Assembly: GCA_964494945.1 (NCBI GenBank)
Contig: CAZBTX010000001.1
Coordinates: forward strand, 3,088-67,087
Reading direction: 5' to 3'
DNA length: 64,000 nucleotides
From: an uncultured Candidatus Saccharibacteria bacterium
Lineage (GTDB): Bacteria; Patescibacteriota; Minisyncoccia; Sungbacterales; JACQCQ01
Part shown: positions 1 to 64,000 of the stretch, piece by piece
How positions within the stretch are numbered: the first letter of the stretch is position 1
Layout: the number at the start of each line of letters is the position of its first letter
Translations under genes and position numbers: made by a program
Notes under the pieces: model-generated
The model's database searches: none
What the model was told of the DNA's origin: nothing
What the model saw: the letters and a program-made list of their open reading frames with translations, nothing else

Positions 1-2
1 GC

Positions 3-128
3 GTGCAAATTTTTCACAAAACTCTCGGCGGTAAAATAATTGAGCTTAAAGGCCGAGGACACTATACCCTTGATGATATGGGGACAGAAGAGTTTCCGGA
101 GTTATTGAGTGAGATAAATCATCAATAA
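3..128 (+). CDS. 3' end of a gene truncated by the window start (hypothetical)
   Basis: Frame 3 is open from the window edge to a TAA at 126-128. Composition matches the AT-richer backbone. Confidence 0.3.
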   Translation: MQIFHKTLGGKIIELKGRGHYTLDDMGTEEFPELLSEINHQ

Positions 129-190
129 TTCACGATCTTGAACGGCGACCCGCCTTCGTTAAAACTTCGGCGGACAAGTAAATGCGTGAA

Positions 191-217
191 CCCCCACACC
201 AAAATTTGGTGTGGGGG
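191..217. repeat. Perfect hairpin CCCCCACACC-aaaattt-GGTGTGGGGG, related to the CCCCACACC-terminus repeat family. Possibly the terminator of the upstream gene.
   Basis: 10-bp perfect inverted repeat with a 7-nt loop, read directly. The same arm sequence forms the ends of the elements at 1248, 6461, 8035 and 14357. Confidence 0.5.
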
Positions 218-310
218 TAGAGCGCGGAGCAAAGAATTTTATTGGACCTAGGTCACAGGCCTGCCTGCCGGTAGGCAGGCTCGATTCCACGCACCGGAGC
301 CATCCTTTAC

Positions 311-334
311 AAAATAGCACAAAAGTGCTATTTT
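311..334. promoter_or_regulatory. Operator-like perfect palindrome AAAATAGCAC-aaaa-GTGCTATTTT
   Basis: 10-bp perfect inverted repeat upstream of the Cys-rich protein gene at 445. Confidence 0.35.
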
Positions 335-358
335 GTTTTTAGTTCATAGAATCATTTC

Positions 359-399
359 TTGGCCGCATGTGCGCATATGTAGTGCGTAGTTGCGGCCAA
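359..399. promoter_or_regulatory. Inverted repeat TTGGCCGCA...TGCGGCCAA flanking a 23-nt core
   Basis: 9-bp perfect inverted repeat read directly. It lies between the palindrome at 311 and the RBS of the 445 CDS. Confidence 0.3.
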
Positions 400-444
400 G
401 AAACCAATCACACGTTCAGAGATGCTAAAGGAGGGAAGCTGTCC

Positions 445-699
445 ATGGCGAACACTAGACCCAACGACATTCCCTGGGGCGGGAACTATCCGAAGGATGC
501 TGTGCAGTGTGATGGCTGTGCTGGTCATGGGTGCGTGGTCTGTGGCAATAAGGGCTGGCTACCGGTTAACCACCCTCGGGGGAAGCGATGTCTATGGGAT
601 AGATGTGGGGCGCCGATTGCACCTCCCCATTGGGGTGTTTATTGCACTTCAACATGTGCTTTCTTGGACGGGAACTTAGATGACTATTGGGGAAATTGA
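445..699 (+). CDS. Small Cys-rich, zinc-ribbon-like protein of about 84 aa
   Basis: ATG at 445 sits behind AAAGGAGGGAAG. Translation is rich in C-x2-C pairs (CDGC, CVVC, CTSTC). The region is GC-rich. Confidence 0.5.
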   Translation: MANTRPNDIPWGGNYPKDAVQCDGCAGHGCVVCGNKGWLPVNHPRGKRCLWDRCGAPIAPPHWGVYCTSTCAFLDGNLDDYWGN

Positions 700-911
700 G
701 CAATTGGTCGTTAAATAATGGGGGCCTGGCCAGCTCCTATTAATTTTGTTTTATAACCATTTCCGTACGTATTTTTCTTATGAGAAAATAGGTCCTGACG
801 TTGTTCAGCAATTGCGAGTGATGTCTTTTACTGTTCGGAGTTGATTGACGAAGGTATAACAAACATGCTTTTGTGTACTTAAGCGGTTATTTGTTCGTTA
901 GGAGGAGACCA

Positions 912-1193
912 ATGGAACAGAGGGAGGAACTGCTCGCCGATGGAAGGTCGGGAGAAGTCGCGGCCATAGCGGAGAACGGTGCGCGGCGTAGCCCCGGTCG
1001 CCCATCCGTAACGGCTCCGTTCGCGTTCGTGATCGGGCGGTGGCTCAATGCCCGGCCGGAGACCTCAGGCGCTGAAGTGTTGCGCCGCGCGCGACGTGTC
1101 GGTTACAGGGGCGGCAAGAGCGCCCTGTATGCCCTGGTCGCGCGCTTGAGAGCGGCCGCCATCTCCTCAACAACCCAGTCCGTCGATGCTTGA
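912..1193 (+). CDS. Small Arg/Ala-rich protein with a GRPS...GYRGGKSALYALVARL segment that resembles a transposase/resolvase-type HTH (hypothetical)
   Basis: ATG at 912 follows GGAGGAGACC. A strong terminator hairpin follows the gene. Confidence 0.4.
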   Translation: MEQREELLADGRSGEVAAIAENGARRSPGRPSVTAPFAFVIGRWLNARPETSGAEVLRRARRVGYRGGKSALYALVARLRAAAISSTTQSVDA

Positions 1194-1198
1194 AGTCA

Positions 1199-1247
1199 GC
1201 CCGTCTCCGCCAATGGCAGTAATGCCAACGGCGGAGACGGGCCATTA
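1199..1247 (+). terminator. Rho-independent-type terminator hairpin
   Basis: 13-bp perfect stem GCCCGTCTCCGCC...GGCGGAGACGGGC directly after the stop at 1193, then an A/T-rich tail. Confidence 0.6.
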
Positions 1248-1360
1248 TATTTATCCCCACACCTTCCTGAATACCCTGCGGTCTTGCCGCGAGGATGAAG
1301 GGCGGATTCAAATTTTTCCCGCGGGGTTCAATGCCCAGTGAGAATGTGTGGGGATAAATA
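1248..1360. mobile_element. MITE-like palindromic element, long form of about 113 bp, with TATTTATCCCCACAC / GTGTGGGGATAAATA terminal inverted repeats
   Basis: 15-bp perfect terminal inverted repeats. The internal sequence is about 85% identical to the copy at 14357-14470 (CCTTCCYGAATACCC..CGGTCTTGCYGCGRGGATGAAGGGCGGATTCARAT). Confidence 0.65.
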
Positions 1361-1425
1361 AAAAAGCGTAATTATTCCAAGCATTTTTCAACTTGGGGAG
1401 CACTTTGATAAACTGTGCAGCGGCA

Positions 1426-1454
1426 TTGACAATAGCATTGCAATATGCTATGCT
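1426..1454 (+). promoter_or_regulatory. Sigma-70-like promoter TTGACA-17 bp-TATGCT
   Basis: Near-consensus -35 and -10 hexamers with 17-bp spacing, about 120 nt upstream of the CDS at 1574. Confidence 0.4.
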
Positions 1455-1573
1455 TTGTGTTGTTCTTTAAGTATGTTTTGCGGTAACAAAAAGTGTGTTT
1501 AAATGCCCTTTTTGTTGTCGCAAAGCGATCAACCATTCCGCAATAAGGCGGGATGCAACCCAGGAGGCGTGCC

Positions 1574-1996
1574 ATGGAACGGTCTTATCAGTCCTTCCAG
1601 GCTCCCCGGGATGTAGTGATCCAGTTCGGTGCCAGCGACAGCGTTGGCAACGAGAAGCCTGGGTCGCTTCACTTCCTCAACCTCAACGGAGTCCAGCCGA
1701 TGTCGAGTCCGTACGGAACGCCTGTCGGCAATCCGGTGGACATCAGCATCGCGCTCTCGCCCCGTCAGGTGGCGCAGATCGTGAAGCACTTCTTCGTAGA
1801 GGTCGTCTTTGCGGGCGGCATCTACCAGAAGTTCTTCGAGCGCCTGATGACGAAGCGCTGGGCGTTGATGACGGCGGCAGAGTACAAGTCGCCCGTCATG
1901 GACTCCGAGGCTTTCCGCGAGATGCACTACCACAAGGACCATCCGAGTGGCCTGGTGCTTCCCGAGGAAGATGTCGACTGGGCGCACCATCGGTAG
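1574..1996 (+). CDS. Hypothetical protein of 140 aa (GC-rich island)
   Basis: ATG at 1574 after CAGGAGGCG. No recognisable family. A terminator follows. Confidence 0.45.
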   Translation: MERSYQSFQAPRDVVIQFGASDSVGNEKPGSLHFLNLNGVQPMSSPYGTPVGNPVDISIALSPRQVAQIVKHFFVEVVFAGGIYQKFFERLMTKRWALMTAAEYKSPVMDSEAFREMHYHKDHPSGLVLPEEDVDWAHHR

Positions 1997-2005
1997 GGGT
2001 TCTAA

Positions 2006-2065
2006 CCCCGCCAGGTGATAGTTTCGCGAAGCCGCGAGACGATTCACCTGGCGGGTGTTGTTATT
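2006..2065 (+). terminator. Terminator hairpin CCCCGCCAGGTGA...TCACCTGGCGGG followed by a T-rich run
   Basis: 12-bp inverted repeat read directly after the stop at 1996. Confidence 0.5.
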
Positions 2066-2285
2066 TCTGGAGACCAAGTTGATTCAAGAGTTTTCAAATC
2101 ACTGACAATTCTTTTCCAATCCAGAATTCTAAACACATCCAGCCGGGAGCTGCATGTAGACGAGATATTGACAGGATAATTTAAGTGTGATATCTTTTAC
2201 ACTAAGTCGGCGCTGGATAAGGCAATGATCGAGGCCTAATTGTCAGCTTGCCGATATATTATTCGCAGAACTTTCTTTTGTATTT

Positions 2286-2486
2286 ATGCCAGAAGGAACC
2301 ATTGCCCGTAAGACCGATAGAGGCTTCGGCTTCATCAAGCGCGCGGGCGAGGAAAAAGACCTCTTTTTCCACTCGAACGAATTGAAGGGAGTTACCTTTG
2401 ATGAACTTCAAGAAGGCGACGCGGTGACATTTGAAGTCGCGGACAGTCCGAAAGGGCCGAACGCGGTGAATGTAAACCGCGCCTAA
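2286..2486 (+). CDS. cspA: Cold-shock protein (CspA family)
   Basis: 66 aa with RNP1-like GFGFI and HxxxL motifs (KTDRGFGFIKRAGEEKDLFFHSNEL). Confidence 0.85.
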   Translation: MPEGTIARKTDRGFGFIKRAGEEKDLFFHSNELKGVTFDELQEGDAVTFEVADSPKGPNAVNVNRA

Positions 2487-2494
2487 CAAAAACA

Positions 2495-2535
2495 AAAAGC
2501 GTCCCGACATGCGTCGGGACGCTTTTTGTTTTTTC
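2495..2535 (+). terminator. Rho-independent terminator
   Basis: AAAAAGCGTCCCGAC-atgc-GTCGGGACGCTTTTT is a perfect stem followed by a T-run. Confidence 0.75.
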
Positions 2536-2613
2536 ATTTTGATTTGACAGGGGAGTGGGTACCATGTGAACCTATACAAAACACCATCAAACGCTCCATG
2601 AAAGGAGGCGCCA

Positions 2614-2976
2614 ATGCAAGCGTTGTACACGAACATCATCGTCTACACCGTCTTTCTGGTTCTCTGTTGTCTGTTGGCGCTGATCTCCGTTTGGAAAGCG
2701 CACAAGCGGAAGTTGCGCTATGTCTGCTGGATAATCTCACGTGGAGAGGGGTACGTCAGCGCGGAGATCATCTGGCGCCGCATGGGGCGGGAGGGCGGCG
2801 GGGTCATGTCGCCAGATTTTCTGAAGAGGTTCCTTCCGAGGTTGCGGAAGGAAGGATACCTCACCATGCAGCGTCCCGCTTTAATTGCGCTCTACCAGCT
2901 GACGGACAGAGGTCAGGCGGAAGCTCTCCGGCACCGCCCCAGGCCTCGTGCTGTCGTAAGGAGCTTGCGAGGATGA
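2614..2976 (+). CDS. Membrane-anchored small protein with an N-terminal TM helix and a basic winged-helix-like C-terminal part (hypothetical regulator)
   Basis: ATG after AAAGGAGGCG. A hydrophobic stretch of about 20 aa is followed by an R/K-rich region. Confidence 0.4.
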   Translation: MQALYTNIIVYTVFLVLCCLLALISVWKAHKRKLRYVCWIISRGEGYVSAEIIWRRMGREGGGVMSPDFLKRFLPRLRKEGYLTMQRPALIALYQLTDRGQAEALRHRPRPRAVVRSLRG

Positions 2977-3209
2977 GAGAAATCATTCGTGGTACGCCAA
3001 GTGTCGCTAGGAAGTACTGCCCGGCGTGCGAGCCGGATGCTGACCCCAGTCGCGAGATTCTGGACGTACTCTGGTGCGAGAAGCACGTGCCTTCGCGGGA
3101 TGGCAAAGACGATGCGTTGGCGAAGACGAGCGACGTGCCTTTATCTAGAAACGCCGAGGCCGGCGGGGACAACAACCGAAGATGGTGCGAAGCACTGCAT
3201 CGGCGTTAA
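2973..3209 (+). CDS. Small Cys-containing protein (CPAC...WCEKH, zinc-ribbon-like), translationally coupled to the preceding gene
   Basis: ATGA start/stop overlap at 2973-2976. Confidence 0.4.
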   Translation: MREIIRGTPSVARKYCPACEPDADPSREILDVLWCEKHVPSRDGKDDALAKTSDVPLSRNAEAGGDNNRRWCEALHRR

Positions 3210-3331
3210 GGGCCGCTGTGGGAATCAACTCCCCGGCGGCCATTTCTTTTTGTTGACATAAGACCCAAAGTGTGCTTCTCTTTGATTACGCGTTTCTAGA
3301 TTTCCCATGGGCAGAAAGAGGAGGCCCGAGT

Positions 3332-3679
3332 ATGAGCGGACGGGCGGTGAAGCACGTGCGGCAGTCGCTCGGCACCAAGCTCCGCGTGCTCCGGAAGTCA
3401 CGTGGGCTCTCGCAGGAGCATCTCGGCGAGAGGTCGAACCTCTCCGGAAAGTTCATCGGCGAAGTGGAGAGGAGCGAGAAGTCCATCTCCGTGGACTCGC
3501 TCTGGAGAGTCGCGGCGGCCCTCGAGATGCCGCTTCGCGACCTCGTGGACGCGGACTGGAGGAAGCCGGTGACGGACCGCGACAAGAAGATCGCCGAAAT
3601 CATGGCGCTTCTCCGCCGGAAGGGGCAGAAGGAGCTCGCCATGGCCTACGCGCTTCTTCAGGCGCTCTTTGGGAGGTAG
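3332..3679 (+). CDS. XRE-family (Cro/CI-type) HTH transcriptional regulator
   Basis: ATG after GAAAGAGGAGG. The translation LRVLRKSRGLSQEHLGERSNLSGKFIGEVERSEKSISVDSLWRVAAAL matches the HTH_XRE pattern. Confidence 0.7.
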   Translation: MSGRAVKHVRQSLGTKLRVLRKSRGLSQEHLGERSNLSGKFIGEVERSEKSISVDSLWRVAAALEMPLRDLVDADWRKPVTDRDKKIAEIMALLRRKGQKELAMAYALLQALFGR

Positions 3680-3768
3680 ACAAGCTTGGGGATATTCCGG
3701 CGCACGCCGCGGTCGTTGTCAGACCGCGGCGTTTTTCTTTTTATAGAAAATGGGTGTATTTTAAGGGC

Positions 3769-4197
3769 ATGAATTACGGAGAAGGATACAGCCCGCCCGA
3801 GTCAAAAAGCCCGCTGACGGCCCATTATTACGGAGATGCCGTAAGACGCCTTTTTCTACTTGGCGGCATCATCATGATTCTAACCCTGCCGTTTTTTTCA
3901 AACCTTATCCCCGTGTCTGGCTGGGTTTCGCTTTTTGCCATAATTGTTGTTGGAGTAGTATCCGGTCTTACGAATCCAATGCATATTTGGGTGGCAGTAT
4001 TCAATCTGGTTATATCTGTTATCGCTTTTGCGGTGTTTGAATATTACGCGGTGTTACAGTACTTGGCGGATGGCAACGCGAAAGAAACGTGGTTTTTCTT
4101 GACCAACCAGGCGCTGGCTCTGATATTTTTTGTCGCAATATACTACGCGACTAAAACCCTCCGCGGGGATCTCTTAAGAAAAAAAGACGCTGTTTAG
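3769..4197 (+). CDS. Small integral membrane protein with 3-4 TM helices (hypothetical). First gene after the return to AT-richer backbone.
   Basis: ATG at 3769. Long hydrophobic segments. Confidence 0.45.
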   Translation: MNYGEGYSPPESKSPLTAHYYGDAVRRLFLLGGIIMILTLPFFSNLIPVSGWVSLFAIIVVGVVSGLTNPMHIWVAVFNLVISVIAFAVFEYYAVLQYLADGNAKETWFFLTNQALALIFFVAIYYATKTLRGDLLRKKDAV

Positions 4198-4236
4198 AAC
4201 TATTGCATACGCGGGGGAATTTGGTTATAGTCCCTC

Positions 4237-4956
4237 GTGGAATTTGATATGGATGACATCCGTGCCGAAGCATCAAGATTTGAGATAATTGAAAGACGCG
4301 AAAAAAATCGGCGCTTTAAGTGCGCGGCTATGTGGCTTTCCGCCGCCGTTTTTGTCTCCGGCGCCGTTGCCGGAACTTTTTGGTTGGCTAAAAATGAAGG
4401 ACCCGCTGTCACCGCTTCTATTTCCGAGGCCGTGTCGGAAAAAGATTGGTCCAGGGGCTCGCCCGACGCCAGAGCGGTACTGGTTGAATACAGCGATTTC
4501 CAATGCCCGGCTTGCGCGGCTTATTACCCCATGGCTGAAGAACTGCAGAAAGAATTTGGAGACAAGCTTCGTTTTGTGTACCGGCATTTCCCGTTGCGAC
4601 AGCACGCCTATGCTAATTTAACCGCTCGGGCTACCGAAGCCGCCGGCAGACAGGGAAAATTTTGGGAGATGTATGGCATAATTTTTGAACATCAAAAAGA
4701 ATGGGCCGCTTCCGACCAAGCCAGCGAGCTTATGGCCGAATATGCCAAAACCCTTAATCTTGATATGGATAAATTCTCCAAAGATCTGGCTTCGGACGAG
4801 GTGAAAGAAAGAGTGGAGAATAATCTTCAGAGCGGATTGAGTTCGCGCGTGGAAGGCACGCCAACTTTTTTCTTGAACGGCTCAAAAATCCAAAACCCCA
4901 GAAACTATGCTGAATTCAAACAACTTATCACCGAAACTCTCGCCGGCGGTTCTTAA
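4237..4956 (+). CDS. DsbA-family thiol-disulfide oxidoreductase, membrane-anchored thioredoxin fold
   Basis: CPAC active-site motif inside a thioredoxin-like context (FQCPACAAYYP). N-terminal TM anchor. Confidence 0.75.
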   Translation: MEFDMDDIRAEASRFEIIERREKNRRFKCAAMWLSAAVFVSGAVAGTFWLAKNEGPAVTASISEAVSEKDWSRGSPDARAVLVEYSDFQCPACAAYYPMAEELQKEFGDKLRFVYRHFPLRQHAYANLTARATEAAGRQGKFWEMYGIIFEHQKEWAASDQASELMAEYAKTLNLDMDKFSKDLASDEVKERVENNLQSGLSSRVEGTPTFFLNGSKIQNPRNYAEFKQLITETLAGGS

Positions 4957-5377
4957 ACGTTTGGCGGTTATTTTTCTGATATTAGGGTCTTTGGGATTTT
5001 TGGACGCCCTGTATTTGAGCGTGAGCTACATTAGCGGCGTTCCGCCCTCTTGCTTCATTACCTCCAGCTGCGACGTTGTGACCACGAGTGAATACGCGGC
5101 CATCTGGGGGATACCGGTAGCAATGCTGGGAGTTTTTTACTATTTTACGGTGTCTCTTTTGGCGCTTTTGACGCTGGATACGAAAAATGAAAAGTTTCTA
5201 TCGGGACTTTCATGGTTCACGCTTCTTGGTTTTTTGGCGTCATTGTGGTTTGTTTACGTACAATTCTTTATTCTTAAGGCCCTTTGCATTTATTGTCTGC
5301 TGTCTGCTCTGATTTCCACCCTGCTTTTTATTTTGGGCGTTTACGTTATATACTTATTTAGGCGCAAAGTCGCGTAA
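4907..5377 (+). CDS. Vitamin K epoxide reductase (VKOR)-family membrane protein. The real start may be the TTG at 4961.
   Basis: Multi-TM protein with a CIYC (CxxC) motif. It immediately follows and overlaps the DsbA-like gene. Confidence 0.6.
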   Translation: MLNSNNLSPKLSPAVLKRLAVIFLILGSLGFLDALYLSVSYISGVPPSCFITSSCDVVTTSEYAAIWGIPVAMLGVFYYFTVSLLALLTLDTKNEKFLSGLSWFTLLGFLASLWFVYVQFFILKALCIYCLLSALISTLLFILGVYVIYLFRRKVA

Positions 5378-5405
5378 TTATTTTCAATAAAAACTTTTAA
5401 ATTAT

Positions 5406-5792
5406 ATGAACATGCGTTTGATTGAATGGGTTTTGCGAATAGCGGTAGCCGGTGAGTTTGCCGGGCATGGCATGATAGCCATGCAAAACCTTAATCCCAA
5501 ATGGTCTCTTTGGATACAGCAATTTTTGCCGTCTTTGTCGCACGAAGCGGCTGTTACGCTTTTATTTTGGATAGGGGTCGCGGACCTTTTGGTGGCTCTT
5601 ATAGTTCTTATAAAACCGATAAGAATAGTTTTATTGTGGGCGGCTTTTTGGGGATTTTGGACGGCCTTAATGCGTCCCTTGGTAGGTGAGCTGGTTTGGG
5701 ATTTCATAGAGCGCTGGGCCAACTGGGGGGCGCCATTGGCGCTGCTTTTAATGCGCGGGTTCTCTTGGAATTTGCGCGGCTGGTTTAGATAA
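5406..5792 (+). CDS. DoxX/MauE-like small membrane protein
   Basis: 4-TM hydrophobic protein next to the DsbA/VKOR pair. The family call is from the general pattern only. Confidence 0.4.
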   Translation: MNMRLIEWVLRIAVAGEFAGHGMIAMQNLNPKWSLWIQQFLPSLSHEAAVTLLFWIGVADLLVALIVLIKPIRIVLLWAAFWGFWTALMRPLVGELVWDFIERWANWGAPLALLLMRGFSWNLRGWFR

Positions 5793-5897
5793 CCGCAAAT
5801 TGGGTATAAATATCTTGCTGATTGACTTAGGGGTAGTAGATTGGTAAGTTGCTAGAGAATCGCGTTCACGTCAAACCAGAAAGGGGGGCGTGGCCCC

Positions 5898-6365
5898 ATG
5901 ATGACAAGCCGGACTCGGCGCAGGATAAGGCGGTTTTTCAGAAGAAACAGACCCTGGATTTTTCTGGCTTCTGTGCTCCTCATGCTGGCAGTAGTCGCGG
6001 TTTTGGGGTGTGCTCCGCGGCGGGAAGTGCCGATGCCGAAGAGTCAGGAAACGATTCCGCGACCGCGCCATGACGACTTCGTGGCACAGTTATCGGGCGA
6101 GAAAGAAATATTCGGGAACGAGCTGGAGTTGCCGCCGCGCACGCATGAGCACGGTCTGCGCCGCGCGCCCATCCCTGACGCGGATAACCCGGCTGTCCCA
6201 CTTGACTACTGGCGGCGCTGCGAGTTCAGCGCCATACCGGAGAATGGACTTTCCATCCTCAACTGCTTCTACCCCAGCGGCCAGAAGTTCCGCTACGGTC
6301 CTATAGCCGGTCACCAAGGGCCCGCGCGACGAACAGCGCGGGCCCTTTTTTTAAGACGTTTTTAA
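5898..6365 (+). CDS. Putative lipoprotein on a GC-rich micro-island
   Basis: ATG after GAAAGGGGGGCG. Signal peptide ending LAVVAVLGC (lipobox-like). The 3' end of the CDS runs through its own terminator hairpin. Confidence 0.45.
   Translation: MMTSRTRRRIRRFFRRNRPWIFLASVLLMLAVVAVLGCAPRREVPMPKSQETIPRPRHDDFVAQLSGEKEIFGNELELPPRTHEHGLRRAPIPDADNPAVPLDYWRRCEFSAIPENGLSILNCFYPSGQKFRYGPIAGHQGPARRTARALFLRRF
6318..6352 (+). terminator. Rho-independent terminator GGGCCCGCGC...GCGCGGGCCC followed by TTTTTTT
   Basis: 10-bp perfect stem and T-run, read directly. It overlaps the last codons of the 5898-6365 CDS. Confidence 0.65.
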
Positions 6366-6389
6366 CGAAGGTGCTATGATTTAATAATT

Positions 6390-7667
6390 ATGAGGAAGTT
6401 GTTATTTATTGCATTGATCGGCATCGGACTTTTACTGGCGCTCGCTTGGGGCGTTGCCTTTTATCCCCACACCTTCCCGAATACTCCGTGGGAGGGTGTG
6501 GGGATTTATTGGGAAAACTTGCGCGGAGCGTGGTTTGCGGTAAAACCCGCCGCACCCAAAATAACTGAAAAAGAGACCGTTTCGGAACTTCCTTTAAAAT
6601 TACCGGCAGACCTTTCCATTTCGTTATTCGCCAAAGACCTTCCCGGCGTTAGAGTCATGGCGCGTGACTCTTTTGGTAACTTTTGGGTAAGTCAGACATC
6701 AGAGGGCGTGATCTCATTTTTGGAAATGGAGGGCGGTAAAGTAAAAAGCCAAAGTATAATACTCAAGAATTTGAAAAAGCCGCACGGTCTGGCCTTTGAC
6801 CCCGAAAATCCTTTTACGCTTTACTTTGCGGAAGAAGATAAGCTCTCAAAAGTGACGGTCTATCCCAACGGGCTCCCACAAAAAATCGCTGATTTGCCGT
6901 CGGGTAGTGGGCACTTTACGCGGACCATTGGATTTGGGCCGGACGGGCGGCTTTATGTTTCCATTGGGTCTTCCTGCAATGTTTGCCGCGAATCTGATAA
7001 CCGGCGCGCCGCTATTTATTCTATGAAAAAAGATGGGTCGGACTTTAAATTATATGCCAGTGGTCTTCGTAACGCCGTATTTTTTACTTGGGCGCAGGAC
7101 GGAAAATTATGGGCGACGGATAACGGTCGTGATCTACTGGGGGATGATCTGCCGCCGGATGAAATCAACATCATTGAATCCGGCAAGAATTATGGTTGGC
7201 CGATTTGCTACGGCAAAAACATACATGACACCGTCTTTGATAAAAATACTTATATTCGCAATCCGTGCATGGAACCGTTTGAAACACCATCTTATATAGA
7301 CCTGCAGGCGCACTCGGCGGCCCTGGGACTCGCTTTTGTACCCCAAAACGGTTGGCCGGAGGATTATCAGGGTAACCTGATAGTGGCTTATCACGGCTCC
7401 TGGAATCGGACCGAGCCGACTGGGTATAAAGTAGTGCGTGTTAAATTGAATTCTTCGGGCGAATTTTTAGGCATTGAAGATTTCATTACCGGTTGGCTCC
7501 GACGCTCCGACGAGAAGTCAGGAGTCGGAGTCCCGACCGTAACGTCGGGACTGACTTCATCGGGCAAAGTTCTAGGCCGTCCGGTTGGAGTTTTCGCCGA
7601 GCCGGGTGGGGTGGTCTACATTACAGACGATAAAGCGGGGATAATATATAAGATAAGCAGAAAATAA
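6390..7667 (+). CDS. PQQ-dependent soluble sugar (glucose/sorbosone) dehydrogenase-like beta-propeller protein
   Basis: Signal peptide. Overall similarity to the YliI/sGDH-type pattern (GPDGRLYVSIG, WATDNGRD, NYGWP). Confidence 0.7.
   Translation: MRKLLFIALIGIGLLLALAWGVAFYPHTFPNTPWEGVGIYWENLRGAWFAVKPAAPKITEKETVSELPLKLPADLSISLFAKDLPGVRVMARDSFGNFWVSQTSEGVISFLEMEGGKVKSQSIILKNLKKPHGLAFDPENPFTLYFAEEDKLSKVTVYPNGLPQKIADLPSGSGHFTRTIGFGPDGRLYVSIGSSCNVCRESDNRRAAIYSMKKDGSDFKLYASGLRNAVFFTWAQDGKLWATDNGRDLLGDDLPPDEINIIESGKNYGWPICYGKNIHDTVFDKNTYIRNPCMEPFETPSYIDLQAHSAALGLAFVPQNGWPEDYQGNLIVAYHGSWNRTEPTGYKVVRVKLNSSGEFLGIEDFITGWLRRSDEKSGVGVPTVTSGLTSSGKVLGRPVGVFAEPGGVVYITDDKAGIIYKISRK
6461..6508. mobile_element. 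Short copy of the ATCCCCACACC-terminus MITE-like family, inserted in-frame near the 5' end of the PQQ-dehydrogenase gene
   Basis: ATCCCCACACCTTCCCGAATACTCCGTGGGAGGGTGTGGGGAT. The same termini and CTTCCCGAATAC core as the copies at 1248 and 14357. It encodes YPHTFPNTPWEGVGIYW within the ORF. Confidence 0.6.
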
Positions 7668-8392
7668 TGGCGGATAACCAATATAACGAGGCCTATATTA
7701 AAGCCAAAGAGCAACAGGCGGAAAAGCACAAGGAGGTTTCTCACGAAAGATCAAAAGACCGCTTGCCGCCCGGCCAAGTACTTACTAAAACCTTTCCCAT
7801 TCTGGATTTGGGTATTAGGCCGACTTTAGACCGTTATCCCAAGTGGACACTGGAGGTTAAGGGTAACGTGGAAAATCCGATCGTATTATCCATTGATGAA
7901 GTGAAAAAAATGGCCGATACCGATATTACGGCTGATTTTCATTGTGTGACGCGTTGGTCGCGGTATGACCTGCATTGGTCGGGGGTCCCATTTTCTAAGA
8001 TCATGGAGCTTGTAAAACCTCGTCTTTCCGCAAACCCCCACACCAAACGAGAACAGCTGGAGAGTATGAATTTTAGTAGTGTCAGTCCTCGTTCTGGTGT
8101 GGGGGTAAAATTCATAGTTTTCCATTCTTTTGACAAATATACGACGAACGTAACTTTGGATGACGTAATGCAAAAGAACGTTATTGTGGCGACAAAACTG
8201 GAAGGCGGCGAAATACCGCCGGAGCACGGCGGGCCGATCAGGATGATACTGCCGCATCTTTACGGCTGGAAATCGGCCAAATTCTTAACGGCGATTGAAT
8301 TTGTGGACGAAGATAAACCCGGTTTTTGGGAGGTACGGGGATACTCCAATAGAGCGCGCCCCTGGATTGAGGAGAGATACAGTGGCGATTAA
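7667..8392 (+). CDS. Sulfite-oxidase-family molybdopterin oxidoreductase (YedY/MsrP-like catalytic subunit)
   Basis: Motifs typical of the SO family, including the CVTRWS cysteine-ligand region. Its ATG overlaps the stop of the upstream gene (TAATG). Confidence 0.7.
   Translation: MADNQYNEAYIKAKEQQAEKHKEVSHERSKDRLPPGQVLTKTFPILDLGIRPTLDRYPKWTLEVKGNVENPIVLSIDEVKKMADTDITADFHCVTRWSRYDLHWSGVPFSKIMELVKPRLSANPHTKREQLESMNFSSVSPRSGVGVKFIVFHSFDKYTTNVTLDDVMQKNVIVATKLEGGEIPPEHGGPIRMILPHLYGWKSAKFLTAIEFVDEDKPGFWEVRGYSNRARPWIEERYSGD
8035..8105. mobile_element. 71-bp palindromic element CCCCCACACCAAACGAGAAC...GTTCTGGTGTGGGGG, inserted in-frame inside the YedY-like gene
   Basis: 15-bp near-perfect inverted repeat whose outer arms equal the 191-217 hairpin and the MITE termini. 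It encodes NPHTKREQLESMNFSSVSPRSGVGVK in the ORF. Confidence 0.55.
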
Positions 8393-8862
8393 TGATTTTG
8401 GCACACCGTTTCGTTTTTAGGCGCGGAGTCAGGCAGTACGGCGTTTAAAACAGAGCTCACAGCATTAACGATAACGCCATTTTTCGGATTTTCCTCCTTT
8501 AACTCTTGGATTAAGACCTTAGCTCCACCCACAGCCGATTGTAGAATTTCTCTTTCTTTTGCCGTTTTGGGTGCCGGAGTTTGGGCGATAACTTGTATCT
8601 CTTTTTCCAGTTTATCTATTATCTCGGCACGCTTTTCCACGGGATTATCTGGTTTTATCCTTTCGGCGATATTGCCGGCGATGGGCGTTATCTTAGCTTT
8701 TAACGGTGGAAGCAGTTTGTCGGGGGAAAAGTTAGAAAGACCCACCGTAGCCATGGCGTTTTGAGCTTTTGCTTTAATGTTCTTTTGTATTTCCGGCGGT
8801 AAGTAGCGAAATCCAATATAGCCGGATACAACTATAGCTGCAATTATAAAAGATGTTTTCAT
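8389..8862 (-). CDS. Membrane-anchored Lys/Ala-rich hypothetical protein
   Basis: N-terminal TM helix followed by a low-complexity region. Convergent with the YedY-like gene. Confidence 0.45.
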   Translation of the reverse strand: MKTSFIIAAIVVSGYIGFRYLPPEIQKNIKAKAQNAMATVGLSNFSPDKLLPPLKAKITPIAGNIAERIKPDNPVEKRAEIIDKLEKEIQVIAQTPAPKTAKEREILQSAVGGAKVLIQELKEENPKNGVIVNAVSSVLNAVLPDSAPKNETVCQNH

Positions 8863-8930
8863 AAGATAAGCAAATTCATAATAGCATAAATTTTGTGGTG
8901 TTTTATGGTGTTCGGGGTCTTATCCCGCCT

Positions 8931-8962
8931 TATATCCCTAATTCGCACGAATTAGGGATATA
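8931..8962. promoter_or_regulatory. Perfect 15-bp inverted repeat TATATCCCTAATTCG-ca-CGAATTAGGGATATA
   Basis: Read directly. It lies in the promoter region of the minus-strand gene 8389-8862. Confidence 0.4.
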
Positions 8963-9111
8963 TTACAATTATCTGCTATAGCATGTTATTGATGTAATTT
9001 TAAAATTCAAGAATATGAAAAAGACACAAAAATTCAATTTGACCAAGCGTAAAGCGCTGTGCTACGAATAAGACGTTCGCTGACATCTGAATATAAAAAC
9101 GAAAGGGGGCG

Positions 9112-10194
9112 ATGCTGGTGGGACGAAAGTTGGTGAGACGAAGGATGGGGGATTTGCCTAGAGTTCTAAAACAGGGCGCTGTTGCCGTTTTTGTCGTTGA
9201 CGCCGCAACTTCATCCGCTAGCATCGTTTCTCACGTTGCTGCTGTTGAGAAGGCGGCACTGAAACTCGCGATTTTCTTAGAGAAAGATGCGAGCGGCAAA
9301 GAAGAAGTACTGGCGGAGATGGGCATCTTTAGGGGACGTCCCTATCGATCGAACCATAAGGCACGCAATTTTGTTGGGATGCGTTCTTATAAGCGCTCAC
9401 TAACAGAGGTTCAAGCGGGGCTGGCGGCGCGGCATATCTGCCTTTTTCTAGACGGCCTAGTGCACCACCGTAGCCAGCAGGAGAAATTGCCAGGCGAGAA
9501 CGGCAGAATGCGCACGCGCGGCTGGGCCCCGCCCGAGATCGATTGGAACTTCAGGCGTCCCTACGGACCTTGTATCACCATCGAAGAGCGCGATTCCGCC
9601 CTACTCCGTCTTTTTGAGGAGCTGGAGACGCTGAATCCGCTTCTCGGCTGGGGAGTGCAGAAGGTAGCGAACGTCGCCAATCATGGTAACTTTCAGAAGA
9701 CCTACCGTGTCCGGAAGAAGGGTGGTAAGTTTCCCAAAAGTTGGTGGGAAGCAGTTGAACTTCTGAAGAAGCGCGACCGGCGGCCGTATTTGAGGCCGCA
9801 TGTTTTGGCGAAAATCGCTTGCCGCGTCAGAAATACTTCCAAGCGGGACAAGCTGTATAACGCGAAGCGTTTCATCGAACTCTGCCGTGAGGAAGAGCTC
9901 GTCGGCCCGTGGGGATACGATCGGGCGCCGCATTATCTCACGCATCCGTACAAGTTTAAGATCCTCCCGCGGGGGGCGGAGTTCTGGGACGTGCTGGAGG
10001 GAAACCACGGCGTGGCCGTAAGTTTCATCCGCAAGATCGAGAGCCGCTACACGATTCGTATCGTGGAGCGAAGAGCAAGTTGGCACAGGAGGAACGAAAA
10101 ACACCAAGCAGCCAACGGTCACACAGAACAAGGTGATCTCTTCGCCGACGATGCGGCGTTCCAAGAGTTCTCACGCATCATTGACGAAGCTTAG
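9112..10194 (+). CDS. Hypothetical 360-aa basic protein, first gene of a GC-rich two-gene island
   Basis: ATG after AAAGGGGGCG. No family recognised. The dense antisense ORFs in the track indicate high GC. Confidence 0.45.
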   Translation: MLVGRKLVRRRMGDLPRVLKQGAVAVFVVDAATSSASIVSHVAAVEKAALKLAIFLEKDASGKEEVLAEMGIFRGRPYRSNHKARNFVGMRSYKRSLTEVQAGLAARHICLFLDGLVHHRSQQEKLPGENGRMRTRGWAPPEIDWNFRRPYGPCITIEERDSALLRLFEELETLNPLLGWGVQKVANVANHGNFQKTYRVRKKGGKFPKSWWEAVELLKKRDRRPYLRPHVLAKIACRVRNTSKRDKLYNAKRFIELCREEELVGPWGYDRAPHYLTHPYKFKILPRGAEFWDVLEGNHGVAVSFIRKIESRYTIRIVERRASWHRRNEKHQAANGHTEQGDLFADDAAFQEFSRIIDEA

Positions 10195-10211
10195 AAGAAA
10201 GGAGGCGCGGC

Positions 10212-11399
10212 ATGGCTAAGCTCGGTACGGGCGCGGCCCTGCCGCGCCCTGATCTCGAACGAGCGGAGTTCGTGTTTCAGAAGCTCGCGAGGGCATGGCG
10301 GGAGCGTGAAAGCGGTGGGTACTTCGGGGGTCTGGTGGCGCCGCAACAACGCTATATGCCCGAAGTCATCAAGAAAAATCCCGACCGCGTCGCGCAGTTC
10401 CTCACGTTTTCCGCCATACTCATGCGCGGCTCGGTTGACTCGGATCATATGTTCGCTTTCGTGGAGAAGTTCTACCGCCTGTACCCTCACTTTTTTGACC
10501 CGCGGGTGCTGGCGCGAACAAAACCGGATGTTTTGGAATCGGTCTTGCGTGAAACCGCGCGCCTTTCTTATCCTAGGGCCTCATATGAGCGCCTCAAAGG
10601 GATAGGCCCGCTCGGGTACAAAGCGGACGAGTTCATACAGCATCTTATCGCCATGGCGCGGGGGATCTGCGATCAATGGGAAGGAGATGCGCGGAATATC
10701 TTCTACGGCGTCAGCAACTTTGACGAGGCGGTGAAGCGCGTCAAGTTCCAGGGCATAGGAGAAAAAATCCTGGCGCTCTGGATGCTGTGGTTCTGGGAGT
10801 TCGGGTTGATACCCAAGGATGTGTCGCTGCCGGGTGTGGCGGACTTTCACTTCCTCCGGATACTTCTCGCCAACCGCATTTGGCAGCCGGAGTTAAAGCC
10901 GCTTCGTGAGGTAGTGCGCGCCGCAGGCCAAAAGCGGTTTCTGCCGCACCTTCTGGAGACGCCGGGCGTGAGGGTTTTAGACAGCACGCGCAATCGCCTG
11001 ATGCGCTGGACGGACGAGTTCCTGCGAGACTTGGGGCTTGACTCTTATGATGTCTCGCACGGTACGTGGTATCTGTCACGGGAGTTCTGCTCGCTCTATC
11101 CCGGGAACAGGGCATCCTCTACCGGTAGGAAAAAGCGAAACGAGATAGTCATAACCGGTTTCGCGGATCTCATAGGGCTTGAGCGCGGCGAGGGCTGGCC
11201 CGATCGTCCCGACTACTGCGGCACCTGCCCGCTCTCATCAACCTGCGAGCTCTCGGTCCCCAACGCGCCGTACTACAGGAACGGCGTAATGGCGGTGGTG
11301 GGGAAGCGCATTCATTCGCCGTTTACGGAACTGCCGGTTATGCGCGAGGTGCCGAGAGACTTTAAGGAAAGGTCATCGGCCTGGAGCCCCGCCCGTTGA
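10212..11399 (+). CDS. HhH-GPD superfamily DNA-glycosylase-like protein with a C-terminal Cys cluster
   Basis: ATG after GAAAGGAGGCGCGGC. FQGIGEKILALWMLWFWEFG...VADFHFLRI aligns by eye with the EndoIII LPGVGRKTA...AVDTHIFRV HhH-GPD segment. A second L-x-GIG hairpin is present. The C-terminal C-x2-C-x5-C is CGTCPLSSTC. Confidence 0.45.
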   Translation: MAKLGTGAALPRPDLERAEFVFQKLARAWRERESGGYFGGLVAPQQRYMPEVIKKNPDRVAQFLTFSAILMRGSVDSDHMFAFVEKFYRLYPHFFDPRVLARTKPDVLESVLRETARLSYPRASYERLKGIGPLGYKADEFIQHLIAMARGICDQWEGDARNIFYGVSNFDEAVKRVKFQGIGEKILALWMLWFWEFGLIPKDVSLPGVADFHFLRILLANRIWQPELKPLREVVRAAGQKRFLPHLLETPGVRVLDSTRNRLMRWTDEFLRDLGLDSYDVSHGTWYLSREFCSLYPGNRASSTGRKKRNEIVITGFADLIGLERGEGWPDRPDYCGTCPLSSTCELSVPNAPYYRNGVMAVVGKRIHSPFTELPVMREVPRDFKERSSAWSPAR

Positions 11400-11430
11400 A
11401 GCACAGCGCGGCGGGGCTCTTTTCTTTTGC
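11387..11430 (+). terminator. Terminator CCCCGCC...GGCGGGG followed by CTCTTTTCTTTTG
   Basis: 7-bp GC stem and T-rich tail after the stop of 10212-11399. Confidence 0.45.
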
Positions 11431-11446
11431 GGGAAAATTGGACATA

Positions 11447-11776
11447 ATGTTCGGGATGATTACACTTGACGATTTTAAGAAAGTTGAAATGAAAGTCGGC
11501 AAAGTTTTGGCGGCCGAACGTGTAGATGACTCGGAGAAACTTTTGAAATTGCGGGTAGATATCGGGAGCGAGAAGCGGCAAATTATCGCGGGTATAGGCA
11601 GCTATTACGCTCCGGAGGAGCTTATGGGGCGAAATATCATAGTTGTCGTGAATTTAGAGCCGCGGATGTTGATGGGCTTAGAATCACAGGGTATGCTACT
11701 CGCAGCTTCCTGTGAGGGCGAAATTTCGATTATTATACCGGATAAAGACGTGGCGCCCGGATCAATTATTCGCTGA
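11447..11776 (+). CDS. tRNA-binding-domain protein (CsaA/Trbp111-like OB fold)
   Basis: LDDFKKVEMKVGKVLAAERVDDSEKLLKLRVDIG...IIAGI matches the tRNA_bind/EMAP-type domain. Confidence 0.65.
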   Translation: MFGMITLDDFKKVEMKVGKVLAAERVDDSEKLLKLRVDIGSEKRQIIAGIGSYYAPEELMGRNIIVVVNLEPRMLMGLESQGMLLAASCEGEISIIIPDKDVAPGSIIR

Positions 11777-11794
11777 TAAAAAGATAAAAACAGT

Positions 11795-12262
11795 ATGGAA
11801 GCGCTATTATCAAAAAAATTTATTCTTATTACTCTTGGGTTTTTAGTTGTGCTGGCACTTGTTACTAGTTTTGGTTTGCGCTGGTATAGCGCTAGGCAGG
11901 AAGCGGCCGGAACCGCTAAAGAAGAAGCGGCTCGTCAAAATGAAACGAATGCCGCCAGGAATATCAAAGAAAATCGTGTGAATTATATCGATGATGGTTT
12001 CTCGCCAAAGGAACTTACTATTGCGGCCGATAGGGGACTGGGTTGCGTGGTGAATGTAGAAAATCAAAGTACTCACGCACTGACGGTTGGTCTTTCGCCG
12101 CATAATCCCGTCAAAGACCCAGGCCAAAATTATCTTCCCGTGCCGCCGGGAGAGAACGTCATGTTTGACCCGCGTTATTCCGGGTACACGGAACTTAGTT
12201 TTCACGACCACGAACGGCCGCAATTTGAATTTACCGTAAAATTTGAGAAGTCATGTCAATGA
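11795..12262 (+). CDS. Membrane-anchored hypothetical protein
   Basis: N-terminal TM helix. No confident family. Confidence 0.4.
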   Translation: MEALLSKKFILITLGFLVVLALVTSFGLRWYSARQEAAGTAKEEAARQNETNAARNIKENRVNYIDDGFSPKELTIAADRGLGCVVNVENQSTHALTVGLSPHNPVKDPGQNYLPVPPGENVMFDPRYSGYTELSFHDHERPQFEFTVKFEKSCQ

Positions 12263-12390
12263 TCTCTTTCTAGGTCAATACTTCGCTATAGCAGAGTATT
12301 GTACGTTCCAATGTTTTGCAGAACATTGGAACATATTTTAGGTTGGTTCGGGTTAATTAGGTCGTAAATTATGTCTGGATTTAGTATCAG

Positions 12391-13284
12391 TCAGTATTGG
12401 TAAGTGTCCACGATGAGGCTGTTTTCGTCGTAGAGGGTTATAATATCGTGGAGTTCGCGCCAGAGTTTTTCGGTGCGGTTTAGATATAGATGCCAGGTGT
12501 TCCTGTAAAAATCTGAAGCATTCCTGAAGTCGTCAACGCACCCCCGGTAATGCATATGATTGGCGATAAATTGGGTACATTCGTCTCCGATGCCGATGGT
12601 GGCCTCACCGGAAATAACGGGTATGCGGCAGGTCGAAAATTTACTTTCTAAAAAGCGCAGGCACACGTCTTTTAAGCTGACAAGTTTGGCAATATCGATC
12701 CGCGGGCACGATTCCGAAAGCCGCGGCGAGAAATCGTTATTTTCGTTAAGGTATCCCGTGCAGGCGTTCTCCCGAAATCCAACATTGACAGGACTGGAAC
12801 CCGTGTGGATGAAAGCTTCTTGATTAGGTTCAAATTTTACCACCGACTTATCAGACACTAACGGGATCAGCGCACCCTCTCCTAAGAGATAACGCTTACC
12901 CTGGGTGTTCGCGAGGGACCAATTGTGAATGTAGATCGGCCCTTTCTTATTCCCCGTATTGTAAATTCTCACGTATTGATCGCGAATCCCGCCGTAGGCC
13001 GCGCCGCTGACGCTTGAAATTTTAACGCTGCCGCGGAAGCCAGAGATGCCAGATTCTGGTTTTAGCACCGGTGCCGGCGGTTCATAACCCGTGCCGCCTG
13101 CCGGAGCCGGTTCTTTAACTCCAGCCGGTGATGAGCCCCAAAACCCGCCGCCGGGTCCGGAGGCGCGGGGGCCGGGAGATAAGAAGTTAAATCCCAAAGT
13201 CCCTTCTTTCACGATGCCAAATCCGCCGGTTGCGATTACCGCGACCGCCACCAAAAGCCCAAAAATTAGAAATACTTTGTCCAT
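12391..13284 (-). CDS. Secreted/membrane-anchored protein with a lamin-tail (LTD)-like domain
   Basis: SVSGAAYGGIRDQYVRIYNTGNKKGPIYIHNWSL is an LTD-like pattern. N-terminal TM anchor. Confidence 0.45.
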   Translation of the reverse strand: MDKVFLIFGLLVAVAVIATGGFGIVKEGTLGFNFLSPGPRASGPGGGFWGSSPAGVKEPAPAGGTGYEPPAPVLKPESGISGFRGSVKISSVSGAAYGGIRDQYVRIYNTGNKKGPIYIHNWSLANTQGKRYLLGEGALIPLVSDKSVVKFEPNQEAFIHTGSSPVNVGFRENACTGYLNENNDFSPRLSESCPRIDIAKLVSLKDVCLRFLESKFSTCRIPVISGEATIGIGDECTQFIANHMHYRGCVDDFRNASDFYRNTWHLYLNRTEKLWRELHDIITLYDENSLIVDTYQY

Positions 13285-13394
13285 CCCGTTAGAAGCAGAT
13301 CGCGATCAGAGTCGCTTTCTGCTTATAATAATCTCTTAATAATGCCATAATTTATTCTTTAAACTTCTTTCGCGATCGCGGCTTCTAACGGGAT
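13283..13394. repeat. Palindromic element of about 110 bp with ATCCCGTTAGAAGC / GCTTCTAACGGGAT termini (repeat family 2)
   Basis: 14-bp perfect terminal inverted repeat. Its arms CCGTTAGAAGCAGATCGCGATCAGAGTCGCTTTCTGC recur in inverted orientation at 17531-17644. Confidence 0.6.
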
Positions 13395-13413
13395 CCATGT
13401 CTAAAGTTTATAT

Positions 13414-14484
13414 TTATAGAAGCACCGCGCCGATGATATCAGGATGTCCGCGTATGAATTCTTCGGCGGTCATCGACTTTCCGCCCGCGGGGCATAATCG
13501 GTCAACGGCCAACGCTCCCTTCGCGGTTTCCACCGCCATAGGCGTTCCCTCGGCTCGCCAGACGGTGCCGGGCGGATTCACCCGAGTACTCGGTATGGCG
13601 CGAGCGGCTTCTATCTTCAAGCGTAGCGCATCACGGTCCCTCTGCCAAAAACAGTGCGATTCGGGCCAGCGGAGGTAAGCCCTGATCTGGCGTTCCAACT
13701 CTTCGGCGGTTTTATCCCACGTGAGCTTGCCGTCCTCTTTTTTCAGTATTTTCGTGTAGGTCGCGAACGCATGGTCTTGCGGAGCCGGTTCTAAACTCCC
13801 TTGAAGCCAGGCCGGAATGGCATTTTTGGCGCACTCCGCGCCAAGTTTCGCCAGCCGCTTTGAAAGCGTTTGTCCGGTATCCCGGTCTTCAATCCGGAGT
13901 CGCGCTTGGGTTAAAATCGGGCCGTGGTCCATTTCTTTGTCCATTAGCATAATAGTGACACCGGTCTCTTTTTCTCCCGCCAGAATAGCGCTTTCAATCG
14001 GGGAAGCGCCGCGATACTTGGGAAGGAGCGACGGATGGATATTCAAAGCGCCGTGCCTGGGAATGCCGAGAATCTCATCGGGAATTATCTTGCCGTAAGC
14101 CGCCACTAAGAAGAGGTCGGAGTCTAGATCGCGCAACATTCTCACAAACTCTGGGTCGCGCAAGGTTTCCGGCTGGAAGATTTTAATACCGTGATTTAGG
14201 GCGAATTCTTTCACGGGGGTAGGGGATAATATTTGGGCTCTCCCCACCGGACGTGGGGGGTTGGTAACTACCGCTACTACCTCCATTCCCGCATTCAAGA
14301 CCTCCGAAAGCGCCGGCACGGAGAATTCAGGGGTGCCCCAAAAAACAATGCGCGGGTTTTTATCCCCACACCTTCCCGAATACCCCACGGTCTTGCTGCG
14401 GGGATGAAGGGCGGATTCAGATCCTTCTCGCGGAGTATAATACCCCGTGGGAAGGTGTGGGGATTTATTAGAAACGTGTTTCAT
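13414..14484 (-). CDS. fmt: Methionyl-tRNA formyltransferase. The six-frame ORF carries an N-terminal extension encoded by the MITE-like element; the functional start is probably near 14350.
   Basis: Core PRIVFWGTPEFSVPALSEVL...HPSLLPKYRGASPI is the Fmt pattern. No ATG or GTG lies between the MITE and the conserved RIVF segment. Confidence 0.85.
   Translation of the reverse strand: MKHVSNKSPHLPTGYYTPREGSESALHPRSKTVGYSGRCGDKNPRIVFWGTPEFSVPALSEVLNAGMEVVAVVTNPPRPVGRAQILSPTPVKEFALNHGIKIFQPETLRDPEFVRMLRDLDSDLFLVAAYGKIIPDEILGIPRHGALNIHPSLLPKYRGASPIESAILAGEKETGVTIMLMDKEMDHGPILTQARLRIEDRDTGQTLSKRLAKLGAECAKNAIPAWLQGSLEPAPQDHAFATYTKILKKEDGKLTWDKTAEELERQIRAYLRWPESHCFWQRDRDALRLKIEAARAIPSTRVNPPGTVWRAEGTPMAVETAKGALAVDRLCPAGGKSMTAEEFIRGHPDIIGAVLL
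14357..14470. mobile_element. MITE-like element, long form of 114 bp, exactly filling the def/fmt junction
   Basis: TTTTTATCCCCACACCTTCCC...GGGAAGGTGTGGGGATTTATTA is a 16-20-bp terminal inverted repeat. The interior is about 85% identical to 1248-1360. Confidence 0.65.
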
Positions 14485-15001
14485 CGGGTGTTATGTCAAA
14501 GAGGCGGACTACCTTGTCAATGAAAAGAATGCCGTCCAGATGGTCCAACTCATGCTGGATGACGCGCGCGAAAAATTTGGAAGCGCCGTGCGAAAATTTT
14601 TTGCCGTTCTCATCATAGGCCTCCACTTCAATTTTTTCCGGCCGCCCGACGATGCCGTATTTGCCGGGCACCGAAAGGCATCCCTCCACGAACTCGGTCT
14701 TTTTTGTTGAGAACTTTTTAATGACAGGATTGATATAAACGTATTGGGCCCAATTTTCGCGCTCCCGCCGCTTAGGGTCTTCAATGAATTTTGCTTCTTC
14801 GGAAACGACAAAAACGCGAAGTGGTATGCCGATTTGCGGCGCGGCAATGCCGATGCCGTCTCGGCTGGCAGAGAGTGCCGCTTTCATGTTTTCAATTTTT
14901 TGAGCAACTTTGGGTGAACCGAGGGAGGCCAAGTCCACCTCTTGAGAACGTCGGCGGAGCAGGGGATTGGGTTCGGTCAATATACGCGGTGTCATGGGCA
15001 T
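14468..15001 (-). CDS. def: Peptide deformylase
   Basis: GIGIAAPQIG, EGCLS and HELDH motifs. Confidence 0.9.
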   Translation of the reverse strand: MPMTPRILTEPNPLLRRRSQEVDLASLGSPKVAQKIENMKAALSASRDGIGIAAPQIGIPLRVFVVSEEAKFIEDPKRRERENWAQYVYINPVIKKFSTKKTEFVEGCLSVPGKYGIVGRPEKIEVEAYDENGKKFSHGASKFFARVIQHELDHLDGILFIDKVVRLFDITPDETRF

Positions 15002-15003
15002 AA

Positions 15004-17013
15004 TTAAAGCAATGATTCCGGCCCCACGTCAATGAGAACCTCCGCGGGCACCGTTTCGGCGATCAGGCGCTTGGCTGATAGCGATTCGCCGGCGCTTATT
15101 ATTTTTACCAGGATATGAAAAATAAAAACGCCCTTTTTCTTCTCTATGTAAGCAGGATAGGGGTTGGTTATTTCTACGATGCCGCGTCCCAGCTGATGTT
15201 CCAGGACCTGCAATAAGCTGTAAAGTTTTTTAACTCGGGAGAGAGCTTTTTCGCGTGATGTATCATTGACAGTTAATTTTATCAGTTCTCCGTAAGGGGG
15301 GTAATTGAATTTTTTTCTTTCTTTTAATTCTTTCTCGGCGAAATATTCAAAACTGCCGTGGAAGAGGTCCGAAAGCACTTCCGGTTCCTTGGCAAAACTT
15401 TGCAGAATGAAGATCTTAAGGGCGAGAGCGCGCACCACGGATAGAATTCTGAAAAGCCGCTCGTTTTGGGCAAAGTCGGGGAGCGATAGCGCCGTGTCAA
15501 TGCTGACCACGGCCGCCAAGTCAAAGGTCGGGAGTTCTATGCCCGAGATGGCAAATTCCGTGCCGACGGCGATGTAAGAACTAAGTTTGTTTAATTTATC
15601 GGAAATGAGCTTTATGTTATCCGCTTTTTTTGATTCTCCCAAACTTACGGGAATAATGGGCATCTCCGGAAACATTTTCTTCAGTTCTTTTACCACGCGT
15701 TCAACGCCGATGCCGTAGAATTTCAGACGGTGTGAGCCGCATTCGCGGCAGACATCGGGCGGACTCTGCTTGGCGCCGCAGTGATGACAGAGAAGGGTAG
15801 ATTCGGACATGGATTCCTGCGTATGGTATACAAGCGGCACGGCGCAGTCGGTACACTTGAAAATATAACCGCATTCTTGGCACAAAATGAAGGGGGCGAA
15901 CCCTTTGCGGTTTACGAACAAGAACGCACGGCCCGCGTCATGTACCAGAGTTCGCAGTTTATCTTTTAGGACTTGAGAAAATATCACAAACCCTTTGGCT
16001 TCCTTAATTTCTTTTTGCATGTCGGCGAATATGGAAACAGCCAACGTGCGGGGTGACGGGAGTATCACGAGGCGTTTGTTGGGTCCGCCGTCCTTGACCA
16101 GTTCGTAAGCGCTAAGCGAGGGAGGCGCTCCGGCCATTATAAGAGTGCTGCCGTGCATGGCTTGGAGTTTCTTGGCCACATCCCGAACGTGATATTTAGG
16201 GGCCTGATCCCAGGATTTATGAGCAGGAGAGCCGTCGTCATCAATTATGACGAGGCCTAGATTAATAAAAGGCAGAAATAGCGCGGCCCTGGTGCCGACA
16301 ATCGCCATGGATTCACCCGTTCTTATCCTATGCCAAGTTTCTCGCAGTCCCTTTTTAGGCAAAACACTGCTGAAATTACGTATCTTATCGGAAGTCAGTG
16401 CGCCAGATATTTCATTAAATAGAGTTTCGCTCTTTGTAATTTCGGGCGCTATGACCAAAACCTGTTCGGACCTGGCTAGAGTTTCCACTACGGCACTTTT
16501 ATATCTTTCTATTGCTCCCGGTCCGATTATGACCTCGGTTCTTGGAATATTGATAGCTGGGCTTTCTAGCCGGGCACCCCAATGATTTATATCACCGGCA
16601 GTAATGAACGAAGGTATCAGCATTTTCAAAATGACGCCAGGCGAAGTTAGGTAATATCGGGATAGCCACCACAACATTTCCACATCACGAGAGCTAAATA
16701 CTGGTTCCTCTTTTAGAACTTTTTTTATTTTTTTCAGCGTAAAAGAAGCGGAACGCAAATTTTGCTTGGCGTGCCGCACCGGGGAGGACTTTATTACAAG
16801 GCCCAAGAGTTTTTGACGACTTATCTCAATTTCAACCAACACCCCCGTGGCCAAGGACGAAGCATGGAAATATGAAAATGACTCCGGCAGCGATTTAGGC
16901 AAACGTGCCAGGGGTATGACTTCAATTAGAAACATAGCTAGGCGTATGATAGCAGAAACCAAGTCTTGCGGCAGTAGGTTATAAGGTAAAACTGACGCGA
17001 GGAGGAAAATCAT
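15004..17013 (-). CDS. priA: Primosomal protein N' (PriA helicase)
   Basis: DEAH-type helicase motifs plus a Cys4-Cys4 zinc-binding insert (CQECG...CTDC...CHHCG...CRECG). Confidence 0.85.
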   Translation of the reverse strand: MIFLLASVLPYNLLPQDLVSAIIRLAMFLIEVIPLARLPKSLPESFSYFHASSLATGVLVEIEISRQKLLGLVIKSSPVRHAKQNLRSASFTLKKIKKVLKEEPVFSSRDVEMLWWLSRYYLTSPGVILKMLIPSFITAGDINHWGARLESPAINIPRTEVIIGPGAIERYKSAVVETLARSEQVLVIAPEITKSETLFNEISGALTSDKIRNFSSVLPKKGLRETWHRIRTGESMAIVGTRAALFLPFINLGLVIIDDDGSPAHKSWDQAPKYHVRDVAKKLQAMHGSTLIMAGAPPSLSAYELVKDGGPNKRLVILPSPRTLAVSIFADMQKEIKEAKGFVIFSQVLKDKLRTLVHDAGRAFLFVNRKGFAPFILCQECGYIFKCTDCAVPLVYHTQESMSESTLLCHHCGAKQSPPDVCRECGSHRLKFYGIGVERVVKELKKMFPEMPIIPVSLGESKKADNIKLISDKLNKLSSYIAVGTEFAISGIELPTFDLAAVVSIDTALSLPDFAQNERLFRILSVVRALALKIFILQSFAKEPEVLSDLFHGSFEYFAEKELKERKKFNYPPYGELIKLTVNDTSREKALSRVKKLYSLLQVLEHQLGRGIVEITNPYPAYIEKKKGVFIFHILVKIISAGESLSAKRLIAETVPAEVLIDVGPESLL

Positions 17014-17459
17014 TGGAAAGTATTTGGGAGTACGTAATACCGTTTTCGAGAGAAGTACTCACGGGAATAGTCACTGACCGAAGTCCCGCGCATATCGGTC
17101 CCTACGCTCATGCTATTGATTTTCTCATGCCGCCTGGTTCAGTAGTCCTCGCGCCACGTGGTGGGCGAGTAATAGCGATGAAAGATGATGGCAGGTTAGG
17201 GGGCCCCAGCCGCTCGTTTGCCGAGCACGCGAACTATGTTACGCTCGCGCATGGCCAGAACGAGTTTTCCGAACTCGTGCATCTCGCACCAGCATCGATT
17301 CGGGTGTCAGTTGGCCAATGGGTCGAGGAAGGAGACCCACTCTGTCTTACTGGACTGACCGGCTGGCTTTATGAGCCCCATCTCCATTTTATGGTCTTTG
17401 TAACACTCCCCGACAGAAGTTTTCAGAGCCGCAGGGCTCGGTTCAGGGTTCCGCTATGA
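17013..17459 (+). CDS. Peptidase M23 (LytM)-domain protein. The start is uncertain: a TTG at 17013 overlaps the priA start codon, and the next in-frame ATG is at 17130.
   Basis: HAIDF...HANYVTLAH...HLHFMV resembles the HxxxD/HxH M23 signature. Confidence 0.5.
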   Translation: MESIWEYVIPFSREVLTGIVTDRSPAHIGPYAHAIDFLMPPGSVVLAPRGGRVIAMKDDGRLGGPSRSFAEHANYVTLAHGQNEFSELVHLAPASIRVSVGQWVEEGDPLCLTGLTGWLYEPHLHFMVFVTLPDRSFQSRRARFRVPL

Positions 17460-17530
17460 TATTGTGCGGGACCCTTTTGTATTTAGATTGACGCATACAT
17501 ATTTCTTTGAGAAGATAGCTTTGATGGAGT

Positions 17531-17644
17531 CCCGTTAGAAGCCGCGATCGCGGTTCGCGGGTTTAAATAGCAATGAAGCTAGAACTAATAAAACAATCTA
17601 ATTCGCAGAAAGCGACTCCGATCGCGATCTGCTTCTAACGGGAT
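17531..17644. repeat. Second copy of repeat family 2 (CCCGTTAGAAGC termini), inverted relative to 13283-13394
   Basis: GCAGAAAGCGACTCCGATCGCGATCTGCTTCTAACGGG is the reverse complement of the left arm of the first copy. ATGGAG lies directly outside both ends. Confidence 0.6.
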
Positions 17645-18842
17645 GGAGCCCGCGGGACGCACAAAAAGATTGATGATAGCGTTGGCGTTTATTGTCGTCG
17701 GCGCTTCTTTCTTTTTGGGGATCGGGGTGGGGTACATCAACCGCCCGGCGGTGGAAAAAGTGGCGGGAATTTTAAATAAAGAAACGGCCAAGCCCGCTGA
17801 AGTGGATTTCAACCAGTTCTGGGACGTCTGGCGCCGCATTGAGGAGAGATACGTGGATAAAGATAAAATTGAGAGAGGTAAACTGATCGACGGAGCGATT
17901 GCCGGTATGGTCAAGGCCGTAGGTGACCCTTATACCGTTTACCTGCCGCCGCAGGAATCCAAAGAATTTCAAGCCGAGATCAAGGGCAGTTTTGAGGGTA
18001 TCGGCGCGGAGATCGGCATCCGCAAAAATATTTTGACGATCATAGCGCCGCTTAAGAATTCACCCGCGGAAAAATCGGGTTTGAAAGCAGGTGATAAAAT
18101 TTTAAAGATTGGAGACACCATAACCGCCGACTTATCCGTGGAAGAAGCCGTGCGTCTGATACGCGGACCCAAAGGTACTAAAGTTAAACTCACTATATTT
18201 CGCGATAACGACGGCGAACCGAAAGAGATATTTGTCACGCGTGACGTTATCGTGGTTCCCAACATTAAAACGGAATTGAAACCCGGTGGCGTTTTCTACA
18301 TACAGCTTTCTCATTTTTCCGAAAATTCATCCAGCGATTTCAAAAAAGCCGTGGCGGAGTTCCAGCGTTCGGGGTCAAACAAGCTGATTTTGGACCTTAG
18401 GAACAATCCCGGCGGCTTTTTGACGGCCGCAGTTGATATCGCCAGCTGGTTTTTGCCGGCCGGAGACACGGTGGTTACGGAACATTGGAGCAACAGCAAA
18501 GACGAGGTTTATCGGAGCAAGGGATATAAAGTTCTCGAGTCAACACCGGTCGTAGTTTTAGTAAATCAAGGGTCGGCTTCGGCCTCCGAGATCGTGGCCG
18601 GTGCTCTACGCGACAAAAGAGGAGCGAAACTCGTTGGCGAAAAAACTTTCGGCAAAGGGTCCGTGCAGGAGCTCCAGGATCTGGCCAAGGGCGCTTCGCT
18701 GAAAATTACCATCGCCAAGTGGTTAACCCCCTCCGGCAAATCCATAAACGAATCGGGGCTGGAGCCGGATTTCGCGGTCGCGGCGACCACGACGCCGGAT
18801 ATTGACCCGGTGCTGGAAAAGGGTCTGGGACTCCTAAGATAA
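17643..18842 (+). CDS. Carboxy-terminal processing protease (S41 family, CtpA-like). The start is probably the ATG at 17673.
   Basis: PDZ domain and S41 catalytic region (GSASASEIVAGAL...KTFGKGSVQ). Confidence 0.85.
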   Translation: MEPAGRTKRLMIALAFIVVGASFFLGIGVGYINRPAVEKVAGILNKETAKPAEVDFNQFWDVWRRIEERYVDKDKIERGKLIDGAIAGMVKAVGDPYTVYLPPQESKEFQAEIKGSFEGIGAEIGIRKNILTIIAPLKNSPAEKSGLKAGDKILKIGDTITADLSVEEAVRLIRGPKGTKVKLTIFRDNDGEPKEIFVTRDVIVVPNIKTELKPGGVFYIQLSHFSENSSSDFKKAVAEFQRSGSNKLILDLRNNPGGFLTAAVDIASWFLPAGDTVVTEHWSNSKDEVYRSKGYKVLESTPVVVLVNQGSASASEIVAGALRDKRGAKLVGEKTFGKGSVQELQDLAKGASLKITIAKWLTPSGKSINESGLEPDFAVAATTTPDIDPVLEKGLGLLR

Positions 18843-19020
18843 TTCAAAAATCAAAATGGAAAATGACGAGTAGAACGACTAATTAACCTAATTTCTAATT
18901 ATTCTAATCAAATCCCAATGTCTAATGACGCAATGATTTAAAATAATAATTAATGAGTCGTTGGACATTCAGGCATTAGACATTGATTAGATTAATTAGA
19001 ATAATTAGATATTCATATGG
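18843..19020. repeat. AT-rich intergenic palindromic element of the CTAAT-motif family
   Basis: Left arm CTAATTAACCTAATTTCTAATTATTCTAATCAAATCCCAATGTCTAATGACG. Right arm CATTAGACATTGATTAGATTAATTAGAATAATTAGATATTC is its approximate reverse complement. Confidence 0.55.
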
Positions 19021-19021
19021 T

Positions 19022-19468
19022 ATGAAGGTAATTCTACTTCAAGACGTTTCAAAAGTTGGCCATAAAGGCGACATAAAGAACGTCTCTGACGGATACGCGC
19101 GGAATTTTCTCCTGGCGCGTAAGCTGGCCGTGGAAGCCACAAAAGAAATGCTCGCCCAAAAAACCAGCGAAGAAAAACGAAATGCCGCAAAAAGACATGA
19201 GGAGGCGAGAAAATACGAATGGCTTCGTGATCGGCTTTTAAGTATCACCATTCCTCTTTCTTTAAAATTGGGCGAGAAAGGCGAGGCCTTCGGCTCGATT
19301 GGGGCGGCAAAAATTCTGGAAGCGCTTTTAAAGCAGAAAATTGAACTGCAAAAGGAATGGCTGGTTCTGCCAAAGGCGTTAAAAACACTGGGCGAGCACC
19401 ATATACCCATTAATTTTCCGTACGGCGTGCAAGCCACCGTTAAGGTAATAATAGAGAAAGCCGCATGA
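19022..19468 (+). CDS. rplI: 50S ribosomal protein L9
   Basis: [31 protein letters not shown] is the L9 N-terminal domain. Confidence 0.9.
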
Positions 19469-19469
19469 T

Positions 19470-19564
19470 AATAAATTCAAAAATCAAAAATCAAAAGTCA
19501 AAATGACAAATCAAAATTCAAAAATAAATTGCCGAAGGCGTACCAAAATTTTGCACTTTGACTT
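19470..19564. repeat. Long imperfect AT-rich hairpin element ending at the pyrG start codon, with a GCCGAAGGC apical hairpin
   Basis: AATCAAAATGACAAATCAAAATTCAAAAAT and TTTGACTTTTGCATTTTGC also occur in 32370-32490 directly upstream of murG. Confidence 0.5.
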
Positions 19565-19585
19565 TTGCATTTTGCATTTGTAACT

Positions 19586-21214
19586 ATGACGCGTTTTATT
19601 TTTGTGGCGGGCGGGGTGATGTCGGGCATCGGCAAGGGCGTGGCCACGGCCTCCATTGGTAAAATTCTCTCCTCGCGTGGATTTCGCGTTTCGGCCGTAA
19701 AGATCGACCCGTATTTGAACGTAGACGCCGGCACCATGAATCCCATTGAGCACGGTGAGGTTTTCGTTACCGACGACGGCGTGGAGTGCGACCAGGACAT
19801 GGGGAATTACGAGCGCTTTTTGGACATAAATCTGCCTAGGGACAATTATATGACGACGGGCTCGGTCTATCAGACGGTGATAACCAGAGAACGCAATTTG
19901 GAATACGGCGGTCGGTGCGTGGAAATCGTGCCGCATATTCCCGAGGAGGTCATCGCGCGCTTGGATAGAGCCGCTAAAAAAGCCAAGGCCGATTTTCTTT
20001 TAGTTGAGGTCGGCGGCACGGTGGGGGAATATCAGAACCTTATTTTTCTGGAAGCCGGGCGCATGATGAATCTGGAGCGGCCGGGGCAGGTGATGTTCGT
20101 TCTGGTTTCATACTTGCCCGTACCTTCCTTCATCGGCGAGATGAAAACCAAGCCCACCCAGCAGGCGGTGAGGACCCTAAACGGCATCGGCATTCAGCCG
20201 GATATGATACTGGCCCGTTCCTCGCATCCTTTGGATGAACCGAGGAAAAGAAAAATATCAATTTTCTGCAACGTGTCGCCACAGGACGTTATCTCGGCGC
20301 CGGATGTTTCTTCCATTTACGATGTGCCGCTTAATTTTGAGAAAGAAGGACTTGGGGACAGAGTATTGGTAAAATTCGGGTTAAAGCGGCGGCGGAACGG
20401 CCGTGATATGAAAGAATGGAAGCGTCTGGTGCTGCGCGCGAAGAGAGTAAAAACGCCGGTGAAAATCGGAATTGTCGGCAAATACTTCGGCACCGGCAAT
20501 TTCACGCTTTCCGATTCGTACCTTTCCGTGATAGAAGCCATTAAGCACGCTTCCTGGGCCGAAGGCCGGAAGCCGGAAATAAAGTGGTTGGACGCCGAAT
20601 CATACGAAAAATCGGCCAAAAATCTGGAAGAGCTTAAAAAGTTTGACGGCATAATCGTGCCCGGCGGATTTGGTTCTCGCGGGATTGAGGGAAAGATAAA
20701 GGTCATTGAATACTGCAGAAAAAAGAAAATCCCGTTTTTGGGATTATGTTATGGGCTTCAATTGGCGGTGATTGAGTTTGCCCGAAATGTTTGCAAGTTG
20801 AGGAGCGCTAACACGACGGAAATTGACGCGAAAACCAAGCATCCAGTGATACACACTCTGCCGGAGCAGTTGATGTACATTCAAGAAAAAAAGATGGGCG
20901 GGTCCATGCGGCTCGGCGCTTACACTTGCGAGTTGAAGCCCGGGACAAAAGCCGCAAGAGCTTATGGCGAGCATATGGTTTCCGAGCGCCACCGCCACCG
21001 CTACGAGGTTAATAATGAGTACCGCGAAATTCTAGAGAAAAAAGGGCTTGTTGTCTCCGGCCTAAATCCAGAGCGGAATTTGATTGAAATCATGGAGCTT
21101 AAAAATCATCCCTTCTTTCTAGGCACCCAAGCGCACCCTGAATTGAAATCTCGGCCGCTTCATCCGCATCCATTGTTTAGAGCGTTCGTCCGGGCCGCGA
21201 AAAACCGTAAATAA
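19586..21214 (+). CDS. pyrG: CTP synthase
   Basis: N-terminal synthetase domain (FVAGGVMSGIGKG) and C-terminal GATase with the GLCYGLQ active-site Cys. Confidence 0.95.
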   Translation: MTRFIFVAGGVMSGIGKGVATASIGKILSSRGFRVSAVKIDPYLNVDAGTMNPIEHGEVFVTDDGVECDQDMGNYERFLDINLPRDNYMTTGSVYQTVITRERNLEYGGRCVEIVPHIPEEVIARLDRAAKKAKADFLLVEVGGTVGEYQNLIFLEAGRMMNLERPGQVMFVLVSYLPVPSFIGEMKTKPTQQAVRTLNGIGIQPDMILARSSHPLDEPRKRKISIFCNVSPQDVISAPDVSSIYDVPLNFEKEGLGDRVLVKFGLKRRRNGRDMKEWKRLVLRAKRVKTPVKIGIVGKYFGTGNFTLSDSYLSVIEAIKHASWAEGRKPEIKWLDAESYEKSAKNLEELKKFDGIIVPGGFGSRGIEGKIKVIEYCRKKKIPFLGLCYGLQLAVIEFARNVCKLRSANTTEIDAKTKHPVIHTLPEQLMYIQEKKMGGSMRLGAYTCELKPGTKAARAYGEHMVSERHRHRYEVNNEYREILEKKGLVVSGLNPERNLIEIMELKNHPFFLGTQAHPELKSRPLHPHPLFRAFVRAAKNRK

Positions 21215-21224
21215 AAAAAATGAG

Positions 21225-21400
21225 GCGGGAGTCACGTCGCTTCTCTTGTCATACCATGCCGCTCTGCGGCCGGTTGCCCGTTAAGGCATGACGTGAGTGC
21301 GCGTTCCCGCCTCTGGGCTCCTAGGAGAGCCCGTTCAGATGGGTGCGAGCCATGGTAGGTACCTCCCCCGCTGGTCTGACCTCCCGATGGGGCTATTGTA
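21225..21400 (+). ncRNA. GC-rich segment with nested helices between pyrG and tRNA-Lys; candidate structured RNA or complex terminator
   Basis: Nested complementary pairs GAGGCGGGA/TCCCGCCTC, TCACGTC/GACGTGA, ATGCC/GGCAT and GGGCTC/GAGCCC, read directly. No known RNA family recognised. Confidence 0.25.
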
Positions 21401-21480
21401 CATATCTAAGGATTCTTGTCAAGGGTCGGAGAATTTAGTAGTATTATTGGGCCTACTTTTAAGCTAAAATCAAATATAAC

Positions 21481-21551
21481 CCTCCCATAGCTCAATGGCA
21501 GAGCAGTTGCCTTTTAAGCAATTGACCTAGGTTCGATTCCTAGTGGGAGGA
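21481..21551 (+). tRNA. tRNA-Lys (anticodon UUU)
   Basis: Manual cloverleaf: acceptor CCTCCCA/TGGGAGG, D-stem GCTC/GAGC, anticodon loop CTTTTAA, T-arm CTAGG-TTCGATT-CCTAG. No encoded CCA. Confidence 0.85.
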
Positions 21552-21559
21552 CAGTATAG

Positions 21560-21596
21560 GGGCCATTAGCATAGTGGCAGTGTCCCGACTTACATT
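21560..21596 (+). pseudogene. 5' half of a tRNA-Ala gene (acceptor, D-arm and part of the anticodon arm), truncated in the anticodon region
   Basis: GGGCCATTAGCATAGTGGCAGTGTCCCGACTTACAT matches 28 of 36 positions of the 5' half of the intact tRNA-Ala at 21970. Its acceptor strand GGGCCAT pairs with ATGGTCC of the 3' remnant at 22055-22095, with a G3:U70 pair. Confidence 0.55.
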
Positions 21597-21684
21597 AATA
21601 AGTTTAATCATAAGAAGTCGCGGATGCTCGATTTTCTTAAGAAAATCGAGCATCCGGTTTGTCCCGATTTATACAAATTTTTAA

Positions 21685-21930
21685 ATGTTTTATCTTTATG
21701 TTTTAAAATCAATTCAATTTGGGACCTACTATATTGGTAGTTGTAAAGATTTGCAGATTCGGCTAAGACAGCATAATAGAGGCAAGGTGAAGTCAACAAA
21801 GTTTCGAAAGCCATGGGAACTAGTACATTCAGAACGATTTATGACTTTATCTAAAGCTCGATCAAGAGAACTAGAACTCAAATCTTTAAAAAAGCGTATC
21901 GCATTGGAAAGGTTGATAAAACATTTCTAA
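21685..21930 (+). CDS. Small GIY-YIG nuclease-domain protein (COG2827/UPF0213-like, YhbQ-type)
   Basis: FYLYVLKS...GTYYIGSCKDLQIRLRQHNRG fits the GIY-(x10)-YIG motif plus the conserved R and HN/E region. It sits between tRNA-gene halves. Confidence 0.7.
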   Translation: MFYLYVLKSIQFGTYYIGSCKDLQIRLRQHNRGKVKSTKFRKPWELVHSERFMTLSKARSRELELKSLKKRIALERLIKHF

Positions 21931-21969
21931 AATTTGTGAAATAAATCGAAGATTCTCGACGGCAGAGGT

Positions 21970-22040
21970 GGGCCCTTAGCTTAGTGGCAGAGCACCCGGT
22001 TTGCATCCGGGAGATAGGAGTTCGATTCTCCTAGGGTCCA
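21970..22040 (+). tRNA. tRNA-Ala (anticodon UGC) embedded in a 13-bp extension of its acceptor stem
   Basis: Manual cloverleaf: G3:U70, anticodon loop TTTGCAT, T-arm AGGAG-TTCGATT-CTCCT. Flanking CGACGGCAGAGGT/ACCTCTGCCGTCG extends the acceptor helix. No encoded CCA. Confidence 0.8.
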
Positions 22041-22054
22041 CCTCTGCCGTCGGA

Positions 22055-22095
22055 ACATCCGGAAGGCGGGAGTTCGATTCTCCCATGGTCCACCA
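22055..22095 (+). pseudogene. 3' half of a tRNA-Ala gene (anticodon-stem 3' strand, variable loop, T-arm, acceptor 3' strand plus CCA)
   Basis: ACATCCGGAAGGCGGGAGTTCGATTCTCCCATGGTCCACCA is highly similar to the 3' half of the tRNA at 21970 and complementary to the acceptor strand of the 21560 remnant. Confidence 0.55.
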
Positions 22096-22096
22096 A

Positions 22097-22130
22097 TCTC
22101 AAAAACGCGCCCGCGGGCGCGTTTTTGAGA
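22097..22130. terminator. Bidirectional terminator TCTCAAAAACGCGCCCGC-GGGCGCGTTTTTGAGA
   Basis: 17-bp perfect palindrome with A/T runs on both sides. Confidence 0.7.
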
Positions 22131-22229
22131 TTGACCTCTGTTGCTCGTTGACGGCCGGTTTTTTGTATGCTATAGCTTGCGAAACGGTTTAAACGCCCTT
22201 TACCAATTTGGGAGAAGGAGAGGTGACCA

Positions 22230-23057
22230 GTGAAACAGAAATGGGGACGGATTCCGTTCGTTCTTCTGGCCGCGGCGGCCGTCATGCTGGCGGGGGTGCC
22301 TACTCTCGCCCGCGCTTTTGAGCCGACACGGCTTCTGCAGTGGAATCAGGAAGAGCGCCTTTCCGCGAATATCCTCGGCCGCTACTTTCTCCTGAACAAC
22401 CGGCCGGTCCAGCGGGGCACGCCGGAAAGCAGCTCCTCGGCGGCCTGGGAATACGGCCTGCGGCTGCAGTACCGCATTCTGGAAGTCCCGTCGCTCGGCA
22501 AGCTTGAGGCCTATGCCGACAGCGAGGGCTTCACGCACGAGGACGTTTTTGACAGCTGGCAGGTTCTGGTTCAGCTCGGCTGGACGCTGCGTAACTTCCG
22601 GGTTTCACTCGGGCACTTGCGCGAGCTGAATGTCGGACGCGGCAACCAGCACGGCGACGGAAGGCACGGCGCGTTCCAGCTTTGGGTGGGACCGGATGTC
22701 AAAGTCGTAGATACCGAGAAGTGGCTGGTTGACGCTTACGGACGTTATTTCATCAAGGCGAACATCCAGGCCTCCGTGAGCAACCGGCTGGACGAGGGGA
22801 ATGCGATGCTGGGAGAAGTCGGACTGCACGCGACCTATCGTCTCCTTCCTTACCTTTCCTTGAACGCATCTCCCTACGTTCTCGCGGACGACAAGGTTGA
22901 ACGCCTCGGTGTCTATCCTGCTGTCATCTTTGACGTAAGCAAGAAACTGCCGTTCGTTCCCGCGGGTATGTCGCTTGAGCTCGGGGGCAACTTCGGCTCT
23001 TCCGTTCATCGGCGCGAAGAAGTGGTTTGGTTCGGCCTTAACTGGAAACTGAAGTAG
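22230..23057 (+). CDS. Putative outer-membrane beta-barrel-type protein (MipA/OmpV- or DUF481-like). On a GC-rich island.
   Basis: Signal peptide, alternating amphipathic beta-strand pattern and a C-terminal aromatic-rich strand (VVWFGLNWKLK). RBS GGAGAAGGAGAGG. Confidence 0.35.
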   Translation: MKQKWGRIPFVLLAAAAVMLAGVPTLARAFEPTRLLQWNQEERLSANILGRYFLLNNRPVQRGTPESSSSAAWEYGLRLQYRILEVPSLGKLEAYADSEGFTHEDVFDSWQVLVQLGWTLRNFRVSLGHLRELNVGRGNQHGDGRHGAFQLWVGPDVKVVDTEKWLVDAYGRYFIKANIQASVSNRLDEGNAMLGEVGLHATYRLLPYLSLNASPYVLADDKVERLGVYPAVIFDVSKKLPFVPAGMSLELGGNFGSSVHRREEVVWFGLNWKLK

Positions 23058-23080
23058 CGTGCCGGCCAGCGGATTTGTGG

Positions 23081-23125
23081 GCGGCCTCGCCATCGGGCGA
23101 GGCCGCCTCTTCTTTTTGTTTTTTT
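23081..23125 (+). terminator. Terminator GGCGGCCTCGCC...GGCGAGGCCGCC followed by a T-run
   Basis: Perfect GC stem and TCTTCTTTTTGTTTTTTTG tail. Confidence 0.7.
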
Positions 23126-23292
23126 GTGCATGAAATGGCCTGTTTAGAAAACCATTTTTACTTTACTGGTAAACCGATTGCAAAAATACGGTTTTTATTG
23201 TATTTTCAAGATAAGTAGCAGTCCTTTGATGTGCTGGTCTTCAAGTGGGGACCTAACATAAATTTCGCAGGATCTGGAAAGAGAGGTGAGTC

Positions 23293-23658
23293 ATGAAGAG
23301 GTTCGTCGCCGTACTTCTCGTCGTCATCGCTGTCGCGATGCTGGCCGGGCCGGTCGAGGCGCACCGCCACCACTGGGGCGGCCACCACCACTGGGGTGGT
23401 TCGTACTGGTGGGGACCCGGTCCCTACTGGGCTCCAAACCCCCTCTGGGCACTGCCGTATTACGTTCCGCCGCCCGTCGTGCGGGAGAGGGTCATCGTCG
23501 TTCCGGCCCCACAAGAGGAGCCGCAGACCTACGTCCAGCAACAGTCGCCGCCCGTGCAGTACTACTGGCACTTCTGCCGAAGTGCGAATGGGTACTACCC
23601 CTACGTGCCAACGTGTCCGGAAGCGTGGGAGCGAATCCCAACACAACCGCCTAAGTAG
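23293..23658 (+). CDS. Secreted His/Pro/Trp-rich small protein with a C-terminal YYWHFC...YYPYVPTCPEAW motif
   Basis: Signal peptide. HRHHWGGHHHWGG repeat. The C-terminal aromatic/Cys motif is recalled from proteobacterial periplasmic proteins. Confidence 0.4.
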   Translation: MKRFVAVLLVVIAVAMLAGPVEAHRHHWGGHHHWGGSYWWGPGPYWAPNPLWALPYYVPPPVVRERVIVVPAPQEEPQTYVQQQSPPVQYYWHFCRSANGYYPYVPTCPEAWERIPTQPPK

Positions 23659-23680
23659 CGGCTAGAGAGGAGGTACGGAG

Positions 23681-24235
23681 ATGTTGAGAAAAAGCGCCAC
23701 GAGGGCTGTTGCTCTTCTCTTGCTTGCGGTCTTCGCCGCCGGTTGCGTATCGCTGCCGCGCGAGGGTCCGTCCAATCCTGCCTTGATGGGACATGGGAAG
23801 AATGTCGCCCAGTACTACCAGGACGACCAGAACTGCCGAAATCTGGCGCTGGCAAGAGTCGGAAAGTCGCCGCAGGAAGCCGCCAACGAAAGTCAGGTGG
23901 CAAGCACTATCATCGGTACTATCATCGGTGCGGCGGTGGGTGCGGCGATTGGCGCCGCCACTGGTAACGCCGGTGCTGGCGCTGCCATAGGCGCTGGCAC
24001 TGGTTTCGTCGGAGGCACAGCAGCTGGCGCAAGCGCTGCCGCCGAGTCGGCAGTTGCCTACCAGCGGCGGTACGATGCAGAATACAACGTCTGCATGTAC
24101 AACGCCGGTCACCAGGTCCTAGGGCGTCAGGCGGTTCCGCAGTACGCGCCGCCGCCCTCACCTCCTCCGGGTTATGCGCCCCCGCCTCCTCCCGGTACAC
24201 CGCCACCGCCCCCTCCGGGAGTTCTGCCCCGGTGA
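23681..24235 (+). CDS. Lipoprotein with a glycine-zipper domain (SlyB / 17-kDa-antigen-like) and a proline-rich tail
   Basis: Lipobox LAVFAAGC. IIGTIIGAAVGAAIGAATGNAGAGAAIGAGTG is a GxxxG zipper. C-terminal PPPxP repeats. Confidence 0.55.
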   Translation: MLRKSATRAVALLLLAVFAAGCVSLPREGPSNPALMGHGKNVAQYYQDDQNCRNLALARVGKSPQEAANESQVASTIIGTIIGAAVGAAIGAATGNAGAGAAIGAGTGFVGGTAAGASAAAESAVAYQRRYDAEYNVCMYNAGHQVLGRQAVPQYAPPPSPPPGYAPPPPPGTPPPPPPGVLPR

Positions 24236-24293
24236 ACGCTGGTCTCGCAAGAGTCCATGGCGGGGTGCAAGTGAGAATCATTCGAAGGCCGTC

Positions 24294-24347
24294 GCGGCCG
24301 GGCAGATGTAGTTGCTCTACATCTCGCCCGGCCGCTCTTTGTTTTTT
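24294..24347 (+). terminator. Terminator GCGGCCGGGCAGATGTAG...CTACATCTCGCCCGGCCGC followed by a T-run
   Basis: Long GC-rich perfect inverted repeat, read directly. Confidence 0.6.
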
Positions 24348-24408
24348 AAGTAGCAACCGCAAGTTTATCGTGATAAAATGCCTACAGTACGAATAATTTC
24401 TGGATATT

Positions 24409-25806
24409 ATGCAAAGGACGCTAACTCAAGAAACACCGGATAAAAAAGGGGAGACCGTTACCATAAAAGGCTGGGTGGACGGCAGGCGCGACCACGGAAA
24501 AATAATCTTTATTGACTTACGCGACCGCACAGGCCTTGTGCAGGTTGTTTTTACTCCCGCGGGCGGAGAAGTTTACGACCTGGCGAATCAGCTAAGGGAC
24601 GAATGGGTGGTGGAGATCAAGGGAGTTGTCGCCAAGCGCCCGGAAAATATGCGAAATCCCGAATTAGCCACGGGCGAAATTGAACTGCAGGCATCCGAAC
24701 TCCGCGTTTTGAACCAGTCCCAGACGCCGCCCTTCCCCATTCACGGCGACGGACGCGAAATTGAAGAGGAGTTGCGTTTGAAATATCGTTACTTGGATTT
24801 GCGAAGAAGTCGGCTTCAGAAGAATTTAAGATTGCGGCATGAAATCATCCTCTTTTTGCGGAATTACTTGACTAAAGCGGGGTTTGTGGAAGTGGAAACG
24901 CCGATCCTGACCAAGGGCACGCCCGAGGGGGCGCGCGAATATGTCGTGCCCTCGCGCATTTATCCTGGGAATTTCTATGTTTTGCCCCAGTCTCCCCAGC
25001 AGTATAAACAGCTTCTGATGGTGGCGGGCTTGGAGAAATATTTTCAGATCGCCCGATGTTTTCGCGACGAGGACCAAAGAGGCGACAGACAGCCAGAATT
25101 TACTCAATTGGATCTCGAAATGAGTTTTGTAACCCAAGAAGATGTTTTAAAACTTGGAGAAGAACTTATGAGCGCCTTAGTTAGCGCCGTGATGCCGCAT
25201 AAGAAAATCTCCCAGATGCCCTGGCCGCGCCTGACGTATAAAGAAGCCATGGATAAATTCGGCACCGACAAACCCGACTTGCGGCGCGACAAAAATGATC
25301 CGGATGAACTGGCGTTTTGCTGGATTCACGATTTTCCCATGTTTGAGAAGAACGAGGACGGCGAGATCCAAACCGTACATCATCCCTTTACGCGGCCGCA
25401 TCCGGAAGATGAGGCGCGGCTTGAACCCGATCCTTTAGGCGTCCGGGCCCTGGCCTATGATATCGTTTTGAACGGATATGAAATTTCGTCAGGCAGTATT
25501 CGCGTGCATGAGAGAGCATTGCAGAACCGGATCTTTAAGATGCTGGGGCTTTCGGATGAAGAAATCCAATTAAAATTCGGCCATATGCTGGAAGCTTTCG
25601 CATACGGCGCGCCGCCCCACGGCGGGTTCGCGCCGGGGCTTGACAGGATCATCATGATACTAGCCGGTGAGCCGAATATTCCCGAAGTCATAGCTTTTCC
25701 CAAAACCGGCAACGCCCGTGACCCAATGATGGGCTCTCCGGCCCCGCTAAATCCCAAGCAACTTAAGGAACTTCATTTAAAGACAGAAAAAAAGATAGAA
25801 AAATAA
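24409..25806 (+). CDS. aspS: Aspartate--tRNA ligase, short (archaeal/non-discriminating-type) form
   Basis: N-terminal OB anticodon-binding domain and class II core motifs (FRDEDQRGDRQPEFTQLD, GGSIR). 465 aa, with no bacterial insertion domain. Confidence 0.85.
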   Translation: MQRTLTQETPDKKGETVTIKGWVDGRRDHGKIIFIDLRDRTGLVQVVFTPAGGEVYDLANQLRDEWVVEIKGVVAKRPENMRNPELATGEIELQASELRVLNQSQTPPFPIHGDGREIEEELRLKYRYLDLRRSRLQKNLRLRHEIILFLRNYLTKAGFVEVETPILTKGTPEGAREYVVPSRIYPGNFYVLPQSPQQYKQLLMVAGLEKYFQIARCFRDEDQRGDRQPEFTQLDLEMSFVTQEDVLKLGEELMSALVSAVMPHKKISQMPWPRLTYKEAMDKFGTDKPDLRRDKNDPDELAFCWIHDFPMFEKNEDGEIQTVHHPFTRPHPEDEARLEPDPLGVRALAYDIVLNGYEISSGSIRVHERALQNRIFKMLGLSDEEIQLKFGHMLEAFAYGAPPHGGFAPGLDRIIMILAGEPNIPEVIAFPKTGNARDPMMGSPAPLNPKQLKELHLKTEKKIEK

Positions 25807-25817
25807 GCATTATCTAT

Positions 25818-25840
25818 AAGTTCAATAGAATATTCTATTG
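25818..25840. promoter_or_regulatory. Operator-like site AAGTTCAATAGAATATTCTATTG containing the perfect palindrome CAATAGAATATTCTATTG
   Basis: 18-bp perfect palindrome 13 bp upstream of the ATG of the TrpR-like gene. Its inverted twin is at 26278-26299. Confidence 0.5.
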
Positions 25841-25852
25841 TACCAATTACGG

Positions 25853-26266
25853 ATGCCTAAGGTTTCCCGCAATATATTATCAGAAGAAGTGCATCATCAG
25901 ATAATGGATGGGCTGGTTAGAAGTTTTGCCAGAACCAGCGACGAAGCCAAAATTAAGAAGTTCATGAATGATCCATTTACCCCCACAGAAAAAATCATGT
26001 TAGCCAAACGGCTTATGGCGTCTGTGCTTTTACAAAGAGGATATGGGTATTTGGCGATTTGTCGGATGCTTAAGCTTAGCAAGGCGACTGTAAACTTCAT
26101 TAAACGCGACATTGAGCGTTCCGGAGAAGGATACCGCTTGATTTATGAGAGTATTTTTAAGGAGAAGGGAAGTCGCTTGAATAAATGGCTTGAGGCATTG
26201 CGTTTACCTATGAAGGGATCACGCCGTGACATGCGCCGCTGGAAAAAGGCTCTTTACGAGCTTTGA
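25853..26266 (+). CDS. TrpR-related (YerC/YecD-family) small DNA-binding protein
   Basis: FTPTEKIMLAKRLMASVLLQRGYGYLAICRMLKLSKATV is the Trp-repressor-like HTH pattern. A paralog is at 39813-40235. Confidence 0.6.
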   Translation: MPKVSRNILSEEVHHQIMDGLVRSFARTSDEAKIKKFMNDPFTPTEKIMLAKRLMASVLLQRGYGYLAICRMLKLSKATVNFIKRDIERSGEGYRLIYESIFKEKGSRLNKWLEALRLPMKGSRRDMRRWKKALYEL

Positions 26267-26277
26267 GCTAAAGGTAT

Positions 26278-26299
26278 GATAGAATATTCTATTGAACTT
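26278..26299. promoter_or_regulatory. Inverted twin GATAGAATATTCTATTGAACTT of the site at 25818
   Basis: Shares ATAGAATATTCTATTGAACTT, the reverse complement of the upstream site. Immediately upstream of scpA. Confidence 0.45.
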
Positions 26300-26301
26300 A
26301 T

Positions 26302-27024
26302 ATGAGGCCGAAGTATTACGTAAAGCAGGAAAAGTTTGAAGGTCCGTTGGACCTTCTTTTGGAGTTGATAACCAAGGAAAAACTTCCGATAAACGAGATT
26401 TCTCTTTCCAGTGTCACCGAAGAATATTTGGCGGAAGTGAAAAAGATGGAAACGATTGACCAGGAAGCGCTGGCCGAATTCTTGGTGATAGCGGCCCAGC
26501 TTATGCTTTTAAAATCCAGATCGCTTCTACCGCATCTGGCCTTGTCGGAAGAGGAAGAAGAATCCATTAGCGACCTGGAAAGACGTTTGCAAGAATATGC
26601 CAAGATCAAAGAACTTGCCAAAGAGCTGAAATTTATAGAGAGTCGGGGTAATCACATTTTTTCACGTGAGCCGTATCTTGGGTTACCTGTGGTATTTTAT
26701 CCGCCACCGGGGCTTAGAGCAGGCGTTCTCGCGTTCATTTTCCAGACGCTTTTGGCGGCCATCCCCGCCGTAAAGTCGCTGGCCGAAGAAAAAATAAAGA
26801 GAGTAATTTCACTGGAAGAAAAGATACGTGAGATCCAGTCGCTGCTGACGGCCAAAGTTGAGCGGGTATTCTCGGATATCATAAAAGGCAGCAAGGAAAA
26901 AATTGAAGTAGTGGTATCTTTTCTCGCCATTTTGGAATTGGCCAAACAAAAGCTTATCTCGCTGCACCAAGATGAGGCCTTCAATGATATTATGATAAGA
27001 GCCAACAGCCATGAAAAACCTTAA
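26302..27024 (+). CDS. scpA: Segregation and condensation protein A
   Basis: YYVKQEKFEGPLDLLLELI N-terminal ScpA signature. Overlaps scpB downstream. Confidence 0.8.
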   Translation: MRPKYYVKQEKFEGPLDLLLELITKEKLPINEISLSSVTEEYLAEVKKMETIDQEALAEFLVIAAQLMLLKSRSLLPHLALSEEEEESISDLERRLQEYAKIKELAKELKFIESRGNHIFSREPYLGLPVVFYPPPGLRAGVLAFIFQTLLAAIPAVKSLAEEKIKRVISLEEKIREIQSLLTAKVERVFSDIIKGSKEKIEVVVSFLAILELAKQKLISLHQDEAFNDIMIRANSHEKP

Positions 27025-27562
27025 ATCCAAAATTGAAAGCATCTTATTTTTGGCGGGCGAGCCGATGGCTTTGGCTCGTTTGGCAAAGATCGTTAAAGAA
27101 AAACCTAATGCCGTAGAAGCAGCGCTTAAAGAACTGGAACGCGAGTACAATGAGCGAGGTATCAGGATATTGCGCCATGACGGCGAATGGCAGTTAGGCA
27201 CCGCTCCAGAAAATGCGCCGGTTCTGGAGGATTTGGTGAAGAGCGAGTTTACCGAAGAGCTTTCCCGCGCGGCACTGGAAACTATCTCTGTCATCGCTTA
27301 TAAGGGGCCTATGACGAGGGCCGAAATTGAGCATATCCGTGGAGTGAATTCGTCATTTTCCTTGCGCAACTTGTTGCTTAGGGGCTTGGTGGAAAGAATT
27401 GAAAATCCCAAAGATGCCCGGTCTTATTTATATAACGTCAGCATGGATTTTCTGAAATATCTGGGCCTCGCTAACCGCGAAGCCCTACCGGAGTGGCGAA
27501 CTCTTAAAGAAGCAAAAACTCCCCAAATTGATGAGGTCGCGAATAAAGACGCGGCCGGGTAA
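27011..27562 (+). CDS. scpB: Segregation and condensation protein B
   Basis: IESILFLAGEP...ALETISVIAYKGPMTRAEIEHIRGV is the ScpB winged-helix pattern. Confidence 0.8.
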   Translation: MKNLKSKIESILFLAGEPMALARLAKIVKEKPNAVEAALKELEREYNERGIRILRHDGEWQLGTAPENAPVLEDLVKSEFTEELSRAALETISVIAYKGPMTRAEIEHIRGVNSSFSLRNLLLRGLVERIENPKDARSYLYNVSMDFLKYLGLANREALPEWRTLKEAKTPQIDEVANKDAAG

Positions 27563-28508
27563 ACCAAATATGCCAAATTTTAAATTATGGCTTCCCGCGT
27601 TTGTTTTTCTGACGTCTTTGCTAGGAACGTCAATTTGGATAAGTCAAAAAGAGCGGGAACTTAATCTTAAAAATTCCGGGGCGGCAATTTATAATCCCGT
27701 ACCAGTAGCTACTGGAAAACATTCATTGCCGACATTGAATACAGCAGATATAAAAGCCGAAGCGTTTGTGGTCGGCACGGCATCCGGCAAGATAATTGCC
27801 GAAAAAAATAAAGACGTTAAAGTTCCAATTGCTAGTATCACTAAAATTATGACGGGGCTCCTCCTGGAAGAACGGGGGAGTGATGCCGTGATTTGGCTAA
27901 CACCTGAAGCCAAAAAAGCCAAACCGAAATTGAGCGCTTTTCCGGCCGGCACCATACTTTCCAAAGACGTAGCCGCAACGCTTCTCTTGGTTGAATCGGA
28001 CAACGACATAGCCGAGTCGATCGCTCGAACTCTCGGCATATTTTTTGATGCCAAAGTGTCGTTCCCGCGCGAGTCATTTATTAAGGGTATGAATAGAAAA
28101 GCCGTCTCACTCGGCATGCAAAATACCCATTTTGCAAATCCTACGGGCCTGGATAGTCCGGAACATTATTCCACGGCTTCCGACATATTCCGCTTGGTAC
28201 AGTACGTTTCTCAAAAATATCCTGGTTTTTGGGATCGCACCGCGAACCCGCCTGATAGTGTCGCCTCTCTTTCCGGGGCCAAAATTGACTTGACGAGTTC
28301 CAATTTGCTGGCCGGGTATCCGGGACTTATCGGCGGCAAGACCGGCCTCACCGACGAAGCGCTGGGAGCGCTGGTGCTTAAATACCGCACCGAATATTTT
28401 CCCGAGGATTTGATCATAGTCATTCTCCGGTCTGCCGACCGTTTTAAAGACGGAGAAGCGTTTTTGCGCGAAATAGAAAAAGCGTTTAAAAAGAGCATCG
28501 GCCGCTGA
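27528..28508 (+). CDS. D-alanyl-D-alanine carboxypeptidase (S11, PBP5-like). The start is probably at 27570.
   Basis: SITK (SxxK), SDN and KTG motifs in order. Confidence 0.8.
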   Translation: MMRSRIKTRPGKPNMPNFKLWLPAFVFLTSLLGTSIWISQKERELNLKNSGAAIYNPVPVATGKHSLPTLNTADIKAEAFVVGTASGKIIAEKNKDVKVPIASITKIMTGLLLEERGSDAVIWLTPEAKKAKPKLSAFPAGTILSKDVAATLLLVESDNDIAESIARTLGIFFDAKVSFPRESFIKGMNRKAVSLGMQNTHFANPTGLDSPEHYSTASDIFRLVQYVSQKYPGFWDRTANPPDSVASLSGAKIDLTSSNLLAGYPGLIGGKTGLTDEALGALVLKYRTEYFPEDLIIVILRSADRFKDGEAFLREIEKAFKKSIGR

Positions 28509-28577
28509 CGCTTCACGTCCGGCTTGATTTTACGTATCTCGCCATAAATTTTAGAGCAAGGTATAATAAGCCCATAA

Positions 28578-29663
28578 TTGGGCGTATTTATGGGCGGAGA
28601 ACGAGAACTCATTTTAAACGTGTTGAAGGTCTTTGGATTGGCTGCTTTTGCCTTTTTGGTTGCCATGGCTTGGACGCCGGTGCTCACGAATTTTCTTTAC
28701 AAGCATCGTCTGTGGAGGAAGAAAGCCAGAACTCACTCTCCCGACGGCACCACGACACCGATCTTTAATTCGATGCACAAGGAGAAGGAAGTTTCGGTGC
28801 CGCGGCTCGGCGGCCTTTTAATTTGGGGAACGACGCTCGGAATTACTCTGGGGTTTTGGCTTTTAACATATTTTACGGATATACCGCTTTTGGGAAAGAT
28901 GAATTTTCTTTCGCGAAATCAGACCTGGTTGCCGCTTTTCACGCTGGTGGCCGCTTCGCTTTTAGGGTTGGCCGACGACATTTTGCAAATTTACGAACGC
29001 GGAGGATACATCGCCGGGGGCGTGCCTTATCGCATACGTTTGGCCTTAGTCGCGCTGATAGGTGTCGCGGGCGGATGGTGGTTCCACTATAAATTGGGAT
29101 TCTCCGCGCTATATGTTCCGTTTCTCGGCGACATTCCCATTGACGGTCTTTATATACCTCTTTTTGTGATAGTCATGGTTGCGATGTTTTCTTCAAGCGT
29201 GATTGATGGATTGGACGGCCTGGCGGGCGGCGTTTTTGCTTCCATTTTTGCCGCTTTTGGAGGCATAGCGTTTTTTCAGAATCAGATAGACCTGGCGGCT
29301 TTCTCGGCCGTGATGCTGGGGTCTCTTTTGGCCTTCCTTTGGTTCAATATTCCGCCGGCGCGGTTTTACATGGGAGAGACGGGTAGCTTGGGGCTGGTCG
29401 CGGTCATTACGGTGCTGGCGTTTCTCACCAATTCCGTGATCGTTCTTCCCATCATCGGCTTATTGCTGGTGGTGGAATCGCTTTCGGTAATTTTGCAGTT
29501 CGCTTCTAAAAAGTTCAGAGGCAAGAAAGTATTTCTAGTGGCACCCATTCATCACCACTTTGAAGCCAAGGGCTGGCCGGCCTATAAAGTTACCATGCGT
29601 TTTTGGGTGGTGAGCGTGGTATTTGCCATTATTGGGATGGTCATAGCCCTGGTCGGCAGGTAA
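28578..29663 (+). CDS. mraY: Phospho-N-acetylmuramoyl-pentapeptide transferase
   Basis: Multi-TM protein. DD-x2-D motif region (GLADDILQ) and the PIHHHFE-like C-terminal motif. Confidence 0.85.
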   Translation: MGVFMGGERELILNVLKVFGLAAFAFLVAMAWTPVLTNFLYKHRLWRKKARTHSPDGTTTPIFNSMHKEKEVSVPRLGGLLIWGTTLGITLGFWLLTYFTDIPLLGKMNFLSRNQTWLPLFTLVAASLLGLADDILQIYERGGYIAGGVPYRIRLALVALIGVAGGWWFHYKLGFSALYVPFLGDIPIDGLYIPLFVIVMVAMFSSSVIDGLDGLAGGVFASIFAAFGGIAFFQNQIDLAAFSAVMLGSLLAFLWFNIPPARFYMGETGSLGLVAVITVLAFLTNSVIVLPIIGLLLVVESLSVILQFASKKFRGKKVFLVAPIHHHFEAKGWPAYKVTMRFWVVSVVFAIIGMVIALVGR

Positions 29664-29667
29664 ACAT

Positions 29668-31236
29668 ATGTTGGATCTGATTATCAGAGACGGAACTATC
29701 ATTGATGGCACGGGCAGGGCTGGATTTTCAGCCGATGTCGGCGTAAAAGATGGGCTCATTAGCGAGATAAGGAACTTAAACGAGGTCAAAGCGGAAAAAA
29801 TCATTGAAGCGGGTGGGCGATATGTGACTCCCGGTTTTATTGACATCACCAACCACTCCGACGTCACAGCGGCCATATTTCAGGCACCCCTGATGGAAAA
29901 TTTAATGCGTCAGGGCATTACCACGATTATCGGCGGGAACTGCGGTGTGTCTTTGGCGCCCTTAACGGACCCGGACGTGATACACGGCATCAGAAAATGG
30001 GTTCAAACCTCGTCAATCAACGTTAATTGGCTCACGGTAGGGGAGTACTTGGCTCAAATAGAGAGTTTGGGTATTGGCATAAATTTTGGGACGCTGGTAG
30101 GTCATGGCACGATACGCCGAGGCGTTACGCATGATGCCGTTCGTCCCTTAAAACTGGAAGAGTTAGCCAAAGTAAAACTCATGCTGCAAGACGCTATCCG
30201 CCAGGGCGCTTTGGGATTCTCCACCAATCTTGCAAGTTCCCATGAGCTTCACGCTACCACCGAAGAACTAATAGAGATGGCGCGCGTGCTTGCAACCGAG
30301 GGCGGTGTTTATAAGACCCACTTAAGAGATGAAGGAGCCAATTTAATATCGGCGGTCAATGAAGCACTCCGTATCGGCGCTGAAGCCGGGGCGCCGGTCA
30401 TCATATCTCATTTAAAAGCCATAGGCAGGCAATCTTGGCCTCTCATGAAACGTGCCGTCAAAATGATAGAAACGGATTCCAAAAGCGGGCATAAAGTCAT
30501 GTTTGACATTTCTCCTTACCGCACCACCGGCTCGCAGCTTTATATGTTGTTGCCGGCATGGGCGCGCGAAGGCGGATTTTCTGCCATGTTGCCGCGACTT
30601 CGCGACGCCACCTTAAGACCTAGAATTGTCGCTGATTTAAAGGCGTTATCTTTGCATTTCGGTAAATTCTGGGTGTCTGAAGCCGAGGACGGTTTAAGTA
30701 CGGGGAAAACGCTAGAAGCTCTGGCCGAGAAGATGGGTACGGACCCGCACGAGACGGTATTGGAACTTTTGATCGCCAATCGCGGCCGCGTCTCTATTAT
30801 TGGAAAAACACTTCATCCCAAGAACGTTGAAATAGGCATAAAAAGCGCTTTTAGTATGGTTGCTTCCAACGGCAGCGCTTATGATATGGCCGCCATACCT
30901 CTGGATTTCCCGCATCCGAGGTCTTTCGGCTCTTTTCCGCATTTCCTGCACGTTTACACGAGGGACAAGCAAATTCTTTCCTGGGAAGACGCGGTCATGA
31001 AAATAACTTCAGCGCCCGCAGAAGCAATGAGGATTAAGAATCGCGGTAAGATCCTTAAAAATTATGCAGCCGATATGGTCGTGCTTAACCCTGATACCAT
31101 TTGTGATGAAGCGACGTATAAGAATCCTTTCCGCGTTCCCGAAGGCATTGATGCCGTGGTAGTTAATGGAGGAGTCGCGCTGGAAAAAGGACAAACTGCG
31201 GGTATTCGTAAGGGTAAGATAATACGCAATTCGTAA
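29668..31236 (+). CDS. N-acyl-D-amino-acid deacylase (D-aminoacylase) family amidohydrolase
   Basis: LIIRDGTIIDGTG...PGFIDITNHSD is a metal-binding amidohydrolase start. Length and pattern are typical of D-aminoacylases. Confidence 0.7.
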   Translation: MLDLIIRDGTIIDGTGRAGFSADVGVKDGLISEIRNLNEVKAEKIIEAGGRYVTPGFIDITNHSDVTAAIFQAPLMENLMRQGITTIIGGNCGVSLAPLTDPDVIHGIRKWVQTSSINVNWLTVGEYLAQIESLGIGINFGTLVGHGTIRRGVTHDAVRPLKLEELAKVKLMLQDAIRQGALGFSTNLASSHELHATTEELIEMARVLATEGGVYKTHLRDEGANLISAVNEALRIGAEAGAPVIISHLKAIGRQSWPLMKRAVKMIETDSKSGHKVMFDISPYRTTGSQLYMLLPAWAREGGFSAMLPRLRDATLRPRIVADLKALSLHFGKFWVSEAEDGLSTGKTLEALAEKMGTDPHETVLELLIANRGRVSIIGKTLHPKNVEIGIKSAFSMVASNGSAYDMAAIPLDFPHPRSFGSFPHFLHVYTRDKQILSWEDAVMKITSAPAEAMRIKNRGKILKNYAADMVVLNPDTICDEATYKNPFRVPEGIDAVVVNGGVALEKGQTAGIRKGKIIRNS

Positions 31237-31240
31237 CGCG

Positions 31241-32335
31241 ATGAGGTCAAGTTACGCTTTTAAAGAAAAATGGTTGCTTGTGATAACCGCCGTGCTTTTG
31301 GTCGGCGGGCTTTTTTTGGTGTCTTCGGCCTCTGTCGCATTTTCACAGCGGCTTTACGGTTCAATTTCTTTTATCGCTTTTCGCCAGTTGCTTTGGGCGT
31401 TGGTTGGGCTTGCGGCGTTTTTTACAGTGCAGCTGATACCCTATAAAGTTTGGAAATGGTCAGCCCCCTTTTTATTTTTGCTGTCATTGATATTGCTTTC
31501 GGCTGTTTTTTTGCCCGATATCGGCTTTGAATTAAAGGGGGCTCACCGCTGGATACAGATCGGCTCATTTAATTTCCAGCCATCGGAAATCGCCAAACTT
31601 TGTCTTGTTATCTTTCTGGCTTGGTGGTTAGACAGGCAAAAGGGACGGGCAGCCACGATGCGATATGGAGCGCTTCCATTTCTTGGTATTATGGTTGTGG
31701 TCGGTGTTTTGATTATTAAAGAGCCGGATTTGGGGACTCTCGGCGTTATATCCGCCACAGGCCTTCTCATGTTTTTTGCCGGCGGCGGCAAGTTGACGCA
31801 CCTCTTTGGACTTTTGGTTTTAGGGGTATTCGCGATACTAGCCGTTGCCTGGTTCATGCCGCATTCAGTAGATCGTCTGCGTGTTTTTTGGGATTCCAGC
31901 GTAGACCCCGGCGGCATTGGCTATCAGGTGCGCCAGGCGTCCATCGGCATCGGCTCGGGCGGTTTCTGGGGTGTCGGGTACGGGGAGTCACGCCAAAAAG
32001 AAGGATACTTGCCTGAACCCATTGGGGATTCAATTTTTGCGGTAGTCGCCGAGGAGTTCGGGTTTCTGGGGGCGAGTGCGGTCGTCATAGTTTTTGTGCT
32101 CCTTTTGTGGCGCGGAATAATTATAGCCAAAAACGCCCCGGATACGTTCGCTAAACTCTTGGCTTTGGGTATTACGGGCACAATAGTCATCCAGGCCTTT
32201 ATTAACATAGGAGCTATTTCCGGCCTTTTGCCGCTGACCGGCATACCTTTACCCTTTATTTCATACGGCGGCACGGCCTTGGCGGTCAATTTAGCGGGAC
32301 TTGGAATGGTCTATCAGATAGCCAAGCACTCTTAA
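31241..32335 (+). CDS. ftsW: Peptidoglycan glycosyltransferase FtsW/RodA (SEDS family)
   Basis: 10-TM SEDS pattern. Its position between mraY and murG argues for FtsW. Confidence 0.8.
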   Translation: MRSSYAFKEKWLLVITAVLLVGGLFLVSSASVAFSQRLYGSISFIAFRQLLWALVGLAAFFTVQLIPYKVWKWSAPFLFLLSLILLSAVFLPDIGFELKGAHRWIQIGSFNFQPSEIAKLCLVIFLAWWLDRQKGRAATMRYGALPFLGIMVVVGVLIIKEPDLGTLGVISATGLLMFFAGGGKLTHLFGLLVLGVFAILAVAWFMPHSVDRLRVFWDSSVDPGGIGYQVRQASIGIGSGGFWGVGYGESRQKEGYLPEPIGDSIFAVVAEEFGFLGASAVVIVFVLLLWRGIIIAKNAPDTFAKLLALGITGTIVIQAFINIGAISGLLPLTGIPLPFISYGGTALAVNLAGLGMVYQIAKHS

Positions 32336-32369
32336 CAAATTCGAAATTTAAAAATCCTTATACGGCCGA

Positions 32370-32490
32370 GCCGTCAGGCTGTAGGCAAAAATCAAAATGA
32401 CAAATCAAAATTCAAAAATTAAACACTCTATAATTATCCCGAAGGGATACCTTAATTTTGACTTTTGCATTTTGCCTTTTAAATTTATTG
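32370..32490. repeat. AT-rich imperfect hairpin element ending at the murG start codon, with a TCCCGAAGGGA apical hairpin; related to 19470-19564
   Basis: Shares AATCAAAATGACAAATCAAAATTCAAAAAT and TTTTGACTTTTGCATTTTGC with the pyrG-upstream element. Confidence 0.5.
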
Positions 32491-32491
32491 T

Positions 32492-33616
32492 ATGAGAATA
32501 CTTTTTACTGGCGGCGGAACGGGAGGGCACTTTTTCCCGATCGTGGCTATCGCGAGAGAACTTCACCGCATTGCCGAAGCAGACAGGATTTTGAACGTGG
32601 AACTTTATTACATCGGGCCGGATGGTTTCGGCCGCGATGTTATGCTTCGCGAAGAAATCATTCCCGATACCATACCGGCCGGCAAAGTGCGCCGCTACTT
32701 TTCGCTGGTAAATTTTTCTGATACCTTAAAAACGATTTGGGGCGTTCTGGTGGCGCTCTGGAAATTATTCGTAATGATGCCTGACTTAGTATTCTCCAAG
32801 GGGGGATACGGCAGTTTCCCGGTGCTGGTTGTGGCGCGCCTCTACCATATTCCAGTGATAATTCATGATTCTGACGCTGTGCCGGGCCTGGTCAGTAAAT
32901 GGTCGGCGAAATTCGCCAAACGCATCGGGGTGGCTTTCCCCGGGGCGATAGAATATTTTCCCAAAGAAAAGACGGCGGTAGTGGGTAATCCTATACGTTC
33001 TCGGATCTTGGGCGGTATTAGGGAGAACTCGAGAGAGCATCTGGCTGTATTCTCTCAAAAGCGGGTACTGCTTATTTTGGGCGGCAGTCAGGGCGCTGAA
33101 CCCATTAATCAGATGATACTCTCGGGCCTCTCTGACTTCGTGAAAGAGTATGAAATTATACACCAAACGGGAGAAAAAAATTTTGCTGATGTATCACAGC
33201 AAGCGAATATTGTTCTATCCAGTGAAACTAAGCTCCTTTACCACCCCTTCCCATTCCTCAATGAGACGCAATTAAGAGAAGCGTTGGCGGCCTGTGATCT
33301 CATAATTGCCCGAGCTAGTGCCGGCAATATTTTTGAAATTGCCGCTGCGGGCAAACCGTCGATTCTTATTCCCTTACCGCACTCAGCCCAAGATCACCAA
33401 CGCGCCAACGCTTATGAATACGCCAAAGTAAGTGCCGCTTTGGTCGTCGAACAAAATAACGCCACGCCGAATTTGATTCTGCATACTCTTATGCGGATCT
33501 TTGAATCGCCGGAGGAATCAAAAAAGATGACCGAAGGCGCCCAGAGATTCGCCAGAATTGACGCGGCGGAAATTATCGCGCGCGAAATACTTAATCTGGC
33601 GCTGCATAAAGCTTAA
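32492..33616 (+). CDS. murG: UDP-N-acetylglucosamine--N-acetylmuramyl-(pentapeptide) pyrophosphoryl-undecaprenol GlcNAc transferase
   Basis: GGTGGHFFP N-terminal motif. GT28 family architecture. Confidence 0.9.
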   Translation: MRILFTGGGTGGHFFPIVAIARELHRIAEADRILNVELYYIGPDGFGRDVMLREEIIPDTIPAGKVRRYFSLVNFSDTLKTIWGVLVALWKLFVMMPDLVFSKGGYGSFPVLVVARLYHIPVIIHDSDAVPGLVSKWSAKFAKRIGVAFPGAIEYFPKEKTAVVGNPIRSRILGGIRENSREHLAVFSQKRVLLILGGSQGAEPINQMILSGLSDFVKEYEIIHQTGEKNFADVSQQANIVLSSETKLLYHPFPFLNETQLREALAACDLIIARASAGNIFEIAAAGKPSILIPLPHSAQDHQRANAYEYAKVSAALVVEQNNATPNLILHTLMRIFESPEESKKMTEGAQRFARIDAAEIIAREILNLALHKA

Positions 33617-33631
33617 TTTGGTACCCAACCT

Positions 33632-35113
33632 ATGAACGTTCGTGTTCGCATTGCGCCTTCTCCCACCGGACATCTGCATGTCGGCACCGCGCGTTCGGCG
33701 CTTTTTAATTATTTGTTCGCCAAAAAAGCAGGCGGCGAATTTATTTTGCGCATTGAAGACACCGACCGCGAGCGGTCAAAAAAAGAATACGAAGAGGGGA
33801 TTATTGAATCACTAAAGTGGCTTGGCCTTGATTGGGATGAGGGGCCGATCAGACAAAGTGAACGAGTTGATATTTATAAGAAATATATTTCTCAATTGCT
33901 AAAAAATGGTAAGGCATTTGCCTGTTTTTGCGAAAAAAATATTATCGAAAAAGAATTAAAGGACGACCAGCATTATATGCATTATTGTCCATCGAGGAAT
34001 GATGCTTTTAATTCAAATGAAATAAGGCCATTCGTTATTGCCTATAAGAACGACGACTTTGGAGAGCAGCAAAAACAACTTAAACACGAATTACAAAATA
34101 CAAAAAAGATTGGTGGTTTTAGGACTGTGAGTTTACCAACTGAAACAAAAACGTGGATAGAATTTAGCGATGAAATTAGGGGGGAGTTCAGTTTTCCTAA
34201 AGAAATATTTGGTGATTTTATCATCGCAAAAAGTCTCGAGGAGCCACTCTATAACTTTGCGGCAGTTGTTGATGATTATGAGATGAAAATATCGGATGTG
34301 ATCAGAGGAGAGGACCACCTCCCTAATACACCTAAACAGATTCTTCTTTATGGGGCACTTGGTTGGCAACCACCAAAGTTTGCCCATCTTCCGCTTCTTT
34401 TGGGAACTGATCGTTCAAAGCTTTCTAAACGTCACGGAGCGACTTCGGTGATTGAGTTTCGGAAAGAAGGATATTTACCCGAAGCTTTAATCAATTTCCT
34501 GGCGTTACTCGGCTGGAACCCCGGGGGCGAGCAAGAAATCTTCTCACTTAATGAGTTAATTGAAAAATTCTCGCTTGATAAAGTAAATAAGTCGGGTGCT
34601 ATTTTTGACATAGCGAAGCTTGATTGGATGAACGGCGAATATATCCACAAGATGGCTGTCTCTAAACTTGCGGATTTGCTTTCGCCGTTCATGGATAATG
34701 CCGGACTGGATGCCGCTAAGATGCCGAAAGAAAAATTAGAAAAAATAGTGGCTTTGGAGCAGCCCCGCCTTAAGCGCCTTGCCGAGATAGGGGAGAAGGT
34801 AAAATATTTTTTCCGCCAGCCGGAATATGATAAAGAGTTGCTGCGGTGGAAGAATATGAGCGATGAGGAAGTTGCTGACTGTCTTAAAACGGCGGAAAAA
34901 ATAATTTCCAATTTCCAATTTCCAATTTCCAAAGCGGTGATTGAAAAGGCCTTTTTACATGAGATAGGGGAGGGGGACAAAGGGAGAGTTCTTTGGCCGC
35001 TGCGGGTGGCGTTAACCGGTCTTCGATCTTCACCCGGCCCTTTTGATATCATTGAGATCCTGGGACGGGACGAGTCAATTTCGCGCCTAAGGCGCGCCAT
35101 AAATTTGCTCTGA
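33632..35113 (+). CDS. gltX: Glutamate--tRNA ligase
   Basis: HLHVGTARSALFN (HIGH) and KLSKRHG (KMSKS) class I motifs. Confidence 0.9.
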   Translation: MNVRVRIAPSPTGHLHVGTARSALFNYLFAKKAGGEFILRIEDTDRERSKKEYEEGIIESLKWLGLDWDEGPIRQSERVDIYKKYISQLLKNGKAFACFCEKNIIEKELKDDQHYMHYCPSRNDAFNSNEIRPFVIAYKNDDFGEQQKQLKHELQNTKKIGGFRTVSLPTETKTWIEFSDEIRGEFSFPKEIFGDFIIAKSLEEPLYNFAAVVDDYEMKISDVIRGEDHLPNTPKQILLYGALGWQPPKFAHLPLLLGTDRSKLSKRHGATSVIEFRKEGYLPEALINFLALLGWNPGGEQEIFSLNELIEKFSLDKVNKSGAIFDIAKLDWMNGEYIHKMAVSKLADLLSPFMDNAGLDAAKMPKEKLEKIVALEQPRLKRLAEIGEKVKYFFRQPEYDKELLRWKNMSDEEVADCLKTAEKIISNFQFPISKAVIEKAFLHEIGEGDKGRVLWPLRVALTGLRSSPGPFDIIEILGRDESISRLRRAINLL

Positions 35114-35129
35114 ATGTTATACTGGCTAT

Positions 35130-36458
35130 ATGCGTGCGTATGCTCTTTCTCGGGGGAGTTTATTTTTGTGCTTGGCGGCCGTAAGCGTTTTTTTAGCTTG
35201 TCCCGTCCAAATTGGGGCGGCCGAACCCGCGCCCGGTGAATTGCAAAGTCAAATTGAAGCCAAAACAAAGGAAATCAAGGCCCTGGAAGCCGAAGCGGAA
35301 AAATACCGGCAAACTATAGCTACTACAGAGGCCCAAGCCAATACGCTGAAAAATCAGATCGCCAGGATAAACTCCGCCATCGCCAAGCTTCAAAATGACA
35401 TTAAACTTACCGAGCGGCAGATTCAAAGAACCAATCTTGAGATAAAGAGTTTAAAGTTCCAAATCACAGATACAGCATCTGACATCAGTGAGCACCAGGA
35501 ACGCCTTAAGGAGTTGGTGCGGCTTTTGGATATTTACGACCATGAGCATCCGTTGGAGATCCTTTTAAAGAACAGGCAATTATCGGAATTTTTTAATAGA
35601 ATACAGTCAACCATAAATCTGCAGGACGAGGTCAGGACGGTTATAGATGAACTGCGAACTCTAAAAGGCGACCTTTCACATAAGAAATCGGCTTCGGAGG
35701 TCAAGGTCATTGAATTAAAACGCGAAGGTGAGCGCTTGAACGACGCTAAGGCCCTGCAGGTGAATGCACAGAGTGAAAGAGCGAAGATCTTAGCCGAGAC
35801 GCAAAATCAAGAAAAAAAATATCAAGAGCTTTTGGCCGAAAATGAACGGAGGCGCGGGGAACTGGAAGCGGAAGTATTCGCTTTTGAGAATAAATTGCGC
35901 ATAACGCTTGACCCCAATGCGTTGCCCAAACGCGCCTCGGGCGTTTTGGATTGGCCTCTGCCCAAATTGGCCCAATCATTGTTCCAGTGCGGCCATACGG
36001 TTTTGGCATTTTTAACGCAGTGTTTTGGAGATACTTCATTCGCAAGATCCGGCGGCTATAATGGTAAGGGACATAATGGGGTGGATTTTCGAGCTAACGC
36101 GACCACCGAAATATATTCGGCCGAGAAAGGAGTGGTGCGCGGGGTTGGGGACACGGATACGGCTTGCCGGGGCGCCTCATACGGCCGATGGGTGTTAATC
36201 GACCACGAAAACGGCTTGGCCACGCTTTACGCGCACCTTTCTTTGGCCAGGGTCTCCCCGGGCCGAACTGTGGAGCGCGGCGAGGTAATTGGATACGCCG
36301 GTAAAACCGGCTACGCCACCGGGCCGCATCTGCATTTCTCGGTATTTGCCAGGTCAGCGGTCAATATTGGCGTTTTGCCGAGCCGCGTATGCAAAAGGAA
36401 CATGACATTACCGCTTTCACCCTTTAACGGTTACTTGAATCCGCTGGATTACTTATAG
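35130..36458 (+). CDS. Secreted M23 peptidase with an N-terminal coiled-coil region (EnvC-like)
   Basis: Signal peptide, about 250 aa of heptad-rich sequence, then GHNGVDF...HLHFSV M23 motifs. Confidence 0.8.
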   Translation: MRAYALSRGSLFLCLAAVSVFLACPVQIGAAEPAPGELQSQIEAKTKEIKALEAEAEKYRQTIATTEAQANTLKNQIARINSAIAKLQNDIKLTERQIQRTNLEIKSLKFQITDTASDISEHQERLKELVRLLDIYDHEHPLEILLKNRQLSEFFNRIQSTINLQDEVRTVIDELRTLKGDLSHKKSASEVKVIELKREGERLNDAKALQVNAQSERAKILAETQNQEKKYQELLAENERRRGELEAEVFAFENKLRITLDPNALPKRASGVLDWPLPKLAQSLFQCGHTVLAFLTQCFGDTSFARSGGYNGKGHNGVDFRANATTEIYSAEKGVVRGVGDTDTACRGASYGRWVLIDHENGLATLYAHLSLARVSPGRTVERGEVIGYAGKTGYATGPHLHFSVFARSAVNIGVLPSRVCKRNMTLPLSPFNGYLNPLDYL

Positions 36459-36475
36459 GCCTCGCTTAGATCTTT

Positions 36476-36964
36476 GTGGTTGTTTATAATAAATATATGC
36501 CATCAGATTTACCCCCACACCGGGAAGCCACAGCTAGAAGGCTACGGAGTAATAATCGTCCGCTCCCAGAGGGAAATTACTTAGACGCCACACTCGTAAA
36601 GGCGTGGTATGGGGGTTTACGATATCGCACCTGGGTCGCGGCATCCTTGCTTTTGCCGTCTTTGGCGCTGGCAGGCACTATACAGATGACCCCCTTAAGG
36701 ATCTTAACGCCGGATGAATTTCTGCGAACGCTTGGTTTTCAAATTTCAGCCGGTGAAGTGAGTGGCCGCGCCCAGAATATCCTTCAAGACATAGAGGCAA
36801 GATTCAGGCAAAGCAGGGGAATGGAGTTGGTGCAATATGTGGAAAAAGATACGGGCATTAATCTAATAGCGCTCGTAAGAAATATTTTGACCATTTCAGC
36901 GTACCTTTTCGTACAAATATTCGCGATTATTTCCGATATTGCTTCTAAACTAGCCGCGCCTTAG
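36476..36964 (+). CDS. Hypothetical protein. Its 5' part overlaps a degenerate CCCCACACC...GGTATGGGGG segment.
   Basis: ORF only. No family recognised. Confidence 0.3.
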   Translation: MVVYNKYMPSDLPPHREATARRLRSNNRPLPEGNYLDATLVKAWYGGLRYRTWVAASLLLPSLALAGTIQMTPLRILTPDEFLRTLGFQISAGEVSGRAQNILQDIEARFRQSRGMELVQYVEKDTGINLIALVRNILTISAYLFVQIFAIISDIASKLAAP

Positions 36965-37263
36965 AAAATAAGTCCGGGGGAGTATAAGTTGTACCTATAA
37001 GCTATAAGGTCGTTTAATCTGCATTGTACGACGTAGTTCATAGGCCGCAGGGCGTTCTCCCCCACAGATATTACACGGCCAATTTCCCGGCAGCATTTTT
37101 TATTATTTATTATTTTAATGTCTCCCAGTGAGTGATGTTCACTATCTAAACCGAGCAATGTCCCCCCAATACATGCTTCGGGATACTTAGCCGGGAAAAG
37201 GGTGTCTAGTGGTCTCTCGCCAACCCCGCCTAATCTTTCCAGAATAAGATTCTCCGGGGTCAT
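36961..37263 (-). CDS. Hypothetical 100-aa protein
   Basis: ORF only. Upstream on the minus strand is a GTCATAGAAT direct repeat and a TAATGTTAACAA...TTGTTAACATTA inverted repeat. Confidence 0.3.
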   Translation of the reverse strand: MTPENLILERLGGVGERPLDTLFPAKYPEACIGGTLLGLDSEHHSLGDIKIINNKKCCREIGRVISVGENALRPMNYVVQCRLNDLIAYRYNLYSPGLIF

Positions 37264-37420
37264 AGAATTTGACTACTGGATAGGGTCATAGAATAATGTT
37301 AACAAATAACAAGCGACCGCAACAGAGTTGTTAACATTAGCTCGGGGATTAGAAAATAAATAAGGGGCGGCGCGCTGCGCCGCCCCTCGCTGGATCTTGA
37401 AACTCTCCCCCACCTCTCCC

Positions 37421-37666
37421 TTAGACGACCTTCTCCACTTGGTCGGGGGGCAGCCAGATGTGCTTATCGGCGCCGTCAATGCCCAGAATCTTGCCGTCTT
37501 CGGTAGAAAGTGGGTTCCTGAGCTCCGTTATGGTCACCACAACAACATCCTCACCGCGGCTCACCCTCACCTTATCACCGATGTAGAACCTTCTTCCCAC
37601 CCCGTCGACTATACCTACGATACGGCCCTCCTCTTCGCATGGCGGTTGCCGGTTGGCTACAGTCAT
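37421..37666 (-). CDS. Small GC-rich protein of 81 aa with a predicted beta-rich, OB/swapped-hairpin-like pattern (hypothetical)
   Basis: ATG after GAAAGGAGATCC on the minus strand. Followed on the minus strand by a GGGGCGGCGC...GCGCCGCCCC terminator at about 37345-37375. Confidence 0.45.
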   Translation of the reverse strand: MTVANRQPPCEEEGRIVGIVDGVGRRFYIGDKVRVSRGEDVVVVTITELRNPLSTEDGKILGIDGADKHIWLPPDQVEKVV

Positions 37667-37753
37667 CTGTGCAGGATCTCCTTTCTTTTATCTGCGGCCC
37701 ACATCATAATATACCGAGAAAAGCCATTTGCAAGTTTGCAAAGCCATTAATTT

Positions 37754-38926
37754 ATGCGCACTTCTTATTCAGCGCTGGCCACCTTCAAGCAGTGCCCCAA
37801 GCGCTTCCAATTCAAGATTTTGGACAAAGTCAAAGAGCCCAAGACCAAAGAGCAGGTCTTCGGGACGCTTATTCACGATTGCCTCCACTTTATGTTTCAG
37901 CATGATCCCCTGTTTCCTACTCTGGATCAAGTGCTGGAGCATTATTATGAGAATTTTCCATCCGACGGTTGGCAAGAATCGGAAGCCGAGATTTATAAGA
38001 AACAAGGTGAAACTATGCTTAAGAAATTCTACGCGCATAATCAGCCGTGGAACTTCGTGGTACTTGACTTGGAATCGCGTTTTGAAGTGACGCTGGAGGA
38101 CGCCCAAGGCGGTACCACACATATTTTAGCCGGTATTATGGATAGGATTGATAAACTGCCCGACGGCCGAATTGAGATCATTGATTACAAAACGCAAAAA
38201 CGCATTCCCCCGCAAGACACGGTGGATAAAGATCTCCAACTTTCCATTTACGCTATGGGGCTTAAAAAACGCTGGCCCCATATTGAAGCTGGCAATATAA
38301 AGTTGTCCCTGCAATTTTTGAAGCATGACGAAAAGTTAACCACCACGCGATCCGAGGACGATTTTAAGAGAACCGAAGCTGAAGTGTTGAGGATGATTAA
38401 GGACATTGAATCTCGCGTTGCCGCGGGGCGCGGTTTTGAGCCACGCGTTTCCCCTCTTTGCGACTTTTGCGGGTATAAGCCGCTCTGCCCCGCCTGGAAG
38501 CATTTATATAAGAATGTAAAAAATGAAACAATTGACGGCGCTAAAATCTCCGGGGTCATCAAGGAATATTTTTCTTTGCGTGAAGAAAAACAAAAAGCCG
38601 AAGTCCGCCTAAAAGAGCTGGGGGTTCTGCTCACCCGCTATTTGGCCCAGGAAGAGATTGACAGGGTTTTTGATGAGGTCGGCGTGATCTCTAAGCGCCT
38701 TTTGGAAAAATACTCTTATGACTTTGAAAAGATACGTTCTATCCTGGAGCCGCTGGGCAAATGGCAGGACATTCTGAAAGCTGACGAGGCCAGATTGAAA
38801 AATATTATGAAGGAAATTCCCGAGTGGGCCCGAGAAGAGATAAAAAAGTCCCGTTCATTGGTTCATTCATCAATTACGCTTGCGGCTACCAAAAAGAAGA
38901 TTAAGTTGCCCGAGGCCAGTGGTTAG
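37754..38926 (+). CDS. PD-(D/E)XK-superfamily nuclease (RecB/Cas4-like) with a C-terminal Cys cluster
   Basis: GIMDRID...EIIDYKT resembles the D...E-x-K nuclease core. CDFCGYKPLCP resembles the Cas4/AddB-type Fe-S Cys motif. Confidence 0.6.
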   Translation: MRTSYSALATFKQCPKRFQFKILDKVKEPKTKEQVFGTLIHDCLHFMFQHDPLFPTLDQVLEHYYENFPSDGWQESEAEIYKKQGETMLKKFYAHNQPWNFVVLDLESRFEVTLEDAQGGTTHILAGIMDRIDKLPDGRIEIIDYKTQKRIPPQDTVDKDLQLSIYAMGLKKRWPHIEAGNIKLSLQFLKHDEKLTTTRSEDDFKRTEAEVLRMIKDIESRVAAGRGFEPRVSPLCDFCGYKPLCPAWKHLYKNVKNETIDGAKISGVIKEYFSLREEKQKAEVRLKELGVLLTRYLAQEEIDRVFDEVGVISKRLLEKYSYDFEKIRSILEPLGKWQDILKADEARLKNIMKEIPEWAREEIKKSRSLVHSSITLAATKKKIKLPEASG

Positions 38927-39375
38927 TTTCCGGATAACCCGGAGCAGTTGGCGGCGGGCCTGTATCCAGCTGCCCTGGCTTCAGCTTCGGTGGTAAAACC
39001 TATCTTATTTTCCAGTTTGATGCGGTTGGCTCCGGCGCAACTTTCCAGGTAATAGGCCGAGCCGTTTTTGCTGGCCACATATGCCCCCACTGGCGTCACC
39101 GCTTGTGATACCGCGGCGTCATTTTTAGTGTCCCCCGTCACTTGGGCACCGGCATCTATTGCATCAGACGGCATTTCAATCTTGATTGGCGCGTGCGGCG
39201 CCCAAACAACCGACAGTCGCCCTAATCCAAAACTTGCCAAACTTATCAAAACAACCGCAAGTCCCAGAATTAAGTCAGTTTTATAGACACTCCCCCACTT
39301 CTTGACCCTCTCGATAAATTCTGCTATCATCTTAGGGTTATTATACCTGAAATTATCAACGAATATCGAATCCAA
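38923..39375 (-). CDS. Membrane-anchored protein with a C-terminal Ada-like zinc-binding domain
   Basis: YYLESCAGANRIKLENKIGFTTEAEARAAGYRPAANC matches the Ada_Zn_binding pattern. Confidence 0.5.
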   Translation of the reverse strand: MDSIFVDNFRYNNPKMIAEFIERVKKWGSVYKTDLILGLAVVLISLASFGLGRLSVVWAPHAPIKIEMPSDAIDAGAQVTGDTKNDAAVSQAVTPVGAYVASKNGSAYYLESCAGANRIKLENKIGFTTEAEARAAGYRPAANCSGLSGN

Positions 39376-39431
39376 AACGAATAAACGAATTCGTATATTC
39401 GCAAAAATTCGTTATTCGTTGATGCATCGTT

Positions 39432-39716
39432 ATGGCCACAGCCAAATCCGCCGGAGCAGCCAAATACGGACGCGACTCAAATCCCAAATACCTGGGGGTT
39501 AAACTGCATGACGGCGAATTTGCCAAGCCCGGTAGTATCATTATTCGCCAAAGAGGCCGGCATTATTTCGCGGGTGCCAACGTCCGTGCTGGAGGAGATG
39601 ATACGCTTTATGCCACGACTTCGGGGAAAGTAAAATTCATCACTCGGCACAAAAAGCGCTTTGACGGAAACAGAAAAATAGCTAAAATTGTAAGAGTCAT
39701 ACCTTTGAAATCCTAG
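39432..39716 (+). CDS. rpmA: 50S ribosomal protein L27
   Basis: AKSAGAAKYGRDSNPKYLGVKLHDGEFAKPGSIIIRQRG is the L27 signature. Confidence 0.9.
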   Translation: MATAKSAGAAKYGRDSNPKYLGVKLHDGEFAKPGSIIIRQRGRHYFAGANVRAGGDDTLYATTSGKVKFITRHKKRFDGNRKIAKIVRVIPLKS

Positions 39717-39791
39717 GCACTAAATTCTAAATCGTGTAAAGATCGTATTAAGTTCTAATCCCTAAAATAGAAAAAAATAGAAAATAAAGTG

Positions 39792-39821
39792 TCACTTTAA
39801 TACTGTACAGTATTAAAGTGA
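39792..39821. promoter_or_regulatory. 30-bp perfect palindrome TCACTTTAATACTGTACAGTATTAAAGTGA
   Basis: Read directly. It overlaps the stop codon of the TrpR-like gene 39813-40235. Confidence 0.55.
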
Positions 39822-40235
39822 GCGCCTACGGGGCATATACGCAATCTTGGGAAGTCTGCGGATAGCTTCCTCTAGTTTTTCTAAAGGTTTCGCGAAATTT
39901 CTTAAGATGGTATCAATTTTTTCTTTGCGCTCCAGTTGTTTTATGGCAGCGCGGAATCCCCGTCCGCCTACTTTTAAACGCTCACTCACTGAACCGATCG
40001 TCGGGTCAGACACTTTTAACCTTTGCCGTATATCTAAGTAGGAAAGGCCCCGTTCAAGCATAACTGCAATTAAAAGTCGTTTTCCTAGCATGACTTTTTC
40101 AGTTGTTGAGAGAAGATCATGAAAGAACGACTGTAAATCTTCCCGATTTCGCAAGAGAAAAGATACATCAACCACGCGTTGACTTAGCTCATCAATTTGG
40201 CTATTTGAAAGTTTGTATTTAGATATATGAGGCAT
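39813..40235 (-). CDS. TrpR-related (YerC/YecD-family) DNA-binding protein, paralog of 25853-26266
   Basis: TTEKVMLGKRLLIAVMLERGLSYLDIRQRLKVSDPTI is a Trp-repressor-like HTH. Confidence 0.6.
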   Translation of the reverse strand: MPHISKYKLSNSQIDELSQRVVDVSFLLRNREDLQSFFHDLLSTTEKVMLGKRLLIAVMLERGLSYLDIRQRLKVSDPTIGSVSERLKVGGRGFRAAIKQLERKEKIDTILRNFAKPLEKLEEAIRRLPKIAYMPRRRSL

Positions 40236-40242
40236 ATGCTTT

Positions 40243-40270
40243 TACTTTAATACTGTACAGTATTAAAGTA
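40243..40270. promoter_or_regulatory. 28-bp perfect palindrome TACTTTAATACTGTACAGTATTAAAGTA, 8 bp upstream of the TrpR-like start codon
   Basis: Same 20-bp core TTAATACTGTACAGTATTAA as the sites at 39792 and 40463. Confidence 0.6.
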
Positions 40271-40462
40271 AAGAAAAGGAAGGATTTCTAGTGACCATTC
40301 TAATAATCATGTTGACATATTGGGGTGCAAAACCTTGTATTTTTTGGACGAGTTTATGGCGGTAAATTTAGAAATTGTCCGCCGGAGACGGATCCGCCTT
40401 TGGCGGAAAAATTTTGATCAGCTGCTAGGCGTTGAACTGGCTGTGGTGACTAGAGAAGAGTT

Positions 40463-40494
40463 CTCACTTAAATACTGTACAGTATTTAAGTGAG
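40463..40494. promoter_or_regulatory. 32-bp perfect palindrome CTCACTTAAATACTGTACAGTATTTAAGTGAG
   Basis: Variant of the same operator-like core. It lies between the giant-protein gene stop at 40550 and the TrpR-like promoter. Confidence 0.55.
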
Positions 40495-40549
40495 GGTAAC
40501 TAGGTAAACTGTTGAGCGTTGAGCGTTAAGTGGTGGAAGGTTTTAAAAG

Positions 40550-43500
40550 TTAACTGCTTGGCGTGGAACTGGCGGTGGCAGTGGTGGATGAGGCGGTGTC
40601 GGTGGTTGAGGCAGCGTCAGCTCCGACGCTAGCGTTCGGAGCCCCGACCCCTTCGGGCGTCAGGGTTGTTGTCGGCGTTGTGATTGTGGTGTCGGTTGAG
40701 TCGGCAGTCGGCGTGGTGCTGGCCGTGTCTGTCGGCGTGAATGAAGCTATGGGGCTTACGTCCGAGATCGGCGGCAAGCCGTCGCAATTTCCCGAAATGG
40801 TGCTGACGGCGCCACGCTCTATGAATACGCAATATGCCGCTTTGGTGGCGCGATCAAAAAGCGTAATGCCGGTCGGGGCTTCAGTAGAGCCGACGGTTAA
40901 GTGGTCGGTTTCGATATACTTCATCGTCATGCGCCCCGTCTCGTCAATTTTCCAAAGGCCGTTTTGCGAGACGATTTGTCCGACTCCCAAGAGGGCATTG
41001 CCGTTTAAGTTCACATCCCCGTAGAAGTTGACATTCACCTTGCCCGTAGTCTGATCCACCGACCAGCCATTAGTCGCTATTCCCTGTTCGCTATTCGCTG
41101 CTAGCTGGGTCGTTCCTTCATCAAGCTTTGAGTAGCCGAGGTTGATGAAAACCAGGATTTTGCCGGTTTTCACCGTCTGGCCGTCGGGAAGTCCGACTTC
41201 GGCGGTGTTTGAAGTCGGACTTCCAACAGTTGAGTCGTCAAAGTTTTCTAGAGCTATACCCACTGTCACGCCGGATACGGTAGCTTTCATGCCTACTCCT
41301 GCAAGCGAGGAGGAAGTTATCCTGTCGCCTATCTTGATGGGGCCGGATTCGGTGGAAACCTTAACGGGAACGCGGCCGTTCAAAGCAACGGGAAGTTTGT
41401 TTATGGTTTCGGGAAGATTCTTTCCTGCCGAGGTAAAATCAGAGTAATTATTTGAGGTGATGCCAAGGAGGTTTGATTGATAAGCGGTAGTGGAACGCTT
41501 AAGTTCGGAAACATATCCCAAGTGAGGCAGGGTGGAACTTGCGCTTCCCTTCTCGTCGCTGGCATAGGTTTCAATCATTTTACTGCCATCTCCCAAAGCC
41601 ACGATCTCGCCGTATTCAATTCCTTGTTCAACCGGATAAAGCTCGGCATAGTCGGCTCCACCGGAAGTGCAGTCGCCGATGCCGCGCAACGCGTCTGCGG
41701 AAAGTTCAGCGCCGCTATAACACATAGCAACGTTAGAAATTTCGTCATCTAGCATGGCCTGCACGGGGTTGCTAGCTGCATTGGCGTCTACTATAAGCCC
41801 ATTAGTCCAGGTGATGGCGTCACCCGCAGTTCCTGATGGCGCCGTGCGAAGAGTTATATCGGCGCCGCTATAATAGATTTGTTGCGCGGGATTTGTAATC
41901 TTATATCTCCAACTTCCGTCGTAGTATATATTTGCGCCAAGTCCCCCATCAACGCTACCAATATTCGTGAGCGAAAGCGTTCTTCCCGCCGAACTATTCC
42001 CAATAACGAGCGCTGGTATAGTCCATCCTGGATCTGAAGGTACGACACCGAGAAATATTTGCTGGTCGGCATTCGGGAGTTGCAAGGTGGGGCCGGCAGT
42101 GTTCACTGTGAGAATGCCATCAGTATCTATTGTCATCCGATAAGCCGCCGCAGTTATATCTCGAATCTGAAATAACCCTGTATCTTGTACACCTACAATC
42201 CAATCCCTACTTGCTTTATTGGAAAATCGTAAACCTACGCTGTTGGTTGCGTCCTGATTCCGTATATTTAATTGAGGCGTACTCGAGTCCAAACTCGACA
42301 TGCCAGAACCAGAAACAGCCAGCACTCCAAACGGACTCGTCGTCCCGATGCCGACGTTGCCGCTTCCATCAATCCTCATCTTTTCTGCCATAGTTGACGC
42401 TGAATTTTGAGTGAAAAACGTAAGTGATCCTGCCGTGCCTCCGACGGCCTCTCGCATCAATCCTATTAGAGCTGCTGGATTACCATTACCAGCGGCGCGA
42501 AACTTAATTTTAGAGCCAGCCCCGACTACGTTAGAGTCGGACAAAAGGTTCAATTCCGTATTATTGTCGTCATAGTATGAAGCCCCGGTCGCTATAGTCG
42601 AGCTTGAAATGTTGAATGTTGCACTCCCCGTATCGCCAGCCGCACTAGTTCCAACCAAAATCCTGCCGTCGCTTCTTATTCGCATACGCTCAGTCGAAAT
42701 ATTAGCGTTATCGGCACGTGTAAAAAACGCAAGGATTCCACCTCGTTTGGTTGCCGTTGTCCCGCTGAGATTAGAGCTGATTCGCGCCACCTCTTTGGAG
42801 AAAGTTCCTCCAGACTGGGCATCTGCGTGAAAAGAAATAACTCCAACATTATCCGCGTCAGCATCAGCGGTAAGGTTGCCGAGCCGCAGGATTCCGTAAT
42901 CGTTCGTAGCATCAAGCACACTAAAGAACGAATTTCCTGAACCATAAGGACTGGTGGTAATTAGCGATGCATCAGCAGCATCACCACTTCCAAAAATACC
43001 GTTACCCACAACCGATAACTTGGAGCCCGGACTCGTCGTCCCGATGCCGACGTTGCCGTTGGGAAAGTTAACGCTCGAAATCGTCGCCCCACTGCGCTTC
43101 ACATTCAGCCAAGAATTGGCCGTGGCAAGGGAATCATTTAATGCTCGAAAATCAAATTCGCCCGCCGTCAGCATCCCTGGCCCAAAATCCCAAATCTTGT
43201 TGTCAGCGGTGGCATTGGTGTTATTCATCACAATGCCGGTGGTCGCCCCCTGGATTTCCAACTTGCCATCATGCCCCGGCCCGATACGCGCCGTGCCTCC
43301 GATCTGCACATCCGCTGTACCAGAACCAGCCGCTTTCAAGATATGCAAGCCAGAGGCCGGATTCGTTGTCCCGATGCCGACGTTGCCGGATGTTTGCTGA
43401 ACCACGAATTGATTTGTCCCCACAGTAAAGCCGCCCGTAGCTATTGTAGAAGTAGCGGTAGTAGAAGTGGCAGAGAAGTTGTTGGAAACAATTTGGCCGG

Positions 43501-46500
43501 TGACTGAAAGCATGGCATAAGGAGATGTCGTCCCGATGCCGACGTTGGCTCCGCTTCCGAGGATCAACGAGTTGGATTGAGTTACCACGGCGTTGTAACC
43601 GATGGCCGTCGCGTTGGTGAGGTTGGCGGAGGTAAGACCGAAGGTACTATCGTCTTGAGCGCCAATAAACGTATTGGTTGACCCCGTGGTATTGGCACGC
43701 CCGGCGTTTCTGCCGACCGCTACGTTATTGCCGGCGGTGGTATTTAGCAACGAGTATATGCCAATCGTAGTGTTCTGGATGCCGCTGATGTTATTAAACA
43801 GACTATCAAAACCAACAGCCGTATTTTCACTGCCACCGGTGTTTAGCTTCATCGCCTCAAATCCTACGGCGGTATTAGAACTATTAGTATTGCTCGTTAG
43901 TGCCGAGCTCCCTAAAGCCGTGTTATTACTGCCGGAAACATTGGCGGCAAGGGCTCTGTCGCCAACAGCCGTGTTGTCGTCCCCCGTAGTGTTTAAGGTA
44001 AGGGCGTTATAGCCAACGGCGGTGAGCGAGGTGGCCGCAGTGGTGAGCGAGGCAAGGGCATTAGTGCCAACCGCAGTATCTCTCTGGGAGTCCGTGTCCA
44101 TGGTCAAGTTCCCCGCGCTGACCCCAACAAAAGTGTTGTTAGTGCCGAAAGTATGCAGAAGCGTATTTGCAGCCGACTTGATAATGCCTACGGTGGCTGT
44201 GGTGGCCGGTAGCGTGATCGTTCCCGTTGCCGTGATATTAGCAACCGAGGTGATATTTCCGGAAATCAAGGCATTCCCCTGCACCGAGAGGGTTGTTGCC
44301 GGACTCGTCGTCCCGATGCCGACGTTGCCTGAGTTTTTTACTATGAACCTGTTCCCGTCGGTCCCATCATCACTGGATAGCATGAAAAGATCGGATGCTC
44401 CTGCTGATGCACTGACCTCCAAAAGCGCATCTGGATTTATGTCTCCGATGCCGATGTTGCCGCCCTCAAGAACAGAGAACACCTCGTCGTTCGTGCCTGC
44501 ATAAAATCTTGCCCTGTCGGCATCAAATCTTAACGTTGCCACTGTGGTGCCCCCGCCTTCAATACTCCACCCCGTACTTTGAGATATGAAACTGAGGCGT
44601 ATTTGCGCATCAGCGTTTGCTGAATCAAATGCTGTACAACTGGAAACGCCGCAATCAACACTCACTCTGCCACCGACAATATCCAGTTTTTGACTCGGAT
44701 TCGCCGTCCCAATTCCCACATTCCCGGAATTCAGAACCGTGAAGAGCGTCGTGGTCGCTGAAGCCGTTGACGAAGCGATGGTCAAGAGAGGTTGAGTGGA
44801 ATCGGTCGCAAGATTCGCGATGGAAAGTTTTGAATAAGGCGAGGTGGTGCCAATGCCGACGTTGCCAGAGTTTACAATCCGCATCGCCTCGGTGGCTCCG
44901 TTGTTGCCGACTAAGAATTTAATGAAGTCAGTGGTGCCAACGCCCGAGGTGGACTGTAAAGATAGTGAAGAGCCAACTGCGCTCCCGCCGATCAAAAGTG
45001 GGTCAATGATGGAGGTGCCGAAGTAGCCAGTTTTAATGAGATTGGTGGATTTTCCGATATCGGAGCCATTGTTGGCCTCCGGATAAAATCCGGATGAGTT
45101 GTCAATGTTCCAACGAGTGCTGCCCATGTTTTCAGATAACTGGAGAATTCCGCCACCCGCGCCGATGTTTAAGTTCTGCGTGCCTGGGCTTCCCGCTCTC
45201 TCAATGCCCAGAAAGTGACTGCCGTCGCTGTTTCTGGAGTTTATGCTGAACCGAACGTAGTTGGAGGCATTGGTGTAGGTTGAATATATATTCAGGCCCT
45301 GTTCTTGCGTGCCGTTTTGGAGCGCAACGCCTTTGACTAAGTTTCCTCCAGAGCTTGAGAATTGTTCCTTTTGCAAAAGCACATCCGCGGTTCCCGCGCC
45401 GTTGTCCCAGCCGATGATACTTGAGGAAGCCACGGTGAGCGCTTGGCTTGGATTAGAAATCCTAATCCCCACATTCCCGGAAGCATCCACAATGAAGGAG
45501 GTGGCGGTTGAGGAGCCAATGGCGAACGCGGTCTGGGTGGTTCCGGCCGGGGACTGAATGGAGAGCGTGGCAAAGGGCGAAGAAGTGCCAATACCCACTC
45601 TCCCGAAAGGCGAGGATGAAGTGTCCAAAGAAAGCAGAGGATTGGCGGCTGTGGTGCTTGTCGCCAGAGACCAGGCATTGACCGTCAGGTTGGGAATGGT
45701 GCTTGTCGCCCGATTGTTGTAGACAATGTTCCCGGAGTTGATGGAGAAAAGGTCTCCGATGGCATCACCCACATATAAAGAACCCTCCACCAGCAAAGAG
45801 GAGGCGGAAGTGGAGGCCACGGTGACTGAACCGGCCGAGGTCAGGGAATTGACATACACATCCCCCTCGGCATCCACCAGGAACTTGGTAGAGCCATTGA
45901 CCGCCAGACCCAGGAGATTGGTATCGGAGACGGCTGATGCGGGATTGATATACAGGGAAGAGTTGGACACCGCCGCATTGGCCACTCCCGTGGCCCAGGC
46001 GGGAAAGGTGTGGGGCGTTACGGGGACATAGGTAGCCACCACCTGGCCGGAACTGGTGGTGGTGGCCGAGACGGATAGAGTTCCGTTATTAGCCGAGAAC
46101 ACCCCGCCCACCGAGAGCGCCCCGTGGATCTGGGTGTCTCCCGATACTTCAAAGTTGCCGGAGGTGGTGGTGGAGACACCCACCCCCAAGCCCCCGGTGA
46201 GATATGTATGGCCGGATACGGAAAGAAGCTGGGAGGGTGAAGAAGTGCCGATGCCCACTTTATTCCCCCCAAAATCAACCACCAGAGTATCGGTGTCTAT
46301 GGTCAGTCCTCCCGCCATGGTGGAAGTGGAGGTGGTATCGGTCAGGGTCAATTTAGAGGCGGTAACTCCTGCTGTTACCGTGAGCGACCCCGTGCTCACC
46401 ATAAGATCACCGGTTCTCACGGTGGCGCCGTTATAAATGTCCAGGGAGTCCAGCTTGTCTATTCTCTGCGAGACGGTCACCATCTGGAGGGAAGAGCCGG

Positions 46501-47617
46501 CCACGCGGGAAGTATTATTCAAGTCCCCCCGCACGGTGAAGAGGTCATGGGAGAGGGAGGCCAGTTCCACTCTGATTTTGTTGTTTTCCTGCTGAAAGAG
46601 TTGAGAGAGCTCTTGCTTAAGACCGGCGGTGTCCGTTATGACCAGTTGTCTTTCTATGATGGTGGAGGGTTGCTCTTGCTTTTCGGCAGATGCGGCTGGT
46701 TTCTCCGGCTCTTGGCCGTTTAGCGTAAATTCAACTGTTCCCGATGGCAGGGTCAGCGGCTCGCGAATTCTAGAGCCCAAAAGCAAATTGGAGAAGAAAG
46801 GCCGGATGTTCTTGAAGAGTCCCGCGATGTTGCCTTCGCTTTGGATGATACGCGCGACATTCTGCCCGGTGTCTTGGGTGGCGGTGAGGCCGGATTGATA
46901 GAAATTCAGGGAGGCCTCGGTTAGAGAATTTCCCAGCGAATCAATTAGGTTGCTTTTTAAAGCGGCGGGATTTTTAAAATAGCCGCCAAGGCCGGTTAGA
47001 ATGAGATTTGCCGTATCCGGCGTGCCCGAAGTGATATCGGAGATGCTTAGCCGATTTTGGGTTTCAGCCGGTAAAATTTGGCGATGGGATGTTGAAACAG
47101 CTAAAGAACGCAAGTGCTCCCCGGCGTCTTTTGCCAATTGAGCCAGGTCTGCTCGGGCATTGAACCCAATCCCGATAGCCGCCGCCAGCAGAATTAGCGC
47201 GCCAACCAGCTTAAAATTTGATACGTATCTTAATCTATCTAAATATTCAGTTAAATCGTATCTTTTTTCACTTTTAAGAATATGTTCTTTAATTCTATCG
47301 TCATTAAGTATTGCCAGCAGGTTCTCCTTTTTAACAGCCAACAGCGTTTCCGAAGGTCTGTAATATTTTTTAGCTTCTCTTCCGTCACGAGCAGTTAAAA
47401 TTTGGCTCCCAGCCGGTTCCGCGGGCTCAATATAGGCCCCTTTTGCCTTTTTCTTACGCCCGGAGAGGTAATCAAGTAGATCTTTTTCCGCAACGAACCA
47501 GTCGCGACCAACTTTCACTCCCCTTAACGATTTGCGGTTGATAAGAACTCTTAAATAATCCTGGTGAACACCGGAAAATTTTGCCGCCGCTTTGAGTCCG
47601 ATCAATTTTTGCTCCAT
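40550..47617 (-). CDS. Giant 2355-aa surface protein: an N-terminal excisionase/MerR-like HTH, one TM helix, then about 2200 aa of Gly/Thr/Ser/Asn-rich beta-repeat sequence with at least 11 GNVGIGTTSP-type repeats
   Basis: One uninterrupted ORF. N-terminal LKAAAKFSGVHQDYLRVLINRKSLRGVKVGRDWFV. TM segment LVGALILLAAAIGIGF. Recurrent GNVGIGTTSPxxxLxVxG motif. C-terminal Thr/Ser/Ala-rich tail. Confidence 0.75.
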   Translation of the reverse strand: MEQKLIGLKAAAKFSGVHQDYLRVLINRKSLRGVKVGRDWFVAEKDLLDYLSGRKKKAKGAYIEPAEPAGSQILTARDGREAKKYYRPSETLLAVKKENLLAILNDDRIKEHILKSEKRYDLTEYLDRLRYVSNFKLVGALILLAAAIGIGFNARADLAQLAKDAGEHLRSLAVSTSHRQILPAETQNRLSISDITSGTPDTANLILTGLGGYFKNPAALKSNLIDSLGNSLTEASLNFYQSGLTATQDTGQNVARIIQSEGNIAGLFKNIRPFFSNLLLGSRIREPLTLPSGTVEFTLNGQEPEKPAASAEKQEQPSTIIERQLVITDTAGLKQELSQLFQQENNKIRVELASLSHDLFTVRGDLNNTSRVAGSSLQMVTVSQRIDKLDSLDIYNGATVRTGDLMVSTGSLTVTAGVTASKLTLTDTTSTSTMAGGLTIDTDTLVVDFGGNKVGIGTSSPSQLLSVSGHTYLTGGLGVGVSTTTSGNFEVSGDTQIHGALSVGGVFSANNGTLSVSATTTSSGQVVATYVPVTPHTFPAWATGVANAAVSNSSLYINPASAVSDTNLLGLAVNGSTKFLVDAEGDVYVNSLTSAGSVTVASTSASSLLVEGSLYVGDAIGDLFSINSGNIVYNNRATSTIPNLTVNAWSLATSTTAANPLLSLDTSSSPFGRVGIGTSSPFATLSIQSPAGTTQTAFAIGSSTATSFIVDASGNVGIRISNPSQALTVASSSIIGWDNGAGTADVLLQKEQFSSSGGNLVKGVALQNGTQEQGLNIYSTYTNASNYVRFSINSRNSDGSHFLGIERAGSPGTQNLNIGAGGGILQLSENMGSTRWNIDNSSGFYPEANNGSDIGKSTNLIKTGYFGTSIIDPLLIGGSAVGSSLSLQSTSGVGTTDFIKFLVGNNGATEAMRIVNSGNVGIGTTSPYSKLSIANLATDSTQPLLTIASSTASATTTLFTVLNSGNVGIGTANPSQKLDIVGGRVSVDCGVSSCTAFDSANADAQIRLSFISQSTGWSIEGGGTTVATLRFDADRARFYAGTNDEVFSVLEGGNIGIGDINPDALLEVSASAGASDLFMLSSDDGTDGNRFIVKNSGNVGIGTTSPATTLSVQGNALISGNITSVANITATGTITLPATTATVGIIKSAANTLLHTFGTNNTFVGVSAGNLTMDTDSQRDTAVGTNALASLTTAATSLTAVGYNALTLNTTGDDNTAVGDRALAANVSGSNNTALGSSALTSNTNSSNTAVGFEAMKLNTGGSENTAVGFDSLFNNISGIQNTTIGIYSLLNTTAGNNVAVGRNAGRANTTGSTNTFIGAQDDSTFGLTSANLTNATAIGYNAVVTQSNSLILGSGANVGIGTTSPYAMLSVTGQIVSNNFSATSTTATSTIATGGFTVGTNQFVVQQTSGNVGIGTTNPASGLHILKAAGSGTADVQIGGTARIGPGHDGKLEIQGATTGIVMNNTNATADNKIWDFGPGMLTAGEFDFRALNDSLATANSWLNVKRSGATISSVNFPNGNVGIGTTSPGSKLSVVGNGIFGSGDAADASLITTSPYGSGNSFFSVLDATNDYGILRLGNLTADADADNVGVISFHADAQSGGTFSKEVARISSNLSGTTATKRGGILAFFTRADNANISTERMRIRSDGRILVGTSAAGDTGSATFNISSSTIATGASYYDDNNTELNLLSDSNVVGAGSKIKFRAAGNGNPAALIGLMREAVGGTAGSLTFFTQNSASTMAEKMRIDGSGNVGIGTTSPFGVLAVSGSGMSSLDSSTPQLNIRNQDATNSVGLRFSNKASRDWIVGVQDTGLFQIRDITAAAYRMTIDTDGILTVNTAGPTLQLPNADQQIFLGVVPSDPGWTIPALVIGNSSAGRTLSLTNIGSVDGGLGANIYYDGSWRYKITNPAQQIYYSGADITLRTAPSGTAGDAITWTNGLIVDANAASNPVQAMLDDEISNVAMCYSGAELSADALRGIGDCTSGGADYAELYPVEQGIEYGEIVALGDGSKMIETYASDEKGSASSTLPHLGYVSELKRSTTAYQSNLLGITSNNYSDFTSAGKNLPETINKLPVALNGRVPVKVSTESGPIKIGDRITSSSLAGVGMKATVSGVTVGIALENFDDSTVGSPTSNTAEVGLPDGQTVKTGKILVFINLGYSKLDEGTTQLAANSEQGIATNGWSVDQTTGKVNVNFYGDVNLNGNALLGVGQIVSQNGLWKIDETGRMTMKYIETDHLTVGSTEAPTGITLFDRATKAAYCVFIERGAVSTISGNCDGLPPISDVSPIASFTPTDTASTTPTADSTDTTITTPTTTLTPEGVGAPNASVGADAASTTDTASSTTATASSTPSS

Positions 47618-47628
47618 CTAACGCGCAC

Positions 47629-47658
47629 TGATACGTAAACGTATCTTTGATACGCATC
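47629..47658. promoter_or_regulatory. Overlapping palindromes GATACGTAAACGTATC and GATACG-c-ATC in the promoter/5'-UTR of the giant-protein gene
   Basis: Read directly, 12-40 bp upstream (minus strand) of the start codon at 47617. Confidence 0.35.
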
Positions 47659-47954
47659 TTCATCATACATCTGTATGAAAAAATTTTTCTTGTGGATAAG
47701 TTTATTTTTACAAAATTTATTTTTAATAAATTGTTCATAAGTTTAAGTTCTCATTGCTTATATTACCCAATATGATAATGGGATTAACCGGCAAGATAAC
47801 TCGTCATACTTATTTATTAGAAAGTCATTTGATTACTCATTAAAACAAAAGAGTTTTTCAATGCATTGCTATAGCATTAAATTGAAAAAACGCTTTATTC
47901 TAATAAGCGCGATTGAGTAAGCCGTATTGGCGGCTTAAATTAGCTTAAGTCACC

Positions 47955-48545
47955 TTATCCTCTTAAACTGAAGAATTTTTTAGCCGCATTTTCCTCCGTG
48001 CCCAGGGACCTTACTTCAAGGCAGTTGACTCCCCCATCAAGGCCGAAAACCTCGCAAATGAATTCAATTTCATCTTCGCAGGGCAGGAAATGCGCGAAGA
48101 CACTTTTTTGGAGTTTATAAAAATTCATGTCATTTAATTTTTTGGACAGGGCGTCGCGCGCCTGTTTTTTATTTTCAGGAATATCAAACATCACTACGCG
48201 CCAGAGGCCGTCCCAGCGCGGTGTATTTTTTAATTTGAGATTCTCTAGATTATATTGGCGCAACCTTTTCTCTCCGGTTGCCGTTAGACGCAACAATGTT
48301 TTGTTGCCGGAATTTTCATGTTCCAAAAACTTTTGCCGGCGCAGGCGTTCAATCGCCACACGAATGCTGTTTTTTCGTTTTCTGCCAATGCCAATTTTTT
48401 CCAGCCGCGGGAGAAAAAGATCACTGATGGAAGCGTCTCTTCGCGAAGAAAACGCGGCGGGGCGGTCGCGCAAAATAGAAAGTATTTCTTTGGCGATAGT
48501 CCCCTTTTTTAAATTTTCCCCGCGCTCAACAGCGATTTTGGGCAT
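47955..48545 (-). CDS. PaaX-like architecture: N-terminal winged helix fused to a C-terminal Cas2/VapD-like ferredoxin-fold domain. Putative regulator, not CRISPR-associated.
   Basis: C-terminal WRVVMFDIPENKKQARDALSKKLNDMNFYKLQKSVFAHF matches the Cas2-like pattern (hhhh-FDI...R..L...G-F..LQ-SVF). The N-terminal 100 aa is basic and HTH-like. No cas1 or repeat array in the window. Confidence 0.4.
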   Translation of the reverse strand: MPKIAVERGENLKKGTIAKEILSILRDRPAAFSSRRDASISDLFLPRLEKIGIGRKRKNSIRVAIERLRRQKFLEHENSGNKTLLRLTATGEKRLRQYNLENLKLKNTPRWDGLWRVVMFDIPENKKQARDALSKKLNDMNFYKLQKSVFAHFLPCEDEIEFICEVFGLDGGVNCLEVRSLGTEENAAKKFFSLRG

Positions 48546-48651
48546 ATTGTTTTAAGCATAGAATTAAGTAATTAAATACACAATGGCTCGCTATAGCGAG
48601 CCATTGTGTATTAGATGTGGATGAAACGGGGGTTACCCGCGCGATTTGGCC

Positions 48652-49758
48652 TTACAGTCCTTCCATTCTTAATTTTTCCATGAGTTCTCGGAGTTGTTTT
48701 GATATCCTGCGCGGTATTTCCACTTTGATTTCCACCAGTAGGTCCCCGTGCTGATAACCGCGGGCTTCCGGCACGCCCTTGCCTCTGACTCTTAAAATAT
48801 CTCCCGATTGGGTGCCTTCCGGGATTTTTAAATTAATTTCCCCTTCCAGTGTTTGAACGGCAACGGTACTCCCCAGTATGGCTTGCGATATTTTAACCGG
48901 TAGTTTCATAACAAGGTCATCCCCTTGCCGGCTGAAGACCCTATGCGGCGTGACTTTGAGCCGAATATAAAGGTCGCCCGGCGTTCCGGTCGGATCGGAT
49001 ATATCCCCCTTACCGGTCAATTTAATACTCTCATCCGGCCGTATGCCCTTAGGGATAATAAGCTCCAGCGTTTCTTCCTTTTTCTGTGCACCCTTACCGG
49101 AGCAGGTAGTGCATGGTTTTGACGGTATTTCTCCTTTACCGCGGCAGGCAGGGCAGGTTTCCACACGAGTTATTGAGCCGAGAAAAGTTCGCTCGTTATG
49201 CTGGATATTGCCTTTGCCGCCGCAGGTATTGCAGGTTATGGTCTTGGCCCCAGGTTCGCCCCCCATCCCCCCGCAATGAGTACAGCGTACAACCCGCCTT
49301 AGAGCTATGCTTTCTTTTCCACCCAGAATACTTTCCTCAAATGGTATGGTTAGCTCCACGACAATATCTTTACCACGCTTTTTCTTGGATCCACGGTTTG
49401 CACTAAAGCCAAACACACCCTCTAAAATGTCGCCTATATCAAAGTCAGTTGAACTGTTTTCTCCAAAGTCAAACTTAATGCCGCCAGTTTGTCCGTGCGC
49501 CTTGAAAATATCTCCCCAATCAAACCCGCCGCCAAATCCTCCCCCGGAATTAAACGCTTGGCCGAAGTTATCATATTGTTGACGCTTTTTTTCATCACCC
49601 AATACTTGGTAGGCCTCATTGATCTCTTTGAATTTTGCGTCGTCTCCCCCGCCTTTGTCGGGATGATACTGATGTGCCAGTTTGCGGTAGGCCTTCTTGA
49701 TCTCTTCTTGAGAGGCGTTTTTGGGTATTCCCAGAACTGAATAAAAATCTTTTGGCAT
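48652..49758 (-). CDS. dnaJ: Chaperone DnaJ. The six-frame ORF extends to 49800 through the flanking CTAAT element; the real start is MPKDFYSVLGI at 49758.
   Basis: J-domain with HPD, G/F region, four CxxCxGxG zinc-finger repeats and a C-terminal domain. Confidence 0.95.
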   Translation of the reverse strand: MPKDFYSVLGIPKNASQEEIKKAYRKLAHQYHPDKGGGDDAKFKEINEAYQVLGDEKKRQQYDNFGQAFNSGGGFGGGFDWGDIFKAHGQTGGIKFDFGENSSTDFDIGDILEGVFGFSANRGSKKKRGKDIVVELTIPFEESILGGKESIALRRVVRCTHCGGMGGEPGAKTITCNTCGGKGNIQHNERTFLGSITRVETCPACRGKGEIPSKPCTTCSGKGAQKKEETLELIIPKGIRPDESIKLTGKGDISDPTGTPGDLYIRLKVTPHRVFSRQGDDLVMKLPVKISQAILGSTVAVQTLEGEINLKIPEGTQSGDILRVRGKGVPEARGYQHGDLLVEIKVEIPRRISKQLRELMEKLRMEGL

Positions 49759-49759
49759 G

Positions 49760-49820
49760 AAGTTAGACGAATGTCTAATTAACCTAATTATTCTAATCAA
49801 TACTCAATGTTTGAATGTCT
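49760..49820. repeat. CTAAT-family element AGTTAGACGAATGTCTAATTAACCTAATTATTCTAATCAA...TGTCTAATGAC, left flank of the IVS-protein gene
   Basis: Shares CTAATTAACCTAATT(TCTAATT)ATTCTAATCAA with 18843-19020 and, inverted, with 50200-50243. Confidence 0.55.
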
Positions 49821-50199
49821 AATGACCAATTTTCTTCTTCCTAAGGTTTCTGGTAATACTGTTAAATATCAAATTCAATTCCTTTGCTTCTTGCCAAAGT
49901 TTTCTAGCTTCTTCTCTCGGTTCGGGAACAGCAATTGCTGTCATTCGTAGCCAATGCTTTGTTTCTCTCGCTTCTTTTTTACAAATGCCAATTTTGTGTT
50001 TGAAGTCCCGGCCCGATTCGGCGTCATCGGCTTCGCAATAATTAGCTCCCACACTTGTCCCAGATTTTACTAACTGGTTAATGATCGGCAGAGTTATCGG
50101 ATTCATTGGTAATTTCTTGGCAAATTTAATGATATCTTCACCAAATTTAGCCGTTCTTTCCTCAAGATCATATTTATTTTTGACCGTATCATTGGTCAT
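49819..50199 (-). CDS. Four-helix-bundle protein of the 23S-rRNA-intervening-sequence-protein family
   Basis: DIIKFAKKLP...LVKSGTSVGANYCEADDAESGRDFKHKIGICKKEARETKHWL is the TIGR02436-type pattern. Confidence 0.7.
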   Translation of the reverse strand: MTNDTVKNKYDLEERTAKFGEDIIKFAKKLPMNPITLPIINQLVKSGTSVGANYCEADDAESGRDFKHKIGICKKEARETKHWLRMTAIAVPEPREEARKLWQEAKELNLIFNSITRNLRKKKIGH

Positions 50200-50243
50200 T
50201 GGGGCTTGATTAGGATAATTAGAAATTAGGTTAATTAGTCATT
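50200..50243. repeat. CTAAT-family element in inverted orientation (GGATAATTAGAAATTAGGTTAATTAG), right flank of the IVS-protein gene
   Basis: Reverse complement AAAATGACTAATTAACCTAATTTCTAATTATCC matches the left-flank element. Confidence 0.55.
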
Positions 50244-51167
50244 TTACAAGGAGTACTTAGTGGCAGGAACACTGGAGGCCGATTCTTGGATGACGCCAGT
50301 TTTTCTCCCAAGCGTAAAAAGTAGAGAAGCTATCAGCAATGTCAGCCAATATATGGGAAGAAATATTCCTTTAACGGTCAAAAATACGGCAATGGTATAA
50401 ATCAGCGGCATATATGCTTCATAGGGCTTGGTAAATTCAGCCGATTTGCGGCCTATAAGGTCATAGAAAACGTCTCCCAGGCGTTCCCCGCCGCCCAAAT
50501 GAGTTCCGAGTTGCTGGGAAAGATTATTTCTGGCCTCGGCCAAAAATGAATTTATTTTTGCCGGAGGAAGCGATTTTATGTCTATACCCGGCCCTATTTC
50601 TGGCTTGGTAATATCTAACAAAAGCTCATTTACTGTCCTATCCTTATCCAATGAGATACCCGCGGAAATTACACCAGCAAGTCCCTTAGCGATGTATGGG
50701 AATGAAATGTCAAATACGGAACGCGGCAGAATGACCACATTTTCTTTTTGCGCGCTGGTGGTGTAGTAAAATAACGCCGCTAAGATAGCCATGCCGGTAA
50801 ATAGCGACGGCAGGCCGGAGCGCAGTATTCTTCTTACTCCAAAAAGGAAGGTAAAATCGCGCTGTTTGGATATCTCCCACCATCCAAGCGCCGCGGATAT
50901 AAAGCCCGCGAATACCCAAGCGTATGTCCACTGGTTCAACGGCAGAAAATAAAATGAGGCCGCGAAGGGAATTCCAAGGCCAAGCCATTTCCAATAAAGT
51001 GAGTTCATCAAAATAGCTCCCAAGCCGTAACAAACGGCGAAGACCAGGATCAGTCCAAGAGTACTTAGCGAGAAAAGTCCTTGCTTATTGCCCGCCCAGA
51101 GTGCGCCCAAGCCCAATAACGCCGTTAATGCCGCAAGTCCCGCTTCCTTATAATAGGTGCTTATCAT
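50244..51167 (-). CDS. Polytopic membrane protein of unknown function, overlapping the dnaK stop by 4 bp
   Basis: About 8 hydrophobic helices. No family recognised. Confidence 0.5.
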
Positions 51168-53050
51168 TTTTTATCATTATCGTTTTCTTTCGGCTTCTCT
51201 TCAAACTCCGCTTCTTTGGTACCCGATGGGGTATCTTTATTTTCTTGATTGGCTTTATATAAGATTTCCCCAATTTTTTGGAGTGCCATTGATAGAGATT
51301 GCGAGCTTTTTTCTATCTCCGATTTTCCGTCGGTTTCTTTAGCTTTTTTTAACTCGGCAATTTTGCTCTCAATATCGGCTTTTACTTCGGCTGGAACTTT
51401 ATCGCCAGCATCACGGAGCGCTTTTTCGGAGGTGTAGATAAGCGCGTCTGCCGCGTTTTTTACTTCAATTTCTTCTTTCTTTTGCTTATCTTCAGCCGCG
51501 TGCAACTCCGCGTCTTTCTTCATTTTTTCTATTTCTTCCTTGGAAAGCGAAGATGAGGCCTCAATTCTTACCGATTGCTCTTTAGAAGTCGCTTTATCTT
51601 TGGCCTTGACCGAAAGAATGCCGTTGGCGTCAATGTCAAACGTTACTTCCACTTGCGGCATACCGCGGGGTGAAGGCGGAATACCGTCCAAAACGAACCG
51701 CGCCAGGGTCTTGTTATCATGCGCCATTTCGCGCTCGCCCTGTAAAACATGAATTTCCACCTGCGTTTGGTTGTCGGCGGCGGTTGAAAAGATCTGTGAT
51801 TTGGCGGTCGGGACCGTGGTGTTCCTTTCTATGATCTTGGTGAACACACCACCCAGCGTTTCGATGCCGAGCGACAGGGGCGTTACGTCAAGCAGTAAAA
51901 TGTCTTTTACGTCGCCCTGCATGATACCGGCCTGAATGGCGGCGCCCATCGCCACAACCTCATCGGGGTTTATGGTTTTGTTCGGTTCTTTGCCGAAGAG
52001 GTCTTTAACGGCGTTTTGTATGGCCGGCATTCTGGTCTGCCCCCCGACCATGATTATTTCGTTGATGGTTGATAATTGGAATCCGGCAGCTGATACGGCG
52101 CGCTTAGTAATTTCAATTGAGCGGTCAATGTCGGGCTTGACCAAGGCCTCAAGTGTGGCGCGCGAGAATTTCATAGCCAGGTGTTTAGGCCCGGAAGCGT
52201 CAGAAGTGATGAAGGGAATATTTATCTCGGTCTGTAACGTGGAAGAAAGCTCGTGCTTGGCTTTTTCGGCAGATTCTTTCAGCCGCTGCAGTGCCAAGAT
52301 GTCTTTGGAAATATCAATGCCCTGGTCTTTCTTAAATTCAGTGATTATCCAATTTATTATCTTTTGGTCAAAATCATCACCGCCCAAATGCGTGTCGCCG
52401 TCGGTGGATTTCACTTCAATCGTATCGTCGCCGATCTCAAGCACCGAGATGTCAAATGTTCCTCCGCCGAAATCGTAAACTACGATCTTTTCATCTTTCT
52501 TTTTATTCAAGCCATAAGCCAGGGCCGCGGCCGTGGGCTCATTAATGATGCGTTTGACCGCAAATCCCGCGATCTCTCCGGCCGCTTGCGTGGCCTTTCT
52601 TTGGGAATCGTCAAAATAAGCCGGCACCGTAATAACGGCTTCGGTGATCTTTTGTCCCAGGCGCTCTTCAGTGTCGTGTTTTATTTTTTGAAGGATCATG
52701 GCGGAAATCTCTTCGGGTCTAACCCATTTATCCCCCATCTTGGCCTCAACTCCGCCATTAGCCGATTGACGAAGTTCATAGGGCAGAAGTTTTAGGTCTT
52801 TTTGCACTTCTGCATCAGCAAACTTGCGGCCAATCAGGCGCTTAATGGAATAGAATGTGTTTTGCGGATTGGTAACCGCCTGGCGTTTGGCCAAAAGCCC
52901 GACCAATCTATCCCCCGCCTTAGAGAGCGCCACCACTGATGGCGTGGTGCGATTGCCCTCTTTGTTCTCAATGATTTTGGGCTCACTCGCTTCTACGACA
53001 GCTACAGCTGAATTGGTGGTACCGAGGTCTATGCCGATGATTTTAGACAT
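51164..53050 (-). CDS. dnaK: Chaperone DnaK (Hsp70)
   Basis: [18 protein letters not shown] and VGGQTRMP signatures. Confidence 0.97.
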
Positions 53051-53150
53051 AATATCAATTAATTTTTAATTTCTAATTACTAATTTCTAATCAAACTTAA
53101 ATATCTAATGACCAACTTAAAGATTTAAAAATTTGGGAATTAATCATTGA
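53051..53150. repeat. CTAAT-family AT-rich palindromic intergenic element between dnaK and grpE
   Basis: TTTCTAATCAAACTTAAATATCTAATGACC and an inverted GGACATT..GATTAGGAATTAGGGATTAGATATTGG partner. Confidence 0.5.
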
Positions 53151-53702
53151 TTAGGAATTAGGGATTAGATATTGGACATTTTTATAGACTTTTACCTTGG
53201 CGGGACGCAGGACACGCCCGCCGCGCATGTACCCTCTTTGCATTTCTTCCGCGATGATTCCCTGCTCGTGGTCTTTAGATTCAATTTCATCAATGGCTTC
53301 ATGCAGTTCTGGATCAAATTTAGTGCCGGCAGTTTTTAATGGTTCTACTCCCAGACGCCGCAGGATCTCCAGGCACTGCGACTGGATTAAGTAAAATCCT
53401 TTTCCCGCTTCGTTGGATAGATGTTTTTTATGCTCTTCTCCCAGGGCTAGGTCAAAACTGTCCAAGACCGAAAGAAATTCCAGAATTAATTCGTCTTCCA
53501 GCCGGTCCTTCCAGATTCGTAACCGTTTTTCATCATCTTTTCTGGAATTAATTATATCCGCCTTTGCTCTTTGCCACCCGTCCAGATACTCTTTCTTGTC
53601 ATTTTCGCAGATAGCCAATTTCTCTTTTAATTGTTTTATCTTAGCGACAGGATCGGGGTGAGCGGATTCACCATATTCTTCATTAATTTCCAAGTCATCC
53701 AT
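53151..53702 (-). CDS. grpE: Nucleotide exchange factor GrpE
   Basis: Coiled-coil N-terminus and a conserved C-terminal beta domain (RRLGVEPL...KVKVYK-like). Confidence 0.9.
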   Translation of the reverse strand: MDDLEINEEYGESAHPDPVAKIKQLKEKLAICENDKKEYLDGWQRAKADIINSRKDDEKRLRIWKDRLEDELILEFLSVLDSFDLALGEEHKKHLSNEAGKGFYLIQSQCLEILRRLGVEPLKTAGTKFDPELHEAIDEIESKDHEQGIIAEEMQRGYMRGGRVLRPAKVKVYKNVQYLIPNS

Positions 53703-53705
53703 GTT

Positions 53706-54431
53706 TTAATTCTCTTGCATTATCTCATCTAACACACTAAGAAGTGAAAGTCCTCTGTCGTAATGCATACGTTTTGAACCGACTAGGGCTATAACGCCCG
53801 TGTCTTTGCCGCGCTTCAAGGTTTTTATGATCATACTGTAGGGTCGCGCCTCGCGGATGGGATTTTCGCGGCCAATAAAAACTCGCGGCGCACTAAAATC
53901 CTCTCCTTTTATGAGAATTCGCATATCCCTGTCAATGGAATCCATCATTGTTCCGAATTGGTTGCGAATATCGTTATCGGAAAATTCTGGGTCAGCCAGT
54001 ATTTGGCCAAATCCGCTTTTATAGAACGGCTCCATGTCTTCGGCTAAGCTGCCCCCTATAACTAAAGATTGCGTTAGACGAGCAAAGATTTCCGTGGAAA
54101 TTCTGAAGAAGTCGTCTGAGTCATCCAGATGGGCATCCAGCGCTTCGTGGAGCGAACGCAAGTCGTCCCTATTGGGTTTCATGGGGACGGCTGACTCTGC
54201 CGCGTACCAACGGTATCCATTATCAGTGGGAACGCGACCGGCGGAAGTATGCGGTTGAGAAAGGAAGCCCCGCCGCGAGAGGTCCGAAAGCTCGTTCCTA
54301 ATAGTAGCGGGGCTGTAGGGCAGGCGGTAGCGTTTTCTAAGGTCGTCAGAAGACACTGGATTCCCGGTTCTGATATATTCGGCAACGGTGGCCGAAAGCA
54401 GGTCTTTTTGGCGTTCAGTGAGAGAATTCAT
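53706..54431 (-). CDS. hrcA: Heat-inducible transcription repressor HrcA (short form)
   Basis: LTERQKDLLSATVAEYIRTGNPVSSDDL is the N-terminal winged helix. Position upstream of grpE-dnaK. Confidence 0.8.
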   Translation of the reverse strand: MNSLTERQKDLLSATVAEYIRTGNPVSSDDLRKRYRLPYSPATIRNELSDLSRRGFLSQPHTSAGRVPTDNGYRWYAAESAVPMKPNRDDLRSLHEALDAHLDDSDDFFRISTEIFARLTQSLVIGGSLAEDMEPFYKSGFGQILADPEFSDNDIRNQFGTMMDSIDRDMRILIKGEDFSAPRVFIGRENPIREARPYSMIIKTLKRGKDTGVIALVGSKRMHYDRGLSLLSVLDEIMQEN

Positions 54432-54548
54432 GCAAGAAAAAGTTTAGCATAGTTAGCAATCTGCGGTCAAGAGTGCTAATCCCTCGGTCAGTTTAGGGCT
54501 AAAATGAAGAGCCCACACGGTGAGCTGTGTGTGGCTCCCCATGTGGGC

Positions 54549-54719
54549 TTACTGCCCCGCTTGCTTCTTGCAAAGCATGTCCAGCGCTACCTGGTCCGTG
54601 ACGGGAAACCCCTCGTCATCCAGGAAACCCCGTGAGCACGCTTGTAGCGACAGTTCCTTCGCTATTGCGAGACGCAGCGGGTCAGGGCCGATGGGAGCAT
54701 TCGCCAATTTCATACCCAT
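54549..54719 (-). CDS. 56-aa hypothetical protein, second gene of a GC-rich two-gene micro-operon
   Basis: ATG after AAGAAGGAGATAT on the minus strand. A GC-hairpin plus T-run terminator follows at about 54490-54548. Confidence 0.4.
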   Translation of the reverse strand: MGMKLANAPIGPDPLRLAIAKELSLQACSRGFLDDEGFPVTDQVALDMLCKKQAGQ

Positions 54720-54732
54720 ATCTCCTTCTTAC

Positions 54733-54909
54733 TTACGAGGACGCATGACGGACCACTAGCATCAGTTGCCGGAGTTTTCGCTCCAGCTTTTGGAAATACG
54801 CTGTGCACTTCGGGCAGGAGTCAATATGGGATGTTGCAGCCGCGACATCCCTCTCCGCCACTTCTGCTTCGTCTTTCTGGAACAGCTCAAGCGCCGCAGT
54901 GCAATCCAT
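54733..54909 (-). CDS. 58-aa protein with an H-x3-C-x2-C zinc-finger (zf-HC2 anti-sigma-factor-like motif HIDSCPKC)
   Basis: ATG after TAAGGAGGTAGAGCA on the minus strand. Not in the track (under 60 aa); found by reading the minus strand. Confidence 0.4.
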   Translation of the reverse strand: MDCTAALELFQKDEAEVAERDVAAATSHIDSCPKCTAYFQKLERKLRQLMLVVRHASS

Positions 54910-55082
54910 TGCTCTACCTCCTTACTAATTTGAATACAGTATTGTAAACTATATGTCAATAGCACTAACAGGACTAAGATGTTCGCGTGAGTTTACGGTG
55001 TGTTAGTATAAAAACATATGCCCGCCTAAGTTTTTGGCCGGGCTTCGTCAGATTATTACATAAGCTAAAAATTTAGGCGGGT

Positions 55083-55994
55083 ATGGAAGTTATCAAGCAC
55101 AAAAATATTTCTTGGGTGGATATCAGGAATCCCGGCGACCGGGATTTGGAATTTTTAAAGAAAGAGTATGGCGTGCACGATGATCCCCTGCGCGAATTAG
55201 CCATAGAGACCGCCACACCCAAAATCGACCATTTTGACAATCAGCTATACGTCGTCCTACATTTTCCCGTTTTCAATTATGACAAACGCACCAGCGAAGG
55301 AAAAGAGGTTGATTTTATCGTCACCAAGGAGACTTTGGTTACGGTGCGCTACGATGAAATCGCGCCGCTGGAAGAATTAAGCCGCACCTGCGGCATCTCG
55401 CCTGGCGTTCGCGAGGAATGCTTCGGCGATACTCCCACCCACCTTCTTTTCATCATTCTCTCGCATATGTACGACTATTTGATGCGCGAATTGGGTCATA
55501 TCAAGAAAAACATTGACGAGGTTGATTCTACGCTTTTCCGAGTGAAGGAAAACCAGCTGGTGCGTAAAATTTTAGAAATTCGCAGAGACATCCTTAACTT
55601 CCGAAGAACTTTGGCTCCCCAAAAACAAATTTTGGAGTCCATGGCCGAGCGCGGCGGTGAGCTCTTGGGCCGCAGGTCGCGCGAGTCGTTTCAAGATCTT
55701 ATGGAGGCTTATAATCGCGTCTGGAGTCTTCTGGAGTACCACAAGGAAGCGATTGAGGCGATGCATGAAACCAACAATTCTCTCTTGTCTTCGCGCCAGA
55801 ACGATACCATCCAGACCCTCACCATTCTTTCCGTAACCGCGTTTTATCTTACGCTGATTGCGGCTGTATTCGCCGTAGACGCCGTTTACAAGCCCATAGT
55901 CGGCAGCCGTTACGATTTCTGGGTAATCCTGGCCTTTATGGGAGCGGCAGCGGTAATACTGCTCGGGTTTTTCAAATGGAAAAAGTGGTGGTGA
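55083..55994 (+). CDS. corA: Magnesium/cobalt transporter CorA
   Basis: C-terminal two TM helices with a GMN-type loop region. Overall CorA architecture. Confidence 0.75.
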   Translation: MEVIKHKNISWVDIRNPGDRDLEFLKKEYGVHDDPLRELAIETATPKIDHFDNQLYVVLHFPVFNYDKRTSEGKEVDFIVTKETLVTVRYDEIAPLEELSRTCGISPGVREECFGDTPTHLLFIILSHMYDYLMRELGHIKKNIDEVDSTLFRVKENQLVRKILEIRRDILNFRRTLAPQKQILESMAERGGELLGRRSRESFQDLMEAYNRVWSLLEYHKEAIEAMHETNNSLLSSRQNDTIQTLTILSVTAFYLTLIAAVFAVDAVYKPIVGSRYDFWVILAFMGAAAVILLGFFKWKKWW

Positions 55995-55998
55995 TAAT

Positions 55999-57393
55999 AT
56001 GCCAATTAGGTTTAGAAACACTCTAACCAGAAAAAAAGAAGTTTTTAAGCCACGTCACTCCAGTCGTGCGGATTTTTTTGTATGCGGGCCCACGGTTTAC
56101 GACCATTCGCATATCGGGCATGCTCGCACTTACGTTGCTTTTGACGGCATAGTTTCTTATCTTCGTCTCCGGGGATATAAGGTCAAATACGTGATGAATA
56201 TAACCGACATTGATGACAAGATCATCAATCGCGCCCGAGAGATCAACGTCGATCCGCTTCAAATGTCGCGCCGATTCACCGAAAATTTTTATGAAGACAT
56301 GCGGCGTCTGGGCGTTAAAAGCGTTTCAAACTACGCGCCGGCCAGCAAATACATTCCGCAAATAATAAAACAGATAAAGCGTCTGATAAAGCGCGGATAT
56401 GCCTATGAGTCGTATGGGTCTGTTTATTTTTCAGTGAATAAATTCAAGGGTTACGGTAAGCTTTCGCATCAGGTTATTTCTAAATTAAAAAAATTTACAC
56501 GTTTGGAAATAGACCCAGCCAAACGTGAATCACTTGATTTTGTGCTTTGGAAGGCGGCAAAACCAAATGAGCCGTCATGGCCGTCACCGTGGGGGCCGGG
56601 ACGCCCGGGCTGGCACATTGAAGATACGGCTATTTCCGAATCATTTTTCGGATCGCAATACGACATTCACGGCGGCGCCGTTGATTTGATATTTCCTCAT
56701 CACGAATCGGAGATCGCCCAGCAGGAAGCCGCTTCCGGCAAAAAACCATTTGTGAGGATTTGGCTGCACACGGGACTCTTGAACATCGGCGGCCAAAAAA
56801 TGGCAAAATCATTAAAAAACTTCATTCCCATAAAAAACATGCTGGCGCGACACTCCCCCGAGGACTTCCGTATGCTGGTGTTTCGCGCGCACTACCGTTC
56901 GCCCTTAAACTATACAGAGGAACTTTTAAAAGAAGCGCACAGATCGGTAGAGCGTCTGGGAACGACCATTAGGCGGCTTAGGTTGGTCAAAGAAAAAACA
57001 GGACGAGAATATTTTAGCCGAAAGATTAAAGATGAATTTATAAAACGTCTGGATGACGATTTTGACACGCCCCAATTTCTAGCTTACCTTTTTTCGGCTT
57101 CGCGCGGGATAAATTCGGCTATGGATAAGCGCCGATTATCCAAGACGGAGGCTCTTAGCATTATTAAAGTTCTGTGTAATATTAACAGCGTGCTTAAAAT
57201 TATGCCTCTCAAGTTGTCTAAGTTTGATACGGCTCTAACCGCGGAAATAAAAGAACTGTTCAGAAAGCGCGAAGTAGCCCGTAAAGCCAAGAATTGGCGT
57301 GAGTCCGACGCGCTCCGCGATAAAATAATAGCGCTTGGCTGGTCGGTAAAAGACACGCCGTCCGGCAGTATATTAGAAAAAGTCCAGGGCTAA
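55999..57393 (+). CDS. cysS: Cysteine--tRNA ligase
   Basis: CGPTVYDHSHIGHARTY (HIGH), KMAKSLKN (KMSKS) and the zinc-binding Cys/His pattern. Confidence 0.9.
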   Translation: MPIRFRNTLTRKKEVFKPRHSSRADFFVCGPTVYDHSHIGHARTYVAFDGIVSYLRLRGYKVKYVMNITDIDDKIINRAREINVDPLQMSRRFTENFYEDMRRLGVKSVSNYAPASKYIPQIIKQIKRLIKRGYAYESYGSVYFSVNKFKGYGKLSHQVISKLKKFTRLEIDPAKRESLDFVLWKAAKPNEPSWPSPWGPGRPGWHIEDTAISESFFGSQYDIHGGAVDLIFPHHESEIAQQEAASGKKPFVRIWLHTGLLNIGGQKMAKSLKNFIPIKNMLARHSPEDFRMLVFRAHYRSPLNYTEELLKEAHRSVERLGTTIRRLRLVKEKTGREYFSRKIKDEFIKRLDDDFDTPQFLAYLFSASRGINSAMDKRRLSKTEALSIIKVLCNINSVLKIMPLKLSKFDTALTAEIKELFRKREVARKAKNWRESDALRDKIIALGWSVKDTPSGSILEKVQG

Positions 57394-57439
57394 GTTACCT
57401 ACCTTAAATTATCATGCACAGCTTATAAACTGGCCGTCT

Positions 57440-58873
57440 TTGGCCTTAGGGTCTATTCTGTTTTATAGTCAAGAAACAAAAATGGCGTCTCAAAATCCAA
57501 AATCTATCCCCTCTCCCATATCCTCCAATATTCAGGAGGGGCGCATGCCGCCGCAATCCGTTGACGCGGAAATGTCGGTGCTGGGTTCTTTGATGCTGGA
57601 CCAGGAGGCCATTTACCGCGTTTCCGATATTCTTTCGGTGAGAGATTTTTATAAACCGGGGCATCAGGTCATTTATGAGGCGATGCTGGACCTTTTCAAA
57701 TCCCGAGAGCCGCTGGATATTGTTTCGGTCTCGTCTCGGCTCCGCGAAAAGAATGTTTTGGAGGATATCGGCGGGTCAGCTTATCTTACGAGTTTGGTGA
57801 ATCTTGTGCCTACGGCTTCGCACGTCCAGCATTACGCCAAAATCGTGCATAAAAAGCGCGTGCTGCGGGATCTCATTGACGCTTCATACCACATCGCCGA
57901 GCTTGGTTATAAGGAAGAAGAAGGCGTGGAAACATTACTGGACGAAGCCGAGCAGAGAATCTTCGCCATTTCACAGACCTCGCTTCAGCAAGAATTTTTC
58001 GCGGTCAAAGACGCGCTGGATGACGCCTGGGAGCGCATTGACAGAATTCACAAGGAGGGCTCGGCGCTTAGGGGTGTCACCACCGGATTTAATGATCTGG
58101 ATAATTTGATCGGCGGTTTGCAAAAATCGGATCTGATAATTCTCGCTTCGCGTCCGAGTTTAGGCAAAACATCCTTAGCGTTGGATATCGCAAGAAACGC
58201 CGCGTTAAAAGCCGGGGCTTCGGTGGGAATTTTCAGTTTGGAAATGTCCAGGGACCAGCTGGTTGATCGTCTGATAGCCGCCCAGTCCCATGTGGATCTA
58301 TGGAAATTGCGCACGGGGCGGCTTTCGGCCGAAGGCGATGACAATGATTTCGTAAAAATTCGCGACGCCATGGAAGAGCTTTCCCGGGTGCCTATTTTTA
58401 TTGACGACGCCGCTATGCCAACGGTGATGCAAATAAGGGCTATGGCAAGACGCTTGCAGGCGGAGCACGGCTTGAGTTTAGTGGTAGTTGATTACCTGCA
58501 GCTTATTAAAGGCGAAGGCAATTCGGATAATCGCGTGCAAGAGGTAAGCGAGATATCCCGTTCGTTGAAAGCCATGGCTAAAGAACTTAACGTGCCGGTA
58601 TTGGCACTCTCACAACTTTCCCGCGCCGTAGAGATGCGCTCCTCCGCCATTCCTAAATTATCGGACCTTCGCGAGTCAGGTTCATTGGAACAGGACGCGG
58701 ACCTTGTGGTGTTCATCTATCGCGAGGATAAAAACAAAGAAAATTCAGAACGCAAGAATATTGCCGAGCTCCGGATAGAAAAACACAGGAACGGACCCAC
58801 CGGCATAGTTGAACTTTATTTCAATCCCGAACAAACTTCCTTCCGCTCCATCACCAAGCATTATGATTACTAA
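57440..58873 (+). CDS. dnaB: Replicative DNA helicase DnaB
   Basis: N-terminal DnaB domain (VDAEMSVLGSLMLD). Walker A GSRPSLGKTSLAL and RecA-like motifs. Confidence 0.9.
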   Translation: MALGSILFYSQETKMASQNPKSIPSPISSNIQEGRMPPQSVDAEMSVLGSLMLDQEAIYRVSDILSVRDFYKPGHQVIYEAMLDLFKSREPLDIVSVSSRLREKNVLEDIGGSAYLTSLVNLVPTASHVQHYAKIVHKKRVLRDLIDASYHIAELGYKEEEGVETLLDEAEQRIFAISQTSLQQEFFAVKDALDDAWERIDRIHKEGSALRGVTTGFNDLDNLIGGLQKSDLIILASRPSLGKTSLALDIARNAALKAGASVGIFSLEMSRDQLVDRLIAAQSHVDLWKLRTGRLSAEGDDNDFVKIRDAMEELSRVPIFIDDAAMPTVMQIRAMARRLQAEHGLSLVVVDYLQLIKGEGNSDNRVQEVSEISRSLKAMAKELNVPVLALSQLSRAVEMRSSAIPKLSDLRESGSLEQDADLVVFIYREDKNKENSERKNIAELRIEKHRNGPTGIVELYFNPEQTSFRSITKHYDY

Positions 58874-58994
58874 ATTCCTAATTACTAATTTCTAATACCT
58901 AATCAATGTCCAATCTTCAATGCTTAATCTTTCTTCTTCCCGCTTTTGTCATTAGTCATTAGGATTTGATTAGAAATTAGTCATTAGAAATTAA
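58874..58994. repeat. CTAAT-family AT-rich palindromic intergenic element between dnaB and recR
   Basis: TTCTAATACCTAATCAATGTCCAAT and an inverted CATTAGTCATTAGGATTTGATTAGAAATTAG partner. Confidence 0.5.
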
Positions 58995-59636
58995 ATGTTT
59001 CGCGAGATGTATCCCAAACCTATACAGCGTCTTATAGAACTGCTATCAAAATTGCCGGGCGTTGGTCCGAGGCAGGCCGGTCGCATGGTCTTTTTTATTT
59101 TGCGCGAGTCAAACGGATACGTAACTGATCTGGCCGATGCCGTAAATAATCTTAAAAGGAATGTAGCGGCTTGCAAGGAGTGTTTTCATTTTATGGAGAA
59201 GGATGAGTCGGATCTTTGCGAGTTTTGCAGAAATCCCAAGCGAGATAAAACTTTGATCTCTGTTGTGGAGAAAGAGGCAGACTTGGCTAATATTGAAAAA
59301 ACCGGAGGATATCACGGCCTGTATCACGTCTTAGGCGGCACATTCGCGCCCTTAGACCCGGATTCCCCAAAGAAACTCCGATTGGAGGATTTTTATAGTC
59401 GGATAGAGCGCCATGCAAAAAACGGCAATACTTTAGAGGTAATAATAGCTACCAGCCAAACTACCGAGGGCGAAGCGACCGCCAGATACCTGGAACGCAT
59501 GTTAGAGCCGCTCGCTAAACGCTACCCGGCGCTTAGCGTTTCGCGCCTGGGCCGGGGCATGTCCATGGGTTCAGAGATCGAATATGCCGATGAAACAACG
59601 CTCCATGAAGCATTCAATCATCGAATAAAGCTGTAA
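58995..59636 (+). CDS. recR: Recombination protein RecR
   Basis: HhH LPGVGPRQAGRM, C4 zinc finger CKECFHF...CEFC and Toprim domain. Confidence 0.9.
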   Translation: MFREMYPKPIQRLIELLSKLPGVGPRQAGRMVFFILRESNGYVTDLADAVNNLKRNVAACKECFHFMEKDESDLCEFCRNPKRDKTLISVVEKEADLANIEKTGGYHGLYHVLGGTFAPLDPDSPKKLRLEDFYSRIERHAKNGNTLEVIIATSQTTEGEATARYLERMLEPLAKRYPALSVSRLGRGMSMGSEIEYADETTLHEAFNHRIKL

Positions 59637-59689
59637 TAGAAATTATTCAAAAACTCCGACGCATGTCGGGGTTTTTGAATGAACAGTTA

Positions 59690-60016
59690 TTAGCTCTTTC
59701 GCAGTATCTTTTTTATGAGTACCTCGGTAAAATGCTGGCGGTGCCCTTTCTTTTTGCGATATCGGGTCTTGGCGTGGTACTTAAAAACTATAACTTTTCT
59801 GTCTCTCCCCTGTTTTAGTATTTCTCCGCTAACGGTTGCCTGTGATACTAATGGTTTCCCAACCTCCGTTGTTTTGTCGTCAAAAATCATAAGTATTCTA
59901 GGGAACAAAATAGCGCCCCCTTCTTTCCCGGAGAGCTTTTCAATGTGTATCTTCTGATTTTCCTTGACGAGATATTGTTTCCCGCCGGTTTCAATTACGG
60001 CAAACATAGCGGTCAC
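59690..60016 (-). CDS. rplU: 50S ribosomal protein L21
   Basis: MFAVIETGGKQYLVKENQ is the L21 signature. Confidence 0.9.
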   Translation of the reverse strand: MTAMFAVIETGGKQYLVKENQKIHIEKLSGKEGGAILFPRILMIFDDKTTEVGKPLVSQATVSGEILKQGRDRKVIVFKYHAKTRYRKKKGHRQHFTEVLIKKILRKS

Positions 60017-60234
60017 TCGATAACTTTTTGGAAAGCGTATAAAAATCCCAGCGAGATTTTTATCCTCGCCGCGCTCCTCATCGTCCCGACTGCGTCGGGA
60101 ACCATGCCGATTCGTCGCGCGAGCGTTTCCAGAAAAGCTATCTTCACTTAGGTATTTTCTGAAGGTAGCCCTATGGGCTCTTTATTTATAAACGCCAAAG
60201 CAATGTAGCAAATCATTGAGATACTTGCAAGCGT

Positions 60235-61275
60235 CTACCGCAACTCCGCTTCTTCCGGCGCCGGGCGCTGAAGTTCCAGGGGCTCAATCCCCGCATCTTT
60301 ACTGGTAATGCGTAAAATATCTTTATCAACTTTTCCCAGTTCTTTGTAGGCGGTGTTATATGCGTTTACCGTAGTTCCGAGATTTGAACCAAGCTTTTTC
60401 ATGTAGGTCTCATAAGCATCCAGATGCCGGCGGAGGTCTTCCACGCGTTTCCTTATCTCCTTGGCCGATTCTTCAATTTGCATAGCTTTCAACCCTTGAA
60501 GCACCGTTTGCAAATAGGCAAGGAACGAGGTAGGAGAAACAATCACCACGTGTTTTTCCGCCATAGCGTACTCAATTAAGTCACGAGTGTTGCTTTTAAT
60601 AGCGCCTATCTTATTTACCAAAAGGTCGTAATAAACGGCTTCGGCTGGGATGAACATAAAAGCAAACTCCATGGTGCCCTCCGATGGTTTGACATACTTG
60701 GCGGTTTCATCAATGCGGAGCTTCAAGTCGCCTTTGAATGCTTCCTCCAGTCGCTTACGTTCCGCCTCATCTCGTGTTTCCAAAAGACGTTGGTAATTTT
60801 CCAAACTGAACTTGGAGTCAATGGGTATCACGCGGTCTTTCACGCGAATAATGTAATCAACGATACTGCCGTCTTTAAAGCGATATTGCTTTTCATAATT
60901 ATGCGGGAAGAAATTGTCCAATATCACTTCTAATGAGTATTCACCGAGCATTCCGCGTTGTTTGGGATTTTTCAGGATATCCTGGAGATTTCGTAATTGA
61001 TCGGCAAACCCAACCACTTGGCGGTTTGTTTCCTCAAGTTTCGCCAACTTTTCGGTAACTTCCCTTGTAATTTGTGCCGTGGTTCCGAATTGACTTTGGA
61101 ACATCTTAGCTGACTCACCCATTTGGGTATTTAGGGTTCTATTCATTTCAGCTATCTGATTTTGTAGAAGAACTAGCGGCTGGTCGGGTGTTTTAGATTT
61201 TTGCCCGCGCCAAATTAAAAAGCCAATGACGGCAAATCCGATAACAACAATGATTCCCAATATAATAGCGTCCAT
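60235..61275 (-). CDS. rmuC: DNA recombination protein RmuC
   Basis: N-terminal TM helix, long coiled-coil and a C-terminal RmuC domain pattern. Confidence 0.75.
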   Translation of the reverse strand: MDAIILGIIVVIGFAVIGFLIWRGQKSKTPDQPLVLLQNQIAEMNRTLNTQMGESAKMFQSQFGTTAQITREVTEKLAKLEETNRQVVGFADQLRNLQDILKNPKQRGMLGEYSLEVILDNFFPHNYEKQYRFKDGSIVDYIIRVKDRVIPIDSKFSLENYQRLLETRDEAERKRLEEAFKGDLKLRIDETAKYVKPSEGTMEFAFMFIPAEAVYYDLLVNKIGAIKSNTRDLIEYAMAEKHVVIVSPTSFLAYLQTVLQGLKAMQIEESAKEIRKRVEDLRRHLDAYETYMKKLGSNLGTTVNAYNTAYKELGKVDKDILRITSKDAGIEPLELQRPAPEEAELR

Positions 61276-61277
61276 GC

Positions 61278-62624
61278 TTATTTAACTAATTTTTCAATTT
61301 CACGCCAACGCGACTGCATCTCGTGCTCCGTATCTGCCTCAATGGTGAGGCGAAGAATTGGTTCCGTTCGCGACATTCTTATATTAAACCACCACGAAGG
61401 GTATTGCACGCTAAGGCCGTCTAATTTAGAGCTAATATGTTTTTTATGTTTTCTTTCCAGGATTTTTAGGACTCGCGCTGGATTTTTTAGGCGGATTTCA
61501 AATTGGTGGAAAGTCGAGCGCGAAACGCTTCCGACGATTTGCGACAAAGGTTTTTTAAAACTGGAAACAAGCCGCAATACCTTAAGCATAGTCAAAAGTC
61601 CGGAATCAATATTATGCATATCGCCGTGATAGATATGCGCCGATATCTCGCCGCCGAGAACCGCCTTCGCTTCTTTCATCTTGCTGCGCACATGCACTCC
61701 GCCGACCTTGCTGGTATGCAGTATGCCTCCGTGCGCGGCGATATAGGGGCCGAGAAAGCGCGACTGCGTCAATTCAAATACGAAATTGAGACCCCTACGG
61801 CCGGTGAGAGCTTCAGATGCCAGCAGGGCAAAAATTATATCGTCCCTAATTCTCTTGCCCCTCTCGTCAAAAAAAGAAACACGGTCTCCGTCGCCGTCAA
61901 AAGACATACCTATGCGGTAGTTTCCCCTTTTGCTCTCGTGCACCATTATTTTTTCCACTTCGGGAGATAAGGGGTTGGGAATATGGCCCGCAAACATCGG
62001 GTCGGGATTAAAAAACAGCGGCTTATAGAAAATTGGGTAATGGCTTAAAAGCTCCGGGAGCATGAACGAGACCGTCCCGCCGCCCGCGTCTATCAGTGCT
62101 CGTAGCGGCTCAATTTTGGGCACCAGCCGTTTCAGGGCCTTTAAATAGCGCTCCTTTTCTCGAGTCAGTAGGTTAATCCCGCCTAAATATGGCTTATGTT
62201 TGAATTTGCCGGCTAGGACAAATTTTTTGACTTGGTTCAATCCTTCTTCCGCGCCTATCTCGCCATGTTTAGCCAAAACAAATTTAAACCCGTTATACTC
62301 CGGGGGATTGTGAGAGGCCGTGATGATGACAGCCCCGTCCATGTCCGGCCGGGTTTCGACTGAAAAATAAAATTGGGGCGTTGTCGCTATACCCATATCG
62401 TGGACGTGAGCCCCGTATGATAAGACCCCTTCTATTAAATTTTGACGCAGGATATCAGAAGAGGCGCGGGTGTCTCGCGCTATCAAGAGATTGGGATGCC
62501 GGGTGCGCGATTTTTGAGACACGAATTTGGCAAAAGCGTATCCTATGCGCTTGGCCGCTTCCGGGGTTAAATCGTTGGGATAGACGCCCCTTACGTCGTA
62601 ATCGCGGAAAATGGCTGGATTCAT
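61278..62624 (-). CDS. Phosphomannomutase/phosphoglucomutase (alpha-D-phosphohexomutase family)
   Basis: Active-site TASHNPPEYNGFKF and metal-binding FDGDGDR loops. Confidence 0.85.
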   Translation of the reverse strand: MNPAIFRDYDVRGVYPNDLTPEAAKRIGYAFAKFVSQKSRTRHPNLLIARDTRASSDILRQNLIEGVLSYGAHVHDMGIATTPQFYFSVETRPDMDGAVIITASHNPPEYNGFKFVLAKHGEIGAEEGLNQVKKFVLAGKFKHKPYLGGINLLTREKERYLKALKRLVPKIEPLRALIDAGGGTVSFMLPELLSHYPIFYKPLFFNPDPMFAGHIPNPLSPEVEKIMVHESKRGNYRIGMSFDGDGDRVSFFDERGKRIRDDIIFALLASEALTGRRGLNFVFELTQSRFLGPYIAAHGGILHTSKVGGVHVRSKMKEAKAVLGGEISAHIYHGDMHNIDSGLLTMLKVLRLVSSFKKPLSQIVGSVSRSTFHQFEIRLKNPARVLKILERKHKKHISSKLDGLSVQYPSWWFNIRMSRTEPILRLTIEADTEHEMQSRWREIEKLVK

Positions 62625-62816
62625 GGTTCTAAATTTCTAATTCCCAATATCTAATTTCTAATCAAATCAAAATGCCCAATGACCAATTTGAAAATTTGAG
62701 CATTAGTCATTGATTGGTGATGGCGAATTGGACATTAGACATTTCATGGCGTTGCTGTTATTACTATTATACCAGCGTCTAGAAATTAGTAATGGCGAAC
62801 TGGAAATTTTTCTGTC
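62625..62816. repeat. CTAAT-family AT-rich palindromic intergenic element between the PGM/PMM gene and ychF
   Basis: TTTCTAATCAAATCAAAATGCCCAATGACC ... CATTAGTCATTGATTGG ... GGACATTAGACATTTC with inverted-repeat organisation. Confidence 0.5.
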
Positions 62817-63899
62817 ATGGGACTCAAAATGGGCATCGTAGGCATGCCGAATGTAGGCAAATCAACTCTTTTTCGCGCCTTAACGGCCAAGCCGGTATTG
62901 ATCGCCAATTATCCTTTCGCGACCATTGACCCCAATGTGGGGGTCGTGGAGGTACCTGATGAGCGATTGAATAAATTGGCACAGCTTTCGCGTTCCAGGA
63001 AAGTTGTTCCGGCCGTCATAGAGTTCGTAGACATTGCCGGGTTGGTTAAGGGAGCGGCCGCGGGGGCCGGTCTCGGGAACGCATTCCTCTCACATATCCG
63101 TGACACGGATGCGATCCTACACGTGGTCAGAGTATTCAAGAATGCCGACATTATTCACGTGGATAAAGAACCGGACCCGGGGCGTGATTTCGAGACCATT
63201 TGTTTAGAGCTTATATTAAAAGATCTAGAAACGGCTTCCAGGGCTCTGACTAAGTTGGAATCGGACGCTAAAAGCGGCGATGCGCAAAAAATAGAACGTA
63301 GAGACGCGTTATCTCGTCTTAAGTCAAACTTAGAAAAAGAATTACTGCTTTCCCGCGTGGGTTTATCGGAAGAAGAAAAGATAGTGGCCGCGGAGGTCGG
63401 ACTGCTGACGCAAAAGCCGATACTTGTCGTATTCAATATATCGGATGAGGAATTGCGTGATAATTGGCAGCCAGATAAAGTGCTTTTAGAAAGACTGGAT
63501 GGGATTCCTTATTTGGCTTTCCCTATTGGCATTGAGGGTGAGGCCATCGGGCTCTCGGAAGCAGAAGCCAGGGAATTCAGGAACTTAGCGGGTATTAAAG
63601 AACGCGGACTTGATACTTTGATACGAAAAAGCTACGAAGTGCTTGGCTTAATTACTTTTCTTACCACGGGAGAAGATGAGACGCGGGCCTGGACTATTCC
63701 GGCGGGGTCCAAAGCCCCGCGCGCGGGTCGCGCCATTCATTCCGACTTCGAAGATAAATTTATTCGTGCTGAAATAATCTATTGGGAAAAACTCTTGGAA
63801 GCTGGTTCTTGGGCCAAAGCGCGCGAACTCGGAGCTATTCGCACCGAGGGCAAAGAATACGTCGTTAAAGATGGCGATGTAATAGAATTCAAAATATAA
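62817..63899 (+). CDS. ychF: Ribosome-binding ATPase YchF (Obg-family GTPase)
   Basis: GIVGMPNVGKSTLF P-loop, DIAGLV G3 motif and C-terminal TGS domain. Confidence 0.9.
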   Translation: MGLKMGIVGMPNVGKSTLFRALTAKPVLIANYPFATIDPNVGVVEVPDERLNKLAQLSRSRKVVPAVIEFVDIAGLVKGAAAGAGLGNAFLSHIRDTDAILHVVRVFKNADIIHVDKEPDPGRDFETICLELILKDLETASRALTKLESDAKSGDAQKIERRDALSRLKSNLEKELLLSRVGLSEEEKIVAAEVGLLTQKPILVVFNISDEELRDNWQPDKVLLERLDGIPYLAFPIGIEGEAIGLSEAEAREFRNLAGIKERGLDTLIRKSYEVLGLITFLTTGEDETRAWTIPAGSKAPRAGRAIHSDFEDKFIRAEIIYWEKLLEAGSWAKARELGAIRTEGKEYVVKDGDVIEFKI

Positions 63900-64000
63900 C
63901 TCGCTGCCGCCATTATCGCCGCCATTATCATCGCCGCTATCACTCTTCACTTCAATATTAGTTCCACTCCAATACTAGCGAGTATTGGAGTGGAGAGTTT

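Follow-up and report, generated by a model that had tools for sequence, protein, structure and literature searches.

The question raised by this locus is how short G+C-rich patches came to lie among the housekeeping genes of a backbone of lower G+C content. The stretch analysed, here called the window (64,000 nucleotides; GenBank assembly GCA_964494945.1, contig CAZBTX010000001.1, positions 3,088 to 67,087, forward strand), comes from the chromosome of a Candidatus Sungbacteria bacterium (CPR/Patescibacteria), an ultra-small organism from groundwater. A sequence-only reading had described the patches as islands, and had proposed that either small foreign cassettes were acquired repeatedly or the contig is chimeric, the first island resembling a phage or plasmid control region. 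The follow-up bore out its G+C patches, Shine-Dalgarno (SD) sites and terminators, while several of its boundaries and strands had to be changed; cassette acquisition gained support, and neither the chimera nor the control region did. With a probability of roughly three in four, we consider the islands to be small, self-contained gene cassettes acquired horizontally from donors of higher G+C content (about 58–65%). This assessment draws on composition, tetranucleotides, expression signals, junctions, selection, restricted distribution, the orf140 cassette, traces of mobility, generality across related loci and the literature.

The G+C profile of the window (mean 0.489) is not flat, since the standard deviation of 300-bp G+C is 0.060 against a binomial 0.029, twice the random expectation. 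About nine G+C-rich patches of 0.35–2.3 kb, together 8.5 kb or 13% of the window, carry about 16 small genes; they are placed between housekeeping genes, with the same backbone to the left and right. Mean G+C is 0.604 for 12 core island genes versus 0.471 for 50 housekeeping or backbone genes, and mean GC3 is 0.70 versus 0.50, so that the shift (+0.2 to +0.4 GC3, with z-scores up to +6.1) sits at synonymous sites. The islands deviate in tetranucleotides as well as in GC3: composition-normalised correlations with the backbone are 0.54, 0.48 and 0.39 for island 3, island 4 and unit 1d, compared with 0.77 ± 0.10 for size-matched backbone chunks. Islands are also dissimilar to one another (mutual r about 0.5), which fits several donors and equally the pattern expected of a weak signal. 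The Arg/Ala/Gly-rich translations and dense spurious reading frames noticed earlier were both recovered on computation (Arg/Ala/Gly share 0.282 versus 0.213, p=2e-4; 2.7 versus 1.5 unannotated ORFs per kb, counting those of 80 aa or more). No RNA family accounts for the islands. A further G+C-rich stretch, overlooked in the sequence-only reading, lies at 45300-46600 within a 2355-aa ORF, and several low-G+C troughs, likewise overlooked, are present in the window.

Expression signals divide the genes in the same way. A strong SD site, as had been claimed for island genes, precedes all 12 (anti-SD duplex dG at most -6.9, median -11.9) and only 4 of the 50 backbone genes (median dG -0.15; p=1.3e-7), whose leaders are A/T-rich, G-poor and SD-less; within 1-36458 the gene starts used were those called independently in NCBI and Logan records. 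In a control for G+C, the annotated start of nine of the 12 island genes had the strongest SD, unmatched by any internal position, and the contrast is not accounted for by the G+C richness of the islands. In published work, the anti-SD motif was detected in just 48% of Parcubacteria 16S rRNAs (PMC9297842). Terminators with at least nine G-C pairs number five in the window (at 2489, 3704, 6316, 23079 and, on the minus strand, 37388) and none is in the backbone; all lie 3' of island units or of csp, an SD-less gene. Conversely, the AT-rich palindromes assigned to the backbone were found in its intergenic DNA exclusively, as was the motif TTAGAAATTAG (14 matches versus 1.8 expected).

Such a dichotomy might also arise if the islands were a special class of native genes, with high GC3, SD sites and terminators kept by selection, for instance for tight translational control or mRNA stability, in a genome where translation otherwise starts without an SD. 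Two SD-led genes with native-like GC3, those for ZnR1 and the M23 peptidase, indicate that SD sites may well be recognised in this host and that an SD need not mark recent foreign origin. SD-led G+C outliers recur elsewhere, too: across 47 related CPR loci, 40% of G+C-outlier ORFs are SD-led versus 6% of other ORFs (Fisher p = 2.5e-5). Nevertheless, GC3 shifts of the size seen here and deviant tetranucleotides are not expected from expression-linked codon bias, and the gene for ribosomal protein L9 has a GC3 of 0.48 and no SD site.

The region 130-3700 (G+C 0.543), previously taken as a single island, resolved into four units on the plus strand (345-715, 870-1250, 1420-2060 and 2560-3740) with backbone-like DNA in between, and reads better as a mosaic of small units, each with its own boundaries, together with mobile-element debris. 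Unit 1a (345-742) encodes ZnR1 at 445-699, an 84-aa protein with two CxxCxGxG (DnaJ-type) zinc-finger repeats and no match in protein family searches; its gene has the SD AAAGGAGGG (dG -12.2) and is no GC3 outlier (G+C 0.54, GC3 0.52), and a terminator-like hairpin follows at 716-742. Unit 1b (870-1249) holds a 93-aa ORF at 912-1193 (G+C 0.67, GC3 0.71; SD TAGGAGGAG, dG -10.2) that resembles the N-terminal HTH of IS21-family transposases (NCBIfam NF033546, E=3e-4). The match spans profile positions 37-102 of 294, far under the family cutoff, and the ORF is probably what remains of a mobile element. It is followed at 1250-1365 by an unstranded MITE-like repeat of 116 nt with terminal inverted repeats of about 18 nt (TTTATCCCCACACCTTCC ... 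GGTGTGGGGATAAA); repeat search and alignment located another full copy at 14359-14474 and an internally deleted 56-nt copy at 6460-6515.

Unit 1c (1420-2060) is the orf140 cassette. It comprises a sigma-70-type promoter-like site at 1426-1454 (TTGACA-17-TATGCT), a structured leader at 1479-1573 with the SD CAGGAGG (dG -10.3), the 140-aa ORF at 1574-1996 (GC3 0.82) and a long terminator hairpin at 2007-2057. The neighbouring plus-strand gene csp (2286-2486; Pfam CSD, E=1e-18), for a cold-shock protein, has no SD (dG +0.2), a mildly raised GC3 (0.60, z=1.6) and a terminator of nine G-C pairs at 2489-2532. Of ambiguous origin, csp could be a native gene. Unit 1d (2560-3740) is a three-gene cassette closed by a terminator at 3704-3732 and encodes a membrane-anchored 120-aa protein (2614-2976; GC3 0.73, SD dG -11.9), a Cys-rich 78-aa protein (2973-3209; GC3 0.65, SD dG -7.4) and an XRE-family HTH regulator (3332-3679; HTH_3 E=1.5e-7; GC3 0.89, SD dG -11.9).

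Island 4 adjoins a tRNA gene. The plus-strand tRNA-Ala(TGC) lies at 21970-22042 and was called by ARAGORN and Rfam; 13 nt further on, its 3' half is repeated at 22056-22094 (plus strand, 85% identical). A pattern search returned two matches versus none expected, and the copy carries compensatory T-stem changes (GGGAG/CTCCC versus AGGAG/CTCCT). The duplication is taken as an att-like scar at the left edge of the island; the fragment adjoins the tRNA instead of marking the distal boundary of island 4, and thus does not delimit it. Island 4 itself (22100-24350, plus strand) contains three secreted or lipoprotein-type genes (G+C 0.60-0.65, GC3 0.63-0.78, SD dG from -12.1 to -13.4): orf275 (22230-23057) and orf121 (23293-23658), each with a signal peptide, and a glycine-zipper lipoprotein gene with a Pfam match (23681-24235). 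Terminators lie at 23079-23108 (11 G-C pairs) and about 24290-24345. A protein search with orf275 returned the query itself and nothing else.

The tRNA scar, the IS21-like fragment and the MITE-like repeat, together with an XRE gene similar to profiles of phage repressors and of restriction-modification control proteins, would suit decayed remnants of a prophage, plasmid or integrative element of which, in island 1 especially, the control region is left. However, no integrase, replication, structural or conjugation gene was found, nor any intact transposase within an island, and the units, with their separate promoters and terminators, are divided by backbone-like DNA. Convincing PHROGs matches were obtained for the generic XRE regulator alone (one other protein was marginal, E=0.005), and PADLOC matched the XRE only. 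Neither IMG/VR contigs nor GenBank phage records yielded a relative; plasmid records gave no match to orf121 and, for the XRE, weak generic HTH matches of at most 36% identity. The phage or plasmid control region that had been suggested for island 1 thus lacks hallmark genes and database support, and an origin of the islands as element remnants appears quite unlikely. No flanking direct repeats beyond chance were detected at the islands.

Spans proposed at 5850-6365, 9100-11400 and 22150-24350 stand out clearly by G+C (0.593, 0.573 and 0.597). Island 2 (5850-6365, plus strand) carries one orphan gene at 5898-6365 (G+C 0.59, GC3 0.66, SD dG -11.5) with a terminator of 10 G-C pairs at 6316-6347; its 155-aa product had no match in protein family searches. 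Island 3 (9100-11400, plus strand) is a conserved two-gene cassette of orf360 (9112-10194) and orf395 (10212-11399), with G+C of 0.55 and 0.59 and GC3 of 0.62 and 0.72. One relative of orf395 was found among 5.8 billion proteins and 10 of orf360 among 1.84 billion cluster representatives; another contig, L104, carries the pair with identical 17-nt spacing at 76% nucleotide identity. All top Foldseek matches to the low-confidence model of orf395 are HhH-GPD enzymes, at E values of at least 0.5, and its fold may be HhH-GPD glycosylase-like. The plus-strand M23 peptidase gene (17013-17459; Peptidase_M23 E=5e-13), noted earlier as less clearly G+C-rich, is SD-led (dG -11.6) with a G+C of 0.54, yet its synonymous sites are backbone-like (GC3 0.52); the gene may have been acquired longer ago, or it may be a native one with an SD.

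Two proposed islands were corrected. The span 36960-37750 averages 0.489 G+C and is not an island as a whole, although 37350-37700 within it is G+C-rich: this is island 5, with one minus-strand 81-aa orphan gene at 37421-37666 (G+C 0.565, GC3 0.67; SD AAAGGAGAT, dG -9.0), no Pfam match and a terminator at 37388-37362 (10 G-C pairs). Island 6 (54480-54960) was corrected to the minus strand; its two small genes (G+C 0.55-0.58, GC3 0.61-0.67) encode a 58-aa protein with an H-x3-C-x2-C motif (54733-54909; SD AAGGAGG, dG -12.5) and a 56-aa protein (54549-54719; SD GAAGGAG), neither with a Pfam match.

Foreign-looking composition and translation signals would be seen as well if G+C-rich pieces of another organism had been joined in by misassembly or binning contamination. 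The junctions of islands 1-4 were compared with other assemblies. Islands 3 and 4 are 100% identical in six contigs, among them L001 and L004 of the NCBI MAG GCA_016181625.1 and four (L002, L003, L005 and L006) in Logan assemblies from three different runs; for islands 1 and 2, L097-L099 match the window at 99.96-100% identity. Both junctions of each of these islands thus recur; at the sites tested, the contig is no chimera. All the corroborating assemblies stem from a single sampling campaign (SRR121133xx-121134xx) and a single population, and they exclude assembler artefacts better than population-level oddities. One discrepancy exists, in that MAG contig L097 parts from the window at 7769, outside any island; the stretch 7769-7909 is spanned by no independent contig. 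Inserts of 0.35-2.3 kb in the same backbone that respect gene boundaries and have their own promoters and terminators are unlike chimeric joins, and the orf140 cassette is also inserted in an unrelated CPR assembly, L092. A chimera is extremely improbable.

Island genes are real and under purifying selection (dN/dS 0.16-0.52 across those tested; 0.16 and 0.22 for the orf360/orf395 pair and 0.26-0.52 for orf140). They are mostly orphans and confined to this lineage: not one of the 12 was found in 80 related CPR loci, where backbone genes do occur. The closest relatives are remote (best AspRS identity 62%; GTDB PriA matches at most 29%), and the gene order there was too rearranged for a true empty site to be shown.

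The orf140 cassette recurs in other CPR genomes. In eight contigs it is conserved as a whole, from promoter and leader through SD and ORF to terminator; the consensus structure of the leader has 33 pairs, four of them with compensatory changes. In this leader the SD seems to base-pair with the start codon, a hint of regulated translation. In the CPR contig L092, whose other DNA has a G+C of 0.38, the SD-led cassette is an outlier (0.605) and follows secY-adk-map, a context different from that in the window. In CPR-type contigs of G+C 0.54-0.60 (about 58%) it matches its surroundings, and the order rplU-orf-recR is kept in two of these. Being an outlier in low-G+C genomes and native-like in high-G+C CPR contigs, the cassette points to movement between CPR bacteria, and other CPR bacteria of higher G+C are its probable donor pool. 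The searches pointed to a donor pool for orf140 and for no other cassette. The purifying selection and the SD/start pairing would also be consistent with a native gene class. Nevertheless, the island genes are orphans absent from the 80 loci, the contexts of orf140 vary by genome, and its composition is matched locally in high-G+C contigs only; a native class is accordingly judged unlikely.

Repeated acquisition of foreign cassettes, as had been proposed, thus fits the GC3 shifts, tetranucleotides, orphan status, absence from the 80 related loci, tRNA scar, IS21-like fragment and a cassette shared across CPR contexts. About nine segments would have entered, most likely by horizontal transfer, between housekeeping genes of a genome whose native genes (about 47% G+C, GC3 about 0.50) have SD-less leaders and no strong GC-hairpin terminators. 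Most segments would have kept donor signals, namely a strong GGAGG-type SD and, in the majority, a GC-hairpin plus T-run terminator, to which the orf140 unit adds its sigma-70-type promoter. What they encode is mostly small proteins, unassigned or regulatory: secreted proteins and lipoproteins, zinc-finger mini-proteins, an XRE regulator, and the orf360/orf395 pair, which may include a glycosylase-like protein. Site-specific integration at tRNA-Ala may have brought in island 4, transposition-related events island 1, and DNA uptake followed by illegitimate recombination the others. Horizontal transfer has been documented in Patescibacteria before: up to 13% of their genome length has been ascribed to it, and about 83% of the transfers detected ran from Patescibacteria to Patescibacteria (PMC12455944). 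The window is a clear example of this known process.

Sliding-window analysis bore out the compositional heterogeneity that had been claimed by eye. At an overall G+C content of 48.9%, the standard deviation among 300-bp windows was 0.060, compared with 0.029 from binomial sampling. The G+C-rich patches (islands 1-6) occupy 13.2% of the window and alternate with the housekeeping DNA between them (the backbone). Among the spans proposed by the sequence-only reading, 5850-6365 (GC 0.593), 9100-11400 (0.573) and 22150-24350 (0.597) stand out clearly, while the remaining ones needed adjustment. Island 1, delimited as 130-3700 (GC 0.543), does contain high-GC runs at 801-1350, 1501-2150 and 2551-3850; it is patchy, with a backbone-like trough at 2001-2500. 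The span 36960-37750 has average G+C overall (0.489) and is GC-rich at 37351-37700 only. Several low-GC troughs and a GC-rich stretch at 45300-46600 had been overlooked.

This last stretch is intragenic and represents a different situation from the islands. It belongs to a 2355-aa ORF (40550-47617, minus strand) with repeated GNVGIGTT-type modules, seen at the DNA level as a 40-56-nt repeat that occurs six times from 42306 to 45482. The coding sequence at 45300-46600 is rich in Gly, Ala, Ser and Thr (GC2 up to 0.59) and its GC3 (third-codon-position GC) is raised as well. That both are elevated suggests mosaic evolution of this putative surface protein.

The 12 core island genes have a mean GC of 0.604 and a mean GC3 of 0.70, compared with 0.471 and 0.50 for 50 backbone genes, and individual GC3 z-scores reach +6.1. 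Their translations are richer in Arg, Ala and Gly (combined fraction 0.282 versus 0.213, p=2e-4), and unannotated ORFs of at least 80 aa are denser in islands than in the backbone (2.7 versus 1.5 per kb), both as the sequence-only reading had described. The composition-normalised tetranucleotide correlation with the backbone is 0.54 for island 3, 0.48 for island 4 and 0.39 for unit 1d of island 1, whereas size-matched backbone chunks give r = 0.77 +/- 0.10. As in genomic islands generally, composition and codon usage are unlike those of the host. Similarity of the islands to one another is low too (r about 0.5) and speaks against a single donor. Structured RNA genes were ruled out as the origin of the patches: at Rfam gathering thresholds the 64 kb contain no rRNA or ncRNA covering the GC-rich segments, only two tRNAs, which Rfam and ARAGORN place at 21481-21552 (tRNA-Lys) and 21970-22042 (tRNA-Ala). 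A relaxed Rfam search of 1-4300 returned nothing relevant.

Patches of foreign composition could also arise from misassembly, and a chimeric contig had been put forward as the alternative. Independent contigs were therefore retrieved by exact protein sequence look-up and compared with the window; they comprised contigs 3, 18 and 21 of the NCBI MAG GCA_016181625.1 and the Logan single-run assemblies SRR12113430, SRR12113420, SRR12113383 and SRR12113384. Positions 1-7769 and 7909-35806 are covered at 99.96-100% identity. This coverage takes in the M23 peptidase gene and both junctions of each of islands 1-4, all of which recur in NCBI and Logan contigs, so that a chimera is rejected at these junctions and the contig can be trusted there.

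The sole discrepancy between assemblies lies away from the islands. MAG contig 18 (JACOYZ010000018) matches window 1-7769 with three mismatches and then diverges (its positions 8764-9766); in it the molybdopterin-oxidoreductase gene (window 7667-8392) is cut short, and a WecG-like gene comes next. MAG contig 21 picks up at 7909, and no independent contig crosses the 140-bp gap 7769-7909. Either the strains differ here or one of the assemblies contains a misjoin.

Each patch holds one to three small protein-coding genes. For window 1-36458 the gene starts used were those called independently in the NCBI and Logan records. The backbone carries housekeeping genes such as those for DsbA, PriA, Fmt, Def, CtpA, L9, PyrG, AspRS, ScpA/B, MraY, FtsW, MurG, GltX, HrcA and CorA. 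The majority of island proteins, as searched against Pfam, PHROGs, NCBIfam and PADLOC, are orphans. Profile matches were obtained for a cold-shock domain protein (csp, 2286-2486), an XRE-type HTH protein (3332-3679) and a glycine-zipper lipoprotein (23681-24235). A 93-aa ORF (912-1193) shows weak similarity to the HTH at the N terminus of IS21 transposases (E=3e-4; 20 bits, where the family cutoff is 160 bits). Beyond XRE and this fragment, PADLOC, NCBIfam and PHROGs yielded for the island proteins only a marginal PHROGs match of the membrane-anchored wHTH protein (E=0.005). Compared with their homologues, the island ORFs have dN/dS values of 0.16-0.52, which shows purifying selection.

Island 1, previously treated as a single block, splits into four units. 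These are a DnaJ-type zinc-finger mini-protein gene (ZnR1, 445-699), the IS21-like fragment (912-1193) with a 116-nt MITE-like repeat after it (1250-1365), the cassette of the gene orf140 (1420-2060) and a three-gene unit (2560-3740). The csp gene lies between units; it lacks a Shine-Dalgarno (SD) site and its GC3 is raised only mildly, so that it may be native. Island 5 reduces to one 81-aa gene (37421-37666, minus strand). In island 6, where a plus-strand ORF had been implied, the genes found are two mini-genes on the minus strand.

The expression signals separate the two classes of genes sharply. An anti-SD duplex of -6.9 kcal/mol or lower was found upstream of the start in 12/12 island genes (median -11.9) and in 4/50 backbone genes (median -0.15; Mann-Whitney p=1.3e-7, island versus backbone). 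This contrast is not due to G+C richness, since the median energies at internal positions are alike (-3.45 in island genes, -3.0 in backbone genes) and in 9 of the 12 island genes the real start is stronger than every internal position. In backbone genes, about 80% of a gene's own internal positions exceed its start in strength. In a start-agnostic test with a greedy ORF caller, backbone genes showed no SD enrichment over pseudo-starts (p=0.82); within islands this test is confounded by spurious long ORFs, and the comparison there rests on the independent gene calls and the within-gene controls. Backbone leaders are A/T-rich and depleted in G. Leaderless mRNAs were rejected as the native initiation mode, as a -10-like box lies 3-13 nt upstream in only 14% of backbone genes, compared with 5% in the control.

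Termination follows the same division. Five terminators have nine or more G-C pairs in the stem. Four lie behind island units (3704, 6316, 23079 and 37388, the last on the minus strand) and one behind csp (2489); none was found in roughly 52 kb of backbone. AT-rich palindromes, in turn, occur between genes of the backbone only. The distributions of SD sites, terminators and intergenic elements thus agree with what the sequence-only reading had said of these signals, and the pattern as a whole proved more regular than had been visible by eye. The genes for ZnR1 and the M23 peptidase are SD-led with backbone-like GC3, and are either older acquisitions or native SD users.

Several sequence elements of the backbone were recorded alongside. 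The AT-rich motif TTAGAAATTAG has 14 matches with at most one mismatch (1.8 expected), mostly intergenic and often in tandem, and none within islands; sites include 18888, 39720, 50219, 53066-53161, 55572, 58878-58994, 62651 and 62779. A role as a native promoter or regulatory element is possible. Near-perfect 30-31-nt AT-rich palindromes (e.g. TCACTTTAATACTGTACAGTATTAAAGTGAG) are repeated around small backbone genes at 39792-39822, 40242-40272, 40464-40494, 25814-25843 and 26268-26297, and look like operators or native terminators. Two backbone genes, for an LTD-domain protein and for the CtpA protease, share near-identical 38 nt directly before the ATG, GCAGAAAGCGACTC[T/C]GATCGCGATCTGCTTCTAACGGG (at 13285-13324, minus strand, and 17603-17642, plus strand), which contain a hairpin and may form a common regulatory site.

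The distribution of the island genes among relatives is sporadic. A metagenome scan with AspRS gave 80 related CPR loci (AspRS 53-62% identical). In a tblastn search of these loci 0/12 island genes were found, although backbone genes do match; orf140 occurs elsewhere, in other contexts. Gene order in the 80 loci was too rearranged for a strict comparison with empty sites, and a PriA scan of GTDB species representatives found no close relative (matches at 25-29% identity). Taken with the composition and the tetranucleotides, these observations uphold the proposal that small foreign cassettes were acquired repeatedly. Our main reading, with a probability of roughly three in four, is that a Sungbacteria genome, its native genes making no use of SD sites, has repeatedly taken up small, self-contained expression cassettes by horizontal transfer. 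That the islands are instead a special class of native genes is a minority possibility; a native use of SD sites is one of the two options for ZnR1 and the M23 peptidase, and the foreign composition and the 0/12 result speak for acquisition.

Donors were sought for several island proteins. For orf275 of island 4 no match except itself was found, and for orf121 of the same island tblastn gave no plasmid match. In island 3, a search of 1.84 billion cluster representatives gave 10 relatives for orf360, and orf395 has a single one (P0002) among 5.8 billion proteins. Island 3 is a conserved two-gene cassette: another contig carries both genes with identical 17-nt spacing and 76% nucleotide identity.

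The product of orf395 (10212-11399) had no match in Pfam, NCBIfam or a PDB sequence search. By eye, a GIGEK motif resembling a helix-hairpin-helix was recognised, together with a C-x2-C-x5-C cluster. Members of the HhH-GPD superfamily share the HhH-GPD fold and a catalytic Asp, and some also have a [4Fe-4S] cluster loop. For orf395, AF2 gave a model with a mean pLDDT of 47.5 that is confident at residues 45-200 only; with this low-confidence model, the top Foldseek matches were all HhH-GPD glycosylases, at E values of at least 0.5. As modelled, orf395, whose cassette partner is the orphan orf360, may encode a glycosylase-like protein that has diverged strongly.

The clearest indication of a source comes from orf140. 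The family comprises 10 members at identities between 41% and 86%. In eight contigs the unit is kept whole: promoter, leader of ~100 nt, SD site and ORF are followed by a long terminator hairpin, in which compensatory changes are seen among these contigs. In a CPR-type contig (L092) the gene follows secY-adk-map and is an SD-led outlier (GC 0.605, GC3 0.77) in DNA of GC 0.38. In six contigs with surroundings of GC 0.54-0.60 it is no outlier. Two of these six (L094 and L095) carry it in a conserved rplU-orf-recR-ybaB neighborhood. A ribosomal-protein operon lies upstream of it, and gene calling gave no L30 gene there, as in CPR. Being an outlier in low-GC and not in high-GC contigs, orf140 appears at home in higher-G+C CPR lineages. 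The pattern of sequences indicates that the cassette was probably transferred from these into lower-G+C ones, Sungbacteria included. The donor pool would then consist at least partly of CPR bacteria of higher G+C.

The orf140 leader, conserved in front of every gene of the family, lies at 1479-1573 in the window and has counterparts in five other contigs (L092 2217-2323, L100 82-187, L101 1368-1473, L103 375-479 and L102 1-78). It folds into hairpins of 19 and 9 bp plus a helix in which the SD site pairs with the start codon, and compensatory changes occur at four pairs in five sequences. Rfam gave no match for the leader, and a covariance model found no copies outside orf140 genes in about 1 Mb of CPR DNA. 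On thin evidence, the leader may be a new cis-regulatory RNA controlling a CPR-specific protein. The AF2 model of orf140 itself, from a 10-sequence alignment, was too poor for a fold search (pLDDT 64, pTM 0.39).

Traces of mobility were sought in and around the islands. Island 4 is the only one inserted beside a tRNA gene: it adjoins tRNA-Ala (21970-22042), with GC-rich DNA from about 22100. The 3' half of this tRNA (22004-22042) is copied at 22056-22094 and spans the anticodon loop through to the acceptor end; the 39-nt copy lies 13 nt past the tRNA, at the proximal edge of the 2.2-kb island. Its T-stem shows compensatory changes, which points to an origin in a different functional tRNA, as with an element-borne att site. 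A pattern search of the whole window (two matches) found no distal copy of the tRNA-Ala 3' end at island 4. The half-copy is proximal, and neither an integrase nor flanking repeats beyond chance accompany it. It probably records a past integration at tRNA-Ala and does not delimit island 4.

Two further features of this locus were observed. An 81-aa GIY-YIG gene (21685-21930) between tRNA-Lys and tRNA-Ala is a low-GC outlier (GC 0.33, GC3 0.28), and a homologue in a related locus (L027) lies directly upstream of a tRNA-Ala; judged from these positions, it may be a mobile, homing-endonuclease-like gene tied to tRNA loci. The tRNA-Ala itself is flanked by a 10-12-nt inverted repeat (21958-21969 / 22041-22054), CGACGGCAGAGG ... 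TCTGCCGTCGGA, which would give the precursor transcript a longer acceptor stem.

At the 10 units, direct repeats or target-site duplications flanking them did not exceed chance, and in the island ORFs no integrase or transposase domain was found, only the sub-threshold 93-aa IS21-like fragment. The MITE-like repeat is present as 116-nt copies at 1250-1365 and 14359-14474 (83% identical) and as a 56-nt deleted copy at 6460-6515; it is short, multicopy and bounded by terminal inverted repeats of about 18 nt. The 56-nt copy lies in frame in the N-terminal coding region of a GSDH-like gene (ORF 6390-7667), where it encodes ...FYPHTFPNTPWEGVGIY..., and the full copy at 1250-1365 encodes a similar peptide in an unannotated ORF.

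Island 1 had been likened to the control region of a phage or plasmid, and it does contain an XRE gene. This gene, of a generic type, is the only island gene with a convincing PHROGs match, its plasmid matches are weak, generic and taxonomically scattered, and no relatives of the tested island proteins were found in IMG/VR contigs or phage records. A phage or plasmid origin is thus unsupported. Integron cassettes were considered too. Integrons consist of a cassette array beside the integrase gene intI, with promoterless cassettes bounded by attC sites. The units here differ from these: they are dispersed, many have their own terminators, orf140 has a promoter-like site and no integrase domain was found.

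The association of SD sites with unusual composition extends beyond the window. Across 47 related CPR loci, which total 788 kb and 850 ORFs, strong SD sites precede a median of only 9% of long ORFs, and 40% of GC-outlier ORFs are SD-led, compared with 6% of the others (odds ratio 10, Fisher p=2.5e-5). SD-led GC-outlier genes are rarer there, about 1/100 kb versus about 1/7 kb in the window. In one of the related contigs (L070, 9995-11407) an AspRS gene is such an outlier (GC 0.518 against a contig median of 0.417, SD dG -14.3), which hints that even core genes are replaceable by transfer in these lineages.

In SD-poor CPR genomes, the combination of a strong SD site, raised GC3 and a GC-hairpin terminator offers a simple marker of acquired genes, nearly diagnostic in the window and about 10-fold enriched in the 47 related loci. 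The orf140 cassette provides a concrete case of inter-CPR transfer of a complete expression unit, its conserved structured leader included. A question raised is whether canonical SD sites are functional in a Parcubacteria lineage whose own genes skip them; the 16S gene lies outside the window. The wider joint reading, in which the cassettes are a portable CPR gene pool and a separate translational class and the orf140 leader is a new cis-regulatory RNA, is considered unlikely. If it were true, each portable cassette would circulate among CPR bacteria with its own promoter, SD site and terminator, and how strongly this class is expressed in an SD-less host would be set by anti-SD availability.

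Compared with known systems, the 116-nt repeat resembles MITEs in its terminal inverted repeats and several copies, one of them internally deleted. The 93-aa ORF weakly resembles the transposase HTH region of the IS21 family, but unlike in IS21 elements there is no full-length transposase in the window. Classical tRNA-associated genomic islands are integrase-mediated, with att repeats derived from the tRNA 3' end. Island 4 is like them in lying directly downstream of tRNA-Ala with a copy of the tRNA 3' half, and unlike them in its very small size (2.2 kb), a repeat that does not bracket it and the lack of an integrase.

Streamlined CPR genomes are already known to receive genes horizontally, and the islands are a clean example of this known process. 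In groundwater Patescibacteria, up to 13% of genome length was assigned to transfer, and about 83% of the transfers were between Patescibacteria (mSystems 2025, PMC12455944). The islands described here are similar in their groundwater host, atypical composition and share (13% versus up to 13%), in transfer between Patescibacteria, predominant there and seen here for orf140, and in a cargo of regulators and proteins of unknown function. The near-perfect division by SD sites and terminators finds no mention in the passages of that study consulted here (PMC12455944). Unlike classical islands, the units here are far smaller, with one to three genes each, and are scattered between housekeeping genes.

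Bacteroidota and some of the Parcubacteria are examples of lineages with SD-independent initiation. The backbone genes resemble these in lacking SD enrichment and in their G-depleted, A/T-rich leaders. Of the Parcubacteria 16S rRNAs, just 48% were found to contain the anti-SD motif (Tsurumaki et al. 2022, PMC9297842), which fits the SD-less backbone. Unlike such lineages, the genome has a minority of genes with strong canonical SD sites, and these coincide with compositionally foreign DNA.

Follow-up and report, generated by a model that had tools for sequence, protein, structure and literature searches.

Palindromic, MITE-like elements lie in frame within genes of an ultra-small groundwater bacterium, Candidatus Sungbacteria

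In Candidatus Sungbacteria, an ultra-small groundwater bacterium, short palindromic elements are present in six copies within a window of 64 kb (the whole stretch of DNA analysed here) and, judged from the reading frames and from close relatives, four of the six copies sit in frame within real genes. These four copies are predicted to add 15 to 36 amino acids to the encoded proteins. A repeat family with inverted termini, duplications, empty sites, stop-free frames and identical copies at multiple loci is observed. Most probably, the elements are palindromic, non-autonomous miniature transposable elements (MITEs), which belong to one superfamily and are read through where they lie in genes. 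We infer that a transposase making a 4-bp staggered cut mobilises them in trans.

The terminus ATCCCCACACC (at most one mismatch) is found 11 times in the 64-kb window versus 0.71 matches expected, a 15-fold enrichment, and none of 100 shuffled windows contained 11 matches. The matches pair as inverted ends and yield six elements of two subfamilies, A and B, which have only the outer 10 bp in common, namely the terminal inverted repeat YCCCCACACC...GGTGTGGGGR. With refined limits, the A type reads TCCCCACACC...GGTGTGGGGA, also written TCCCCACACCTTCCCGAATAC...GGGAAGGTGTGGGGA, and is 101 nt long, with a deletion derivative of 41 nt. The B type has the ends CCCCCACACC...GGTGTGGGGG, mutually unrelated interiors and lengths of 27, 71 and 104 nt. 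Both types are bordered by a 4-nt repeat. The six copies are the following:

191-217, B-type short hairpin, CCCCCACACC-AAAATTT-GGTGTGGGGG (27 nt); intergenic, with the flanks TGAA and TAGA as a decayed duplication
1254-1354, plus strand, A type of full length (101 nt); intergenic, the most degenerate copy
6464-6504, plus strand, short A type (41 nt), with TTTA at 6460-6463 and 6505-6508; in the gene of a PQQ-type dehydrogenase
8035-8105, plus strand, B type (71 nt), with the flanks CAAA and TAAA; in a YedY/sulfite-oxidase-like gene
14363-14463, plus strand, A type of full length (101 nt), with TTTA at 14359-14362 and 14464-14467; inside fmt
36512-36615, plus strand, long B type (104 nt), with TTTA at 36508-36511 and 36616-36619; in the gene of a small exported or membrane protein

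A preliminary description of this DNA had reported a family of palindromic elements in at least five places. The family is real and the five copies listed there were recovered, including the shorter members at 191-217, 6461-6508 and 8035-8105, which are as described; the sixth copy, 36512-36615, was absent from that list. The two long copies of the A type (1254-1354 and 14363-14463), given as about 85% identical, are 84.9% identical across 106 nt, and the terminal inverted repeats are present with arms of 16-22 nt in the individual copies. The proposed folding into a long stem was borne out in comparison with shuffled sequences (z -4.4 to -6.6), with the exception of 36506-36622, which reaches only z -1.9. 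That the elements have no coding capacity was wrong in one respect, since the A consensus is stop-free in four of the six reading frames and four copies would be read within host genes. The sizes of 27-104 nt leave no room for an enzyme gene, and in this the elements resemble MITEs, which are small and contain no internal transposase.

The short copy 6464-6504 corresponds to the full A element without the 60 bp between the internal direct repeats ATACCCCGYGG, and a second, independent 41-nt A derivative, with a slightly different junction, is present in another genome (L018). At 1254-1354, the flanks are inverted and not direct, TTTA (1250-1253) and TAAA (1355-1358), which counts against the main explanation. 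Decay, or the recombination of two copies in opposite orientation, could explain these flanks. Outside of the six copies, the stretch 45995-46020, GGGAAAGGTGTGGGGCG, lies within the gene of a 2355-aa surface protein (40550-47617, minus strand). It encodes ...TPHTFPAW..., which is similar to the element-encoded YPHTFPNTPW, and may be a decayed half element.

The window is assigned to Candidatus Sungbacteria, as two proteins with this label (P0004 and P0124) are 100% identical to window proteins. For the four copies in genes, exactly 45, 75, 105 and 108 bp are missing from the closest homologues (85-87% identical) and from a syntenic relative. The syntenic relative, contig JACQLR010000060 (L019), carries the same pair of genes for the PQQ-type dehydrogenase and the YedY-like protein. 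Within the dehydrogenase gene (6390-7667), the 41-nt A element follows the signal peptide in frame and is predicted to encode the peptide YPHTFPNTPWEGVGI. Here, L019 displays a 45-bp gap and reads TTTTATTGGG, compared with TTTTA-(41 nt)-TTTATTGGG in the window. At the site of the 71-nt B element, L019 displays a 75-bp gap and reads GCTTCGGTAAAG, with GGTAAAG in place of the window insert. Both empty sites contain a single copy of the target. The YedY/sulfite-oxidase-like molybdoenzyme (gene 7667-8392) has 241 aa versus mostly 210-225 aa among the best matches listed, and in an alignment with its 13 closest homologues (at most 85% identical) the residues ANPHTKREQLESMNFSSVSPRSGVG (25 aa) are present only in the window protein. 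Their coding sequence is exactly the B element with 4 nt added (75 bp), and an AlphaFold model places these residues as a low-confidence stretch between a conserved helix and a conserved strand. A search of public assemblies for the exact YedY-like protein gave no record.

The gene fmt (13414-14484, minus strand) starts with an ATG that overlaps the end of def. Its insert of 105 bp, corresponding to 35 aa, lies in frame between codon 7 and the start of the conserved RIVFWGTPEF, and the similarity of Fmt to solved structures starts only at residue 43-45. Among 20 Fmt homologues, the N-termini in front of the conserved (R/K)(I/V)(V/I)F(W/F)GTPEF block are short, mostly about 3-12 residues versus 44 in the window, and one of the 20 begins inside of this block. 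Removal of the element and one TTTA in silico results in MKHVSNKNPRIVFWGTPEF. In the fourth case, an ORF starting at ATG 36497, the 104-nt B element is located five codons in and adds 108 bp or 36 aa; an 87%-identical homologue of 119 aa (P0244) lacks exactly these 36 residues. Similar cases are found elsewhere. A PgeF/YfiH-type gene (L007), in which the PF02578 match covers 227 residues for 189 profile positions, contains an A element in frame, and further A elements lie in frame in a NUDIX gene (L012) and in an ORF for a membrane protein (L013). A concatenated query of the four open-frame peptides matched only three proteins, which indicates that translated copies are rare in public protein sets.

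Taken by length, the five distinct in-gene inserts of 45, 54, 75, 105 and 108 bp (the 54-bp insert being a different double hairpin at 7497-7550 and not an A or B element) are all divisible by three and contain no stop codon in the frame of the host gene. Element plus duplication comes to 33, 45, 75, 105 and 108 bp, each divisible by three; the hairpin at 191-217, with 27+4 = 31 nt, is no multiple of 3. Due to this divisibility and to the four stop-free frames of the A type, an insertion into a coding sequence leaves the gene unbroken. Such in-gene lengths and stop-free frames are the pattern expected from selection on inserts that are read through. Translation of the inserts is predicted solely from frame, length and absence of stop codons, with putative junction peptides such as GVAFYPHTFPNTPWEGVGIYWENLR and LSANPHTK...SGVGVK.

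The elements are not restricted to the window. A search for exact matches to ATCCCCACACCTTCCYGAATAC, with each of 185,579 species represented by a single genome, yielded 18 stretches, 16 of which belong to the CPR assembly CAYNAP01 (labelled Saccharibacteria), one to CAZVQM01 and one to a Candidatus Liptonbacteria assembly. In JGI metagenomes 11 further contigs contain ATCCCCACACCTTCCYGAATAC, and the element was matched in none of the viral contigs, phage records and plasmid records scanned. CAYNAP01 contains at least 18 copies, compared with six in the 64-kb window; four of its A copies, at separate loci, do not differ in sequence, and others share 95-99% identity. The element of the window and that of CAYNAP01 share 91% identity, in contrast to orthologous proteins that are 42-71% identical, which suggests that the element has spread horizontally between hosts.

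After removal of duplicates, 26 distinct A-type insertion sites were obtained from the window, three CPR assemblies and the metagenome contigs. A check for target-site duplications was positive, as the direct repeat TTTA/TTTA borders the element at 23 of these 26 sites; the other three have TAAA/TAAA, TTTA/TTAA and TTTA/TAAA. A T follows the right-hand repeat in 25 of 26 sites, with a second T behind it in 20 of 26, and the positions upstream of the left repeat are random. The direct repeats of the B type vary, with TAAA/TAAA (L017), TTTA/TTTA (36512), TGAA/TGAA (nested copies) and CAAA/TAAA (8035). In CAYNAP01, short B hairpins and a third hairpin type are nested in A elements, each at TGAA, showing that the elements insert into one another (L004, 4367-4522; L005, 6753-6910; L009, 746-900 and 1857-2024; L010; L018, 3042-3207). 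The nested short B hairpin reads CCCCCACACC-AAAAGTTTT-GGTGTGGGGG and the other nested type CCCTCCCACC-AAAATTT-GGTGGGAGGG.

Repeats, varying duplications, identical copies and nesting are marks of a transposable element with a 4-bp target duplication. The superfamily would accordingly be defined by the 10-bp inverted repeat YCCCCACACC and a 4-bp target duplication, which would be TTTA for the A type and TTTA, TAAA or TGAA for the B type. The elements would be excised or copied by an enzyme that acts in trans and whose gene lies elsewhere, and would be inserted at A/T-rich tetranucleotides by a 4-bp staggered cut at TTTA(TT) or TNWA, where the A-type target would be TTTA followed by TT. Copies in coding sequences would then be read through and would form a loop of 15-36 residues or an N-terminal extension.

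The preliminary description had likewise considered the family as non-autonomous, mobile and RPE-like and not as a gene-specific regulatory site, and the inverted termini, 4-bp duplications, empty sites and identical copies at different loci of another genome support this, together with the negative outcome of the Rfam and terminator comparisons. It had missed the in-frame insertion into genes, and its further ideas, that the copies are small RNAs or footprints of the DNA that delivered G+C-rich islands, found no support. As for the latter, the island 5898-6365 is conserved in L019 with a G+C content of 0.61, and L019 is free of elements.

A search for the responsible enzyme in the window, by Pfam on the unexplained ORFs and by reading of the remaining ORFs, revealed no autonomous element and no recognisable transposase with the ends of the element, apart from a weak IS21-like match at 873-1193 (see below). 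Distant pairs of termini that might bound an autonomous element gave nothing convincing in the window and about 200 kb of related loci. Around copies elsewhere, Pfam analysis of 144 ORFs revealed no transposase among the 25 listed of 182 matching families, so that a transposase present in a single copy could be hidden among the others. A gene of the RAYT/Y1 type was seen neither in the window ORFs checked nor among the same 25 of 182 families listed for the 144 flanking ORFs.

The orientation of the A type relative to its non-palindromic target is constant at 24 of 26 sites, which is unusual for a symmetrical DDE cut-and-paste element and would fit a strand-specific HUH-type or a site-specific mechanism. 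This leads to a rather unlikely alternative, in which an HUH/Y1 enzyme (IS200/IS605 TnpA, or a RAYT as with REP/REPIN elements) or a site-specific recombinase with TTTA as its core would move the copies as single-strand hairpin elements. Insertion would then occur in one orientation 3' of TTTA, and the right-hand TTTA would be the cleavage site of the element itself and not a duplication. The constant flanking tetranucleotide, the asymmetric extended target TTTA-TT and the folding of the entire element as well as of three internal arms into hairpins are in line with this, as is the fact that a DDE transposase was not found in the window ORFs or among the 25 of 182 families listed for the 144 flanking ORFs. 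The B copies speak against it, since copies with the same termini have different direct repeats (TAAA, TTTA, TGAA), which resemble true duplications. Furthermore, the orientation of the elements is unbiased relative to the G+C skew (16 versus 13 in the test for leading and lagging strand), and a Y1 transposase is as little seen as a DDE enzyme in the ORFs and listed families named above.

The comparison with REPs also weighs against this alternative. With the REP/REPIN and RAYT systems they have in common that they are short G+C-rich palindromes, sometimes paired hairpins of about 100 nt, which are present in tens of copies and would be mobilised in trans. In contrast to REPs, they have perfect terminal inverted repeats and no GTAG head, the B duplications are variable, and four of the six window copies are intragenic and not extragenic. 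Palindrome-associated elements derived from IS200/IS605 have subterminal hairpins and lack terminal inverted repeats, and they insert with strand bias, and without a duplication, 3' of a fixed tetra- or pentanucleotide. The elements described here have a fixed TTTA and a fixed orientation, but differ by their inverted termini, the varying B repeats and the unbiased skew.

Unlikely as well is a further reading of the YCCCCACACC elements, in which they would move by an orientation-specific mechanism that has gone unrecognised, always in one orientation to the asymmetric target TTTA-TT, would be exchanged horizontally among CPR lineages with ultra-small genomes and would be a regular source of protein loops, even in the essential fmt.

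That the copies are functional RNA or DNA structures such as terminators, attenuators or small RNAs, which are kept for their fold and did not spread by transposition, is highly improbable. The predicted hairpins are indeed very stable, with the z-scores of -4.4 to -6.6 given above, and two copies are intergenic. The other four are located in coding regions where close relatives have an empty site, which also speaks against the small RNAs of the preliminary description. An Rfam scan matched no family to the elements, either at the gathering score or at a relaxed threshold (E up to 5). Nor do they represent a known terminator motif: no T-run follows the hairpins, the good terminator candidates of the genome look different, and the terminator test gave only weak partial matches, which come from the ATTTATT flank. 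Covariation does not exceed the shuffle control, as 134 of 500 shuffles reach the observed score. The set used here consisted of 12 distinct 101-nt copies, in which 91% of the cells pair and the first 21 columns are invariant only through the constraint of the search pattern.

Scarcely credible is the view that the inserts remain untranslated, either by ribosome bypass with the duplication as take-off and landing codons, as known from the byp elements of Magnusiomyces mitochondria and from T4 gene 60, or by excision from the mRNA, since, although the flanking repeat creates identical codons on both sides (e.g., TAT...TAT at 6461 and 6506) with a strong hairpin in between, all five in-gene inserts are divisible by three and stop-free, a constraint needed only under read-through, and the fmt copy has TAT at the codon where the CAYNAP01 consensus has TAG in the same frame. 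The in-frame, stop-free pattern argues against removal of the insert by bypassing or splicing. In yeast mitochondria, mobile G+C clusters and byp elements are likewise G+C-rich hairpins of very small size with A/T-rich targets and a small duplication, which are nested and occur in coding regions. Both are organellar, and ribosomes bypass the byp elements, for which no reading frame has to be kept, unlike the in-frame and stop-free elements described here.

Read as MITEs, the elements fit the general structural definition established for bacteria. Bacterial MITEs are small and have terminal inverted repeats, short flanking direct repeats, no transposase, a stem-loop structure and occasional in-frame fusions (PMC5896051). 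The comparison included Correia/NEMIS, ERIC, RUP and Coxiella QMITE1/2 (PMC5896051). Most bacterial MITEs lie chiefly between genes, often with TA at the termini, whereas here four of six copies are intragenic, the target is TTTA(TT) and the orientation is fixed.

In their behaviour, the elements appear to match the Rickettsia palindromic elements (RPEs), for which an unusually high frequency of in-frame integration has been described in a 2024 review (PMC10969869). RPEs are about 100-150 bp in size and the added peptide is compatible with the fold of the protein (PMC10969869). Like RPE-1 to RPE-10, the elements are palindromic, without a transposase, divided into several families and often in frame in unrelated housekeeping genes (PMC10969869). 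The likeness would be a functional one only, since the host belongs to the CPR/Patescibacteria and not to Rickettsia, which by host excludes the assignment as RPE. Features that may set the elements apart are the shared 10-bp terminus, the defined 4-bp duplication (TTTA) and derivatives down to 27-41 nt. Full-text literature searches yielded no description of MITEs in CPR/Patescibacteria or Sungbacteria.

The window contains further repeats. The 54-bp double hairpin at 7497-7550, CTCCGAC...GTCGGAG followed by TCCCGAC-CGTAAC-GTCGGGA, forms an in-frame part of the PQQ-type dehydrogenase gene and is missing from L019. Hairpins of the form CCCGAC-N-GTCGGG occur three times in the window versus 0.04 expected, the others being at 2503-2518 and 60085-60099, which points to a second family of palindromic inserts besides the YCCCCACACC elements. 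Intergenic A/T-rich arrays of heptamers (AATTTCT, AATTACT and variants) are present at 18890-19013, 34903-34926, 53061-53173, 58873-58992 and 62631-62809, with inverted arrays at all of these sites except 34903-34926. The motif AATTTCTAAT (at most one mismatch) has 37 matches versus 8.8 expected. These arrays may be protein-binding arrays or a further repeat family.

Several other regions deserve mention. The ORF 873-1193 (64% G+C) has a weak match to the N-terminal part of an IS21-family transposase (NF033546, E 4e-4, 20 bits versus a cut-off of 160) and is not linked to the elements. It is followed by a near-perfect 20-bp hairpin (1199-1242, 90% complementary), and the A element at 1254 begins 12 nt further on. 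In the G+C-rich region 1400-4200, long ORFs overlap on the two strands, and those tested did not match Pfam. An 81-aa GIY-YIG-like ORF (21685-21930) separates two tRNA genes (21481-21551 and 21970-22040), and a 20-nt inverted repeat (21957-21976 and 22033-22052) embraces the second tRNA and reaches past its acceptor stem. Two large neighbouring ORFs at 9112-11399 (360 and 395 aa) are without a match in Pfam; on the public contig L020 (JACOYZ010000021.1) they are called without annotation.

For the use of such genomes, the elements have practical consequences. Annotated proteins are inflated or altered by them, as in the case of Fmt, whose annotated length of 356 aa includes the element, and spurious 'lineage-specific' insertions enter alignments and structure predictions. 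The contig L020, which is identical to 7909-14484 of the window, stops at the start of fmt beside the A element, and this suggests that these repeats can break assemblies. With a defined target and near-identical copies in one assembly, the elements are usable as a population marker at strain level, and the family offers a starting point in the search for the missing transposase.

That palindromic selfish DNA often enters housekeeping genes in frame has hitherto been regarded as largely a peculiarity of Rickettsia. The same behaviour in an ultra-small CPR bacterium of a free-living community suggests that it recurs in reduced genomes.

Follow-up and report, generated by a model that had tools for sequence, protein, structure and literature searches.

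An in-frame palindromic insertion in a dehydrogenase gene points to a MITE-like element family in CPR bacteria

A palindrome behind the membrane anchor of a dehydrogenase

We analysed a 64-kb stretch of DNA (the window), whose repeat copies and main host gene are listed in Table 1. The protein encoded at 6390-7667 is 100% identical to an NCBI protein from a Candidatus Sungbacteria MAG, which assigns the window to a CPR/Patescibacteria genome. Foldseek matches its fold to PQQ dehydrogenases (E = 7e-23), and it keeps all 52 of the 52 invariant columns in an alignment of 94 homologues.

Table 1. Repeat elements, flanking repeats and the dehydrogenase gene in the 64-kb window
Feature	Coordinates	Strand	Details
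Mini-hairpin	190..218	+	CCCCCACACC-AAAATTT-GGTGTGGGGG; intergenic
Full-length type-1 copy	1254..1354	+	degenerate right arm TGTGTGGGG; apparently intergenic
PQQ-type (sGDH/AA12-like) sugar dehydrogenase, membrane-anchored	6390..7667	+	425 aa, intact; Pfam GSDH
Left TTTA (target site) of direct repeat	6460..6463	+	within codons Phe24-Tyr25
Short type-1 copy	6464..6504	+	41 bp, TCCCCACACCTTCCCGAATACTCCGTGGGAGGGTGTGGGGA; with one TTTA, codons 25-39 of the dehydrogenase
Right TTTA of direct repeat	6505..6508	+	3' flank of short copy
Second in-frame insertion in the dehydrogenase	7497..7550	+	54 bp, aa 370-387, LRRSDEKSGVGVPTVTSG; partly palindromic, lineage-specific
Type-2 element	8035..8105	+	71 bp, CCCCCACACC...GGTGTGGGGG; in molybdopterin oxidoreductase; flanks CAAA/TAAA
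Full-length type-1 element	14363..14463	+	101 bp; after fmt codon 7
Type-2b element	36512..36615	+	104 bp, TTTA-CCCCCACACC...GGTATGGGGG-TTTA; 5' end of hypothetical ORF 36476-36964

A first-pass annotation of this DNA had described a repeat of a multicopy palindromic family lying in frame within the dehydrogenase gene. This description holds: the palindrome sits right after the hydrophobic helix of residues 2-24, and full-length copies of the same family are present elsewhere in the window (the two type-1 copies in Table 1). In the window, 11 occurrences of the nonamer CCCCACACC were counted where 0.19 are expected, and CCCCACACC-N21-GGTGTGGGG occurs once, at 6465-6503 (0.00 expected). A terminal T/A pair extends the palindrome to 6464-6504, with the ends TCCCCACACC...GGTGTGGGGA. 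The 41-bp element and the 4-bp TTTA together add 45 bp, or 15 codons. These are read without a break in the frame as (Y)PHTFPNTPWEGVGI(YW), and codons 25-39 give YPHTFPNTPWEGVGI, the peptide that had been reported in the first-pass annotation. As RNA, the short copy folds into a 17-bp stem (-32.3 kcal/mol, z = -5.9), 75 nt into the dehydrogenase ORF. Rfam has no known RNA family over any of the copies in the window.

The 15-residue block is found only in the window protein. It is missing from all 21 other proteins in an alignment of 22, and from all 93 others in the alignment of 94; the other aligned homologues have an uninterrupted ...F-YW-NLRG... at this position. The block had been predicted to be a lineage-specific indel and not ancestral protein sequence. 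It is such an indel, and none of the 93 homologues carries the same residues.

The closest relative comes from another Parcubacteria MAG (locus L001), with 73% identity by search or 79% by alignment, and gene order is conserved. A codon-threaded DNA alignment shows the empty site in L001: TTT TAT TGG, versus TTTTA-TCCCCACACC...GGTGTGGGGA-TTTA-TTGG in the window. Empty sites in L001 explain this 45-bp insertion as well as the 75-bp and 54-bp insertions that are described below. Furthermore, one NCBI MAG and three Logan runs, which are four further independent assemblies, encode the identical 425-aa protein, so the 45 bp are no assembly artefact. All five assemblies of this population, including the window, carry the insert. 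A search of the JGI metagenomes with the exact junction pattern, with wobble positions relaxed, found no empty allele from the same species.

In a structural model of the dehydrogenase (pLDDT 83, pTM 0.84), the N-terminal helix (residues 2-24) is confident and the beta-propeller is mostly above 90. Across the insert (residues 25-39), 10-residue blocks average pLDDT 54-61. In the model, the 15 residues lie in a flexible tether that links the catalytic domain to the membrane anchor. This low-confidence tether, running from the anchor to the beta-propeller, agrees with the loop location that had been anticipated.

The second in-frame insertion in this gene, of 54 bp, is missing from every homologue. 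It has pLDDT under 50 and a weak fold (z = -2.7), and no further copy of it turned up in the window or among the related loci.

The element family, its target and its mobilisation

The full type-1 element is 101 bp long, is bounded by the termini TCCCCACACCTTCCC/GGGAAGGTGTGGGGA and has two hairpins inside it; each insertion adds 105 bp (35 codons). Intact type-1 copies span 99 bp from the outer C to the outer G, and copies from different genomes are 84-91% identical. The terminal inverted repeats are conserved at 29 loci; in copy B, they are perfect over 16 nt (ATCCCCACACCTTCCC/GGGAAGGTGTGGGGAT). The 71-bp, 104-bp and mini-hairpin types (the last being 27-29 bp) have only the terminus in common with type 1. 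The 71-bp element in the molybdopterin oxidoreductase gene has a predicted fold of -37.3 kcal/mol (z = -7.0). The 104-bp element at 36512-36615 has only one open frame, that of the ORF it lies in, and is a candidate coding copy; the ORF has no Pfam match. With 27-104 bp, elements of this family have no room for a transposase gene.

When species-representative genomes were scanned with the 20-nt arm, there were 18 matches on 16 contigs of the CPR MAG CAYNAP01, one in a second CPR MAG, one in a Candidatus Liptonbacteria MAG, and one by chance. The JGI metagenomes gave 11 further real matches. (Arm matches in Rheinheimera L014 and L031 were rejected as chance.) After de-duplication, these and the window comprise 29 independent type-1 insertion loci with unrelated flanks, from the window, three other CPR MAGs and the JGI metagenomes. 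A viral vector was considered and rejected: the type-1 arm is absent from IMG/VR, and the 41 matches to the bare hairpin with its 10-bp stem are unrelated, being ordinary phage terminators with A-run/T-run flanks and GC-rich loops. When the element's peptide in one frame was compared to 1.84 billion representative proteins, only nine matched (E <= 1e-3), so the family is narrow, at least in the frame that was searched. Two of the nine, a ComF-type phosphoribosyltransferase and a protein of 2445 aa, have a diverged variant of the element. Copies of the element also break MAG assemblies; one related contig stops within a copy.

The short form can be derived from the full element. The direct repeat AATACCCC is present in the full element at positions 15 and 75, and a 60-bp (20-codon) deletion from one repeat to the other predicts a 39-bp product, which the window copy matches at 37 of 39 positions. 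A second short copy, from CAYNAP01 (L025, 6907-6945), also matches the predicted deletion product at 37 of 39. At the protein level, a full-length copy in a Nudix gene (L019) reads Y-PHTFPNTP-RSCRGDEGRLKILPTGSNTP-WEGVG-IY, versus Y-PHTFPNTP-WEGVG-IY in the dehydrogenase: the register is the same and there are 20 more residues. The short form may have arisen by 60-bp slippage between the AATACCCC repeats after a full-length copy had inserted, or it may have been shortened before it arrived.

The length of the linker behind the anchor does vary in some homologues (for instance, P0062), and we considered that the 15 residues might be an ancestral or hypervariable linker, or an assembly artefact, that resembles the repeat by coincidence. 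We give this virtually no credence. It is already refuted by the match of 37 of 39 nucleotides to the predicted derivative of a repeat found at 29 loci, by the identical TTTAT...ATTTAT flanks, by the precise empty site in L001 and the absence from 93 homologues, and by the identical sequence in four other independent assemblies.

At 28 of the 29 type-1 loci, the arm that bears GAATAC adjoins TTTAT, that is, the copies have one orientation. And all 22 loci with both ends assignable have the form TTTAT-...-ATTTAT. These counts imply that insertion is specific for both target and orientation. Orientation is not linked to local GC skew (17:11, p = 0.34, a comparison with low power), on which basis replication-strand specificity was rejected, and there is no bias relative to gene strand.

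Mini-hairpins are flanked by TGAA/TGAA or TAAA/TAAA. In CAYNAP01, mini-hairpins nested in type-1 copies have TGAA on both sides, and the intact copies have a single TGAA. The doubled TGAA implies a genuine 4-bp target duplication. For type 1, the change from TTT TAT TGG in L001 to TTTA-element-TTTA also fits target-site duplication; the repeat sequence of this type is invariant, and insertion beside a fixed target without duplication may also account for it.

We propose that the 45 bp in the dehydrogenase gene are, very probably, what a palindromic, MITE-like and non-autonomous transposable element left behind on insertion; its family is present in several CPR (Patescibacteria) genomes. The element would be mobilised in trans by a transposase that is encoded elsewhere. 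This enzyme is probably of the DDE type, because of the true 4-bp duplications and the long terminal inverted repeats. None of the 32 window ORFs that were scanned has a transposase domain, and neither the window nor 30 related loci contained an autonomous element or parent IS with matching termini. In the related loci, arms without a partner were contig ends, one copy whose arm is degenerate, or chance matches. The missing transposase in the searched loci and the missing empty allele of the species are points against our main explanation.

The orientation bias of 28:1 on an asymmetric target is also unlike what symmetric DDE cut-and-paste predicts. This misfit keeps another mechanism alive: an HUH/Y1 transposase (IS200/IS605- or RAYT-like) might move the hairpins as single-stranded DNA, with insertion 3' of TTTAT in fixed orientation and without true duplication; the right TTTAT would then belong to the element itself. 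The single orientation of 28 of 29 copies relative to the asymmetric TTTAT and the subterminal hairpins of the element would suit this mechanism, and the empty-site data fit it just as well. However, mini-hairpins with differing repeated tetranucleotides (TGAA/TGAA and TAAA/TAAA), together with the single TGAA in the intact element, point to real duplications, and DDE-type MITEs typically have long, perfect terminal inverted repeats like these. Furthermore, the orientation does not follow GC skew (at the low power noted above), and the window has no Y1 transposase. Overall, we consider the single-stranded mechanism unlikely, though a live rival. The strict TTTA target and the fixed orientation point to a mode of transposition that would be worth identifying.

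In-frame copies, reading frames and translation

Copies in other genes also preserve the frame. In the adjacent molybdopterin oxidoreductase gene (7667-8392), the type-2 element adds 75 bp, or 25 aa (ANPHTKREQLESMNFSSVSPRSGVG). This insert is missing from 16 aligned homologues (98 in a deeper alignment) and is shared by a partial protein from the same population (P0124); the empty site in L001 is TCG GTA AAG. Foldseek confirms the fold of the molybdopterin protein. Its model has pLDDT 87, with about 55 over residues 122-146 and at least 95 in the flanking blocks. (E. coli YedY has a longer loop in the region of this insert.)

In fmt (13414-14484, minus strand), the element and TTTA add 105 bp, or 35 aa. 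The window's Fmt has 44 residues before the RIVFWGTPEF motif, versus 2-12 in homologues. Without the element, the protein would start with MKHVSNK joined to NPRIVFWGTPEF. The start codon of fmt, an ATG, overlaps def at its end. In frame, the one alternative start is a GTG within the element; downstream of the element, there is no other canonical start. The frame used by fmt has a stop in 9 of 12 full copies and none in the fmt copy, which is an argument for translation of fmt across the element. Fmt and similar annotated proteins are lengthened by the elements.

In other genomes, a YfiH/Cu-oxidase_4 gene (L013/L032; Pfam 6e-46) has about 39 extra residues relative to PDB 6T0Y. This insert falls between aligned blocks of that structure and was recovered in five datasets. 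Besides the Nudix gene, full-length copies are found in genes for a 181-aa membrane protein and a hypothetical protein, and an F420-ligase-like ORF carries a mini-hairpin. Overall, 6 of the 29 type-1 loci are firm cases of mid-gene insertion in conserved enzymes. In the structural models, the peptides that the elements encode fall in linkers or loops of low confidence, within folds that are otherwise confident. We rejected in-ORF hairpins of GluRS (34805-34903), ScpA, DnaJ and FtsW as insertions, because the lengths of their domains fit the Pfam profiles.

According to the first-pass annotation, all three coding contexts of the window share one register for the arms. This is correct for the dehydrogenase and the type-2 element at 8035-8105 (N-PHT...GVG-V) but not for fmt, whose arms are read as TCC-CCA-CAC-CTT (S-P-H-L) and AGG-TGT-GGG-GAT (R-C-G-D), in another register and on the opposite strand of the element. 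Across genomes, at least four frames are used, and we rejected a single privileged register. The register had also been said to have no stop codons. This is true but uninformative: none of the six frames of the short copy contains a stop. For the full element, four of six frames are free of stops, which is not beyond chance for a palindrome with 62% GC (P = 0.12, or P = 0.38 with a palindrome-preserving null), and so we see no sign of adaptation or of selection for coding. The stop-free frames are explained by the element being GC-rich. What preserves the frame is the length of the unit, which, including the repeat, is a multiple of three (33, 45, 75, 105 or 108 bp).

We propose the following course of events. 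The element would insert at TTTA(T), with the target ending up on both sides; in the dehydrogenase gene, the target would have been the Phe-Tyr codons TTT TAT, right after the membrane anchor. With a length that is a multiple of three and a palindrome without stops in the host frame, the gene would stay open, and the element would be transcribed and translated as 15 extra residues in the tether. There it would do little harm and would persist as a nearly neutral passenger. The neighbouring molybdopterin oxidoreductase and fmt would have followed the same course. We infer translation and near-neutrality because the frames are intact, the host residues are conserved and the locations are disordered. 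Readthrough would yield the junction peptide ...AFYPHTFPNTPWEGVGIYWENLR, and skipping would join F24 to Y40.

We also considered that the element might not be translated, either because the gene is a pseudogene or has a downstream start, or because the hairpin is removed or bypassed at the level of the RNA or the ribosome, as with the translational bypass elements of yeast mitochondria. The hairpin is highly stable, and the GTG inside the element is a possible alternative start for fmt. However, a skipped element would need neither a length of 3n nor a stop-free frame, and all three in-gene copies in the window have both in the frame of their host; the fmt copy in particular is free of the stop seen in 9 of 12 copies. 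Also, the dehydrogenase keeps all 52 residues that are invariant in its family, the conserved anchor and the FYW-NLRG motif flank the insert on opposite sides, and no Met encoded by ATG (the only start codon considered here) occurs from the insert to about residue 90. So we consider lack of translation to be very improbable.

The insertion might also have been co-opted: the longer tether or the mRNA hairpin of -32 kcal/mol could be functional, in membrane spacing, in translational pausing for targeting, or in mRNA stability. In favour of this, none of the five assemblies of the population is without the insert, and the position just past the signal-anchor is one where pausing could count. The YfiH copy, too, is stably inherited in five datasets. 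Nevertheless, 93 homologues do without the insert, the element is also found in unrelated genes and in intergenic DNA, its peptides differ with the frame, the insert is modelled as disordered, and the coding capacity of the element carries no signal of selection. We consider co-option improbable and prefer to view the insert as a passenger.

More speculatively, the window may be showing us part of an undescribed CPR superfamily of hairpin transposons of 27-105 bp, with CCCCACACC/CCCCCCACC/CCCTCCCACC termini, which insert at TTTA-like tetranucleotides in fixed orientation, nest within each other, cross between CPR lineages, and are moved by an unrecognised and possibly new transposase. With their 3n units, they would be a recurrent source of peptide insertions, even in the essential Fmt, and would be a second independent instance of the phenomenon known from Rickettsia palindromic elements (RPEs), tied to genome reduction and weak selection. 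We find this broader scenario possible and hold it only tentatively.

Comparison with known repeat systems

Classical MITEs (Correia/NEMIS, ERIC, BOX, Coxiella QMITE1/2 and the Anabaena elements; PMC10969869, PMC5896051) share with the CPR element the terminal inverted repeats, the lack of transposase coding, the target-site duplication, the many dispersed copies, nesting, and the occasional in-frame extension or interruption of an ORF. A 2024 review describes in-frame MITE-ORF fusions as "not unusual" in bacteria, citing BOX, ERIC, QMITE and Anabaena elements (PMC10969869), so the phenomenon is less exceptional than the first-pass annotation implied. Classical MITEs typically have 100-400 bp and, for the most part, lie between genes or at the ends of genes, whereas the CPR unit has a length of 3n and a sizeable fraction of its copies are mid-gene (the 6 firm cases among 29). 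Correia elements have TA as their target, while the CPR element has TTTA. In its structure, the CPR element qualifies as a MITE on all points but one, the parent IS, for which the searched loci gave no candidate.

REP/REPIN (RAYT) elements and the palindromes derived from IS200/IS605 are also tiny GC-rich hairpins (20-40 bp) with many copies, oriented relative to a conserved flanking tetranucleotide and with a possible ssDNA/HUH mechanism. But REP classes are extragenic palindromes of 20-40 bp tagged with GTAG or CGTC, with a RAYT gene in the genome (PMC3733652), whereas the heads of the CPR elements are (T/C)CCCCACACC with a TTTA flank and no GTAG or CGTC, and there are copies in genes. The CPR element also differs in having real 4-bp duplications and long perfect terminal inverted repeats that span it. 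No RAYT or TnpA gene lies nearby, and there is no RAYT gene in the window. Measured against the IS200/IS605 type, which inserts 3' of a fixed tetra- or pentanucleotide in one orientation and without duplication, the evidence is mixed: the orientation specificity (28 of 29) agrees, and the TGAA/TGAA and TAAA/TAAA flanks of mini-hairpins contradict insertion without duplication.

The closest parallel in behaviour is with the RPEs. In a reduced genome, these palindromes enter unrelated genes without breaking the frame (PMC1779305, PMC10969869); families RPE-1 to RPE-10 are described by Ogata et al. 2000 and 2002, as summarised in PMC10969869 and PMC1779305. Like RPEs, the CPR elements are short interspersed palindromes in a small reduced genome, with both intergenic and protein-coding copies, and no associated transposase is known. 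In both systems, frame-preserving inserts are read as an extra peptide in unrelated, intact genes, housekeeping genes included (with translation presumed for the CPR element), and they lie where the fold tolerates them. Both also leave short remnants inside genes; among the RPEs, an example is the 63-84-bp RPE-7-like insert in pheT.

The first-pass annotation had drawn this analogy and had suggested that such insertions were new for this kind of genome. The analogy holds at the level of behaviour (palindromic, multicopy, and frame-preserving in unrelated intact genes) and not as family membership. As for novelty, we found no report of such elements in CPR, Patescibacteria or Parcubacteria. Frame-preserving palindromes within genes have been regarded as peculiar to Rickettsia. 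If another group of host-dependent bacteria with reduced genomes provides a second, independent case, this would support the idea that weak selection lets selfish DNA settle in coding sequence, which would be a general route to lineage-specific protein insertions. In CPR bacteria, such inserts could be mistaken for adaptive, CPR-specific protein insertions.

There are also differences. RPEs are repeats of 100-150 bp from Rickettsiales that RPE profiles recognise (PMC1779305), whereas the CPR elements are 27-104 bp long and found in CPR/Patescibacteria, and nothing points to a shared ancestry. The CPR element is also set apart by its strict TTTA(T) target with a 4-bp repeat and by an orientation bias of 28:1. 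It uses several frames on both of its strands, whereas each RPE family has one conserved peptide. The CPR element is also documented in far fewer copies so far. Because the phylum and the sizes differ from the RPE descriptions, and common descent has no support, we view the CPR element as RPE-like in its behaviour but not as an RPE: it is a new MITE-like family in CPR bacteria that behaves like the Rickettsia elements.

A second in-frame insertion in the dehydrogenase gene

The gene for the membrane-anchored PQQ-type dehydrogenase contains, besides the short type-1 copy, a second in-frame insertion of 54 bp. This insertion is lineage-specific: none of the homologues has it. It is partly palindromic (GAAGTCAG...GTCCCGAC-CGTAAC-GTCGGGAC-TGACTTC), and in the structural model of the dehydrogenase, the inserted residues have pLDDT <50. 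We found no further copy of it in the window or in the related loci that we compared.

Repeats, palindromes and other features (window coordinates, except for composite copies, which lie on the related contigs named)
Feature	Position	Remarks
In-frame 54-bp insertion (LRRSDEKSGVGVPTVTSG)	7497-7550	aa 370-387 of ORF 6390-7667
MITE-like inverted-repeat family distinct from type-1 (ATCCCGTTAGAAGC...GCTTCTAACGGGAT)	13283-13394, 17530-17643	112-114 bp
AT-rich intergenic inverted repeats	18890-19013, 53061-53180, 58873-58993, 62631-62809; also 19480-19579, 32383-32477	
Perfect palindromes (...CTTTAATACTG|CAGTATTAAAG...)	39792-39821, 40241-40272, 40463-40494, 63963-63994	30-32 bp
tRNA-Ala	21970-22042	inside inverted repeat spanning 21957-22052
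PD-(D/E)XK/Cas4-like nuclease	37754-38926	
PaaX/Cas2-like protein	47955-48545	
Composite type-1 copies	L010 4369-4520; L011 6755-6906; L016 748-883, 1859-2022; L025 3044-3205; L007 5115-5270	

Other repeats, and assembly breaks

Both copies of the second MITE-like family lie at a gene edge or between genes, and another locus (L034) has a 22-nt match to this family. The AT-rich inverted repeats, which recur between genes, are of two types, one built from TAATTTCTAATTAC-type motifs and the other from AAAATCAAAAGTCAAAATGACAAAT; they may be additional repeat families or regulatory regions. The perfect palindromes resemble operator sites or a further mini-element, and three of the four are grouped directly downstream of the 3' end of a 2355-aa ORF (40550-47617, minus strand). 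Inside this giant ORF there is also a single GGTGTGGGG half-site (46007-46015) without a partner arm, which is either a chance match or a decayed remnant.

In GCA_016181625.1, a fragmented assembly from the same population as the window, breaks fall at element repeats. One of its contigs (L002, JACOYZ010000021.1) ends exactly within the type-1 copy in fmt. Another (L003, JACOYZ010000018.1) matches the window only up to a point 143 bp inside the molybdopterin gene, after which it encodes a WecG glycosyltransferase; this junction reflects either a rearrangement or chimeric joining.

The tRNA-Ala region and Cas-like genes

The 20-nt, 95% complementary inverted repeat around tRNA-Ala prolongs the acceptor stem into both flanks. 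G+C is locally elevated at 22000-24000 (0.586 versus about 0.48), where ORFs without a Pfam match lie (22230-23057) and where a protein of the Gly-zipper type is encoded (23681-24235). This region is possibly foreign DNA adjoining the two tRNA genes. Farther along are the Cas4-like and Cas2-like genes; no CRISPR array was noticed in the window.

Nested hairpins and phage hairpins with the same stem

The composite type-1 copies have up to two or three small hairpins nested within them. One kind is CCCCCACACC-loop-GGTGTGGGGG, located at TGAA; the others are CCCTCCCACCAAAATTTGGTGGGAGGG and a GGCC...GGCC hairpin. It seems that several families of mini-hairpins insert into each other.

An identical 10-bp stem (CCCCCACACC/GGTGTGGGGG) is present in 41 phage contigs from IMG/VR (L038-L078), many of which are clearly homologous loci from related phages. 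These are terminator hairpins flanked by A and T runs and have no relation to the CPR element.
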